Assembly (NCBI RefSeq): GCF_001194135.2
Contig: NC_068990.1
Location: 67,608,032-67,672,008 of the forward strand
Length of the DNA stretch: 63,977 nucleotides
Direction of reading: 5' to 3'
From: Octopus bimaculoides
Taxonomy: Eukaryota
Every line of letters starts with the position of its first letter. Positions within the stretch are counted from its first letter, which is position 1. The notes under the pieces were generated by a model. That model saw only the letters and a list, made by a program, of their open reading frames with translations. It was not told the origin of the DNA and did not search any database. Position numbers and translations under genes: made by a program. Below, piece after piece: positions 1-63,977 of the stretch.

Positions 1-31
<31 letters not shown>

Positions 32-927
32 CATGAATATTCATCTTAGGTCCTGGTAGGATATAAAGGTAGGGTATTTCCAGAGAAGCACTCAACCCAA
101 GTTCTGGGCTATCAACACTGTCAGATTCTTCAAGTGTAGAAAATCCTGGTTTCACAAGTCACACTGTTGTGTGGATGTGGTGCAGAGTAAATTATAATTC
201 AGATGATAAGAAGACAAAAAAATCCTTAATGTTAATGATTTTGTTTGAATTTATGCAAAAATTCGAAGTGAAAATTGACATAATGCTTGTGGTTTCAGAC
301 ATCAGAGTGGCACTTATCAGACTTGCATCAATGGTGCATCCCTGTCTTATTACCATTTGGAGTGTACACACACTCAAACACACACACACATGTGCACATG
401 CACGCACACACATGACAAGGGATTACATAATTATGTATTAAATATAATCAGGTCTTGTGCAAAAATTAATGCAATATATGACAACACTAAATACATTGTT
501 TTTGTTTTGTATACCATCGTTTCACAGGTTTGATGTTGGATACAATGAAATATAGAAGACAATAAAATAAATCAAAGCATAATACATGTAAAACAAAAAT
601 ATGTAGAACATAATAAAGAGAAGCAAGCTGTTTATTAATTGGACAAAATAATAAAATAATCAAATCTGGAAATGAAAACAATTTGACATAGAAAAGCTAT
701 AAGAAAAAATTTAATATGGAAAGCCAAACAAAATGCACTATATTTTGTGAACTACTAAAAGTGAATTTTCATATATATACATATACATATATAAATGTTA
801 GATCAATTTTATATTCTGGAAACTGTCACTCAGAGTTTCATATCATTCTTAAATCATTGACCATTTGTATGTTTGCAGATCACTAGCTGGACATGAAACC
901 CAACACAAGACAGCTTCTTTTTAATAT

Positions 928-953
928 TTATCTGTTTGTTGTATCAGTAATTA
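928..953 (-). CDS. Candidate terminal coding exon of the Sushi gene (adds LITDTTNR-stop)
   Basis: Pyrimidine-rich acceptor ttttgctttttctctgtattcAG| (AG at 955-954), 173 nt past the Sushi donor. The phase-1 join gives c|ta att act gat aca aca aac aga TAA. AT-rich UTR-like sequence follows, with AATAAA on the minus strand near 630. Confidence 0.4.
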
Positions 954-1126
954 CTGAATACAGAGAAAAAGCAAAATTTTACACATGGAATTAACATTTT
1001 TAGTGATCAAAACATTACATTATGTATATGTATATATGAGTACATGCATATTATATATATATATATATATATATGCATGTATTATCATTGCAAGAAACTG
1101 TGTTGTTCAGAAAACTTGTTACTTAC

Positions 1127-1321
1127 GAGTACATGTCATATTAGGACCAACCCACACATCACCTCCGACACACCATGCTCGGAGCACACTTTCCTTTCTA
1201 GCCGTGAAACCTTCGTTACATCGATACTCAAGCATGTGACCAACAGAGTATTTCTTCTGGGTCTCAGGCCCATCATGTACAGCATTATGCACTTTCGGAG
1301 GATCTTGACACTCGTTCTTTT
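1127..1321 (-). CDS. Internal coding exon encoding one Sushi/CCP (SCR) domain; resembles CCP2 of LEV-9/Hasp-like proteins
   Basis: Manual translation: KNECQDPPKVHNAVHDGPETQKKYSVGHMLEYRCNEGFTARKESVLRAWCVGGDVWVGPNMTCT, with C-x2-PP...Y-x-C-x2-GF...C...W-x-GP-x3-C. Acceptor atattgcAG| (AG at 1323-1322), donor C|GTAAGT (GT at 1126-1125). 195 nt, symmetric phase 1-1 as is typical of CCP exons. The family assignment comes from remembered motif similarity only. Confidence 0.9.
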
Positions 1322-1619
1322 CTGCAATATTGTATATAAGTTCAACTTTTATAGTAAAATATCATTGGTCTCTTTGACTTTCTTTTTAATTATTCTGAGT
1401 TTAACTGTCACCAACAAACATCATGATACCCTCCGATTTCAGAGGTCAGGAAAGAAAAGCAAATGTTTACTGTTTATTGTATTTTCCTTTTGCTATTTCT
1501 ATAACTGTATAGAGTTTCAAAATAGTTGTGGCATTAATTTTGCTGTAAGCTAAACATAAGTTGATTGCTATTTAAGTGTTCTATCTATCTGCCTGCCTAT
1601 CAGTATATGTACATAGAGT

Positions 1620-1662
<43 letters not shown>

Positions 1663-1963
1663 ATATATATATACACATCTCTCTCTGTGTCTATCTATCT
1701 GTCTACCTATCCATCTATCTATCTATCTATATATATANNNNNNNNNNNNNNNNNNNNNNNNNNNNNNNNNNNNNNNNNNNNNNNNNNNNNNNNNNNNNNN
1801 NNNNNNNNNNNNNNNNNNNNNNNNNNNNNNNNNNNNNNNNNNNNNNNNNNNNNNNNNNNNNNNNNNNNNNNNNNNNNNNNNNNNNNNNNNNNNNNNNNNN
1901 NNNNNNNNNNNNNNNNNNNNNNNNNNNNNNNNNNNNNNNNNNNNNNNNNNNNNNNNNNNNNNN

Positions 1964-2018
<55 letters not shown>

Positions 2019-2568
2019 GCATGTACATATATACATATTGTGTATATATATGTGTATGTATTGTGTATTTGTGTACGGTGGATTCATACATATGTAACAA
2101 CAAATATTTCTTAGGGAATTAGAAAGAACAGAGAAATGGTTCAAACACCAATCTCTTGATATAATCAAATCACCAAATACTTTGGGATTTTAACATCTAG
2201 CCTTGTGCCATTATCGCAAAGGAACATCAGGATAGATAATAAATATTTGATACTGCAATAGCTGAATTTACTAGAACTGTGATCAAAGAACAGGATGTGT
2301 TATACATCAAGATCTTAAGTAACATGGTGCAAATATCTAGTGAGACTGAATATACATAGAGATACATATGGTTTCTAGTAACCAGGAGAAACGTCTAGCT
2401 TAAATATTATTCAGAATTAGAAGCGAATGGCCCCATAAAAGTATTCCATTGGGAATAGCTAGAATGTAAAGACTTTTATTTATCTATTGCGAGCTGCAAT
2501 TTCTTCTAATAACAGCACACTCAAACAAAAGATCTTAACAACGCTAAGACTAAGAAATGATAGTAATA

Positions 2569-2619
2569 ATAGTAATAATACTAATAATAGTAATAATAGC
2601 TAATAATAATAACAATAAC

Positions 2620-2676
<57 letters not shown>

Positions 2677-2896
2677 CCTTTCTACTAAAGGCACAAGGCC
2701 TGAAATTTATGTGGGGAGGATAGTTGATTATACTGATCCTAGTACTTAATTGGTACTTAATTTATCAACCCTGAAAGGATGAAATGTAAAATTGACCTTG
2801 GCAGAATTTGAACTCAGATTGCAAAGATGGACGAAATGCTGCTAAGCATTTTGTCCAGCATGCTATCAATTCTGCCAGCACACTGCTCCAATAATG

Positions 2897-2937
<41 letters not shown>

Positions 2938-3365
2938 CTTTTCTATTGTAACCAAAGGGATGAAATTCTGGAGGAAGGGATTTGTTGATTAGATGAACCC
3001 TAGTGCTCACCTGCCACTTTTCTCATTAACCCTGAAAGGATGAAGGGGAAAGTCGACCTTGGTATAATTTGAACTCTGACAAACAAAACACCACTAAATA
3101 TTTTGCCTGAAACGCTAACGATTCTGTTAGCTCACCACCTTAATAATGATAATAATGATATTGATTTCTGATTTAGGTGCAGCACCATCAGTTTATAAGG
3201 TGGGAGGTGGAGTGTCAATTACATTTACCCCAGTGATTGACTGATACTTTATTTTATTGACCTGGAAAGGATGAAAGGTAAAGTTGATCTCGGTGGGATT
3301 TGAAGTCAAAATATAAAGAGCTGGAAGAAATTCCACTAAGCATCTATAGAGATTCTGCCACTTGT
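2569..3365 (-). mobile_element. Train of 3 tRNA-derived SINE family A copies (about 2676-2889, 2937-3141, 3165-3365) separated by (AAT)n
   Basis: Sense strand has A-box TGGCAGAAT, B-box GAGTTCAAATTC, body tttgcctttcatcctttc-ggggtcgataaa-taagtaccag, and tail ggccttgtgcc...tagaaagg(ATT)n. Confidence 0.85.
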
Positions 3366-5636
3366 GAATAGTAATTATAAAAAATTTCATTATGTTTCTG
3401 CTGCACATTTTATAATCTTCCAAGTAGTGGAATGTTAAGGGATATGATGGAATTAGAATTAATGACTTCCCAAATTTATATAAAACAAGTTTTAAGTTTA
3501 AGTTTAACTCTTCACCATCATCCTACTAGAAGAAAATGCTTGATTAGAAGCATTATAATGTTTAGATATCTGACTTTCAATGCAGATTATTAATTCCCAT
3601 AACTGGCTTGCTTATTTATTCTATTGACAGTACAATAGAATAAATATTAGCAATATATTTTGATTTGAGTCATGCCTCTGTCTCATACCACACCACTTCT
3701 CACTATCTATAAAAAATATCTCAATAATAAATCCATGTTATTGTTCCTTACATGTAAGAATACTGAACCTTTTAAGAGAAGGTAAAGAAAAGTTGTAGCA
3801 ATCATGCCTTTGCTTAAAAGCCTTTTGTGAATGATGCGAAATTGTTTAAAATAGAAATTGCAAATACATTACTGATTTAATTTTCTGAGAACATACCACA
3901 CACTGCATTAAGTGTAACAACAATATAATAATTGCTTCAATTGTTATAAAACAGTTATGTTTATCTAAAATTTGTTTAGGATGTACTGGGCGTCTGTCTG
4001 CTGAGGTGTTTGTACTTGTCTCACTATGTATATATGTATCCTATGTTTGCCTGTATGTATTGTGTTAAATGCAATGTAATTAGCATAAATCTATGCTGTT
4101 TATAATTCTGTAATGTAAGGTTGAACATATGGATATAAGTGCACTCACTTTATTGTATAACAAATTCATGCATTTACACATCTATGCATGTCTGTATGAA
4201 TGTGTGCATGTATGTCTGTGTGTGTGTGTGTGTGTGTGTGTGACTGTGTTTGCATTTTCATCTGATAATCCCACATTATTACCTTTGTGTTTGTGTGCCT
4301 GTCAGCAGGCTTTTAACAAATTTATGGAATATTTTATTTTACAGATTTATGTAGATATTTTACTGTATGATAAGTGGTGTGCGCATTTCTATATCTGTAT
4401 AATTGTGTGCACATGCACTTTCATGTGTGTGTGTGCGTGTGTGTGTGTGTGTGTTTCAGTATGAATGTCTGTGTAAGTGTGTGTGAGCGCGTGTGTGTAT
4501 TACTTGCTGTGATATGTTGTGTGTATATAATTGTAAAATTATCTATTTCTAAGATAAGGTGTGAGCTTTAAAGAGTTTGAGAGTCTATTATATGAATGTT
4601 AATGAGTTTGTGTATTAGTGTGCTTGCGTGTATGCGTGTGCATATGAGTGTTTTTGTGTAAGTGTTAATGCTAAAGGGGGTTTAAATGCTTACTGAGATG
4701 TGTTGAAGTGAGTTTTAATAGGTGTACAATATGTATGCATGTGATAATTCATTTTATGCCTGTGTTTCCCATCGTTGTACAATCGTGTATGNNNNNNNNN
4801 NNNNNNNNNNNNNNNNNNNNNNNNNNNNNNNNNNNNNNNNNNNNNNNNNNNNNNNNNNNNNNNNNNNNNNNNNNNNNNNNNNNNNNNNNNNNNNNNNNNN
4901 NNNNNNNNNNNNNNNNNNNNNNNNNNNNNNNNNNNNNNNNNNNNNNNNNNNNNNNNNNNNNNNNNNNNNNNNNNNNNNNNNNNNNNNNNNNNNNNNNNNN
5001 NNNNNNNNNNNNNNNNNNNNNNNNNNNNNNNNNNNNNNNNNNNNNNNNNNNNNNNNNNNNNNNNNNNNNNNNNNNNNNNNNNNNNNNNNNNNNNNNNNNN
5101 NNNNNNNNNNNNNNNNNNNNNNNNNNNNNNNNNNNNNNNNNNNNNNNNNNNNNNNNNNNNNNNNNNNNNNNNNNNNNNNNNNNNNNNNNNNNNNNNNNNN
5201 NNNNNNNNNNNNNNNNNNNNNNNNNNNNNNNNNNNNNNNNNNNNNNNNNNNNNNNNNNNNNNNNNNNNNNNNNNNNNNNNNNNNNNNNNNNNNNNNNNNN
5301 NNNNNNNNNNNNNNNNNNNNNNNNNNNNNNNNNNNNNNNNNNNNNNNNNNNNNNNNNNNNNNNNNNNNNNNNNNNNNNNNNNNNNNNNNNNNNNNNNNNN
5401 NNNNNNNNNNNNNNNNNNNNNNNNNNNNNNNNNNNNNNNNNNNNNNNNNNNNNNNNNNNNNNNNNNNNNNNNNNNNNNNNNNNNNNNNNNNNNNNNNNNN
5501 NNNNNNNNNNNNNNNNNNNNNNNNNNNNNNNNNNNNNNNNNNNNNNNNNNNNNNNNNNNNNNNNNNNNNNNNNNNNNNNNNNNNNNNNNNNNNNNNNNNN
5601 NNNNNNNNNNNNNNNNNNNNNNNNNNNNNNNNNNNN

Positions 5637-5675
<39 letters not shown>

Positions 5676-5823
5676 TATATAGAACAGATATACAAACTTC
5701 ATTGTACCAATTCTATTTTGACAGCTTAAAATATTAATAATGATAATCAGATTCTTTTTATCTCTCAATCCAACCCTCCTATGTTTCCTTCATATGGTCT
5801 ACTTTAAGCTGCTATTCTGCAGG

Positions 5824-5861
<38 letters not shown>

Positions 5862-6599
5862 TCGTGTGTATAGGTGAGGAGGTATTATTTAGAGTTTATA
5901 ATTACAGAAAATTACGATGTAGAAATACAATTTAAAAAAAAAAGATCCCAAAATTAATTTTAAAAAAACAAACACTATAGAAATATATTAACTGTTAAAT
6001 CTTTGGGTGTTTTCTTCTGTTTTGATTTCTTTTTCTTGTAGCTTATGATAAAATTTCCAATTTTGATTCTAATCACTACTACTACCACCACAACCACCAC
6101 CACCACCACTATTACTTGTAGTAATTGTAGCAGTAGTATAACTACTGTTGTTGTTGTTGACCATTATTAACCTTCATATAAATATTCTTGGTTATAATTC
6201 ATTTTCCACCAGAAACATCTGCCATATCTAGAGAAGTGATGCTATCACAATTTGAGGTTCTTCAGATGTTTTAGTTAAGGAATTATGTGTCAGTTCTATA
6301 TATTCTAATGCTGAAACTCCAGAATAAATGTTGAACTTGAAACCAATGGAAGCTATACTTTCTAGTCCTAAAACCCTCAATAAATATAAAGCTTTTGCTG
6401 ATCCAATTGTATGTTGACAGAAAGCTAGAGAAGATCTTTTTTCAAGAGTTCATATGGTGGGATCAAACTTGGGACCTTGTGCTTGTAATGCAAAGTTCAT
6501 AACTGTTTGGCCAAGCTGCTCCTTGAACATACGTATATATATATGTATGTATATATATAATTATTATTTTTATTCATATTCTTTCTATTTGTCTTTCTT

Positions 6600-7760
6600 C
6601 TCCTGAGTCATCTATGTCACATCTGAACCTTTTCCCACTGCTGAAAGATGCAACATTTTTCTGAACACACATTCTGTTCCAAGTATTGCTGCCAACCGTG
6701 GACTTCCTATAAAGTTTGGTATTTTCAGCTTTGCATGAGAGTATATTGTCTTTTTTTTTTCAGATGGCCTCAAGCACACTGATCGCAATAGGCAACACGC
6801 TCACTTTTGAGTCTCTATGAATGCGTTTCACTTCTGATGCTAAGGTTTTGGTACTTCTTGACTTTCTAATTCCCTATCTTCACAATAGACTGGTTTGCAG
6901 GTATAGCTACATCAATGAAGGTTCATTCTTTGGATTCCTTCCATAACAGAGTGATATCAGTTACATTGCAGCTTTTCATCTGTGTAGATTGGTATATATC
7001 ATGTGAATTTCACCTGATCATTCTCTGCTACTGGCAAAGGCTGGTTCTCATACCACTTATTGGAACATTCTAGCCTATACCTTTTGCACAACTCCCAGTA
7101 TATTTGCACAGCTACTTTGTTATGGCCTTTTTTTAGTACTCCTTTCGGCTCAGTTTTGAGCATCCACTAATCATGTCTAACCATCTCAGATCATTTTTCA
7201 CATAATCTACACAAAAGTGATACTGCTGTTTTACCAATGCCACACTTGATTACATTGCTTCATAAAGCTTGTTCCTGAGCAGCAACAATCAATTCTTCTG
7301 TCTCCTTTAAAACTCCATGTTTTCACTGTCTCCAGGATAAGCCAACTTCATCCAGTATTTGCTGGAAAAACTCTCCAAGTAGGACTTTCTCTTTGCAGTC
7401 GATGATCTTTTTTCTATTAGTCCTCATTTTCTATGCCTTGAGGGTCTGACTATTGTCACGGATCAACTCCTCACTCAGTAAAGCCTATAACATTCTTTCA
7501 TCACTGCCTCACAGATAGGCATGCAAAGTCTTGATCTCCTTCATAACACTATCCTTTATTCCAACCAATCCTCTTCCACTGTCCTTCCTAAGTAAATAAA
7601 GCCTCACTACATTACTTCTAGTACAAAGGCACCCAAGCATAATCATTATCATCCCAGTTTTTCTGTTCATACTGACCGGTTCCTACTTTGTCCATTCTAT
7701 AATTCCTATGTAGTAGAATAAAACAGTATGTTCACTTCTCTTATACACTCATCATCTGGA
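6600..7760 (-). mobile_element. Decayed R4/Dong-clade non-LTR retrotransposon (post-RT region, CCHC knuckle, RLE endonuclease)
   Basis: Frame-disrupted peptides: LRKDSGRGLVGIKD, KETEELIVAAQEQAL, LCRLC...H..SGCSKLSRKEY..HNKVAVQIYWELCK, KWYENQPLPVAENDQVK, PDITLLWKESKE*TFIDVAIP..KVKKYQNL, LAAILGT. Confidence 0.85.
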
Positions 7761-8119
7761 AGTTATATTTCACTGCTGTCTACTTTTCCTCCTCTCCTCA
7801 GTTCAATAAAAGTGCATTTATCTTGACCAAATGCCATTTGGATGTCATGTGAGAAAATTTGCACAGCTTGAATAAGGGAATGCAGTTGTTTAATTCACAA
7901 CTAAATATAAGAGCTTTCATTTTCTATTATCACTTTACTCTTAAGCAGAAGAGGTATAAAACTCAGAGTTGCAATTCGTGAAATTCCACCTTGAAATATT
8001 CTAATTGCATTGACAACTTTTAAATTGCTAACTGAAGATTATTTTCGTTGGCATCATCAACATTATTTTTATTATTATTATTATTATTATTGTTGTTGTT
8101 GTTATTGTTGTAGCAGCAA

Positions 8120-10145
8120 CATGAGAGCATTGCAAAAAATTCCATGCCGTATTTCTTTAGGCACTGTGTTCAAATCCACTTTAGGTCAAATTTTCCTTTC
8201 ATCCCTCTGGAGTTGGTAAAATAAAGTATTAACTAAGTACTGAGGTCAATTTAATAGACTAACCCCTCCCTTCAAAGCTGCTATGTAAGTATAAATATAA
8301 TCATTATTATAATTTTTGTTGCTGTTGTTGTTGGAGTTGCTGAAAATGGTAAAATAACTGAAGCATTAGAAGGTAAAACCTAAATGCTAAACTACTTAAT
8401 TTTGTCAGAAAAATTGCAATCCTGGATGCATTTTCAGCCATATTACTTAAAGTCCCTTAATGTCAGCTTTTTAACCTTCAGGACTCATTAAGTTTTTTGA
8501 TACCTGCCCATCTGAGAATTCACTTAGTTCTTTGATACAAACTTTCTCTTTTAAAAATGATTTAAATTAAAGCCTTCCATCAAAATTTCATGTTAAATGA
8601 TGTTCAAAACACCAGCTTAATTAGGACAAGGTTATTTTAATAAATTATTCAGGACTTACAAAACTAATTGAAACAAAAAGCAATGTATTTCAACAAGAAT
8701 GTTGTAACAATAAGTTTACAATAATACCAGTCATATTTTGAGGTCAATTTAATCTTCCATTTAAAGGTGCTTTTATTGTTAATATTATTGAGATGGCAGA
8801 ATTGTAGCATTTTATCTGTCCTTATGTTCTGAGTTCAAATTCCAGTGAGGTCAACTTTGCTTTCGTCCTTTTGGGATAGATAAAATAAGTACCAGTTGAG
8901 CACTGGGGTCAACACAATCAGATTACTCCCTTCCTTGAAATTGCTGGCCCTGTGCCAAAATTTCAAACCATTATTATTATTATTATTATTATTGTTGTTG
9001 TTGTTGCTGCTGTAAGAAAATCTGACAAAATACCATAAGATATTTTCTTTGGATTGTTTTGAGTTGAATTCCACAAGACGTTAGCTGACATTGCCTTTCA
9101 AGTACAGGAGTCAATGGTCAGAACTAACTTTCACCTCTCAAAACAGCTGCCTTTATATAAATCAGAAATAACTGTTATAGGTCACAAGATTGGTAGGATG
9201 TTGGACAAAATGTTTGTTCCAAAAACTGAGTTCAAATCCTACCACAGATAATTTTGCCTTTCATCTTTCGGGGGTTTTAAAAAATAAAGTACCTAACAAG
9301 TACTGAGGCTAATGTAGTCAACTAACTCCTTTTCTCTAGAACTAATGGCCTTGTGCCAAAATTTGAGGCAATTACTATTATTATTATTATTATTATTATT
9401 GAGTGAGAGAGAAGTGCATGCCACCAAAGTGACACTGGGGTACAATTATACGAAGCCCAATATACCCATCATGACTACCCATCTAATAAGGGTACACCAG
9501 GTACATGCATCACAATCACATGTGTGCGACATGGTGATCTTATAGCAAGATAAACACCTCATGGCCTTGCAGGTGGGGCCCAGTTAGAATTTTCTTCAGG
9601 TTGAGTAGCCCATCCCGCTCAAAAATTCCCTGGATAAGGTTTGTTTAAGGATGATGAATGAAACACCCATGTTTCCATGGGTGAATTATTCAAACTCCAA
9701 AGAATTCCTCTCGACACATGGCTATGAAGCTCCCCCACTACTTCTGCTCATGATCAGAGATGCACATATCGTCAGCCATCAAGGAACATGCTCAACTGGT
9801 TAAGGTCAAGCAACTGACAAGCAAATCTGTGGTACTGAGCAATATATTTGCTGTAGCCCTATCTTTTACACCTTCTTCTTCTTCTTACCACCACCACCAC
9901 CACCATTATTATTATTATTATTATTATAAGGTGGTGAGCTGGCAGAATTGTTAACATGTCAGACAAAATGCTTACCAGCATTTCATTCATGTTTACATTC
10001 TGAGTTCAAATTCCACCAAGATTAACTTTGCACTTCATCCTTGTGGGCTTCATAAAATAAGTATCTGTTAAGTACTGGGGCTGTGTATCTGATTTTCCCC
10101 TCCTCACAAAAAAATTGCTAGCCATGAACCAAACTTTGAAACCAT
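8120..10145 (+). mobile_element. Cluster of 4-5 plus-strand SINE A copies (about 8120-8290, 8790-8968, 9015-9150 partial, 9185-9370, 9929-10145)
   Basis: Each has the gagttcaaattcc B-box, the ttgcctttcatc core and a ggccttgtgccaaaatttgaaacc(ATT)n tail. Confidence 0.75.
9400..9890 (-). mobile_element. Family F dispersed repeat (~500 bp, (AAT)n tail, no Pol III head seen)
   Basis: Reverse complement aligns along its length with 40255-40772 (e.g. gtaccccagtgtcactttg, gagtagcccatc, atgggctacagcaaata). Confidence 0.8.
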
Positions 10146-10233
10146 TATTATTGCTATCATAATTATTATCATTATTATTATTATTATCATTATTATTATT
10201 ATCATCATTATTATCATTATCATCATCAACATC

Positions 10234-10284
<51 letters not shown>

Positions 10285-10932
10285 AACCTAAGCATTATTT
10301 AAAAAAGCAACATTATTATTATTTTCTTTATTATCATTGTTATCCTTTGTCGGGCATCGCTACAGAGAAATGAATGAATAATAATTCATATTATTATCAT
10401 TGTCAATATCATTTGGAAATAAACATTCACTTTTCTTTCTTTGCCTCTTTCTTTTTTCTCTTTTTTTTTTGTTACTTTTTTTCTTTTTCTCGTTGCTATT
10501 GTATTGAACGTTACTCAATCACAACGAATTTGCGTCAGATATTCTCAACTATTCAATTGACTCAGAAAATGCATTTTATTTCGAACAGGGTCTGACAAAA
10601 GAACAATGTTGAAAAGAGCAAGATAATTAGAGAGTATTACCAAAAAGAGTACCAGCCATTGTTTTTACACATGTATGTGGATTTATTTTTTTAAAAAATT
10701 TTTTAATCTTCTTTTTCTTTTTTCCATTATATCAGTTTACTTTCTCGAAATACACAAATGCAACAATCATTATATCACTATACTAAATGTATATTCAACA
10801 ACATTATGTACATATATGTGTGTGCNNNNNNNNNNNNNNNNNNNNNNNNNNNNNNNNNNNNNNNNNNNNNNNNNNNNNNNNNNNNNNNNNNNNNNNNNNN
10901 NNNNNNNNNNNNNNNNNNNNNNNNNNNNNNNN

Positions 10933-10967
<35 letters not shown>

Positions 10968-12169
10968 TCTATTACACACGCATAGAGATACTGAAATGAA
11001 ATATGATATAGAAACATGTAAACAACAGAAGGTGTATGTGTATGTGAACATACATACATAAATAAATACATACTCACACATTTGAAAAGGTTATAAAATA
11101 GGCACATATATATACTGTAGTAATATTTTATAAACATGTTTATGTCTATAGATATACAAGCTCACGCACACACATACATACATATATATATACATATACA
11201 CACATACATACATAAATCCACACACACACACACACACATATATGTATATACACAGACAAACACACATATAACTCAGAGAGGATGAATGAGAAAGAACATT
11301 TATACTGTAATATGTACAAGCACATTTACTTTCATGCATGGCCTAAGTTTACTCAGTATTAATAAGGCAACACAAGAGATATAATTACTGGTGGTTAATG
11401 ACAGTAACTTAACAAGCAATAAAAACAAATCTCTTTGTGTTAAGTACAGTTTTGTATTGGTAACCACAACAAAACTGGCAGCAATACTGCAAAGAGCTGT
11501 AATGACAGTAACTGTATAGTAACTGATAGTAATTTCGTAAATGATGAAGATCAGCAATTATGATATTCTACTGACACAGACCACCACTAGTTCCCTCTGA
11601 ATTTTTCTTTTTATTTGTTAATTACATAAAACCATGATTATGATCAGAGGGACAAGAGGAGCAGCAATAACAGCAGTAAAAAAATTAATAAATAAATAGA
11701 ATTGTTTGTGACCAAGTACAAAGATATTTTCATTGGAAATGCAGCATATAACACTTAAAGGAATAAAATAAATCTATTGCTACTCTTTATTTCATTAACC
11801 TCTTTAACGATGAAAAGGTAGGATGCTCCCACAACATAAAGGATGCGAACTCACAATGCTAAAATATCAAATTAACTGAAGTAAATGGTATTTTATTTGT
11901 CGATGGTCAATCTCAAACAGGACTCTCAAAACAATTCTTAATTTAGCAGAAAGTTTAAAACATGTTATGTATCGAGAAGTGAGAAGAAAAGCTTTGTTAG
12001 GTTCATACAATATGTTATTAATTCTTTGATAATATGGAGCATACCATGACTCCCCAATACATACCAGTATCTACTTTGAGTTATTTCACTGGGGTCATTT
12101 TTGTTTTAATATATGCAAATTTTTGAGGGCATTAATGTGCCCTGCTATTTGCGTATGTTTCTATATCCC

Positions 12170-12600
12170 TCAGCTATAACAGATAGGTTTGGAATTTCTC
12201 AAGGCCAAATTTCTGTGGCTAGAAACCCTCCCTATTGCCAAACATCAACTGTTGCCAAGTAAGGTAATATTTTCACATGGCCAGACATGTTTTTCACAGA
12301 AAACTGGAAACAACCTTGCTTGTATGACAATGATGCCTATTCACAACTGTCATGTGATGTCAAAACAAAGGAAAATACACCTAAAACACACATACACATG
12401 CACATCATATATACATACAAACAAAAAAACAAACAGACAAACATAGATACATGACAGGCTTATTTTTGGTTTTCGTCTATGAAATGCACTTACAAGGCTT
12501 TGGTCAACTGAGAACTATCTTTTGAAGACTACTACCCAGGGTGTTATGTAGTGGAACTGAACTTGAGACCATGATTAAGAAGCTGTGCATGTGTGCTTTT
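12170..12600 (-). mobile_element. SINE C2 (C-type tRNA head + (CA/TG)n + D'-type tail), degenerate
   Basis: Head motifs (acaaggctttggtc, gtggaactgaac) at 12490-12570. Tail motifs (caagtaaggtaatatttt, catggccagacatgtttt) at 12255-12300. Confidence 0.65.
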
Positions 12601-12699
12601 GTACATAAATATTCAGTGAATGAAATTTAACACTGTTTTGTACTTCTTCAAAGATCCCTACCTGGCAATATGCCCAGAGCCATAATATTTAAAGCTTTT

Positions 12700-13100
12700 C
12701 TTTTGGCATAGTCATCAGAATAAATAAGTCTAGCTCTGGTAACATCTCTATTTTCATCCGTCTTCAAATATAACCTAACATTCTTTCTCTCTCAACAGCG
12801 ACCATTTTAAAGCCATTGAGAATCTTTGCCAACATACAACTTTGAAGACTGCTGTAGAAACTGTCCTCCGTAAACTCACAAATGGATATCTGACAGATAT
12901 AATGTTGACATAAAACATACTTTGCATCTATTTTCAGGAATCAAACCGAAATTTGGTTCTGTCAAAACTTTATGGCTTGATCATAAGTGTTCTCTCGTTC
13001 TCACCACCATATACACTTGCATTATTAGGTAGGCATAGCCAAATCAGCTTTTGAATGAACTATGGCATGGATTGGACAGATGGAAAAGCTGTGCATTGTT
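12700..13100 (-). mobile_element. Possible highly decayed RTE-clade LINE fragment (C-terminal ORF region)
   Basis: Broken frames give YGGE (cf. YGCE/SETW) and GYI-R-MENRDVTRARLIYS...KRK (cf. GHVxRMxxxRxPKxLLY..GKR). Confidence 0.35.
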
Positions 13101-13482
13101 ATTCTAACTGTAGTCATCCTGTCTATATTTTAGATATGCTGTCCTAAGATTTAGCACTTCATACACATTGAAGCCATTTTGAAAGACACATGGGAGGTCA
13201 ATCTGTCTGTATTTGTGCAGGTTGAACATTTCTAAATTAATTTATCTTTATAGTGCTCTATGCTGTAACATGAAATTAGATGAAGAAAAGGAAATGACAT
13301 GTAGAGGAGTAGTTGATGACTTCTGTATCTTGATTGCTACCGATATACAGATGTTGAGGTGTATATTTACATAAGTTCATATTTATATTTATTTCAACAT
13401 CATTTAACAACTATATAACTATATTTTCATATTTACAAATGCACATAAAGACACAGAAATATATTTTTACAAAATATGTGCA

Positions 13483-13519
<37 letters not shown>

Positions 13520-14118
13520 NNNNNNNNNNNNNNNNNNNNNNNNNNNNNNNNNNNNNNNNNNNNNNNNNNNNNNNNNNNNNNNNNNNNNNNNNNNNNNNNN
13601 NNNNNNNNNNNNNNNNNNNNNNNNNNNNNNNNNNNNNNNNNNNNNNNNNNNNNNNNNNNNNNNNNNNNNNNNNNNNNNNNNNNNNNNNNNNNNNNNNNNN
13701 NNNNNNNNNNNNNNNNNNNNNNNNNNNNNNNNNNNNNNNNNNNNNNNNNNNNNNNNNNNNNNNNNNNNNNNNNNNNNNNNNNNNNNNNNNNNNNNNNNNN
13801 NNNNNNNNNNNNNNNNNNNNNNNNNNNNNNNNNNNNNNNNNNNNNNNNNNNNNNNNNNNNNNNNNNNNNNNNNNNNNNNNNNNNNNNNNNNNNNNNNNNN
13901 NNNNNNNNNNNNNNNNNNNNNNNNNNNNNNNNNNNNNNNNNNNNNNNNNNNNNNNNNNNNNNNNNNNNNNNNNNNNNNNNNNNNNNNNNNNNNNNNNNNN
14001 NNNNNNNNNNNNNNNNNNNNNNNNNNNNNNNNNNNNNNNNNNNNNNNNNNNNNNNNNNNNNNNNNNNNNNNNNNNNGGCTTTTATGGCTGGAAGCCTTTT
14101 TATATGTCATCAACACCA

Positions 14119-14152
<34 letters not shown>

Positions 14153-14730
14153 GCGTGTTCACACACATGCATGTTCACACACATGCATGTGCATACACAT
14201 ACACCCATTTATCTAATGACTTTGTGATTCATACTGATTCACACTGACAGACTTCTGTGCAATCTGGAAGCCCCTGTTCCTCTGGTTCTCTCACCTGCAT
14301 CACAGAGTATACTGACAGACAGAAAAAGATAGAACAAGTATATACAATGCACATTTCAACTCTGGAGTTTTGCCAGTAAATGTATGCTTTCTTTAACAAT
14401 CCATGAACACTTTGCTTATGTACCTGTTGATATACACTTGTTAATGCAACTCTAAGCAGAGTTAAAATGTGCAGCACATGCAGTTGTTACTTCTTTTCTT
14501 GTCTATGAACATATTGTGTACATAGACATAATGTTCACATTTGTTGTCATATACAGTGTTGGTTAAAAATGTATAGATATCTGGTGATGTTGTCAGTACT
14601 CCTGCCAACAATTTGTCAGCTGGTTTAGAACATTTGAAGATATGGAAAAAATCCTTGCTTGACAAACAGGTAGGGGTAAATGACAGGAAAGCTATCAGGC
14701 ATGTACAAATATACATGTGTGTGTGTATGC

Positions 14731-14804
<74 letters not shown>

Positions 14805-16045
14805 ATATATATAATCTTTTATTTATAATGATATTAGCAGATAATTGTCATTTGAAGTTCTGAGTGTGTATATAAATATGTGTCCTCATTCATACATCTA
14901 AATATTTATAAATTCAACACAGGAATGTAAATAAAGTTTATTTACATCTTCCTCTTTCAACAGATACATTTCTATAAAATTTAATACACCTCCATTGTTT
15001 GTTTGGCTATACAGACATACACATTCATACATGCACACATACTTATATACATAAAATACACACACACACATATACATACATATGGACATATATATATACA
15101 TCTGTATGTATGTATGTATGTATGTGTGTATGTGTGTGTGAGGGGGGGTATGTTTTCTTTATCTTGCCAATATATTCTGAAACAAAATGTAGACAAGAAC
15201 CAGGCAACTGGAAATATGAAACAGTTCATAAAAATCACTTCAAATTGTCTCTAGTAGCTTCTCTCATGTAGCAAAATGTTTGCTGTTGGTAANNNNNNNN
15301 NNNNNNNNNNNNNNNNNNNNNNNNNNNNNNNNNNNNNNNNNNNNNNNNNNNNNNNNNNNNNNNNNNNNNNNNNNNNNNNNNNNNNNNNNNNNNNNNNNNN
15401 NNNNNNNNNNNNNNNNNNNNNNNNNGTCTTCGTTGCTTTCTTTTGTCATCATCATCATCGTTGCCATCACCATCACCATCACCATCATAATCATCATCAT
15501 CTTTGTTATAATCTTCTTATAAACTGTGTTTTGCTACTGCTGCTGTTCATTATCTTTTTTCTTTGTCTTTAGTTTTATATCCTTATTTCATTTCATTTCT
15601 TTTTTTTTTTCTAAATTTATAAAAAAAAAAAATATTTATCATGTTTATGACTCCTCTTCCTGCTACTCCAATTCTCTTCATATCCTTCATTTTCTCTCTT
15701 TTTATAACACTTCATCATGACCATCATCATAGCTATTGTTCATGTTGACTAGGACAGATAGACAATACAAATATTGACTGGATACTACACAGACTGTTTG
15801 TGGCTGACTAGATAATGTGGACAAGTTGGCTTAGAAATAGGGAGAGAGTCAACAACTCTTATAGTTCTGATTGCAAATCTCATTGAAGCTGACTGCTTTA
15901 TCAGAATTTAGAAAATAAACACCAATGACAGGGGGAAATCAATTGCTTTTCACTACACACCACACTCTAATAAAACCCAAAATGAGTTATTATTATTATC
16001 ATCGTCTGTATTATTATTATTATCATCATCCTCATCATCATCATC

Positions 16046-16440
16046 AAAGTGGTGAGCTGGCAGGAATCATTAGCACACCGGGCAAAATGTTTAGTGATAT
16101 TCCATTCATCTTCACGTCCTGAGCTCTAATCCTACTGAGGTCGGTTTATCTTTTCAGGGTCAATGACATCAGTACAAGTTATGCACTGGGGTCAACGTAA
16201 TCAACTAGCCCCCTTCCAAAAGATTGCAGGTCTTGTGCCTATAGTAGAAAGGATCATCATCATCAACATCATCAATGTTTAGTGATATTCTGTTCATCTT
16301 TACATTCTGAGGTCTAATTCTGCTGAGGTCAATTTTGCATTTCGAGGTCAATAAAATAAGTATCAGTTTGGCACTGGGGTTGATGTAATCAATTTATCCC
16401 CTCCCCTGAAACTGCTGGCCTTGAGTCAAAACTTGAAATC
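16046..16440 (+). mobile_element. Two tandem SINE A copies (16046-16257, about 16275-16440)
   Basis: ggtgagctggcaggaatcattagcacaccgggcaaaatg head. Tails end gtagaaagg and cttgaaatc. Confidence 0.8.
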
Positions 16441-16450
16441 ATTATCATCC

Positions 16451-16482
<32 letters not shown>

Positions 16483-17437
16483 TTCTTTTATTGTTGTTAT
16501 TGTTGTTGTTCTTAATATTCTTATTGCCAGACAATAGCTGAGGAGATAGTTGAGAAGGCTAAACTAAATCTTTTATAGAATTTGGTTTTTTCTCTATCAG
16601 GTCTGAGACTCTTGCAGAGTTGAGAAAATGCGAATTGTTAACCTTTTTTTTTTTAAATTTTCATTTTGTTTTTCCTGTCTTCAGTCAGTGGCCAACATTC
16701 ATTCTGGGTCATCACTTATCATGATTTTTCACCAATCATATCAACCCCAACACTNNNNNNNNNNNNNNNNNNNNNNNNNNNNNNNNNNNNNNNNNNNNNN
16801 NNNNNNNNNNNNNNNNNNNNNNNNNNNNNNNNNNNNNNNNNNNNNNNNNNNNNNNNNNNNNNNNNNNNNNNNNNNNNNNNNNNNNNNNNNNNNNNNNNNN
16901 NNNNNNNNNNNNNNNNNNNNNNNNNNNNNNNNNNNNNNNNNNNNNNNNNNNNNNNNNNNNNNNNNNNNNNNNNNNNNNNNNNNNNNNNNNNNNNNNNNNN
17001 NNNNNNNNNNNNNNNNNNNNNNNNNNNNNNNNNNNNNNNNNNNNNNNNNNNNNNNNNNNNNNNNNNNNNNNNNNNNNNNNNNNNNNNNNNNNNNNNNNNN
17101 NNNNNNNNNNNNNNNNNNNNAACGTTGCCTGGTGTGAACACAATTCCAATGACGTAATTTATGGACACACTCTACCCATCTCTATTATTGTTGCTCAATG
17201 CATGGTTGGCCACTACTATCTTGTTGACCAGCATGTCGTATCAAATTGTCTTTACGTCTATGTGTTTAATTATCTCAGAGAGGTTTGATTGATGAGCTGA
17301 ATACATAAAATAGATATTTGGTTGTTGATTAAGAGCTTGTATATATATATATATATATTTAGGATGTCCTTTTGTGGTGCTCTCTTTTTCTTTTAAATCT
17401 TTTACGAAATATCCCTTAAACAGTAAGGAAATCAACA

Positions 17438-17760
17438 GTATCATGATGACTATGATGATGATGATGTTGATGAAGGTATTGGTGACAGGCTGTGGAGGTG
17501 TTGATGATGATGATGGGAACATAGTGTTGGAGGTGGTGATATTGATGATTATGAAGACTATGATGATGAAAATGGCAATTACAATGATGGCAGTGGTGTT
17601 TATGAAGAGTTTGATTGATGATGATGGCAACAACAGGGATGGTGATGGTGGTGGCTGAAGTGGTGGAAGTAGGGGTGGTGGTGATAGCACTAGTGGCTGT
17701 AGAGGAGCTGTTGATGGTGATGATGATGACCCAGAAGTACACTGAGGTTGTGACAGAAGA
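17438..17760. repeat. Degenerate (GAT/GGT)n trinucleotide mosaic
   Basis: Visible low-complexity run. It accounts for the poly-M/V/D/H ORFs in the track. Confidence 0.85.
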
Positions 17761-17844
17761 AAGGAGAGAGGGGGGATACACTGGTAGTCAGCTGGTCCTT
17801 AATTTGAACTAAGTAGGAAGACTAAGCAAAATAGTGAAATCAAG

Positions 17845-17945
17845 TTCTTGGCTCAAGGACACAAAACACTATCTGGTCCAGGAATCAAACTCATGACCTT
17901 ATGGTAATGAGCCAAACATCCTAATCACTATGCCACATATCTTCC
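17845..17945 (-). mobile_element. SINE family H head fragment
   Basis: Reverse complement reads tggcatagtgattagg (A box), gagtttgattcc (B box), gtgtccttgagc. Confidence 0.7.
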
Positions 17946-18049
17946 AATACCCCTCATTGCGGAAGAAGATTGGGTACATCTTCTCCAAAGAGTAGTCAAT
18001 AAATCCTTGTAATACAGACGACAAAAACATTCAGTAAATTACTTCAAAA

Positions 18050-18270
18050 CATGGCATAAATCACATTGAAACAATGGTGGACTCTTGATCGGAAGATTAT
18101 GGTTTCAATTTCTAGACCAAGCAACGTGTTGTCTTCTTGAGCAAAATACTTCATTTCATGTTGCTCCAGCTGGCAAAATGAGTAATCTTGTGACAGACCA
18201 GAATCCTATCCAGGTGGGGTATATATATATGCCATGAAACCAGGAAACTGATCCTTTACCTTTAATGAAA
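18050..18270 (+). mobile_element. SINE family H copy
   Basis: gtgttgtcttcttgagcaaaatacttcatttcatgttgctccagctggcaaaatgagtaat matches the reverse complement of 51895-52145. Confidence 0.7.
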
Positions 18271-18534
18271 CAATGGAGTTGTTTAACCCATATCAATGTC
18301 AGGACTGATGCAAAATTGATATTAAACTCATGTTCAATGCCAACTCCACCCTTAATGAGCATATACACCCCTTCCTCCTATTTGGGCTCTTTTACTGTTC
18401 ACTTTCCTGTGGTTTTATAGCTGTTTTTTTCACCTGGCTTATGACTGTTTTCTCTCCCCTCTTTTGATATTTCTGGATGAGCTGTAGAGCACAGGAGTAT
18501 TGTATACAACAAGCTCATTATCATTATCATTATT

Positions 18535-18870
18535 CATCATCATCATCATCGTCGTTTTAACGTCCGCTTTCCACGCTAGCATGGGTTGGACGATTTTACT
18601 GAGGACTGGTGGACCAGGTGGCTACACCAGGCTCCAATCTAATTTGGCAGAGTTTCTACAGCTGGATGCCCTTCCTAACGCCAACCACTCCGAGAGTGTA
18701 GTGGGTGCTTTTACGTGTCACTGGCATGAAGGTCAGTCAGGCAGTACTGGCAATGGCCATGCTCGAAATGGTGTATTTTACGTGCCACCTGCACAGGAGC
18801 CAGTCCAGTGGTGCTGGTAACGATCTCGCTCGAATGTCTTTTCATGTTCCACTGGCATAAGTGCCAGGAA
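18535..18870 (-). mobile_element. Family D retroposon 3' part ending in (GAT)n
   Basis: catcatc-gttttaacgtccgctttcca-gctagcatgggttggacg...gctggatgcccttcctaacgccaaccactc. Near-identical to 37805-37967. Confidence 0.85.
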
Positions 18871-18875
18871 GGCGA

Positions 18876-18923
<48 letters not shown>

Positions 18924-18924
18924 C

Positions 18925-19110
18925 AAGGCAGCATGCTGGTAGAATTGTTAGTTCACCAAGAGTATTGCTTAGCAGCATTTCATCTGCTTAAACATTCTGA
19001 GTTTTAATTCTGCCATAGTAAACATTGCCTTTCATTCTTTCATGGTTAATAAAAGGAGTACCAGGTGGGGTGTCAATGTATCCCACAAAACTGCTGGACT
19101 TGTACCCAAA
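18925..19110 (+). mobile_element. SINE A copy
   Basis: gctggtagaattgttag head, ttgcctttcattc core, aaaatttgaaat tail. Confidence 0.7.
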
Positions 19111-19292
19111 ATTTGAAATAATCATCATCATCATCATTATTATCATTATGAAAAGCACCATCACCACTACCATCATCAATATCATCATCTTCATCACCAC
19201 CATCACTATCATGATCATTATCAGCATCATCACCATCACTACCACTATATTTTAGCACAATTGTTTTAATAACTTTCTCATCATCATCATCT

Positions 19293-19346
<54 letters not shown>

Positions 19347-19588
19347 TTTCATCTCAGCCACCAGCTTTCTCATTAACAATAACTCTATCATTGTTACCTC
19401 TTATTATAATCACCAACATAATTATTGTGAAGCAGCCACCATACACAAACGAGGAACAATAACTGCTCATATTTGTCTACATATGAAAATCTTTATGCTC
19501 ACACATATACACATGCTAAAAAATAATAATTACAGTAGATTTTACACCAACATTTCTGAAATTGCAAATGCCTGAAGCTAGCATGTGT

Positions 19589-19663
<75 letters not shown>

Positions 19664-19745
19664 TGTGTTGTTATTGACAGAATTTTTATCTCTTCTACAG
19701 TAGGGTGACCTTGTATTTACTTTTCTATATATTGCTGCACTCCCT

Positions 19746-19783
<38 letters not shown>

Positions 19784-20664
19784 ACAAACACACACAAACA
19801 CACACACACACTTCAACACTCAGACACACTAAGCATACAATTTCGCATGATTACATTATGCCCTATTTTACCAAAATACTATGTCTATTTATGTATATAT
19901 ATTTTTTGTGTGTGTGTTTTACAATTCATTGATTTATGACACAAATGTACAGCTTTGGAATATTGGTAAATATTGCTGTTATAGAATGTGTCTATATGTT
20001 GACCCTCTTTGGTACAAACATTTTTTTCTTTTGCTTCATTAGAGAAAATGACTACATACATGTACATATTTATATGTAGGCATGTATATGCAGATAGATA
20101 TATAGACTAATGAAGATAGAGTCTCAGTATATATATATATATATACATATATGTACGTATGTGTATATACATACATAGACATATAAGCATAATCACAATA
20201 CCATCTTCCACATGAATCCAGGTACATACACATATACATGCATTTACATACAGTTGCAGATACCCATAGTTTTAAAAACTTGCTATGAATGCACACACAC
20301 ACACGTACTCACACACATTATGGACTCTCATCCTAGATGACATGATAGTTCCACAATTTCATGTTGAAAAACCTGCACAGATGATTTGTTTATATTAATA
20401 GTTATTAAATGTGTGCTATACATTAGCTCACTCCTTCCATCAAATCAACATTGCTTGTACAAGTGCAGAAGAGTGCCACAATGTCCAATATTGAAACTAT
20501 TGCAGAGCAACGTAGGACAAAGTGTTTTGCTCAACAATACAATATACAGCCTGGTGGGGGAATCAAAACCACACTCTCATGATTGACCATGTGCACTCAC
20601 CCCAAGCATACACGTATCTATAACACATATCTATAATGATACATATCTATGTATGTATCATTAT

Positions 20665-20880
20665 CATCATCATTTAATACCCGTTTTCCATGCTGGTATG
20701 GATTAGATGGTTTGACTGGAGGTGGTAAGTTGGAGAGCTGCACCAGGCTCCAGTGTGTGGATTTGGTTTCTACAGCTCAATGCCTTTCCTAGTGCCAACC
20801 ACTCTACAGAGTGTACTGAGTACCTTTTACATGTCACCAGCACAGATGCCATTAATGTGTCACTGACACTGGCCATGACT
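20665..20880 (-). mobile_element. Family D copy
   Basis: catcatcatttaatacccgttttccatgctgg...gccaaccactctacagagtgt. Confidence 0.75.
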
Positions 20881-21394
20881 TCACTTTTGTTGTTTTCGTT
20901 TTTGATTGTGGAATAATTACTGTTGCAGTTATGAACTGGAGGTTTGAGAAGATGGCAGAGATGATAGTACTATTCATTTCATGGTAGAAGTGCTTTCTTT
21001 TCTCATCTGAGAACATGACTTCCCATCCTCTTAACTCTATCTTTGTATTTCCAGTTGATATATGCATTACATTTACTACAATACAAAAAATCCCCACAAA
21101 GAACCCATTGCTGATCATAATACTATCACCAACACCAACATCATCAGACCAATACCTCAGAACTACAATGCAATCAATCAATCAATCAATCAATCAATCT
21201 AATCAATAAGGCAACTAACTCTCCTCTTTGATCTATGAATTAAGAGCTACATGTTTTTAAATAAAACACAATACATGACTACTTGATCCTGGAGGAATGA
21301 AAGGCAAAGATGGCCTTAGTGGAATTAGTGAGAAGAAATATTCCAAAGTTCAAATGTTTCTGCTACTTCACTGCTTTTCTATATTGCACTATGT

Positions 21395-21960
21395 AGGCAC
21401 AAGGCTTTGCACTATAGGGTACTACATAGACACAAGACCTGAAATTGGTGGTGGTGGTGGTGGGGGTTAGTCAATTAGATCAATGTCAATGCTCAACTGG
21501 TACTTATTTTACTGAATCCAAATGGGTGAAAGGTAAAGTTGATCACAGTGTAATTTGAATTCAGAATGTAAAGATGAATGAAATGCCACTAAGCGTTTTG
21601 TCTAAAATGCTAAATAATGTTGTCAACTTAAATATAAATAAAGTGGAAGTATACAGAAATAAACATTATTTTCCCTTTCACTGTTTTGTTTCATTTTGAA
21701 AAATAAAAATTTGAATTACATCATCTTTTATGGGGGCACCAAAATATTTTGAGCACTTAGGGCCTCAAAAGGCCTGAAATTTTAGAGGAGGGGGTTGATG
21801 ATTACATCAACTCAAGCATTCAACTAATACTTATTTTATTGATCTCAGAAGGATGAAAGGCAAAGTCAATCTCAACAGAATTTGAACACGGAACATAAAG
21901 TCAGTAGAAATGTCACTAAGTATGTTGTCAAACATGCTAATGATTCTGTCAGCTCATCAA
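21395..21960 (-). mobile_element. Two SINE A copies (about 21395-21630, 21770-21960)
   Basis: cacaaggcctgaaatt, ggatgaaaggcaaagtc and gaatttgaa motifs. Confidence 0.75.
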
Positions 21961-22777
21961 AACAATACAACTATTAGCACTGACTTCAATACTACAAGTA
22001 GCTTCATCGCTAAGGAACCCAAACCACTTGATGGCTTGGGCACTCTGGAGTAAACATTTAATCTGCTAATCATATTCTTCTACAAGTACTCTGTGATAAC
22101 ACAGAATTAATATTATACGTGGTTGAAATCAAACAACCTCAATACAACCAGTTCTACTTCCACTAAACCAAACAAATTGGAATTCTGTTAATAATCAATA
22201 GAATTCTCAAAATTAAAATATTTAATTCAATTTTCATAACAAAAATATATGTACAAAAAAAAAATGCAAAAATTTTATAAAATAAGATTCTAACAAAATC
22301 TTCATTGAAAATTTAACCCACTTTAAGTGAGGTAAGAAAAAATTCTCAAAGCATTTTTGCAAAATTCTTAATAACTAAAATTCCATGCTAGCATTTTACA
22401 CTTATCAATTGTGTGGCAATTGGTGCATGTGCGTATGTGTGTGTGTTTGTGGGGGGGGGGTGTATGCCTGTTTTTGCATATGCATGGATATAGAGCTGTG
22501 CCTATATGTGTGTTTATGTACATGTGTATGCATACATACACACAAACACACACACACACCTATGTATGAATATATATGTACGTACGCAAATTTATGCATG
22601 TTTGCAAATAATATTTGTGCACACGCATACATATGTATGTAAATATCTGTAATTGTTTCTATTTATGTTTGTGCTTGTGTGTGTGTGAAAAAGTGTTAGC
22701 AAATTTACCAAGAGCACAATGTATTGTGTATATTTGCATATACACATGCATAACCATCTTTTCAATCTTCCTCTCAA

Positions 22778-22808
<31 letters not shown>

Positions 22809-23772
22809 GTGTGTGTGTGCGTGTGTGTGTGTGTGTGTGAGTGTGTGTGTGTGTTAAATGTACATGTATCTCTATCTCTCCCTACATAAATACATATATA
22901 TACATACCGAGACACACATATATACATACATATACATGTATACGCACACATATACATATGTACATGCACAAATGAAACTATTACTGTATTCATCAACACA
23001 CATACATGCACACATATACAAAAACACATGCAAATACATATACAAATACACAGACATACCCAGCCACAAGCATACACACATACACACACAGTGAAACACA
23101 CATATACATATATACATACATTCATACACACACACACAGACACAAACACACACACATGTATATTGGTACTCTTGAGGAAGTGTTTTAATTTGTTGCAGCC
23201 TACAAATAGATGCAATCAAGACCTCATTTAACTTTCCATTCTAGAATAGCTGCAATAATGGAATTCATTGATCTATATGTAGATCTGTAAAAGGCATTGC
23301 ATAGAAACAAAAAGAAAAAAAGAAAAACAAAGACAATAAGACAACAACAACAACACAGAATTTATGTTTGGGGTGGAATAAATTTCAGATTTATGAATGT
23401 CAAGTGAGAGAGATAAATAATAGGAAATAAGGAATATGAGGTAGTAAAGCATTAGGGAACTTAAGGTAAGAGAATAGGTTGCAATAATGTATAAGGATAG
23501 AAGGTAGGATGATATCATAGTAGTAGTATGTTTAAATAGGACAGGGAATAATAGAATGAAATAGGACAGGGAACAATAGAAGGAAATAATAGTACATATG
23601 AGTATGAGGTAGTGAAGAAGTAGCAGAGCTTATTGGGCAGAAGGGATGTTACAATAGAAAAGAGGGTAGAAGAGTATAGCAGGGTATATGAGGATATAGC
23701 ACAGAAAATGCTGATGATGTTGATAGTGGTGATGGCATGAGAGTGATGATGATGATGATGATAATAATAATC

Positions 23773-25150
23773 CTTTCTACTAAAAGTACAAGGCATGAAA
23801 TTTGTGGGACGGGGATAGTCGATGAGATTGACCCCAGTGTTTCACAGGTACTTAATTTATCAACCCCCAAAAGGATGAAAGGCAAAGTCGACCTCGGCAG
23901 AATTTGTACTCAGAATATAGTGGCAGACAAATGCCACTATAATGATAATAATAATGGACTGAAATTTTGGCACAAGTCCAGAAATTTGGGGGAAGAGGCT
24001 AAGTTATATTGACCCCAGTATTCAACTGGTACTTATATTATTGACACCGAAAGGATGAAGGGTAAAGTCGACCTCAGTGGAATTTGAACTTAGAATGTAT
24101 AGATGGGTAAAATGCTAAACATTAAGCATTTTGTCCAACATGCTAATAATTCTGCTAGCTCACTGCCTTAATTATAATAATAATAATAATGCTTTCTATT
24201 ATAGGCACAAGGCCTGAAATTCTGGAGGAGGGGAGTAGTTGACTACATCAAAGTGTTACTTTATTGACTTAATTTATTATATCAAACTGGTACTTAATTT
24301 ATTGACTCTAAAAGGATGAAAGGCAAAGTCAACGTCAGCAGAGTTTAATAATAATAATAATAATAATAATAATAGAAACTTTCAGGATACAAAGACCTGG
24401 AAATAGAGGTAACTCGAATGTGGAATCTAAAAATAGAAACAATTCCTATCATAGTAGGTGCCTTAGGTATAATAAAAAAATATTCAGACAAATACATAAC
24501 AAAAACACCAGGACTTACAAATATATATAACATACAGAAAATTGCACTACTGGGCACTGCACACATCCTACGCAAAACACTTTCAATACAGTAACCATAA
24601 GAGCATCACAGCAAACCACAGCACATACCCAAGGCACACAGAGCTGTGCTCGGTAGTGAAGTGAAAGCACGTTATAAAAATAAAACTACTGAATAATAAC
24701 AATAATAATAATAATAATAATAATTTTTTACACTATAGGCACAAGGCCTGAAATTTGGGGGAGAGGATAAGTTGATTACATTGGCTCTAATACTCATCTG
24801 ATACTTATTTTACCAAACCCAAAAGGATGAAAGACAAATTCCACCTTGGCCGAATTTGAACTCAGAACGTGAAGAGAGACAAAATACTGCTAAGCATTTC
24901 ACTTGGCATGCTAACGATAGTAATAACGATGATAATAATAATCCTTTCTAATAAAGGAACAAGGCCTGGAATTTTTGGGGAAGAGGATGAGTGAATTAGA
25001 TCGACCCTCAATGCTCAGCTGGTACTTATTTTATCGACCTTAAAAGAATGAAAGGTAAAGCCAACTCTGGCAGCATTTGAACTCAGAACATAACGATGAA
25101 TGAAATGCCATTAGGCATTCTACCCAGCTAGCTTATGATTCTGCCAGCGC
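23773..25150 (-). mobile_element. Train of 5 SINE A copies (23773-23930, 23955-24170, 24190-24346, 24725-24920, 24941-25150) interrupted by a Dong fragment
   Basis: Repeated tcctttctact...cacaaggcctgaaatt...ggatgaaaggcaaagtcgacctc...gaatttgaactcagaa units separated by (AAT)n. Confidence 0.85.
24374..24691 (+). mobile_element. 5'-truncated R4/Dong-clade element: end of the RLE domain plus 3' UTR, inserted into (TAA)n
   Basis: Uninterrupted frame 24376-24594: KLSGYKDLEIEVTRMWNLKIETIPIIVGALGIIKKYSDKYITKTPGLTNIYNIQKIALLGTAHILRKTLSIQ*. (AAT)n on both sides. About 100 nt of UTR ends aataaaactactg. Confidence 0.9.
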
Positions 25151-25374
25151 AAAAGAGACATTAGCTGAGATTACTCAGATAAGGATAAATAACATAGATG
25201 CTGTAGAGGAAGTCAACAGGTAGATGTCTTGAGCCATGTAGCTTGGAGTTCAATCCCACTGCAGAGCCAATGCTTGCTTATGTCATCTATTATAAACTGC
25301 AGGTTGACCAATACCTAGTGAATGAAATTTGGTCAACAGAAACTAGAATAAGTCCATCATATGTGTATGTATGT

Positions 25375-25520
25375 GGTCAAGAGATTTGCTTGTCAAACCT
25401 ATGATTTTAGGTTCAGTCCAACTGCATGGCACCTTAAGTAAGTGTCTACTACTATAACACCAGGCAAATCAAAGCCCTGTGAGTAGATTTAGTGAACAGA
25501 AATTGAAAGAAGGCCATCAA

Positions 25521-25569
<49 letters not shown>

Positions 25570-25930
25570 AGATCATCATCATCATCATCATTTAATGTCC
25601 ATTTTCCATGCTGGCAAGGGTCTAATGGCTTGGCCTGAGCTGGTAAGGCCAGGAGCTTCACCAGAATCCATTGTCTGATCTGACATGGTTTCTATTACTG
25701 GATGCCCTTCCTAATATCAACCACTCCAGTGTGCTGGGTGCTTTTTATGTGGCACCAGCACCAGTGCTTTTCACAAACACACACATGCACACATGTGTAT
25801 ATGTATGTTTGTGTGTGTGTGTGTCAGTGTGAGTATGTTTGTATCTCTTTACCTTGACTGCGTGTGTTAGCTGTAAACAAGGTTCACCATCATACAAACT
25901 GTGTCATTCACTTCTTAATTTCTGTTGTTG
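25375..25930 (+). mobile_element. SINE C2 (head 25375-25520, body 25790-25930) with a minus-strand family D copy nested at about 25573-25770
   Basis: C head ggttcagtccaactgcatggcacctt...caaagccctgtgagtagattt, then (TG)n, then catcatcatttaatgtccattttccatgc and gatgcccttcctaat. Confidence 0.65.
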
Positions 25931-25947
25931 TAGATAATAGGATTGAA

Positions 25948-26130
25948 TAAGGCAGTGAGCTGGCAGAATCATTTGCACACCAGGCAAAATGCATAGTGAG
26001 TTCAAATTCTGCATGGGTCGTCTTTGGCTTTCATCTTTTCAGGGCCATAAAATAAGTACCAGTTGAGTACTGAGGTCAATGTAATCACTCGCCTGAAATT
26101 TCTGGCCTTGTGCAAAAATTTGAAACCAGT
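25948..26130 (+). mobile_element. SINE A copy
   Basis: aaggcagtgagctggcagaatc...gagttcaaattc...ggccttgtgcaaaaatttgaaacc. Confidence 0.8.
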
Positions 26131-26216
26131 AATAGGACTGAATGAAGGAGAGGAAAGAGAGGATGAATGTCAATAAGGAGAAGCCTTAGCATGAGGAATA
26201 ATTACTGATATAGGAA

Positions 26217-26394
26217 CAGGAGTAGCTGTGTGGTAAGTAGCTTGCTTACCAACCACATGGTCCCGGGTTCAGTCCCACTGTGTGGCATCTTGGGCAAGTG
26301 TCTTCTACTACAGCCTCGGGACAACCAAAGCCTTGTGAGTGGATTTGGTAAATGGAAACTGGAAGAAGCCCATCGTATATGTATATATAAATAA

Positions 26395-26448
<54 letters not shown>

Positions 26449-26646
26449 TTGTGTGTCTGTTTGTCCCCCCAGCATCGCTTGACAACTGATGCTGGCATGT
26501 TTGCATCCCTGTAACCTAGCGGTTCGGCAAAAGAGACCGATAAAATAAGTATTAGGCTTACAAGGAATAAGCTCTGGGGTCAATTTGCTTGACTATAAAA
26601 GCAGTGCTCCAGCATGGCCGCAGTCAAATGACAGAAACATGTAAAA

Positions 26647-26650
<4 letters not shown>
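26217..26650 (+). mobile_element. Full-length SINE C1 (tRNA head, CORE-like ttgggcaagtg, internal (TA)n(TG)n, tail 1)
   Basis: gtagctgtgtggtaag (A box), gggttcagtccc (B box), tcttgggcaagtgtcttc, microsatellite, then cagcatcgcttgacaac...gcagtgctccagcatggccgcagtcaaatgac. Confidence 0.85.
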
Positions 26651-26693
<43 letters not shown>

Positions 26694-26719
26694 GCGTGGG
26701 GGTATCCTTTTCTTGGTAC

Positions 26720-26930
26720 TTTGTGATAATTGTAAATGAGCATCACTGTCACACAAGTAATGCCATTCATCTCCAGCCTTCTGTGAAAAACACATTTGTC
26801 CGAAGGGAAATATCACTTTGCAAGGCGACGGGTAAGGGTTAGTGACAGGAAGGTCACCTGGCCCCAGGAAATCTGCCTCATCAAATTCTATCTGACCCAT
26901 GCAAGAAAACTGGGCATTAAAGCAATGATG
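26720..26930 (+). mobile_element. D'-type tail (family C2 3' module)
   Basis: gggaaatatcac...gggttagtgacaggaagg...tgacccatgcaag...taaagcaatgatgat. Confidence 0.65.
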
Positions 26931-27277
26931 ATATACATACACTCGCATACGTATATATGCATTTATGTACATATGTTTTTGTATATGTACACACACACAC
27001 ATACACATGCACACACATTTACACATGTGTGTGGGTGTGCAGGCATGCATATGCATCTGCATGTCTGTATAAATACATACTTTGAAAGTGTGTATATACA
27101 TAAACACAACCACCGTCTCATGTATGTGTATGCATATAATGCATATATGATTGCGGAGAGTGACACAAAAGAACAAAGATTGTCAAATCGATGATGAAAG
27201 GGTCTTATTTGAATATTATAAGGGATACAACAATGTAATGTATGGTTCGATTGAAGTCTGCACATCTTAACAAGGGC

Positions 27278-27327
<50 letters not shown>

Positions 27328-27690
27328 CAAAAAAAAAACAAAAGCAAAAATAAAACCTTTTAGATCTTTTAATCCAACTTAAAATTCTAAAGCCCTTGTG
27401 TGAAAGCATAGCTGCAACAGAGTCAAAAACCTGTAACACCCACAAAATACAAAACAAGCCAAAAATGAAAAGCAACAATCACAACAACAATTACAACAAC
27501 AGCAACAATGACAACAACAATGACGAAGAGAATCACAAAACAGAGTTGTCTGGAATGGTAGCAGAGCTTAGCTATAGAACTACAAAAGAAATGGAAAAAT
27601 ATTGACATGAGCAATCAACAGCCAAAATGATAGAAAGCTTTCTTCGTACTCACACTATACTACCCACACTGTATTACATATGCATGCTTG

Positions 27691-27726
<36 letters not shown>

Positions 27727-27985
27727 TGCACACATGTATACATTTTTTTCATATAATTTTTTTATTTATACTTTTGCATGTTGCTGAATTGTTAAGAATC
27801 TATTTTGAATACAAAGAGCAGCAACAACAATTAATTTCAAGAAAAAAATTAAGAAAAATATTCACACTGATANNNNNNNNNNNNNNNNNNNNNNNNNNNN
27901 NNNNNNNNNNNNNNNNNNNNNNNNNNNNNNNNNNNNNNNNNNNNNNNNNNNNNNNNNNNNNNNNNNNNNNNNNNNNNNNNNNNNN

Positions 27986-28019
<34 letters not shown>

Positions 28020-28216
28020 TATATGTTTATGTGTGTGTGCACATGTGTGTGCATATGTGTGAGTGTGCATGTATGCATATGTATGCATCTATTCTTCTCC
28101 CACTTTTTCTTTAATATATAAAAAAAAGAAAATATTTCAATATAAAAAAAAATATTAAATGAAGAGGAATACAATAAAGTTAGCAATGAACTATAATAAT
28201 AATAATAAAAATAATG

Positions 28217-28285
<69 letters not shown>

Positions 28286-28899
28286 GTTTCAGTGATCACT
28301 GATCAAAAATTCTTTTCACTTTTGTTACCCTTGCCACATTCATCTTACCCCACTCTCCATCCCACACTAACTATTTCTCTTCTTTATTTATTTATATATT
28401 TATTTATTTAGTGTTTAAAAATTAAAAATAAAAACAATCTTAATTAATTAAAAAGAAACCATAAAACAGTTATGGTGGTGATGGTGGTGGAAAGCAGCAA
28501 ATAAAATTACATTTCGTTTTCTCTAAGAGTAATTGCATTAAAAAAATAAACACAAAAACATAATATATCTGCTAGTTCTCATATCAAACAATTTGCAAAG
28601 TCAGTTGAAGGTATTAAGGTATGAAATGAAATATGTAATTTTCTATACACATATATGTTTTAATTTATATTTTAAAGTCTTAGTTCTATTTTATATTTTA
28701 TTTTAAATTTGTTTTCTCTTTTGTAAAAATACAGACGTCTTGATATTGTTAGTTCAGACGAGACACCTGATCAGTAAATAGTCATTTTTCTTATTAGTAT
28801 TGTCTCATCACTGAAGACTGGGTCTGTGAATTCACAGGATGTATAATTCATGGTGAATAAATTTTGCTACCTCCTCCTCCTCCTTCTCCTCCTGCGAGG

Positions 28900-29151
28900 C
28901 TCAGTAGTTAAAGGCACTTTATTTCATGTTGCTCCAGTTCACTCTGCTGTAGAAATGAGGTGCAACATCACTGGTGCCAAGCTGTATTGGCCTTTGCCTT
29001 TCTCTTGGATAATATCAATGGCATGGAGAGGGGAGGCTGGTGTGCATAAGTGACTGCTGGTCTTCCATAAACAACCTTGCCCAGACTTCTGACTGGGAGG
29101 GGAACTTTCTGCGCAATCCCATGACCATTCATGATCAAAGGGTGTCTTTAC
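28900..29151 (+). mobile_element. SINE family I (H-type core + distinct tail), 5' truncated
   Basis: gcactttatttcatgttgctccagttcactc-gctgtagaaatgag...ctggtcttccataaacaaccttgccc...ggtgtctttac matches the reverse complement of 57645-57980. Confidence 0.8.
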
Positions 29152-29175
29152 TATATATATATATATGTAGATACA

Positions 29176-29208
<33 letters not shown>

Positions 29209-30176
29209 NNNNNNNNNNNNNNNNNNNNNNNNNNNNNNNNNNNNNNNNNNNNNNNNNNNNNNNNNNNNNNNNNNNNNNNNNNNNNNNNNNNNNNNNNNNN
29301 NNNNNNNNNNNNNNNNNNNNNNNNNNNNNNNNNNNNNNNNNNNNNNNNNNNNNNNNNNNNNNNNNNNNNNNNNNNNNNNNNNNNNNNNNNNNNNNNNNNN
29401 NNNNNNNNATATATATAATTATGATGATGACGCTTCAAATTCAGGCATAATTTTGGCAATATCACAAACCCTAGTTCTTATGCCTTATTTTATCAACCCC
29501 GAAAAGATCATAAATAAAGTTAAACTTGATAAGATTTGAACTATAAATGTAAAATAGCAATAACAAATATTGCAAGGCATTGTGCCAAAGCTATAACAAT
29601 TCTACCAATCTTGTCTCAAATTCTAACATTAATAATTAGAATTACTGTCACTTCATTATAATTTTGTTGCTATCAATTCAAAACACATACACGCACACAT
29701 ATTCTTATACCAATCATAGAAATAAAGGGCACACCTTTCCTCACAAACCATTACCACATAGTTGACATCTAGAAGCCATGAAAACACCTGATGCCAGACA
29801 TACTACTTCTACAAACAAAAACTCTTTAAACAGAAATCACAAGCTAATCATATTTAATAGTACAAAATGATCACTTCAAATATTGAGGAAACACACCTTC
29901 AAGACAACACATGCCTTATTCTTGAGTGACATACAACTAAAATCTTCACAAACTTGACAAATGCAAAGCCTCACAATTTCTGATGACCTTTTGTGGAATC
30001 AAGAATCAATCAAACAGTCAGAATGGTTTCTCAAAAGTTAGTGTTCACTTTGGGACCAGAAAATACTTCAATACCAAACAGACAGACACAAGTATAGCCT
30101 CTATTTATATTTGGAGTCGTAGAGCTGCTTTTTGTCAAACATTTTGGAAAACATAAAAAAAAATTAGAAAAATGGC

Positions 30177-30520
30177 TAGGCGTGGCTGTGTAGTAAGAAG
30201 CTTGCTTCCCAGCCACATAGTTCTGGGTTCAACCACACTGTTTGACACTTTTGGCAAGTGTCTTCTATTATAGCCTTGGACTGACCAAAGCCTCATAGTG
30301 TGTGCGTGTGTGAGTACGTGTGTGTGTTTCTTTGAGTCTGTATTTGTCCCCCATCACTGTTTGACAACTGGTGCTGGTGTGTTTACATACTCGTAACCTA
30401 GTGGTTCAGCAAAAAAGACTGATATAAGAAGGCTTAAAAAAAAAAATTACTGGTGTTGATTCATTTGACTAAAAAATTCTCCAATATGGCCACAGCCCAA
30501 TAACTGAAACAAATGAAAAA
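30177..30520 (+). mobile_element. SINE C1 copy
   Basis: ggcgtggctgtgtagtaagaagcttgcttccc...ttggcaagtgtcttc...gacaactggtgctggtgtgtttac. Confidence 0.8.
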
Positions 30521-31462
30521 TACCAGCCTAACAAACTAGAGCCACCATTCTTATTTATGTACCTTTTTCATTTCATTTGATTCACTCAAAATTACATGCC
30601 TGATTTTCAAAGCCAGCTGTCATGCATGTGCGAGTATGGCATAATATGTGCCATGCTTTCAGAAATTGTTGTAGGTGCTTGTGTCATCACCAGAAAACCA
30701 GGTCACTCTCTTGAATCTTCTACCTTTTCATCTTGCAATGTGAAAAGATAAGAACTGGCAGGGCATAGAACTGCACCAAGACTCAGTATTCCTTTTCTGA
30801 TAAATAAATAGAGTAGAATAACCTGTTGTTTTTTTTTAAATTCAAAGGATTAACAAAATGACCAAGTAGTCTAAACAGCCAACCAATTTAGTACTGCTAA
30901 TATATTCATATTAAAGGTAATATTAATTACACTCTGTTGTCATACCCAGGGTATTATAGTTTTCATAAACAGCATATTTCCACTCCTAGGCACCGTACAT
31001 ACTTTCATGGTATTTAATTATTAATGTGTCTATTCACATGACACTCACAATTATCTGTCCCTTCTCTCCAACTGTTCCTTCCCCCATCCACCCTGTCTTT
31101 CTGTAACAATGTATCATCATGTTTATTTCTTCTTCTTTAGTTCTGTCTGTCCATGTTACTTTTTCTTACTTTCTCTAACAGTAAAATTTCTCTTTGTCTT
31201 CATGTTTGTCTCATTATCTTTAGACTTTGTCTGTCTCTGCCTGCATCTCTCCTTATCTCTAACCATTCTCTTTGCACACACACACACACACATATAAACA
31301 CATACGTATATTCTTAGTGCATATGCACATGTGTATGTATATTTTATATATATGTATGTATGCATACATATGTACAATGTATATACATATATATCTGCAT
31401 ACTTCTATGTGTGAGTATATATGTATAGAAATATATGTATACACACACACGTATATATTTAT

Positions 31463-31494
<32 letters not shown>

Positions 31495-31499
31495 GTATT

Positions 31500-31559
<60 letters not shown>

Positions 31560-32269
31560 CAAGGCATACACACATTGCTTTTCTTGTCTCATGTCTTTAC
31601 TCCTTCTCTATGAACCTCTCTCTAGTTCATAGTCTCTCTCTTTCTCTCAAGCAATCTATCTATCTATCTCTTATACACCATCTTTTTCTAAACTGATCAA
31701 TAGCCAATCAAGATTGAAATGAATGGCTATAATAAAATGAATATTTCTTTCAAAATGGCTTATGAGGATATAAGTTAATATAAGTTAATTTTTCCTGCTT
31801 CAATTCACTGCTGATTCTCTCATAAACTGCTTCACATAACAAAATCAAAGAACTTTTGGGAAGTTATTGGAGATCAATAATTCTTGGCATTAGCCATAAT
31901 TGTATGGCTCTCTAAAGTCATGTAATTCAGGGTCAAGAAATGTCTCTGCTTTCATTTAATTTTCTTCCCTCTCCTTTTTCTCTCCCCCACCCACATCTTT
32001 CTTTCTTCTTTATTTTTGTAAGTCTTCTTTTATAAATAAAGATTCTGTTTTAAGTCATCTTCTGTCACACCTAAAGGAGTAAGTAGTGGTAATGGTCCTA
32101 CATATAAGCTATGTGACAAGGTTGTTTCTGTTGTTGCTGGTGGTGGTGATAGTGAGTGTTAGCAGAGACAGAAATAGTGAGGACTGGTAACATTGGTAAC
32201 GGAGTCTTATATGTGGTTTTGTAGTATTGGTAATGGTACTATTGGCAGTAGAATATAAATGACCATTAT

Positions 32270-32500
32270 CAAATCTTACTTATTTCAGCAGCAGCAGCAG
32301 CAGCAGCAACATTTGATAGGCTCTGGCAACTCCAAGGCTGCCACAAACACCAATGCCAGCCTTGGCATGGTTGCTATAGGTGGATGCCCTTTCTAATGGC
32401 AACTGATCTACAGTGTGTACTGACTGGTTTTTTTTTTTCATTCCACTGACAATAGTGAGGTTGCCAAGGAGCTTGTGAGACACCAAAAGAAGCAGGAAAA
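32270..32500 (-). mobile_element. Family D copy with (CAG)n in place of (CAT)n
   Basis: gtggatgccctttctaatggcaac...acagtgtgtactg. Confidence 0.6.
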
Positions 32501-32686
32501 AATCCCTCTCACTTGATTAAAATTGGGGAATATTTGAGAGTGGCATGGTGGCTTTAAGAGGATAAAATATGATAGAAAAATGAGCTCAGATGCCTGTGCT
32601 ACTGAGGAGATACATGTCTACCCTGTGTTATAAAAGGGAGGTGAAGAACAGAAGTAGCAGGGAAGATCATAAAGCTGGTAGTGGTC

Positions 32687-32824
32687 GGGTGCCAGACCAA
32701 ACTCCCAAGGTACAAGAGAGTAAGCATAAGAGAAGATATGGACAGTGGATAAGAGGGGTGCCAGAGCAAACTCTCAAGTTACAAGACGGTAAGCATAAAA
32801 GAGAATATGGACAGTGGATCAGAG
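32687..32824. repeat. 69-bp tandem duplication (2 copies)
   Basis: gggtgccagaccaaactcccaaggtacaag...tatggacagtggataagag vs gggtgccagagcaaactctcaagttacaag...tatggacagtggatcagag. Confidence 0.9.
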
Positions 32825-33252
32825 GGTGGGTAGTTTCTTAAGAGTGCAAGGGTAGAGTAACACATGGTTAGCATGGTTAGAAATAGAGCACCTGAACCAT
32901 TCTCCAGCTCCTTAACACTACAGGAAGTCACTTAAAAATTATAAAATTCTCTTACAAGAATCCCTTTTTTAACCTAATATTTGCTTATACAGTAGAAGTG
33001 ACAAGTAGCATATTTGATACATGGCTATACTGGAGGGAAGTGAAAGTTAGATCCTTGTCTAAGAACAGATGATATTGCAAAGACAAGAACTCAAATTCAT
33101 AGCATATGAGAACAATTTTCAACCTCTGGTACATATTATCCAAATCTTGATATATATGTTAATATATATTTATTCATCTACCACTCATATTCACATACAC
33201 ACACACACAAAAGGGCACAAATACAAACACACACAGATATATATATTCCTGA

Positions 33253-33502
33253 GCTCTTAATGTGAAAGTTGAACACTGGGAGCAGATGACACAAGATCAA
33301 ACGGTTTGGAATCAAATGATCTATAAAAGATGTAAGGCATTTGAAGCTTGAAGAATTGAACAATCTATCATGAAATGAGCACTTCGTAGACAAGGCTTAA
33401 CTACAATCCCAGATACTTTTCTGCTTTGAAAATATTTGTAAGATCTGCAGTAGAATTTGTTTGTTAAGAGCAAGACTTACTAGTCATATAAGATCTCATG
33501 AG
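33253..33502 (+). mobile_element. RTE (BovB-like) LINE 3' ORF fragment with terminal C2H2-like finger
   Basis: ALNVKVEHWEQMTQDQTVWNQMIYKRCKAFEA*RIEQ...K*ALRRQ, then after a frameshift ICKICSRICLLRARLTSHIRSHE (cf. CxxCxRxCxSRxGLxSHxRxH). Confidence 0.7.
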
Positions 33503-33629
33503 TGTAGTTTGTTGTGATGCTCTTATAGTTATTGTAGTGAAAGTGTGCATAGCCTAGTAGTGCTATTTTCTGTGTGTTGTATATATTTTTTAGTCCTGAT
33601 GTTTTGTTATGTATTTGTCTGATTATTAT

Positions 33630-33735
33630 TATTATCATTATTATTATTATTATTATTATTCAGGTTACTGCCTGGAATTGAAATTGGAATCTTGGGTTAG
33701 TAGCCCACGATCTTAACTACTACGCCATATGCCAT
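33630..33735 (-). mobile_element. SINE family B tRNA head + (AAT)n
   Basis: Reverse complement ggcgtagtagttaagatcgtgggctactaacccaagattcc...ttccaggcagtaacctg(aat)n. Confidence 0.8.
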
Positions 33736-33824
33736 ATGCCACCTCCCCCTGTGGGATGAAGTTAAAATAATAGAAAGAGAACACCATTGAAAAATACAAA
33801 AACTAAAAGAAGCAGCACATATGC

Positions 33825-35365
33825 TAGGACAACAACTTCCTAAGCATCTGTCTTTATGTTTTGAATTCAAATTCCCCTGAGGTCAACTTTGTGTTTCTAC
33901 CTTTCGAGGTTGATAAAATAAGTACCAGTTGAACACTTGTACTTCTCTTAAAATTGCTGGCCTTAGATATAAACCGGTATTAAGGAAGGATAAGAAAATA
34001 TTAAAGTTATAAGCCCTAAAATTAACTCCATAATTGTCTACAAGTATATGGCGTAGTGGTTAAGAACGTGGGCTACTAACCCCAAGATTCCGAGTTCGAT
34101 TCCAGGCAGTGACCTGAATAATGATAATAATAACATTGAAATATAATTTAGGAATGAGAACCCAGGTTTGAAATTTCCCCAAGTCAGTATATCAGTCAAG
34201 GTTATATCAGCTGGAGGGTATATCAGCCTAAATGTTGTGTTAACAACAAACAAGATGAGGACAAATATCTTACAAATGTAAATAATGTATTATTATTATT
34301 ATTGTTATTATTGGCACCTAACTGGCAGAAATGTTAGAGCACCAAAGAATATGCTTTCTGGTATTTGTGTGGGCTTTTTGAATTTTGAAATCAAATCATT
34401 CAATTGCTGTCAAGTTTAATATTGTCTTGCATTCTTTGAGTTTTGATAAAATAAAATGCCATTCTACCATTGGGGGCCAATGTAACTGATCAAAACACTC
34501 ATACCAAAGTTGCTGGCCTTGTGCCAAAATTCTGTTATCTGTTATTATTTTGGCCTATCCTGTGTTTGGGTTGCTTTTCTTCATAGAGTGAAAGAAACAG
34601 GGAGACAGCAGTTTCTATGCCTTGGAGTTGGTAGGATAATCAGGGCCTTTTTGTGTTGCGTTTCCCATGAATTATTCTTCATGGATTGCCCCATTACTGG
34701 GGGATTAATTTCTTTTCGCTCTATGTTCATATCTTTTGTATATTCTTATTAATGTTAATTCCTTTTGATTGAAGCAAGCTTCACACTTTTTGTATGCTGA
34801 AATTTGTCCTTTGATATTGTTTTGGGCCCTTGTGAACATAAGGTTGACTTTGCTTTACATTCTGTCGAGACCAATAAAATAGGTACCAGTTGAGCACTGG
34901 AGTTGATGTAATTGACTAGTAACCCCCATCCCCACCCACTTCCCACAAAAGTTCCAGGCCTTGTGTCTGGTAGGAGAAAATTATTATAACTACTAAGGTG
35001 ATGGGCTGACAGAATTGTTAGCATATGAGACAAAATATTTAATGACATTTTTTACAGCACTTTATATTTCAAGTTAAAATTATGCAGGGGTCAACTTAGC
35101 CTTTTTATCTTTTCTGGGTCTATAAAACAAATACCAGTTAAGCACTAGGGTCTATCTAATTAACTAACACCTTACCTCAAAATTGCTTGGCGGTATTTCA
35201 CCTATCTTTACGTTCTCTGTTCAAATTCCACCAAGGTCAACATTCCTTTCATCCTTTCAGGGTTGATAAATTAAGTACTAGTCAAGTACGGCGGTCGATG
35301 TGATCAACTTACACCCCACTCACAAATTCTAGGCCTTGTACCCATTGTAGAAAGGATCATTATTA
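33825..35365 (+). mobile_element. Cluster of about 5 plus-strand SINE A copies (33825-33970, 34315-34540, 34820-34980, 34995-35185, 35190-35360)
   Basis: ttcaaattcc B boxes, gataaaataagtaccagttg core, ggccttgt tails. Confidence 0.75.
34047..34290 (+). mobile_element. SINE family B: well-preserved tRNA-like head, (AAT)n spacer and 3' body
   Basis: TGGCGTAGTGG A box, GAGTTCGATTCC B box, CT-ACT-AA anticodon-like loop with an imperfect stem. No acceptor-stem closure. Confidence 0.75.
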
Positions 35366-37804
35366 TTATTTCAGAAATAATAACAAATTGTGAGGTAAAA
35401 GTGAAGAAGAGCATGTGGATGCAATGTAATAGCTTCAGTGACTCTACTATTGTGTATTGTATGTATGTATGTATATTTGTGTGTGTGGATATATATGTAT
35501 ATACATATACACACATGCACACATACATGAGTGTGGGTGCATGCATGAAAGCAAATTGTTTTGAAGATGGATAGGCAATTTGCATAATAGATTCTAAAAT
35601 TCATAGGACATTTATTGAATCTATTTAACAAAGATATTCTGATATCTTTTGCAGTGCAAAGAATGTAGGGTAAATTTACATGTGTGTCATTATCTCCAAG
35701 ATTCTATCTGACATTACAGCAATGTTTCTATCATAGATGATTTGATATGAAGGCATGTATATATGGTTTAGAAATCATAGTTTTAATCTATGCAAAAAAA
35801 AAAAAAACAGAGTATCAAAAATATCATTATAAACAAAAGTATTAATTCACAGGGTATATATACATAGCTAAATATATGTCATTTGTGCATATTGCTCAAT
35901 CAGTATATGCATAGTAATGCATAAATAAGCATACATATATTGGTATATATCTTTCCAGTATTAACATTCTCATACACACAAATATGCATACATACATGTA
36001 ATGTTTTAAGGTATAACTTATAGATATATTCATTATCAAAAGTATATGCATATACAGTTTGATGATGAAGGAAACAACACTGATATGTTGAAGTCACTAT
36101 CAAACTTTTCCTCTGAAAAGTAATATATAATATATAAGCATGCACACTCACCCACATGCATACACTCACTAATAGAGAAAGAAAGATATTCATTTACAAT
36201 TTGCAAACACACACACATATATGCATTATATATACACATATATATACATATGCATATATATATATATATATATATATATANNNNNNNNNNNNNNNNNNNN
36301 NNNNNNNNNNNNNNNNNNNNNNNNNNNNNNNNNNNNNNNNNNNNNNNNNNNNNNNNNNNNNNNNNNNNNNNNNNNNNNNNNNNNNNNNNNNNNNNNNNNN
36401 NNNNNNNNNNNNNNNNNNNNNNNNNNNNNNNNNNNNNNNNNNNNNNNNNNNNNNNNNNNNNNNNNNNNNNNNNNNNNNNNNNNNNNNNNNNNNNNNNNNN
36501 NNNNNNNNNNNNNNNNNNNNNNNNNNNNNNNNNNNNNNNNNNNNNNNNNNNNNNNNNNNNNNNNNNNNNNNNNNNNNNNNNNNNNNNNNNNNNNNNNNNN
36601 NNNNNNNNNNNNNNNNNNNNNNNNNNNNNNNNNNNNNNNNNNNNNNNNNNNNNNNNNNNNNNNNNNNNNNNNNNNNNNNNNNNNNNNNNNNNNNNNNNNN
36701 NNNNNNNNNNNNNNNNNNNNNNNNNNNNNNNNNNNNNNNNNNATATATATATATATATATAGATATATACATGATGTGTCAAATGTGTATCTATGCATCT
36801 GTATGTATGCATTGCATATTTATGATGAAACACAAAATCACACAAATACATTTATTAACCTGGAAGGAAAAGAAAAAAGGTTAAATTTTTTTTACATTAA
36901 AATATAAAATTTACAAAAAGAAATATACCAAAAAAACAATGGCTGTATTTTTGTTTTTTAACATTAATTTCTATGTAGTGTGTGTTGATTTTCACTTTTA
37001 ATTCTAAACTCATCTCTCCCAATGGTGGCTTGCTCTGTTCAACTGCCTTTTGCCAATGACTGAAACATTTAGTAGCTTATCGACAAAGTTAGATATAAAT
37101 AGCAACTGGGAAACTCGAAAACATAAATAAAGAAATAAATAAAACAAACATAAAAATGTAATTAAAGACGAAACAACAAACACAGCAGAAAATCTCTTAA
37201 AACAAATTCAATTAGTTTTCAATTCAATTCCAAACAGCAAACAGCATATCAAATATGGCACAACATTAAACGAAACCATGCACAAGGCAGCATACAGTGC
37301 AGTCTGATGATGATGATGATGATGATAATAATAATAATAATAATAATAACAATAATGATGATGACGAAAATGAAAATATAAACAATAATATAAATATATA
37401 TATAGTAATAATAATAATAATAATAATGAGAAGAAGAAGAAGAAGACTGATGATGATAAATAATAATAATGATAATAATAAAAATAATAAAATTAATAAT
37501 AATGTTTTATGTATCTGAAATAGATCTTTAGACTAAAGAACCTACAAAGAAAGAAAGAATTAAAAATACTACTGGGGTGTGGTAAGGATATTGTGAGGGA
37601 GAGAGAGAGAGTGAGAGAGAGAATGAGAAGGAGAGGGAGAGAGGGGAGATAGAGGAAGTGAGAGAGAGAGAGGAAGTGAGAGAAAGAGAGAGAGAGAGAT
37701 TTGGCAATGTTAGTAACATTGATTTCTGTATTGATGATGTTTCAGTTGATAAAAATAATTAGAATTTTTTGCTTAAACCATAGAAGCCTCAGATGTATGA
37801 TAAT

Positions 37805-37966
37805 CATCATCATCATCATCATCATTATCGTTTAACGTCCGCTTTCCATGCTAGCATGGGTTGGACGATTTGACTGAGGACTGGTGAAACCGGATGGCAA
37901 CACCAGGCTCCAGTCTGATTTGGCAGAGTTTCTACAGCTGGATGCCCTTCCTAACGCCAACCACTC

Positions 37967-37967
<1 letters not shown>
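37805..37967 (-). mobile_element. Family D 3' end (young-looking), with (AAT)n at its 5' break
   Basis: tcgtttaacgtccgctttccatgctagcatgggttggacgatttgactgaggactgg...cctaacgccaaccactc. Confidence 0.85.
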
Positions 37968-38007
<40 letters not shown>

Positions 38008-38274
38008 TTCTTTTATTTGCCACAGGGACATCAGACGAGGAGTATGTTACAAGTTCAGTTTACAGTTTGTGAGAGTGTACGTATGTGGGGGGGGGGGCAG
38101 TTGTTATAAAAATGAGTGGAAGAAAGGAAGAGAAGAAGGAATGGTATAAAATGTATATCTAGCATTCAAAATATATGAACACAAGGATGATGCAGTCTTC
38201 CTGATACAGGACTTTCAACTAGGCCACATCTAGGTTCACCAGGTCCATTCACCCTAGCTTTTTCAGCCACAGTA

Positions 38275-38430
38275 ACCCACCTTGTGACAAATTCACTGGG
38301 ACTTCTTTGTAAGCCTAGTACTTATTCTATTGGACTCTTTTGCCAAACCACTAGGTTACGGAGATGCAAGCACACCAACATCGGTTGTCAGGTGATGAAT
38401 TTGGGACAAACACAGACACAAAACATATAC

Positions 38431-38470
<40 letters not shown>

Positions 38471-38592
38471 GCTGGCTTCTTTCAGTTTCTGTCTACCAAA
38501 TCCACTCACAAAGCTTTGGTCAGCCTGAGGCAATAGTAGGTGCAATACAGTGGGACTGAACCCAGAACCATGTGGTTGGTAAGCTAGCTACT
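38275..38592 (-). mobile_element. SINE C1 copy
   Basis: agcctagtacttattctat...ccaaatccactcacaaagctttggtc...gggactgaaccc...cagtcactcctgc. Confidence 0.8.
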
Positions 38593-39156
38593 TACTACAC
38601 AGTCACTCCTGCAAAATGAAACCTGAAAATGTTGATGAGGGCTTGATCAGAGAGAGATGTGTCTTTCTTCAATTATTCTCTCAGCCTTGTCTAAAACAAA
38701 ATTTCTTTCAGCATAACAACCTCATAGAAGAACGACATTTATTTTTAAAATTTGTGAAGAGGCAAGCGTCACAATTGATTTGCCCAGCTGCATTTCTCCT
38801 ACATGTGACAACAACTGTTTAACTTAAAGCCTCAAGTCAGCAATACTCAGACACTGCACAAGAGTATGCTATATGGTTTAATCACTTTACACACATGTCC
38901 CATTTAACAGCATCTCTGTGAACTGGTAGTGTCCTTTGGTAAGCACTTCAAGGCTATATATTTCTGCAAGTTATCTGTAAGGAACAATAGCCTAGAATTA
39001 GTCTGAAACAGATCAGCTGCTTCATCCTCATCAACAACTAGAGTTTCCCTGAGAATGTCGTTGCTCTTTCCTACCACCAGATTACAATATATAGCGCATG
39101 CAAAACATTGCCCAAGTAATAAAAGGTGGTAAGCACCTGACAACCTTTTGGGTGCC

Positions 39157-39194
<38 letters not shown>

Positions 39195-39195
<1 letters not shown>

Positions 39196-39310
39196 CGACA
39201 GGCTTCTTTTAGTTTCCTTCTACCAAATCCTCTCACAAGGTGCCATGCAGTGGGACTGAACCTGGAACCATGTGGTTGGTAAGCAAGCTACTTACCACAC
39301 AGCCATTTCT
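39195..39310 (-). mobile_element. SINE C head fragment
   Basis: acgacaggcttctttt...gtgggactgaacctggaaccatgtggttggtaagcaagctacttaccacacagcc. Confidence 0.8.
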
Positions 39311-39769
39311 GCACCTATTCTGTACATCTTGTGCATTGATCTTTTCTGATTTAAAATTCAAGCTTCTAATTCTGTTATGATTGATCTAGATGTGATTATC
39401 TCCCTTACAATAATTAGCAGCCAGGGCATATGACATGTTTGAATTGTTCTTAGCTTTGCATTAACAGAGAGCCAATGGCGATTAATAAGGGGAAATTGGC
39501 AGTTGTAATATCAATGGCTTTCACATAGGCTTTACCAATATTTATGAAAGCAGTTCAAACAGGAAAAGGATATCAAGTTGCGTGCATAGGCAACTCGGAA
39601 CATACAAAACTTATAGAGCACTCAGCAACCACTGTTACAAATAACATGCCTCAAATAGGTTATTGTTAACCATAAATAAAGCTGACAGTTAGAAGTCTAA
39701 CTTGCTGTGTTTTCTGGTCTCTGACTGAGACCTGAAACATCAAAACCTAATAACAATAATAATATAAAT

Positions 39770-40769
39770 ATCTGATTTAAGCGCAAGGCCAGCACTTTTG
39801 AAGAGAAGAATAGGTTAGTTGATTGTATTGACCCATTATCTGTTAAGTACTACACTTTATTGAACCCAAAAGGATAAAAGGTTAAGTTCACCTTGGTTGA
39901 AATTGAATTCAGCATGTAAAGAGCTGGAACAATAACCGCATAGTGTTTCTCTGAGAAACTCTTGGTTCTGCAAGTTTGCTGCCTTAATAATAATAATAAT
40001 GATGATACTAATAATAATAATAATAATAATCCCTTCCAATAAAGGAACAAAGCCTGAAGTTTGTAAGGAGAGGACCAGTCAAATACAACAACCCCAGTGT
40101 TTCACTGGTACTTAATTTATCAAAACTGAAAGGATGAAAGGCAAAATCAACCTTGGCAGAATTTAAACTCAGAATGTAGTGACAGATGAAATACTAAGCA
40201 TTTTGCTCAGCATGCTGATGATTCTGTTAGCACACTACCTTGATAATAATAATGCCCGGATGCAATATCAGGTAGTGGCTCACATAATTTCTGATCTTAA
40301 CTGATTGGAAGTGTTATCAAGTACATGTTTTGTCCTGGTATAAAAGATGGGCTACAGCAAATATTCTGCTCAATACCACAAATTTGCTTGTCAGTTGCTT
40401 GATCGTAACTAGTTGAACATGTTCCTTAGTGGCTGACAACGTGTGCATCTCGGATCATGGGCAAAAGTAGTAGGAGAGGGTTTGAATAATTCATCTTTGG
40501 AAACATGGGTGAATCATTCATCATTCTTAAATAACCCTTATTCCAGGATTTGTTGAGCATGATGGTCTACTCAACCTGCACGAAATTCCAACTGTGTCCC
40601 ACCTGCAAGGTCATGTGCTGTTTATCTTAATATGAGATCACCATATCAGGCACTTATTGTGATGCATGAGTTTGGTATACCCTTATCAGATGAGTTGTCA
40701 TAATAAGTATACTGGGCTTCATATATTTGTACCCCAGTGTCACTTTGATGGCAAGCACTGCTCTCTCAT

Positions 40770-40804
<35 letters not shown>

Positions 40805-41014
40805 CCTTTCTGCTATAAACACAAGGCTTGAAATTTGGTGGGAGGGGCTATCTTAATTACATCGACTAACTACTCAACTGGTTCTTAATTTATTGACCCG
40901 AAGGGATGAAAGGCAAAGTCATCTTCGGTGGAATTTGAACTCAGAATGTAGAGATGGGCAAAACACTGTGAAGCATTTTGTCCAGCACGCCAATGATTCT
41001 GCAAGCTCGCCGCC

Positions 41015-41063
<49 letters not shown>

Positions 41064-41290
41064 TAATAATAATAATCCTTTCTTTTATAGGCACAAGACA
41101 TGAAATTTTGGGGGAGGGGGCCAGTCAATTAGATCGACCTCAGTATACAAGTGGTACTTAATTTTTCGACCACAAAAGGGTGAAAAGCAAAAATCGACCT
41201 CGGTGGAATTTGAACTCAGAACGTACAGACGAACTAAATACTGCTAAGCATTTTGCCCACCATGCTAATGATTCTGCCAACTTGCCAACT

Positions 41291-41336
<46 letters not shown>

Positions 41337-43320
41337 GTCAAAAATAATGATAATGAATTGATTCAAATTATGGGTCAAAAGCAATAATTTCAGAAGGCAG
41401 GAGTTAGTTGACGCCCAGAACATGACTGGTACTTATGTTATCGACTCTGAAAGGATGAAAAGTAAAGTTAACTTCAGTGGAATTTGAACTTAAAATGTAA
41501 ATCCAGAAGAAATACCACTGAGAATTTTGTTCAGCTTGGTAATAATTCTGCCAGTTCACCACCTCAATAATAATAACCTTTTCTACAATAGGCACAAGGC
41601 TTGAAATTTTGGGGGAGGGGTTAAGTTAATTACATCAACCCCAGTTTTCAAGTGTTACTTACTTTATCAACTCTGAAAGGATGAAAGGCAAAGTTAACCT
41701 TGGCAGAATTTGAAATCATAACAAGAAGACGGAAGAAATTCTGCTAGCCATTTTACCTGGCATGATAACAGTTCTGCCAGCTCACCACCTTACTGAAAAT
41801 AATAATAACAATAACAATTTCTATGACAGATACAAAACCACAAATTTGGTGCGGACGGTTTAGTTGATTAAAGTTACCACAGTATGTGTCTTCCATAATT
41901 TTAACATTTACTTTCCCATTCTTACATGAGTCAGAAAAATTTTGTGAGGCAGATTTTCTATATAGCTGGATGCTCTTCTTGTCACCAACTATCATTTGCT
42001 CCCAAGCAAGAAGCATTTTGCCTAATCCTTTGAACAGTACATTGACCAGTACAATGAACAGTACATTAACCAGACACATTCCCAAAGGAGGTTGCAAATT
42101 GATGACAAGGAGTTTATTTATATTGTATATATTTATAGAGTTTGTTTATAGTGTGCTGTGTTAGGGCAAGAAGACATGGTCAAACACACACATTTTCTTG
42201 TGTACAACTGTGTGTGTGTGTGTGTGTGTGTGCAATAGGCTTAATTCAATTTCCAACAACCAGATTTACTCATAAGGCTTCAGTTGAGCAAGAGCCATAG
42301 AAGCATTTCATCCAACACATGAGCCAGCAAGTTTGCAACCCTAATAATAATAAAAATAAATAACAATAACAATAATAATAATAATAATAATCCTTTCTAC
42401 TGGAGGCACAAGGCCTCAAATTTTGAGGAAAGGATTAAGTCAATTACACTGACCCCAGTGCATAACTGGTTCTTATGTAATCAACCCCAAAAGGATTACA
42501 GGCCAAGTTGACCCTGGTGGAATTTGAACTCAGAACATAGCAGACGAAATACTGCTGAGCATTTGACCCAGTGTGCTAACGATTCTGCCAGTTCGATGCC
42601 TTAATAATAATAATAACAATAATAATAAAAATCTTTTCTACTATAGGCACAAGGCCTGGATTTTTGTGGGGAAGGGGACAATTCATCGCAATGACCCCAG
42701 TATCTGATTGGTACTTATTTAATCGCTCCCAAAAGGATGAAAGGTGAAGTCGATTTCAGTGGAATTTGAACTCAAAACATAGCGACAGATGGAATACTGC
42801 TAAGCATTTCAGCTAGTGTGCTAACAATTTTGCCAGCTTGCTGCCTTAATAATAATAATAATAATAATAATAATGATGATGATGATAATAACAATAATCA
42901 TATCTTCTAAAGTCACAGTGCCTGAAATTTGTGGAGGGACTAGTTGATTACATCAACCCCAGTGCTTCACTGGTACTTAATTTATTGACCCTGAAAGGAT
43001 GAAAGCAAAATCAACCTCAGTAGAATTTGAACTCAAAACATAGTGACAGACGAAATGCTGCGAAGCATTTCACCTAGTGTGCTAACAATTTTGCCAGCTT
43101 GCAGCTTTAATATTATTATTATTATTAATAATAATAATAATAATAATTCACACGTAAGCAATGACTGTTGATGGTTTCATAAGTTGACACAAGGCCAGCG
43201 ATTTTTAGGGTAAAGGGGAAAGAGTAAATTGAGTGTAGAGTCCAAATACTTCTTATCTTATTGACCCCGCCCCAACATTCTAATGATTCTGCCAGCTTTC
43301 CACCTTATTAATAATAATAA
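39770..43320 (-). mobile_element. Large same-strand train of about 10 SINE A copies with (AAT)n spacers, containing nested F (40255-40772) and C2 (about 41905-42335) elements
   Basis: Units at about 39770-39985, 40031-40242, 40804-41016, 41076-41292, 41365-41566, 41577-41792, 42391-42602, 42631-42846, 42903-43108 and 43185-43306. Confidence 0.9.
40255..40772 (+). mobile_element. Family F element ending gcactgctctctcattg(AAT)n
   Basis: Aligns with the reverse complement of 9400-9890 and with 49561-49765. Confidence 0.8.
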
Positions 43321-43697
43321 TTTCTTCCATTCCCTAAATTATAATCATAATAATGATTATATGGTTTCTTTTCAAAGCCACTGAATTTATCCTCTGATCC
43401 AAGCACAAGATGTGCACCTACACATACATACATACACACAAACACACACACACACATGCAAGCATGCACTCACAGAGGCACTCACATACACGCACACATA
43501 TACATTCACCAACACATACATAGACACATTGACCAAGCCATCCCACCATAAAATTATTTCTCTCTTTAGTCACAAATTTCACTAAATTACCAAACCTCAG
43601 ACATAATAAACATAGGTAACTGATTTCTAACATGTGATTATTTATTCATTCATTTACTTACTTTATATCATAATTTGTGATATAAAATGAATAAATG

Positions 43698-43810
43698 ACC
43701 TCGTGGTTAGGATGTCACACTCACAATCACCAAATCGAGGGTTTGATTCCGAGACTGGGTGGCATATTGTGTTATTGAAAATACCACTTCATTTCAAGTT
43801 CCTCTATTGG
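43698..43810 (+). mobile_element. SINE H-type head fragment
   Basis: cgtggttaggatg...gggtttgattccgagactggg. Confidence 0.55.
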
Positions 43811-44264
43811 TGTATAGGGACCAGCATGTCAGAGAATAAACTTATCGTTTTCTCTGAATGTTGTAAAAGGCAACTAAAAGAGGTTGAGGTAGGATATGAA
43901 CTCCAGCCTCATAAATCTCTCACCAGCAACAACTACACAAACAGACCGACGCATTGAGGGTAGTTGTCTGAATGGTGGAAAGGTATCATATACCAGGAAT
44001 AGGGAATTGCCAAGAAATAGTGATACACTGTTTCAGCACATGCTCCAGACTACTACTACAATTTGTGAACAATAGTGTCTTTGGCTTCATGTTTTTAATG
44101 GAGTAATCACTTGTTCAGTTCGTTTCTGATTGTCAGAGAATGGCAATGGAGTGAATATTCGCTAGATGCAAGGTACTTTTGTTTGTGAAGTATATCCACT
44201 TAACATAAATCAGAGAATACACAAATACATACACACATGCATTCATATGTACGTACATGCATAC

Positions 44265-44435
44265 CAGTGGTTCTAAACTGTGGTCCATGGACTCCTGGTA
44301 GTCCGCAAAGGTAGTACTGGGGGGGGGGGGTCTGTGAACATGTTAAGCTGACAGACATTTCAATATCGTGGGATCCATGGGAAAACTCATTTAAATAAAA
44401 GAGGTCCTTGGTAGTGAAAAGGTCAGGAACCACTG
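44265..44435. mobile_element. hAT (Charlie-like) MITE, 171 bp
   Basis: Termini CAGTGGTTCTAAAC ... GTCAGGAACCACTG. Flanking 8-mers atgcatac / atatatat match 5/8 and all differences are transitions. Confidence 0.75.
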
Positions 44436-44734
44436 ATATATATCATCGATTATTGCTCTTTTACATACATGTCCACTGTTTCCTCCCTTTTTTATTTTTT
44501 AATCCTCCCCATAAAACAATAGTGCCATCTGGTTTTTAATATGTCATCCAATTTTTCCCTCTCACTGACTATTCTTGTTCTTCGCTCTCTCTTTCTTTTG
44601 ATGAAGGACTAATGTTCAAAATGTAAGCACACATTTTCTTACCACTTATGTGACAACCTAATACCATATTTGTGAAACCTTGTCTCCCCTGTGTTTTTTC
44701 TTCGTTGATCTTTGTTTTTAGACTATATTCTTTT

Positions 44735-44910
44735 ATACATTTCAGTCATTTGACTGTGACCATGCTGTAGCAGCACCTTCAAATTTGCTTTTAGTTGAAC
44801 AAATCGACCCCAGGACATTTTTTTAAAACCTAGTACTAAGTTTCAGTGACGTAAACACAACAACATCAGTTGTCAAGCAGTGATGGGGAGACAGACACAC
44901 AGACAGAGAC
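44735..44910 (-). mobile_element. SINE C1 tail fragment
   Basis: cagtcatttgactgtgaccatgctg...aaatcgaccccaggac...gttgtcaagcagtgatgggg. Confidence 0.75.
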
Positions 44911-45026
44911 ATAAATATATACATATATATCTGTACAGATTAATTCTTCTATTTACATAATATCGAGGTCTCATTCATTTTTTTGTTGTCATACTATTAC
45001 AATTAATACATACATATATATGTATT

Positions 45027-45167
<141 letters not shown>

Positions 45168-45180
45168 GAAAATAAAAAAT

Positions 45181-45795
45181 AATAATAATAAGGCAGAATG
45201 CTAAACTGAGAGCATATTTTAATATAGATGTGTATAAGGAGGATTAAAAAGGATTTCTAACTGGCTTTCATTGCATGGCAAATTTTCAAGAAGAGGGAAA
45301 ATAAAAATGTTTTTCACAAAAAGATAAAAAAATATATAAAAAAATAAATATACCAATACATTATATTGCCTTTGAGTTTTTGAAGTTCAATGGTAATAAA
45401 TGTAGATAATTGTTAGAAAGATTGGGATGCATGTAATTAAGAATGGTGTTGTGTTTAGAAAAGGCTGAGAGTTTGTGTTAAACAGGAAGTGTGGTGTCAA
45501 AACAGGAAGTGTGTGTAAGGGAAGATAATTCTGTTGGTGTTATACTGTGGGTGTGTAAGGGAAGATAATTCTGTGGGTTTTAGTTGGAGTTTTGGACTCT
45601 TTGTCAACAGGAAGTTTATGTCTGTTCTTAGAGAAACAAGAAGTAAATTTATATGTATTTTATTTTCTTGTAAAAAACATTTTCATTTTTCCTCTTCTTG
45701 AAAATTTGCCATGCAATGGAAGCCAGTTAGAAATCCTTTTTAATCCACCTTATGCACATCTATACTAAAATATGCTTTCAGTTTAGCATTCTGCC

Positions 45796-45806
<11 letters not shown>
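45181..45806. mobile_element. Foldback-like element: ~160-bp inverted arms (45181-45340 / about 45648-45806) around a ~300-bp spacer
   Basis: Left aataataataaggcagaatgctaaactgagagcatatttt...caagaagagggaaaataaaaatg vs reverse complement of right aataataataaggcagaatgctaaactgaaagcatatttt...caagaagaggaaaaatgaaaatg; roughly 90% identical by eye. Confidence 0.85.
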
Positions 45807-45830
<24 letters not shown>

Positions 45831-45904
45831 TATTTTACTATTATTTCTCCACGTGCGGTTAACACAACTCCACCATTTACTGACATAATATATGTATGTT
45901 TGTA

Positions 45905-46070
45905 TGTATATGCAACGGGCTTCTTTTACTTTCTGTCTACCAAATCCCTTCACAAGGTTTTGGTCAGCCCAGAAGGTTATAGAAGAAGACACTTGCCGAA
46001 GGTGCCACACAGTGGGACTGAACCTGGAGCCATGTGGTTCAGAAGTAAGCTTCTTACCACACAACCATGT
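45905..46070 (-). mobile_element. SINE C head (tRNA region up to the microsatellite)
   Basis: aacgggcttctttt...gacacttgccgaaggtgccacacagtgggactgaacctgg. Confidence 0.8.
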
Positions 46071-46071
46071 C

Positions 46072-46114
<43 letters not shown>

Positions 46115-46394
46115 CATGTTATACTGGATTCAGGTTCAGTAGAAGAAAACAGTCTAAATCCTTGTCAGAAACAGGATATGGACTGGCTAGCTTGTAATGG
46201 CTTGGAGTCATAATACATATAATAATGATAATGTTATACTAAATAATTTGACTTTACTATTATAGACATGTAAATGTATGTGTACATATGTGTGTGTGTG
46301 TATATGTATGCATGTATAAATGTGTGTATATTTATATATGTATAAATGTGTATAAGTTTATATATAGGCATAAATGTGAGTATATATACATATA

Positions 46395-46622
46395 CAGGGT
46401 TGGCCAAAACTAAACCAAGACCAATAAATTCCAAGATTAAAACAGAGAATTATTTTATATGAGACTTCACTAATAAACAGACAAATGTTGAAAGAAAAAT
46501 GGTGATATTTAACTTACAGCATTCAATTATTAAACATTTATAATTTGAATGAATAAATAAAATTGGATATTAAATACTTATGGAATTTTAATTTACTCTT
46601 AGGTGACTTTTGGCCAAACCTG
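46395..46622. mobile_element. Tc1/mariner-type MITE, 228 bp
   Basis: TA|CAGGGTTGGCCAAAA ... TTTTGGCCAAACCTG|TA: 15-bp TIR with one mismatch and a TA target duplication. Confidence 0.85.
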
Positions 46623-46695
46623 TATATGTATGTATAACTGTGCGTATATATATACATATGTATAAATGTGTAAATATATATAGGTATAAATGTGA

Positions 46696-46764
<69 letters not shown>

Positions 46765-46794
46765 CGAGTATATACAAGTATATCATCATTTTTG

Positions 46795-47285
46795 TAATCA
46801 TTTTAATGTCCATTTATTCCTGGTTGCACAGGTCAGACAAAAACCATTGAATTAGATTTTGTGTTATAGACGGTCTTCCTGATGCCAGCTCCCACATATT
46901 TCCAAGCAAGTAAATATTTCCTTTGGTCAATAGAACTCAAGCCTTACTATGATCAAAGATGTTTGCACAGAGCATTGCAAATAAACAACAATACTTTTAA
47001 TGATTATGAAGTTGGTTTACAATAAACATGTGATATTAAAACAATAGAGATGAGCACACACACACACACACACACACATACATGCACATTCATGCACACA
47101 AAATTACACAAACAAATATGCACATATGTTTATTAATTGTTAATGCAATGCATTATTTCAATTTCCATCTACTAAATGCACTCACAAAGCTTTGGTTAGC
47201 TAGCGGCTGTACTACAGGACTTTTATCCAAGTATGTCATGCAGTTAAACTGAACTTGAAGTTACATGGTTGTGCAGTGAAACACA
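46795..47285 (-). mobile_element. SINE C2 (C head + (CA)n + D' tail), degenerate
   Basis: tttaatgtccattt...cttcctgatgccagc...ttccaagcaagtaaatatttcc tail, (CA)n, then gcactcacaaagctttggt head. Confidence 0.65.
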
Positions 47286-47299
47286 CACACACACGCACA

Positions 47300-47366
<67 letters not shown>

Positions 47367-47924
47367 GCACACACACACATGCACATGACAGACTTTTGTG
47401 CTGTTTCCATTGGTCAAATTGTGTTCACACGGTATTTTTCAACCCAAAGCTATAATACAAGTCATATGTGGAAATGTCCCAAAGAGGAACTAAAGCCAGC
47501 ATAGAGTCATATTTGTGTCTAGGCTATCCATATTCTATTCATATATTATACTTGTGCCTACACTGTCCATTTAACAACCATACTGCTTTTGACTTTGCCT
47601 CCTAAACTTCCAGACAAAATATAAGCCAAACAGCAAACTGGATGGGTTATTTACAGAGTTGTATGAAGCAAATAGTAATGATGCCAGAAGAGAGCTTTCT
47701 TTTGTGCTGCACCTCTATGTCATTAGTGAGCAAGCAGAGCTGTATGAGAAAAACTAACAAAATAGACTACTCAGAGATGCCATTTGAAAATGAAAAAATA
47801 ACAGTAGAGTTAGAGTCAAAATGATGCAATGAAGAAATAAAAAAATTAATAATAGTAATTATGAGGCCTTGTGCTAAAATCAGAAACAATTATTAATATC
47901 ATTATGTTATTATTATTAATAGAA

Positions 47925-48470
47925 ATACCACCAAGCTCAACTTTGCCTTTCATTCTCTTGAGGTTGATAAAAATTAAGTATCAGTCAATGCACTGGGATC
48001 AATGACATTAACTAATCCCCTCTCCTCAGAACTGCTGGCCTTGTACTTTAAATCAGAAATCCTACGCTCATGCTTTAAAACCCTTTCATCTCCTAGTATA
48101 AATCTATCTCCATCTTTATCATAGTCCTTCTCAGTGGATGTTAGTCTTGCAAAATTCGTAGTTACCTCATTAGTGTTGGTGCCATATGAAAAGCCTTCAG
48201 TCCACACTGTAAAGTGGTTGGTGTTAGGAAGGGCATCCAGTAACAGAAAGTAAGCCAAAGCAGACACTGAAACATGAGGGGGTTTCTGAAACACTGGGCC
48301 CTGTCAAACCATTCAACCCATGCCAGTATGGATCATAAAGTTTAGATGCTGATGAATCAATTCCTACTAAGGTTAGTTTTGCCCATATTCCTTTTAGTGT
48401 TGATAAAGTTCAGTACAATTCAAGTACAGTGGGACCTCAAAAGAATGAAAGGCAAAGTTGAGCTTGGTAG
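47925..48470. mobile_element. Mixed cluster: SINE A (+, 47925-48060), D (+, 48160-48350), A (-, 48360-48470)
   Basis: ttgcctttcattc; ggttggtgttaggaagggcatccag; gaatgaaaggcaaagttg. Confidence 0.65.
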
Positions 48471-49074
48471 TCTTACTATTATTAATTTGTTTATTTCTTC
48501 ATTGCATCATTTTGAATCTCATCATGAACAGATTAGTTTACAACCAATCTTTTGAACATAAAACAACTCAGGTGATGAACAACATCTCGAGTAATGAACA
48601 TGCAAATCAGCAACAACAATTGGGAGAATGCTGGGAGTATTGGCAGGAGAGCATCAGTTGTCTAACTTTTGTTCAGTGCACATGCCTGCTTGAATTCGCG
48701 GTGCCTTCTCCTGAATTTCCTATGGAAAAAATAGGTTCAGTTTACAAACATTTTGGATGACATTTTGGCCTTCAGGAATGAATTAAATTTGTAGACCGAA
48801 GTTCTGTTGTACCGAGTTGAATGGCTTCAATTGAACATTCTTCCTCAAAATTGCAAACCTTGTGTTCAAATCAAAAACTTTTATTATTGAGTTAATTGAA
48901 TAAACTCCAGTTTGTTACTGCTGTTTATTTTAATGAAGTTAGTCTTGGCGAGAATAGAATGCAGAAAGTAAAGAAACATGGTTAAATACTAGAAGGGATT
49001 TAGGAAAACATTTAGGAAATTAATGACATTCTGCTTAAGTGAATAGAAATACAGATATCTCTCAACACCATCGT

Positions 49075-50467
49075 TATCATCATCATTTAACATTTGTTTT
49101 CCATGCTTGCATGGGTTAAATGGTTTGACCGAGTTGGTAAGCTGGAGAGCTGCACCAGGGTCCAGTTGTTTATTTTGTCTTGGTTTCTAAGGCTGGATGT
49201 CTCTACTCTACAGAGTGTACTGGGTGTCTTATACATGTCACCATCATGGGTGCCATTCCTGTGTCACTGGCATTGGCCACGACCATGATTTCACTTAGCT
49301 TGACATGTTTTCTAAAGCACAGCAAATAACCAAAATACACAGTCAATAGTGAAGCATGTTTTATACTACAAGGGTGAAGAGAAGTCTGATGTTTTAGGCA
49401 GAAACCCCAAAGTTCATAAGTGGAATTTGAACTCAGAACATATAGACATACAAAATGCCACTAAGCATTTTGCCCAGTCTTCTAACAATTATGCCAACTC
49501 ACTGCCTTAATAACAATAACAATAATAATAATGATAATAATAATGACAATAATAATAATAGCGAGATGGGCTACTCGGCCTGAAGAAAATTCTAACAGGA
49601 CGCCACCTACAGAGTCATGCATTGCTCATCTTGGTATGAGATCACTATGTCACACACATATGGTTGGGATGCATGTGCCTGGTGTAGTCACTGGGTATTT
49701 TGGGCTTCACATATTTGTATCACAGTGTTATTTTGATGACATGTGTTGCTCTCTCACTCAATCATAATAATAATAACAATAATAATAATGCTTTTCATAT
49801 GGGCACAAGGCCTGAAATTTGAGGTAAATGGCTAGTCAATAACTAGCTAGACAACACTAACCTCCCCCACCTACCAGCACTTGGCTGGCACTTTATCAAC
49901 CCCAAATTTTCTTCGGGTTGAGTAGCCCATCCCACTATTTCAAGAAATGCTGCTGAGCTTTTTGTCCCATTAGCAATTCTGTTAGCTTGCCACCTTAATG
50001 ATAACGACGATGATGATGATGATTGTTTTAAGTTTTGTCACAACTGCTTCAAATTTTAAGGGAAGTGGATGAAAAGCAAAATTGACCTCAACAGTAATTA
50101 GAACCAGAAGAAATGCTGCTATGCATAATAATAATAATGATAATGAAAATAATAATCCTTTCTACTATAGACACAAGGCCTGAAATTTCGCAGGAGAGAA
50201 TAGTTGATTACATTCATCCCAGTGCTTGATTGGTAATTTTTTCATTGATACCGAAATGAATTAAAGACAAAGTTGACTGTGCCAGAATTTAATAATAATA
50301 ATAATAATAAATAATGATGAAAATAATAATAATGATCCTTTCTACTATAGGCACAAGGGGCCTGAAATTTTGGGGGAGTGAGTAAGTCGATCACATTGAC
50401 CTCAGTACTTGACTGGTACTTAATTTATTGACCCCAAAAGGATGAAAGGCAAAGTTGACCTCAGCGA

Positions 50468-50470
<3 letters not shown>
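49075..50470 (-). mobile_element. Cluster: D (49075-49310), SINE A copies (49400-49507, 49790-49996, 50020-50125, 50157-50290, 50336-50470) and a plus-strand partial F (49561-49765)
   Basis: Family motifs as above, separated by (AAT)n. Confidence 0.75.
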
Positions 50471-50515
<45 letters not shown>

Positions 50516-50667
50516 GCCTTTTTTTTTATTACTGCCAGAAGGGCAACAACTGTGATTAACATTACAGGGAGAGATTTACAAGTGTGAGGTTTTACAAAAA
50601 GACATCAATTAAATGGAATATGACAGCATACACAGCGAAGGTGCATAGATATGACAGTACAGTGAAG

Positions 50668-50990
50668 ATGCATGGCTTAGTGGTTTGTGTATTCAGTTCA
50701 TGATTGCAGGATCATAAGTTTGATACCAGTGGTGCATTGTGTCCTTGAGCAAGACTCTTTATCTCACATTGCTCCAGTACACTCACCTGGAAAAAATGAG
50801 TGGTAGTTGTATTTCAAAGAGCCTGCCTCGTCACATTCTGTGAAATGTTGAATCTCCCTGGGAACTACATTAAGGGCATGCATATCTGTGGAGTGCTCAA
50901 CCACTTGCACACTAATTTTCACAAGCAGGCCATTTCATTGACTGGATCAACTGGAACCCCCGTCATCATAACCAACAGAGTGCTAGTAGT
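50668..50990 (+). mobile_element. SINE family J (H-type head and core + third tail type)
   Basis: tggcttagtgg A box, agtttgatacc B box, gtgtccttgagcaagac...ttgctccagtacactc...aaatgagt, then a unique tail ending ggaacccccgtcatc. Confidence 0.7.
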
Positions 50991-51099
50991 TACAATATAA
51001 AATATAATATATAGTCTCACATAGAGAGAAAACAGAAAAATCCCTAAAAAGTAGTAGAATAGTGCTGGTTAATATGCATTTTATTTAATTAGAGGAAAA

Positions 51100-51680
51100 T
51101 GGCTCTGTGTTATTTTTTTTACCTGCTGGATCTGGGAGAGAGCCAGTGCCATTGGTTTATGCATGCCCTCCTTGATAGTGAAATGCATGTCTTTAATAAA
51201 CCTCTTGAGCCTTTGAAAGTCAATACCTGCAGGGAAGATGTGAAAAGGAAGGGAATTCCAGTGGTGGACAATACTCTGAGAAGAAAGGCCCTGGTGTAAT
51301 GGTTAGTGCCAGTCCCTGGGGAAGGACAGTGTTTGGACACAGTGAGTATGATGGTAGAAAATTGAATGAAATCAGAGTAGCTGAATGATGTTCACTTGAG
51401 CCAAACCAGGTCTGACAAGCAGAAGCCATTATAGCAGTAGTAGAAAATTCAGGGAGGAGATACAGAATGTCTGTGAACCAGACGTTGGAGCACATCGATG
51501 AGAGGCTTTACATTAGTCAATCAGGTGGCCCTTTTTTTTTGGAAGCAGTCCACACTACCCATAAGCTTTGCAGAGGGTCACTGATGTGTGAGACTGATGC
51601 AACCAATGTGCTGCTCGTACATCTACAATTCAGTGTCTCCAGAAAAGGAAGTAATTGGGTAAAGAAATGGAATTTGATCT
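51100..51680 (-). mobile_element. Decayed CR1/L2/Jockey-group LINE, ORF2 C-terminus
   Basis: KRAT*LTNVKPLIDVLQRLVHRHSV...IFYYCYNGFCLSDL...TNHYTRAF...HWNSLPFHIFPAGIDFQRLKRFIK. Confidence 0.7.
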
Positions 51681-51894
51681 AAATTCTTGCAACAATGTGT
51701 TAACTATTCTAAAAACTCTGAAAGACCAGCTGATGGTATTAAACAGGATGGTGTACTAAGCCTACCACTCAATGTCTCAATGTTAAACTTAGGTTGATCA
51801 AAATGACTGGTAAGCCAACTAATCTTATTCAGTGCTAATCTTCCCTATATACATATACATATATAAATACATATATATATATATATAAAATAAA

Positions 51895-52145
51895 ATAAAT
51901 GCACCCTTTTAAAGTCTAGCCAGGCTCATAGGCCTGGTCTTCAGGTTTCAATGGCGTATGTGTTCTCCAGCTGGACAGGACGCCAGTCCATCACAGCATT
52001 ACTCATTTTTGCCAGCTGAGTGGACTGGAGCAATTTAAACTGAAGTGTTTTTCTCAAGAACACAACGCATCGCCCGATCCAGGAAATGAAACCACAACCT
52101 TACGATCATGATGCTGACACTCTAACCACTAAGCCACGAGCCTCC
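51895..52145 (-). mobile_element. Near-complete SINE family H with V/Meta-domain-like motif
   Basis: Reverse complement ggaggctcgtggcttagtggttag...gtgttcttgag...gctccagtccactcagctggcaaaaatgagtaatgctgtgatggactggcgtcctgtccag...aaaagggtgcattta. Confidence 0.8.
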
Positions 52146-52839
52146 ACTCATATATATATATATGTAAATATATATATATATATAGCATCGCCTTCATTCT
52201 TATCAATGCCATCACTCAAACATCAAGGCATCAATGCTATCACTCAAGCATCAAGGAATGATATCAGCAAGTATATGGGAGTACTGCACATCCTACACAT
52301 GTTAGGGGAATCTCATCTAATGCACAAATAATTTTGGGCTTGGTTTCTCTAGCTGGATGCACCTCCCTAACTATCTGTAGATCATATACATATCTAGTAT
52401 GTCTTTATTAGAATTAATAGCAATAATATTTGCAATTATAATATCTGTAGAAGTGGTAGTTATTGTAGTTATATGGAAGTTGTAGTAATAGTAGTAATAG
52501 TAATAATAAGATGAAATAACAATCATAATTATAACAAAGGTCATAATTGTTTACCATTGCAGTTGTTGCAATGGTAGTTGTTGTTGCCTAACAGCAAAGA
52601 GATTAATATGATATCAGTATTGCAAAGGGAAAACTAAGAAATTCCTTTGGCATAAGAACATAAAAGATTGAAAAAGAAAAAAAAAAAAAACAAGAAATTA
52701 CATGGAAACATGGACGTGGATGACACAGAAACAGAGGGATTAGAGAAAGGAAGGAAGTAATAGTTTTACTGTGATTGATACTGGAATAGTGGAGTCAATG
52801 AACAAATGAAGAATATAAAAGTAATTCAACGAATGATTT

Positions 52840-53500
52840 GTTTGTGGTTATTCACAGCAACTCATCAAACAGTTAATTAATGATTTGAACGAACTCATAA
52901 AACAACGATGATTCACAATAGCTCATTAACACCTGTGATAACTCACACCAGCTCAAGTAATTCTGAATGACTTCTTGCAACAATTCATTAGGCAGTTGGT
53001 GATAACCCATACCAACGCACAAAACAGTTAGTGATACAAAAACCACAAGTCATTGAAAGTTTGTAATGACTAACAACCAAGTTTCAAACATTTAGTGATG
53101 ACAAACAACAACAAAAAATTAAGTAATGAATTATTATTCACAGCATCAAACGCCAATGATAAACCACAACAATTCATAAAATAATTATGATTGGAGTCAT
53201 CAAGAGTTTGTTATGACTAAAGACTAAGTAAGTCTCCACACATTTGGTGATAACTGATCAAAAGAGAAACTCATGACTGATAACAAATTCTTATAATTCA
53301 TGGCATCATCAAACACCAATCTTAAACCACAACAATTCATGAAATATTGATGATTAATAGCAAGCTGTGAAACTCCAACTCATACTGGATGATGGCAAAT
53401 CACTTAATACCTACAGCAAATAAGAGGAACCAATTCTCTTAAAGTAACTCATCAAATATTAGTGATAACTCACAGAAAATCCTTATTGGTGACTGAGACA
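52840..53500. repeat. Degenerate minisatellite (core about ataactcacaacaactcatcaaacagttagtg)
   Basis: Recurrent actcatcaaa / ttagtgat / gataact / accacaacaattcat motifs. Two ~60-bp blocks repeat about 165 bp apart. Confidence 0.6.
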
Positions 53501-53754
53501 AGGTTAAGATCCGACAAAATTAACCGGGAACTAATTTCTTATACTCAGTAAATGATAAATTAGTTCCTGAAAATTAGTTCTCAGAATTACTTTAGATGGA
53601 TTAAGACAATGGTTTCAAATAATTTTCCAGATTATTTTGTTATCAAGTCATTGCCTATTTATTTTAGAATCCAAGATCTGATACATGTATTTCATAGTAG
53701 CTTTCACTACCTTAACAACAACAACAGCAGTAACAGCAACAACAACAACAACAA

Positions 53755-53972
53755 TGGCTTCAAATTTTGGCACAGGGCTAGCAAGATTGGGGGAATATGT
53801 AAGTTGATTACATTGACCCCCAGTAATCAACTGGCACTTAATTTATCAACCCTGAAAGGATGAATGTCAAAGCTGACTCTGGCAGAATTTGAACTCAGAA
53901 TGTAAAAAAATGGATGATATACTGCTAAGCATTTTGTCCAGTGTACTAATGATTTTACCAGCATACCACCTT
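53755..53972 (-). mobile_element. SINE A copy
   Basis: ttcaaattttggcacagggc...gaatttgaactcagaatgt...ccaccttaataat. Confidence 0.8.
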
Positions 53973-54597
53973 AATAATAATGATTTATTTGTTGTGGGAA
54001 CATCAGATGTGGGGTATATCACAAGGACAGTTTGCAATTTGTCTTGGGGCTTACATACAAGGGAGAGAAGAGGGAGAATACTACGAAATATACATGCAGT
54101 ATACAAAATATATGTACGCATCTGATATAATCCTCCTGATCCTGGAAGACCTCATAGATTCAGGATTAACCTTACCTCCAAAGGCTTGGACTCACACCCA
54201 ACTGCTGTTCTGAACTCTCACCCAACTGTTGTTTTCCAATGTAGAAACACATGCTTAGAGTCAATCCATTCAACCAAACTATTTCTGTAACATTCACCTA
54301 CATTTTGACAAATTCATAGTGTCTTCACTGTTGTTGTTGCCTTTTTGACAGTCCTTTGTAATCAAGTATGACTTGAAAGGAGATTTTTTTCATTTATGGG
54401 AGGGTACTTCATCCAAGATGTTCTACTCTTTTGTGGAATTATTGATGAAAGGTACCAGCGCAACCCTACCTGCAGGTATTGCACAATATCTTAATTTTAA
54501 GAAAGTATTAGATGAAAAAAAAATAATGTTTCATTGAGAGAATATATTTTTTTAAAATATATATTATTTTGAAAATAGTGAATGCCATTATTTCATT

Positions 54598-55020
54598 GTT
54601 TACCGCTTACTTGTTTCAGTTATTGGACTGTAATCATTTGGGGCATTTGTCTTGAACAGTTTTTTCTGGTCAAACAGGTCAATCCCAGCATTTTTTTTAA
54701 AGTCTGGTACTTATTCTATTAGTCTCTTTTGCTGAATTTCTAAGTTACAGGGAAAGAAACAGACCAAGACCTGTTATCAAGTAGTGGTAGTAGGGAATAA
54801 TCAACACAAATACACACACATACACACACACATACACATGCACATACACACACACACACAATAGACTTCCACACTGATTCTGTCTGCCAAATTCACTAAC
54901 AAAGCACTGATTGACCTGGGGCTATAGTAGAAAGACACTTGCCTAAGGTGTCACACAGTGGGACTGAACATGAACCCACATGATTGCAAAGCAGGCTTCT
55001 AAACCAAACAGCCATCCCTG
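54598..55020 (-). mobile_element. SINE C1 copy
   Basis: ttacttgtttcagt...ggtacttattctat...gacacttgcctaaggtgtcacacagtgggactgaac. Confidence 0.75.
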
Positions 55021-56189
55021 AGTCTATCAAATTCTATTATAATACCAAAATACCCCTCATTTTGTGAAAGCCAGAATTTTTTCACAGAACACTAACGTTC
55101 CTCTGTACCCTCATTGATAAACAATGGATAAAGTGAAAGTGATGGCATTAGAATTATTGCTATGTAGTTTCAATTTCTCCTCAGATGAAGCAGACAAAGG
55201 TACAGCTTAACCACTTAGAGAGATATTCTACATGTCTAATGGTCAATTAGCATTCTACCAGCAATTGCTCCATGATTTCATTATTTACTGAAGGTTTGTT
55301 GTCTAAGTTTTTGAGGGCTTGCAACATATGGTTCTGATTAAGAAGATTTTTCCACTTCCATGCCTTTTCTTTCTTTTTGTTTTTGCTGCATGACCAAAAT
55401 TGAAGGATTCTGTTCACAGCCAATAGGTACATCTTGGATCAAAAGGGTGGAGTAATATTAGAGAAGTTTATGTCAATCCTTAGTATCTAAAGATTGGTGA
55501 ACTGTGAAAATAAATGGGAAGGAAGTGGGTTCTAGAACGGTAGTTATTGAAATGAAAGATTACATGCAATGTTTGCTTCAGTGTTTTAAAGTGAGAAATA
55601 GCATAAGTGAGAAGAAGAGAAGCAAAGCAATTTGAAAAGAAAACGTTTAGTAAGAGTGTGTATATGTAAGAATGTGTGTATGTGTGTGTGTATGTGTTTG
55701 TTGAATGTTTGTTGTGCTTGTTTGATGTGTGTGTGTGGTTAAATTTTGCAAAAGAAAACAAATATAGGAAAGTCTTAGGAGAGTATCTGCAACATAAATC
55801 CTCAGTTCTTGGTTAGAAAAAAAAATCAAATATTCTTGTGATCTTAGCAATCTCTAACGTCCCTTTGGTTTACAGTAAAGAAGGAAAAGAAAGAATAGAT
55901 GTGAAGAAATAAGATAAAACAGTGAACAGGTTAGTGGTAGTGGTGGTGGTGGCAGTGATAATGGTTGGGAGAAAGAGAGAAATATGGAAATGCGGAGAAT
56001 GATATCTGCATCATAGTTTACACACACACACAATGCAAATATGTGAGCCAATAAGAGGGATTTTAGGGAAGTTCCTGGTATTTCGAGTAGCCAAATATTT
56101 GCCAATCATACTCTTCTGTGTTAAAAATTTAATGAGATACTGGATAAGGTAAACTTAGTGACATTACATCCAAAGAAGTACATCATCAC

Positions 56190-56462
56190 CATCAGCCTCT
56201 GGACGTTACTACCTTCGGTCTTTTGACTTACAAGGCTGGTTACCTGGTTTCCACAGTGTGTGAGTGACCAAGATCACAAATATCCCTGCAGACAAGAATG
56301 GCAGTCTGTCACAGGATTACTCATTTAGAGTTGAGTGGACTGGAGTAACATAAATTGAACTATTCTGCTCAAGAACAATAATTCATTGTTCACTCCAGAG
56401 ATTGAAACCACAATCTTGTGTTTGTGAGTGCAACACCCTAACCACTAGACCACTTGCCTTCA
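56190..56462 (-). mobile_element. SINE family H-type copy
   Basis: ttactcattt...gagtggactggag...ctgctcaagaac...gattgaaaccac...ccctaaccactagaccac. Confidence 0.65.
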
Positions 56463-57349
56463 TCAAAGACCTCTACTCACCCTCAAAAGAGCATACAACA
56501 TTCATTGCAGGAATGTCATTGGTTTTAGGTCTGTCCCATCAGAACTGACCAAAAGTCTAAATAACATTAGCAGCAAGCACATGAAGGTATTTGGCTTGAA
56601 ATGTACTGAAGTTTTTTGAAGTGTATTTTGAATTATATTAAGAAATAAAATAGATGTAGATATATATGTATGAATAAAGATAGGAAGAGTCGCTCACTGT
56701 GTGTATGTATAAGTTGATGTGTGTATAGGAATGGTTGACCTCAGCAGAATTTGAACACAGAATATAAAGATAGATGTAATGCCACTAAGCATTTTACACA
56801 GCATGCTAATGCATTGTGTCTATGAGTTTGTGTGTATCAAATACATCCTCCCTCATCAAAAAAGACAAGTTCTTAAAAGTAACGAATTCTGAATTAAAAT
56901 ATGTAATTATTTGTTAATAATTAACAAATAACAGCAAGTTTTGATGTTTACCTTTCATTATTCTGTGATTAATGAGGTAAGTAATTAACTAAAATATACT
57001 GTTGGTAAGTTAATCAACTACTATAGGTTGCTATACTAGCAAACATTCTTACATTTTAGGTGACCAGTTATAATTTTGTACATCGTATTTCCAACAACTG
57101 AAACCTGAAATACTTTACTGTTAAACTGAGTTGAGTTGAAAGATAAAAGACAGTAGAATTTAGATATATTCAAATGTAGTTGTTCCAATGTTGGATCCTT
57201 TCTTAGAGAAATGAAGAGATGTTTCAACTATAACCTTAACCTTTTACAAATGAACCTTGTGACTAAGAAATTCCCATATTTGATGGCTTAAAAGATATAT
57301 GGCCATATTAGATGCTTCGCATTTTCAACAGCACATAATCAGGAAAAAG

Positions 57350-57567
57350 TTTACATTGATTTCAAATTTTGACATAAAGCCAGCAATTTTGGGGGGATGG
57401 GTAAATTGATTACATCGACCCCTGTGCTCAACTGGATCATATTTTATCAACCCTAAAAAGATTAAAGGCAAGGTTGACCTCAGCAGAATTTGAACACAGA
57501 ATACAAAGGTAGATGAAATGCTGCTAAGCATTTCACACAGCATGCTAATGATTCTGCCAGCTTGCTG
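57350..57567 (-). mobile_element. SINE A copy (plus a closely similar fragment at 56733-56810)
   Basis: gattacatcgaccc...aaaggcaaggttgacctcagcagaatttgaacacagaat. Confidence 0.8.
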
Positions 57568-57644
57568 CATAATTGGCAAATAATATTAAAATCAATCTAG
57601 TAGTACATAGCAAAACATTACAAATGTACCTTAACTATAAAGAG

Positions 57645-57980
57645 TAAAGACCCCCTTCAGTCATGAATGACCATGGGATTCACCTAGAAAGTTCCCCTCT
57701 GAGGCACAAGTCTGGGCAAGGTTGCTTATGAAAGACCAGCAGTCACTCATGGATGTCAGTCTCCCCTCTCTATACTACTGATGTTATTCAACGGAAAGAC
57801 AAAGGCTGATACAGCTTGGTACCAGTGATGATGCAACTCATTTCTACAGCTGAGTGAACTGGAGCAACATGAAATAAAGTGTCTTGCTCAAAAACAAAAC
57901 ACATAGCCCAGTCTGGGAATTGAACTCACTACCTCACAATTGTGAGCCTAATGCTCTAATCACTGAGCTATGTACATTCA
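57645..57980 (-). mobile_element. Full-length SINE family I
   Basis: gtaaagacccccttc...tgagtgaactggagcaacatgaaataaagtgtcttgctca...gggaattgaactc...ctctaatcactgagc. Confidence 0.8.
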
Positions 57981-58369
57981 ACTTCTTTAACTATAGCAGG
58001 AAATATTACTGTATATAAAAGTCAGGTTAGGTAGAAGAAACCATCTGAATCAAAATTAGCATTTAGTAGTGAATATCAGGAACCAAATTAGCCTAATAGA
58101 AGCCCAATCTTGCATATAGGACTCGAGGTAATTTTTGGGTGGCAATTTTTTGTTGGGGAAAAAGTGCATTTTATATGTCATCAAATACGGTTCTCACGCT
58201 GTTTGACCATCACTCACACTAGTAGTCTACCAAACCATTGGATTTGGCATAGAAATGTTTTATTGTTGATGTTAAATGTGGTTATGAATCTTAGCATTAG
58301 AAAAGTGATTTTCAGTGTAAGCACATCCTCAAAAAAGAAAGCAAACCAATGAAAGAATATCTATATAAT

Positions 58370-58560
58370 TGCTCAATCTGCTGGAAATAGCAGTCATATT
58401 TCCCTCAAATAACATAGCTTTATCTTAAAAAGGAACATATTAGATAATGGGGTCATGAGTTTCCTACATATAGAAAATAGATTAGATTGTCACGACTGGA
58501 ATGTCTTTGATCAGACATGTGCCCTATCAGGAGCTGATGTGGGGTTAAACAAAGAGAATG
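58370..58560 (+). mobile_element. Probable further SINE 3' end (family K)
   Basis: ctgctggaaatagcag...ccctcaaat...ctggaatgtctttgatc...gagctgatgtggggttaaacaa. Single copy in this window, recognised from memory only. Confidence 0.35.
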
Positions 58561-59059
58561 ACATCATTACTATTTTACTGCAACCCACTCTCTAAAATCC
58601 TTCTGCTTTGTAAATCTTTACCTATCTCTGGGTCATATAGTTCTGGCCTGCTTTTAATTTTGAACTCTTAAAAAATTGACACAAACCTTTCTTTCATCTA
58701 CCACATTCTTTTATCAAAGTATGATTCATAAAACTCATAGAAATCCTAAGGTAGAGACATTTATCTTCTTAAACAAAACATTTATAAGATCTGTAAAAAT
58801 AATGATGTTCTTTCAGTTTAAAACGAGGACAGATCATGAAGAAATCAGTTAGATTGAATCTCAGCATATTACTGGCATCAGATATTTATTTTATTTGTCA
58901 CATGGGATTAGTCATGTAGCTCCTCTACAGCAAGAAACCTGTCCTACTGTTGCTCCTTCTCGCATAATTTAACCCATTATCTCCTAGAATAAAGCCACCT
59001 TCTCAAGATTTGTAGTCATGCAAACTGCATAGGAATCTCACAGATGCTGGTAACATAAA

Positions 59060-59230
59060 AAGAAAAGTACTCGACACATTCTGTAGAATAGATGGCATTA
59101 GAAAAATGTAACCATCAATAGAAAGCATGTCAAAGCGTTGAAACATGATATAGCCCTGAACTCTGTCGGATTCTGTCAAACCATCCAACTCATGCCAGTA
59201 TGGAAGATAGACATTAAAAGATGATGATGA
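59060..59230 (+). mobile_element. Family D 3' end
   Basis: caaaccatccaactcatgccagtatggaagatagacattaaaagatgatgatg. Confidence 0.65.
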
Positions 59231-59771
59231 TGATTTTGAATTTCCTCTTTGCTAGGTTTTGTTTCCAAAATGAAAGTGTAACTACAAATTACTGAACAAA
59301 ATGGAATGGGTGAAGGTGTGTGTGTTTTGGAATTGGAATGCAAAAAAAAAAAAAAAAAAAAGTTGGGAACTGCTGGTCAGAATAGTTTCTTAAGCTCATA
59401 AAGAGAATGAGCTACTTAAGATTAGATCAGGAAATAAAAATAAATTTTATTAGAAGTATTTTGTCAAATGTTTTCTTTTGAGGACACAGAGATAATGAAA
59501 TAGTAAATGTAGGTATGAATATGGCAAACTATGAAATGGTGGGTAACAGAAAGGAAATATGGACAGATGGAGAAAAATTGCTGTAGGAGTGGAGATGTAG
59601 AGCTATATCTTGGGAATGGTACAATATGGTAATTCTGATATGATAGTTAGATCAGGCATCATGGGGGGGAAAAATGATATAGGAGAGATGGAATTTGGTG
59701 ACAGTATTTATTATTGCAATGAGATATTGGAATGTCTGATTCATACTGTCACAAGACAAGAGATATTGAAT

Positions 59772-60075
59772 TGGTGGTGGTGATGGTTGTAGTGGTGGTG
59801 GGGATGGTGGTGGTGGTGATGTTGGCAGCGATGATGGTGGTGATGATAGTGGTGGTGATGAGGGTGGTGGTGATGCTGGGGGAGATGGTAGTGGTGATGA
59901 TGGTGGTGGTGGTGGTGGTGATGAGGATGATGGTTGAGATGATGATGATGATAATAGTGAGCGATGGTGGTAGTAGTGAGGGTTGTGATGATGATGATGA
60001 TGATGATGATGATTGTGGTGATGTTTAAGATGACGATCATTATGATGACGACAGTGGGGATGATGGTGTTGATAA
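59772..60075. repeat. Degenerate (GGT/GAT)n mosaic
   Basis: Read directly from the sequence. Confidence 0.9.
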
Positions 60076-60455
60076 TGACAGTTTTTCCCTTTCCATAATC
60101 AAACGTCATTTCTTCAAAACCATTTTAATTTATTTCACAACGTTACGTCAAGCTTAATGTTGGCATGGTAGGTAAAAATGCAAGTGAGATGTCAAATGCG
60201 AAATATTTTAGAATATTTCAGTGTAATAGGTATTGAAACTAGAAATATATCTACCACACTTACAATGAAACATAATTTGAGAATGTTTTTTTTAGCTGTT
60301 TATTAATGTTTTTTATTGTTTTGTAAATCATTTTTGTAGAGACAACAAAATATTTAAAATACTGTCACTTAATCTTCCTCCTAACTCTGTTTTAGAAAGA
60401 AGTTCATAATATATTGGTAATAAGCTTGAATCACCTACATGTGTGAGTGTGTGCA

Positions 60456-60490
<35 letters not shown>

Positions 60491-60563
60491 CGTCATACTA
60501 ATATATACTTTTGTTATTTACACCACCTGTCCTCGTCTGTTGTTATTATTTGTATATTCTCCC

Positions 60564-60600
<37 letters not shown>

Positions 60601-61239
60601 TATACATATATATATAAATACATATATATACATATATACATACATACATATACATAAATACATACATATATATGACGATGATGATGATATATGCATATAT
60701 GTATGTATATATGTATATACATGTATATATACATGTATATATGTACATACATATATATACATGTTTCTGTGTATATGCATATGTGTATGTGTACACATAC
60801 ATGCACACACACACACACACACACACATACATATTTTATATCTATATAAAATGATGTTTTTTTGTGTGTATGAGAAGAGAATAAGAGCAGCTGTCAAGCA
60901 AAGAAGCAATGTAGAGAGATATGTAGATGTGGAGAAACACAAATGAGATACAAATATAGCTCGATTATAATTACATTTTTCACGAACATAAGTAATTTTA
61001 ACATGGACATATTGATAGCAAAACACATTAAGCAACAGGAAGTATGTAGAGAATGAATATCTCTGCGAAACATTGTTTAAAACAGGTTCTAGTGTAAGAA
61101 TAATTCGGAGGATACTTGTTGGGTAATGAAGAAATGCCAATGTTAAAGAATTCAGATTAGGTACCATTACTGTCATATGAGACACTTTGGCAAAACCATT
61201 TTGGCAGTACTTATTTGGTATTATTTTTTATTTTTTATC

Positions 61240-61481
61240 TTCTATTTGTTTCAGTCATTAGACTCAGGTGGCCATAGTGGGGTACTGCCTCGAGAAATTT
61301 TAGTTGAACTAATTGACCTCAGTGCTTATTTTCTTTATAAGCCTGATACTTATTCTATTGGTCTCTTTTGCTGAACCAGTAAGTTATGGGAATGTAAACA
61401 CACTAACACCAGTGGTCAATCAGTGGCAGGGGGGGGGGGAAACACAGACACAAAGGCACACACAAAAACAGATATATATAT

Positions 61482-61533
<52 letters not shown>

Positions 61534-61685
61534 GGTTTCTTTCAGTTTTTGTCTACCAAATCCACTCATAAGGCTTTGCTCAGTCTGGTGTTATAGTAGA
61601 AGACACTTGTCTAAGGTGCCACACAGTGGAAGTGAACCTGGAACCATGTGGCTGGATAGCAAACATCTTACCAAACAGCCCAGGT
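61240..61685 (-). mobile_element. SINE C1 copy with expanded internal (TA)n
   Basis: ttgtttcagtcattagac...tacttattctattggtctc...ccaaatccactcataaggc...gtggaagtgaacctggaacc. Confidence 0.8.
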
Positions 61686-61728
61686 ATCTTAATGTTTCTC
61701 TCATCTGTCTGTGTCTGTCTTTCTGCCC

Positions 61729-61732
<4 letters not shown>

Positions 61733-61810
<78 letters not shown>

Positions 61811-61820
61811 TCTCTCTCTT
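61733..61820. repeat. (CT)n microsatellite
   Basis: Read directly; accounts for the ERERER/SLSLSL ORFs. Confidence 0.95.
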
Positions 61821-62435
61821 TCTAAGTCTATTTTCAATTGATAAATTGTAATATTTCTCTTTTTCTACCTCACTCTTTCTACCTGTATGCATATGTTTCT
61901 GCACACACATGTATGTGTCCATGCGCATGTGTGAGCTTTTCTTCAGCATTCAAAAATACTGTCACTGAAACAGGCTGAATGTCCACTCAACTGTGCCAAA
62001 CCATCTGTGCTCAAACTGCAGCACCCTATTGTCTCATTCTGCCAATACTGAGAGTGAGATAGTCCGACATGAAGGACATGGAATTAAAGAGGGATGTGAT
62101 GGTTTTTTAAGATACAATCAGCTTGCACATTCCGTAGAAAATATTTAAAAATTCAGTAACATAGATGATGTCTCACAAGAAGACGTTTATGAATAAAGAC
62201 TGAGAGCAGAATGGTTGTTGCCACTGCAGATGACAGTGTAGATTTCTCTTTTAGAACCAACCCAGTAACAGTTTGGTTGCAAGCAATGATTCTAGTACTT
62301 CAGAGATTCCATATTTTTGACTGGCTTGGAATTATGCTGCTTGCTTTATTACTTGGTCTGTTGTTGAGTAAATATGCACAGTGGATTTTTAAGAATGGTT
62401 CCTCCAACTTTACAGACTTGTATTCTTTTTTTTTT

Positions 62436-62820
62436 CATTCTTTTATTTGTTTCGGTCATTTGACTGCAGTCATGCTGGAGTACCGCTTTCGTTGAGCAAA
62501 CCGACCCCAGGATTTACTCTTTGTAAGCCTAGTACTTATTCTATCAGTCTCATTTGCTGAACTGCTAAGTTATGGGGACGTAAACACACCAGCATCGGTT
62601 GTCAAGCAATGTTGGGGGGACTAACACAGACACACAAACATATACATGCATATATATACGACAGGCTTCTTTCAGTTTCCATCTACCAAGTCCACTCTCA
62701 AGGCTTTGGTCAGCCCATGGCTATAGTAGATGACACTTGCCCAAGGTGCCACATAGTGAGACTGAACCCGGAACCATGTGGTTGGTAAGCAAGCTACTTA
62801 CCGCACAACCACTCCTGCGT
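62436..62820 (-). mobile_element. Well-preserved full-length SINE C1
   Basis: tttgtttcggtcatttgactgcagtcatgctggag...gaccccagg...cacttgcccaaggtgccac...gaacccggaaccatgtggttggtaagcaagctacttacc. Confidence 0.85.
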
Positions 62821-62830
62821 CTACGTATGG

Positions 62831-63056
62831 TTAACTCTAACATTCAGATTACTCTATCAAACATGATGCTTATTTATTCAAATCGTTTCGATTTAATCAA
62901 ACACTATCTCATGGCTTTGAGATTTTGAAGATGTACTTGTATATTTTTAGAATGATATTTTAGGGTAGATGAAAAAGGCCAGATCTGGCTAGTTTGAACA
63001 TAAAACATGGAAGATATTTGGGCTGGATATGGTGGGTTTAAATGCTTAAGAGTTAA
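62831..63056. mobile_element. piggyBac-like MITE with TTAA ends
   Basis: TTAA-ctct-aacattcaga ... tttaaatgcttaagag-TTAA: imperfect TIR (ttaactct..a.catt). Confidence 0.6.
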
Positions 63057-63159
63057 TGTCTCTGTTTAGATAACTCAAAGATATCTTAATTTGTTCTGAT
63101 TAGGACTCTAATGTAGCTTCACAAGGCAAAGGTTATATTGAATATAATCTTGGTAAAAA

Positions 63160-63345
63160 TCAACATTTGGGGAGGGACTAGTTGAGTACATCAACCCCAG
63201 AACTCAATTTGTACTTTATTTTATCAACCTCAAAAGGATGAAAGGCAACAGTTGAGCTTAGCTGCATCTGAACTCAGAATGTAAAGAGCTGGAAACAATT
63301 TTGCTAAGCATTTTTTCCAATGTACTAATGCTTTTTCTAGCTCAC
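63160..63345 (-). mobile_element. SINE A copy
   Basis: gtacatcaaccccag...aaaggatgaaaggc...tgaactcagaatgtaaag. Confidence 0.75.
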
Positions 63346-63977
63346 AGCCTTTACATGAAATATAAGTGTTAAAACTGAAACTTGGTGCCACACTAAATAT
63401 TGACAACACCTTTACCGAAACATTCAACCATTTTGCTGTCTCCATTTCATATCACATAATAGCACATTCACAAACAAGTTTTCATTCACAGAAGAAAAAT
63501 AAACAAATAAATAGATAAATGAATAACTATGGAAGAAAACTTGTTTTGAATTCAATATTTTTATACTTTTTTCTCTAATAATTCAAACTTTTCTTAAAAT
63601 ATTTTGATTGAATCCAAGAGTCGGATGAGAAAAAAATATAAAATAAAGTCAATATGACTGGGAGGAAAAAGTTAAAAAAAAAAAATGAAAAATGAAGAAA
63701 TGGAAAGAAAAGGTATGATAAAACAAAAAAAAAAAAAATACAAAGATGACCTGACAATAAAAAGAATAATTTTTTGATAGTTTCAGAGATATAATTTATC
63801 ATGGAGAAAAATAGGTTGTAATTAGAGATTGAAATCACAACTCATATAAGTTGAGAGACGTGTAATCTTTTTTCAGTAAGAATAGAACAATAGAAGTTTC
63901 AATTGCTGGTGTGTCTCTCTCTCAAAAATCATGATGATATGTATTAAATTTTCTATGAAACCATACATCTGTATATT

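What the first reader, a model, noticed from the sequence alone, without database searches (positions are those of the whole stretch)
1127..1321. Hidden Sushi/CCP exon resembling the LEV-9/Hasp cholinergic synaptic scaffold family
Seen: a stop-free 64-codon CCP domain with canonical phase 1-1 splice sites, absent from the ORF track because it has no ATG. Recalled knowledge: the signature A-x-H...Q-x2-[FY]...Y-x-C-x2-G[FY]...RA-x-C...W-x-GP-x3-C matches my memory of the second CCP of Drosophila Hasp and the LEV-9 family (WAP + CCP proteins acting at cholinergic synapses in fly and worm). Inference: a cephalopod member of this family.
Basis: partly seen in the sequence, partly recalled or inferred. 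Interest (0 to 1): 0.7.

Follow-up and report, generated by a model that had tools for sequence, protein, structure and literature searches.

The report
Octopus lev-9-like gene, CCP2 exon

Summary
Window 1321->1127 is a 195-nt phase 1-1 exon with a canonical cag| acceptor and |gtaagt donor. It encodes a 64-residue Sushi/CCP domain (Pfam 32.6 bits; AlphaFold pLDDT 95; TM 0.82 to DAF). Contigs from five RNA runs end exactly at both splice sites.

The peptide occurs verbatim in RefSeq XP_052827228.1, "protein lev-9-like [Octopus bimaculoides]", and in an older model with WAP + CCP1 upstream. So it is CCP2 of a WAP + 10-CCP protein and is already annotated.

Kinship with LEV-9/Hasp holds up. The WAP module is near-identical to that of insect Hasp-named proteins. 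Eight CCPs are collinear with insect Hasp-named proteins, a rhabditid nematode protein and an annelid protein.

Extras: molluscs carry a tandem duplication of the CCP1-CCP2 pair, and all RNA contigs here skip the CCP3 exon. The mollusc proteins also end where the long forms have a furin-like site.

A role at cholinergic synapses in cephalopods is inferred only. C. elegans LEV-9 and D. melanogaster Hasp themselves could not be retrieved. Interest is low: the call is correct but already known.

The parts
1127..1321 (-). Internal coding exon (195 nt, phase 1-1) encoding CCP2 of the O. bimaculoides lev-9-like gene. The peptide is (E)KNECQDPPKVHNAVHDGPETQKKYSVGHMLEYRCNEGFTARKESVLRAWCVGGDVWVGPNMTCT.
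   Evidence: sequence and frame; Pfam Sushi 32.6 bits; RNA contigs of five runs end at both borders; peptide verbatim in P0004 and XP_052827228.1; pLDDT 95.4; TM 0.82 to DAF CCP.
1322..1324 (-). 3' splice site (acceptor) ...ttgcag| of the upstream intron.
   Evidence: RNA contigs leave the genome at 1321/1322 and continue with the CCP1 exon end ...CCTCGATGTGTTATGAAGGATCCAGATGTTG, which encodes PRCVMKDPDV + G|AA. This matches ...PRCVMKDPDVEKNEC in P0004 and P0232.
1121..1126 (-). 5' splice site (donor) |gtaagt of the downstream intron.
   Evidence: RNA contigs leave the genome at 1127 and continue with TTCTATGTAATAGACCCCCAGATATTCCAA, which encodes (C|TT)L-LCNRPPDIP, the start of the CCP4 exon.
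1325..63977 (-). Part of the intron between the CCP1 and CCP2 exons (more than 62.6 kb; AT-rich, with microsatellites, SINE-like repeats and nine assembly gaps). No other exon of this gene was detected.
   Evidence: the CCP1-exon 30-mer is absent from the window; tblastn with four family proteins hits only 1122-1349; gaps; no other CCP-like stretch.
1..1120 (-). Start of the downstream intron (towards the CCP3 and CCP4 exons, which lie beyond the window).
   Evidence: the CCP4-exon 30-mer is absent from the window.

Best explanation
Window 1321->1127 (minus strand) is a constitutive-looking internal exon of the Octopus bimaculoides gene annotated 'protein lev-9-like'. It encodes one complete Sushi/CCP module, the second after an N-terminal WAP four-disulfide domain. 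The full protein is WAP + 10 CCPs (about 650-720 aa). It is the mollusc orthologue of nematode LEV-9 (WAP + 8 CCPs) and of the N-terminal WAP + 8-CCP part of insect Hasp.

Shown here: exon borders and transcription; CCP fold; position as CCP2; WAP + CCP-only architecture; collinearity with Hasp-named insect proteins and a nematode protein; a CCP2-specific motif (PP..-x-A-x-H ... Y-x-C ... A-x-C ... W-x-GP-x3-C) conserved from octopus to insects and nematode; and a mollusc-wide tandem duplication of the CCP1-CCP2 pair, which makes this exon's domain a paralogue of CCP4. One CCP per phase 1-1 exon allows in-frame cassette splicing, and the RNA contigs here join CCP2 directly to CCP4, skipping CCP3.

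Inferred from what is established for LEV-9 and Hasp (review PMC9083331): the product is a secreted, rod-like extracellular scaffold whose CCP array, not the WAP domain, tethers and clusters acetylcholine-receptor complexes or partner matrix proteins in cholinergic synaptic clefts. On that view the invariant non-structural residues of CCP2 would form a conserved interaction or inter-module surface.
For: Exon and splicing. CCP identity: Pfam; pLDDT 95.4; DAF, TM 0.82, rmsd 1.8 A. Gene identity: the peptide is verbatim in P0004 (residues 219-282, with Pfam WAP at 23.2 bits against a 20.8 cutoff at residues 105-146) and in XP_052827228.1 'protein lev-9-like [Octopus bimaculoides]'. It is about 91% identical in the O. 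sinensis and O. vulgaris lev-9-like proteins. Family: mollusc orthologues are named lev-9/lev-9-like. The profile search reaches insect 'hig-anchoring scaffold protein'/Hasp proteins and a rhabditid nematode protein. WAP modules compare as CPRKENVLSRDCLKRCSTDDDCVSKKKKCLCDGVCGMSC (octopus) and CPRDEEQATLLGQKCLRKCSSDEDCKSKKKKCLCDGVCGMSC (insects). In the domain matrix, octopus CCP1,2,5,6,7,8,9,10 map in order onto CCP1-8 of the outgroups, and the exon's domain best matches CCP2 everywhere. WAP-bearing proteins give single collinear HSPs of 33-37% identity and 263-337 bits, against 27-30% and 223-243 bits for WAP-less CCP proteins. Signature specificity. Invariant columns. A shared C-x(2-4)-HP-x-[LI] motif follows ancestral CCP8; the long forms then have a furin-like site, while the molluscs terminate. 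This fits the reported C-terminal processing of LEV-9 and Hasp (PMC9083331).
Against: C. elegans LEV-9 and D. melanogaster Hasp themselves were not retrieved, so orthology was tested against Hasp-named proteins of other insects, drosophilid orthologues (D. navojoa, Scaptodrosophila) and a Mesorhabditis protein. On its own the exon scores no better against insect Hasp CCP2 (20-27 bits) than against the best domains of unrelated CCP proteins (18-31 bits). Hasp and nematode CCP2 slightly prefer octopus CCP4 over this exon's CCP2 (89/114/81 against 82/76/80), so this exon may be the more diverged copy of the duplicated pair. The N-terminus and signal peptide of this paralogue are unresolved: the RefSeq model starts inside the WAP domain and the older model has a low-complexity N-terminus. 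There are no data on tissue, cell type or localisation, and no held paper links lev-9 with octopus.
Confidence: 0.85

Rival explanations
1. The exon belongs to a generic multi-CCP protein of another family (SVEP1, CSMD, or a complement-receptor/regulator-like protein), and the LEV-9/Hasp resemblance is only ordinary CCP similarity.
For: Several RefSeq isoforms of the octopus genes, and many insect orthologues, are auto-named SVEP1, CSMD1 or complement factor H. PDB sequence hits are CR1, CR2 and DAF. Single-domain scores to insect Hasp are in the generic range.
Against: The proteins carrying this exon contain only WAP + Sushi by Pfam, with no VWA, EGF, pentraxin or CUB domain (precomputed Pfam columns). 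The WAP module is near-identical to Hasp's. The CCPs are collinear. The CCP2 signature is absent from about 3,500 CCPs of unrelated proteins.
Confidence: 0.03
2. It is a true LEV-9/Hasp-family orthologue, but in cephalopods it does something other than organise cholinergic synapses. Examples are a general extracellular-matrix, immune or protease-inhibitor (WAP) role, or a role at other synapse types.
For: No expression or localisation data were obtainable here because run identities are coded. Depth in the sampled raw RNA runs is low: 4, 1 and 0 reads in about 6% of each run. Molluscs have a lineage-specific duplication and a short form without the long C-terminal CCP array of Hasp. Octopods have two paralogues, which would allow divergence.
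Against: The WAP module and the CCP2 motif are strongly conserved across protostomes, which implies a conserved constraint. Both characterised members, LEV-9 in the worm and Hasp in the fly, act at cholinergic synapses (PMC9083331).
Confidence: 0.25
3. It belongs to the Hikaru genki (Hig) family rather than Hasp/LEV-9.
For: Hig is also a CCP protein of cholinergic synaptic clefts (PMC9083331). One insect hit is labelled 'Hikaru genki' (P0309).
Against: Hig is defined by an Ig-like domain plus five CCPs and has no WAP domain (PMC9083331). The octopus protein has a WAP domain, ten CCPs and no Ig hit. P0309 itself carries the Hasp-type WAP module and 15 CCPs, so it is a mislabelled Hasp orthologue.
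Confidence: 0.01
4. It is a chance open frame or a dead pseudo-exon.
For: Stop-free stretches of this length are common in the window.
Against: Pfam hit above the cutoff; exact splice use in five RNA runs; about 91% protein identity to other Octopus species and conserved motif positions as far as insects and nematode; exon GC well above the flanks.
Confidence: 0.01

Closest known systems
C. elegans LEV-9 (secreted WAP + 8 CCP protein that clusters levamisole-sensitive AChRs with LEV-10)
   Same: An N-terminal WAP domain followed only by tandem CCPs. It is a short form of similar size (622 aa against about 650-720 aa). The eight ancestral CCPs are collinear with a rhabditid nematode homologue. 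NCBI names the mollusc genes lev-9/lev-9-like.
   Different: Molluscs have 10 CCPs because the CCP1-CCP2 pair is tandemly duplicated. The mollusc protein ends about 20 residues after the conserved HP motif, so the activating C-terminal cleavage described for LEV-9 may not apply. The C. elegans sequence itself was not compared. Function in cephalopods is untested.
Drosophila Hasp (hig-anchoring scaffold protein; WAP + up to 17 CCPs; cholinergic synaptic cleft matrix)
   Same: The WAP module is almost identical (…DC[KV]SKKKKCLCDGVCGMSC). CCP1-8 are collinear. The CCP2 motif PP..-A-x-H…Y-x-C…RA-x-C…W-x-GP-x3-C is shared.
   Different: After CCP8, Hasp continues with a furin-like polybasic site, a long linker and 7-9 more CCPs that molluscs lack. 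Overall identity is only 33-37%. A Hig partner was not looked for in octopus.
Octopus sinensis / O. vulgaris 'protein lev-9-like' isoforms X1-X8 (XP_036361799-805, XP_029641001, CAI9728999)
   Same: They are direct orthologues: the exon peptide is about 91% identical (58/64) and the domain order is the same. O. sinensis isoform X8 has exactly the CCP3-skipped junction …NMTCT|LLCNRPPDIP seen in the O. bimaculoides RNA contigs.
   Different: There are six substitutions in the exon peptide. The O. bimaculoides RefSeq model lists only a CCP3-containing form.
Second octopod paralogue ('protein lev-9 isoform X13' / 'SVEP1 isoform X4' / 'CSMD1 isoform X10', O. sinensis; 'protein lev-9 isoform X5', Argonauta hians)
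   Same: Same architecture, with a clear signal peptide. Its CCP2 is 67% identical to this exon's. Isoform X13 skips CCP2 + CCP3, which restores the ancestral 8-CCP layout.
   Different: It is a different locus and chromosome.
Complement-regulator CCP modules (DAF/CD55, factor H CCP19-20, CR1/CR2)
   Same: The fold is the same: TM 0.82, rmsd 1.8 A to DAF. The four cysteines and the tryptophan are in the canonical positions.
   Different: Identity is only 21-30%. These proteins have no WAP domain, lack the CCP2-specific motif, and have a different biology.

Membership tests
Sushi/CCP/SCR domain (Pfam PF00084) | About 60 residues with four spaced cysteines and a conserved Trp; score above the Pfam gathering cutoff | tested here: met
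   C4, C34, C50, C63 and W56 are present. Pfam gives 32.6 bits against a 20.7 cutoff, covering profile positions 1-56 of 56.
Sushi/CCP/SCR domain (Pfam PF00084) | Beta-sandwich CCP fold | tested here: met
   The AlphaFold2 model has pLDDT 95.4 and is all-beta. The top Foldseek PDB matches are DAF, factor H and MCP CCPs, with TM 0.74-0.82.
LEV-9 / Hasp family | N-terminal WAP four-disulfide domain preceding the CCPs | tested here: met
   P0004, which carries this exon verbatim, has Pfam WAP at 23.2 bits against a 20.8 cutoff at residues 105-146. The O. vulgaris orthologue P0236 has the same module, and it is near-identical to the insect Hasp WAP. Caveat: the current O. bimaculoides RefSeq model starts inside the WAP domain.
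LEV-9 / Hasp family | WAP followed only by tandem CCPs, with no CUB, VWA, EGF, pentraxin or Ig domain | tested here: met
   Pfam finds only WAP + Sushi above cutoff in P0004, P0012, P0013 and P0003. Local segmentation finds ten CCPs.
LEV-9 / Hasp family | Domain-by-domain collinearity with recognised members, with this exon corresponding to CCP2 | tested here: met
   Octopus CCP1,2,5-10 map in order onto CCP1-8 of Musca and Rhodnius 'hig-anchoring scaffold protein', a Mesorhabditis nematode protein, an annelid protein and P0060; a krill protein whose model lacks CCP1 gives the same order shifted by one. The exon's domain best matches CCP2 in each, or the first CCP of the truncated krill model. 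Collinear HSPs are 33-37% identical. This was not tested against the C. elegans LEV-9 or D. melanogaster Hasp sequences themselves.
   In WAP-bearing proteins the regex hits 56 CCP2, 7 CCP4 and 1 CCP3 domains. All 15 hits in 'WAP-less' entries are truncated models of the same family, and no unrelated CCP matches. Invariant positions are C4, P7, A13, Y32, C34, C50, W56, G58, P59 and C63. Drosophilid CCP2 has HARN rather than A-x-H.
LEV-9 / Hasp family | Reciprocal best hit with LEV-9 or Hasp | tested here: inconclusive
   Forward direction: the best non-lophotrochozoan relatives of the octopus protein are all WAP+CCP Hasp orthologues, and RefSeq's similarity-based name is lev-9-like. The reverse search against an octopus proteome could not be run. 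At domain level, outgroup CCP2 marginally prefers octopus CCP4 over CCP2.
LEV-9 / Hasp family | Secreted (signal peptide) | tested here: inconclusive
   The paralogue P0168 and the bivalve P0012 have hydrophobic N-terminal leaders. The N-terminus of this paralogue is not resolved in any model. The 3,253-nt RNA contig extends 541 nt upstream of the exon, but its sequence cannot be read with these tools.
LEV-9 / Hasp family | Proteolytic processing C-terminal to the CCP array | tested here: inconclusive
   A conserved C-x(2-4)-HP-x-[LI] motif follows ancestral CCP8 in all lineages. The long forms then have RRRR|S-, RKKR|S- or RGKR|S-type sites, whereas the mollusc proteins stop there and have no polybasic site.
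LEV-9 / Hasp family | Localisation to cholinergic synaptic clefts and a requirement for AChR or Hig clustering | not testable with these tools
   This needs in situ, antibody and genetic work. No held paper links lev-9 with octopus.
Hikaru genki (Hig) | Ig-like domain plus five CCPs, no WAP domain (PMC9083331) | tested here: not met
   A WAP domain is present, there are ten CCPs, and there is no Ig hit.
SVEP1 / CSMD | VWA, EGF and pentraxin domains (SVEP1) or alternating CUB-Sushi domains (CSMD) | tested here: not met
   None of these domains is found in the proteins carrying this exon. The SVEP1/CSMD1 labels on some isoforms of the paralogous octopus gene are automated names; other isoforms of the same gene are named lev-9.

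The most novel reading that the evidence does not exclude
The CCP1-CCP2 pair of the ancestral LEV-9/Hasp scaffold was tandemly duplicated at the base of Mollusca (CCP3 resembles CCP1, CCP4 resembles CCP2). Because each CCP is a symmetric phase 1-1 exon, cephalopods use the duplicated modules as splice cassettes to make scaffolds of 8, 9 or 10 CCPs. In O. bimaculoides the prevailing transcript skips CCP3, unlike the RefSeq model. This could tune cleft spacing or partner valency at cholinergic synapses in a large-brained mollusc. The duplication and the existence of the isoforms are shown; regulated, functionally meaningful use of them is speculation.
Probability: 0.3. Interest if true: 0.35.

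Novelty: already known. Interest (0 to 1): 0.18.

Why it matters
This mainly validates the scan: a tool-less reader correctly recognised, from one 64-codon exon, both the domain and the specific family and domain position. Biologically, it confirms that cephalopods, like other molluscs, keep the LEV-9/Hasp extracellular scaffold known to organise cholinergic synapses in worms and flies, and that octopods have two paralogues. The gene is already in RefSeq under that name, so nothing new is discovered at the locus. Four by-products may interest people working on synaptic matrix evolution or cephalopod neurobiology: the mollusc-wide CCP1-2 duplication; cassette skipping of CCP3 in all RNA contigs seen; the short form ending where long forms carry a furin-like site; and the inconsistent automated naming (lev-9 / SVEP1 / CSMD1 for isoforms of one gene). 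No paper in the held library addresses lev-9 in cephalopods.

Tried and rejected
- **Plus-strand reading of 1127-1321**: stops in two of the three frames and no CCP in any frame. The exon is on the minus strand.
- **Word-index search with the 64-aa peptide**: returned nothing, although the collection holds the peptide verbatim in P0004. This is a tool limitation for short queries, not evidence of novelty.
Narrowing to 1080-1560 worked.
- **Search for the neighbouring exons in the window**: absent, unless an exon lies in one of the nine N-gaps.
- **PDB sequence search**: only generic CCP hits, so not informative for family assignment.
- **Ranking by total HMMER score**: misleading, because multi-CCP proteins accumulate score. 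It was replaced by per-domain scores, which showed that the exon alone cannot be assigned to Hasp at insect distance.
- **Attempts to read Nakayama 2016 (PMC6602034) and Briseno-Roa 2014 (PMC4036237)**: neither is held. The review PMC9083331 was used instead.
- **tRNA and Rfam scans of the window**: nothing found.
- **Tissue-specific expression**: not attempted, because run identities and tissues are coded or absent.
- **Rejected families**: the Hig, SVEP1/CSMD and pseudo-exon readings were rejected on architecture and RNA evidence.

Full report
**1. Observation.**
The three plus-strand frames of 1127-1321 give no CCP. The reverse complement reads ...atattgcag|AAAAGAACGAGTGTCAAGAT...AATATGACATGTACTC|gtaagtaac. 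The exon therefore runs 1321->1127 on the minus strand. It has an AG acceptor at 1323-1322 and a GTAAGT donor at 1126-1121.

It is 195 nt long and phase 1-1. It encodes KNECQDPPKVHNAVHDGPETQKKYSVGHMLEYRCNEGFTARKESVLRAWCVGGDVWVGPNMTCT. All elements of the quoted signature are present.

Open-frame length alone means little in this AT-rich, microsatellite-rich window, which has hundreds of stop-free stretches of 50 aa or more. Three other results show the exon is real:
- Pfam Sushi scores 32.6 bits against a gathering cutoff of 20.7, over the whole profile.
- It is the only genuine CCP-like stretch in the window.
- Exon GC is 0.467 against 0.25-0.28 in the flanks.

**2. Transcription and splicing.**
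Many RNA runs of the same organism hold the exon. Contigs from five runs (X25, X28, X13, X26, X29) align exactly from 1127 to 1321/1322 and then continue into unrelated sequence. A few raw reads from X42 and X43 also lie on the exon and run past its borders, but they were too few for a loose-end consensus.

The upstream loose end translates to ...PRCVMKDPDV + split Glu. The downstream loose end translates to (Leu)-LCNRPPDIP, which is the start of another CCP. Neither 30-mer is in the window, and tblastn with four family proteins hits only this exon. The rest of the window (more than 62.6 kb, nine N-gaps) is therefore intron.

Raw reads have the first mate on the plus strand. That fits a minus-strand RNA if the library is the usual stranded type.

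**3. Which gene.**
The exhaustive HMMER search returned P0004, which contains the peptide verbatim at residues 219-282, preceded by ...GEIPRCVMKDPDVE. P0004 has a Pfam WAP domain (23.2 bits against a 20.8 cutoff, residues 105-146), then CCP1, this CCP and CCP3.

A cluster look-up shows the same peptide in XP_052827228.1, 'protein lev-9-like [Octopus bimaculoides]' (P0232). The cluster also holds eight O. sinensis isoforms, seven named lev-9-like and one auto-named SVEP1-like, and an O. vulgaris protein, all about 91% identical over the exon. The window is therefore O. bimaculoides, and the exon is CCP2 of an annotated gene. It is 'hidden' only from an ATG-dependent ORF lister.

**4. Splice isoform.**
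In the full-length forms the order is ...NMTCT|HAGCPLL...(CCP3)...SCEK|VLCNRPPDIP...(CCP4). The RNA contigs read ...NMTCT|LLCNRPPDIP. This joins CCP2 directly to the CCP4 exon, and the split codon changes from G|TT (Val) to C|TT (Leu).

This is the junction of O. sinensis isoform X8 (P0240). All five RNA runs show it and none shows CCP2->CCP3. Contigs drop minor variants, so the CCP3-containing form is not excluded.

**5. Is 'lev-9-like' real kinship?**
- **Names.** Mollusc orthologues of the full-length relative P0012 are consistently named lev-9/lev-9-like. A profile of six family members (A1) reaches insect proteins named 'hig-anchoring scaffold protein' or 'Hasp' (Rhodnius, Leptinotarsa, Musca, Plodia), drosophilid orthologues and a rhabditid nematode protein.
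- **WAP module.** It is nearly identical between octopus and insects (…DC[VK]SKKKKCLCDGVCGMSC) and recognisable in the nematode.
- **Collinearity.** In a domain-by-domain score matrix, octopus CCP1,2,5,6,7,8,9,10 match CCP1-8 of every outgroup in order, and the exon's domain has CCP2 as its best match in each.
- **Whole-protein BLAST.** WAP-bearing proteins give one collinear HSP of about 450-550 aa at 33-37% identity (263-337 bits). WAP-less multi-CCP proteins (CR1/2-, SVEP1- and CSMD-like) give 27-30% identity (223-243 bits).
- **The recalled signature, as a regex.** It matched 56 CCP2, 7 CCP4 and 1 CCP3 domains among 1,477 CCPs of WAP-bearing proteins. Its 15 matches among 3,548 CCPs of 'WAP-less' entries are all truncated models or fragments of this same family.
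- **CCP2 alignment.** Across 26 sequences from octopus to insects and nematode, the invariant positions are C4, P7, A13, Y32, C34, C50, W56, G58, P59 and C63, with P8, H15 and A48 nearly invariant.

Caveat: per-domain phmmer scores of the exon fall from 50-147 bits (molluscs) to 42-50 (annelids, krill), 30 (millipede) and 20-27 (insect Hasp CCP2). The last range overlaps the best domains of unrelated CCP proteins (18-31 bits). Raw similarity of this one exon would therefore not have sufficed. Motif, position and context carry the assignment.

**6. Additional anatomy.**
Octopus CCP3 is most like CCP1, and CCP4 is most like CCP2 (self-scores 119 and 112). In 31 of 31 mollusc short forms (bivalves, gastropods, chiton, cephalopods), CCP2's closest intra-protein relative is CCP4. 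Annelid, arthropod and nematode members have a single pair. Molluscs therefore carry a tandem duplication of the CCP1-CCP2 pair. Outgroup CCP2 slightly prefers octopus CCP4 over this exon's CCP2.

After ancestral CCP8 all lineages share C-x(2-4)-HP-x-[LI]. The long forms follow it with a furin-like polybasic site and more CCPs, whereas the mollusc proteins terminate there (HPALQKLWKPIEEGPLNY*). This makes them LEV-9-sized short forms. It also fits the reported C-terminal processing of LEV-9 and Hasp (PMC9083331).

**7. Fold.**
With the CCP2 alignment, AlphaFold2 gives pLDDT 95.4 and an all-beta model. Foldseek's best PDB matches are CCP modules of DAF (TM 0.82, rmsd 1.8 A), factor H and MCP.

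**8. Mechanism.**
Shown: the exon contributes one CCP module to a WAP + CCP-array protein orthologous to LEV-9/Hasp. The one-module-per-symmetric-exon design permits in-frame cassette splicing, which is observed.

Inferred from the worm and fly work summarised in PMC9083331: the product is a secreted cleft-matrix scaffold whose CCPs, not the WAP domain, cluster AChR complexes or anchor partner proteins at cholinergic synapses. The family-specific invariant residues of CCP2 would then be an interaction or inter-module surface.

Not shown: secretion of this paralogue (its N-terminus is unresolved), tissue expression, localisation and function.

**9. Novelty and verdict.**

No held paper discusses lev-9 in octopus or 'lev-9-like' at all. 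The mollusc duplication, the CCP3-skipping transcripts and the short-form terminus are therefore small, apparently undescribed details. Interest is low (0.18).

Noticed in passing
window 26253-26294 (-), 39234-39275 (+), 45996-46037 (+), 61610-61651 (+), 62740-62781 (+): A dispersed repeat with a tRNA-like core (GGGACTGAACCYGGRACCATGTGG) has five copies where none are expected by chance. It is probably a SINE family inside the intron. ARAGORN and Rfam find nothing.
   Followed up: partly
window ~2603-3522, 8838-9445, 10009-10287, 50245-50424, 53564-53860: A second repeated element sits next to (AAT/ATT)n microsatellites. It gives recurring pseudo-peptides such as ...IKYQxSTxVNxIDxxPPxFxPxxYSRKD(Y)n in the stop-free stretch list.
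   Followed up: no
window 1293-1459: One RNA-run contig (X13, 167 nt, depth 5.7) runs from inside the exon through the acceptor into the intron. It is either unspliced pre-mRNA or genomic DNA carry-over.
   Followed up: no
junction at window 1127 (donor) to an exon outside the window: Contigs from all five RNA runs join CCP2 to the CCP4 exon (…NMTCT|LLCNRPPDIP), skipping CCP3. The O. bimaculoides RefSeq model XP_052827228.1 contains CCP3, and the skipped form is annotated only in O. sinensis (isoform X8).
   Followed up: partly
related proteins P0168, P0180, P0181 (one O. sinensis gene): Isoforms of a single octopus gene are auto-named 'SVEP1', 'CSMD1' and 'protein lev-9'. Many insect Hasp orthologues are labelled SVEP1, complement factor H or even Hikaru genki. 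The automated names are unreliable for this family.
   Followed up: partly
related proteins, C-terminal to ancestral CCP8 (e.g. P0311 ~640, P0269 ~600, P0330 ~575, P0236 700-719): A conserved C-x(2-4)-HP-x-[LI] motif is followed by a furin-like polybasic site in the insect, millipede, nematode and annelid long forms. The mollusc proteins end at that point.
   Followed up: partly
window 1738-1963, 4792-5636, 10826-10932, 13520-14076, 15293-15425, 16755-17120, 27873-27985, 29209-29408, 36281-36742: There are nine assembly gaps (3,009 N in total), mostly flanked by (TA)n or (CA)n microsatellites. A small exon hidden in a gap cannot be excluded.
   Followed up: no
tool behaviour: The word-index protein search found no candidate for the 64-aa peptide, although a cluster representative in that collection (P0004) contains it verbatim. 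A negative result from that tool with a short query should not be read as absence.
   Followed up: yes
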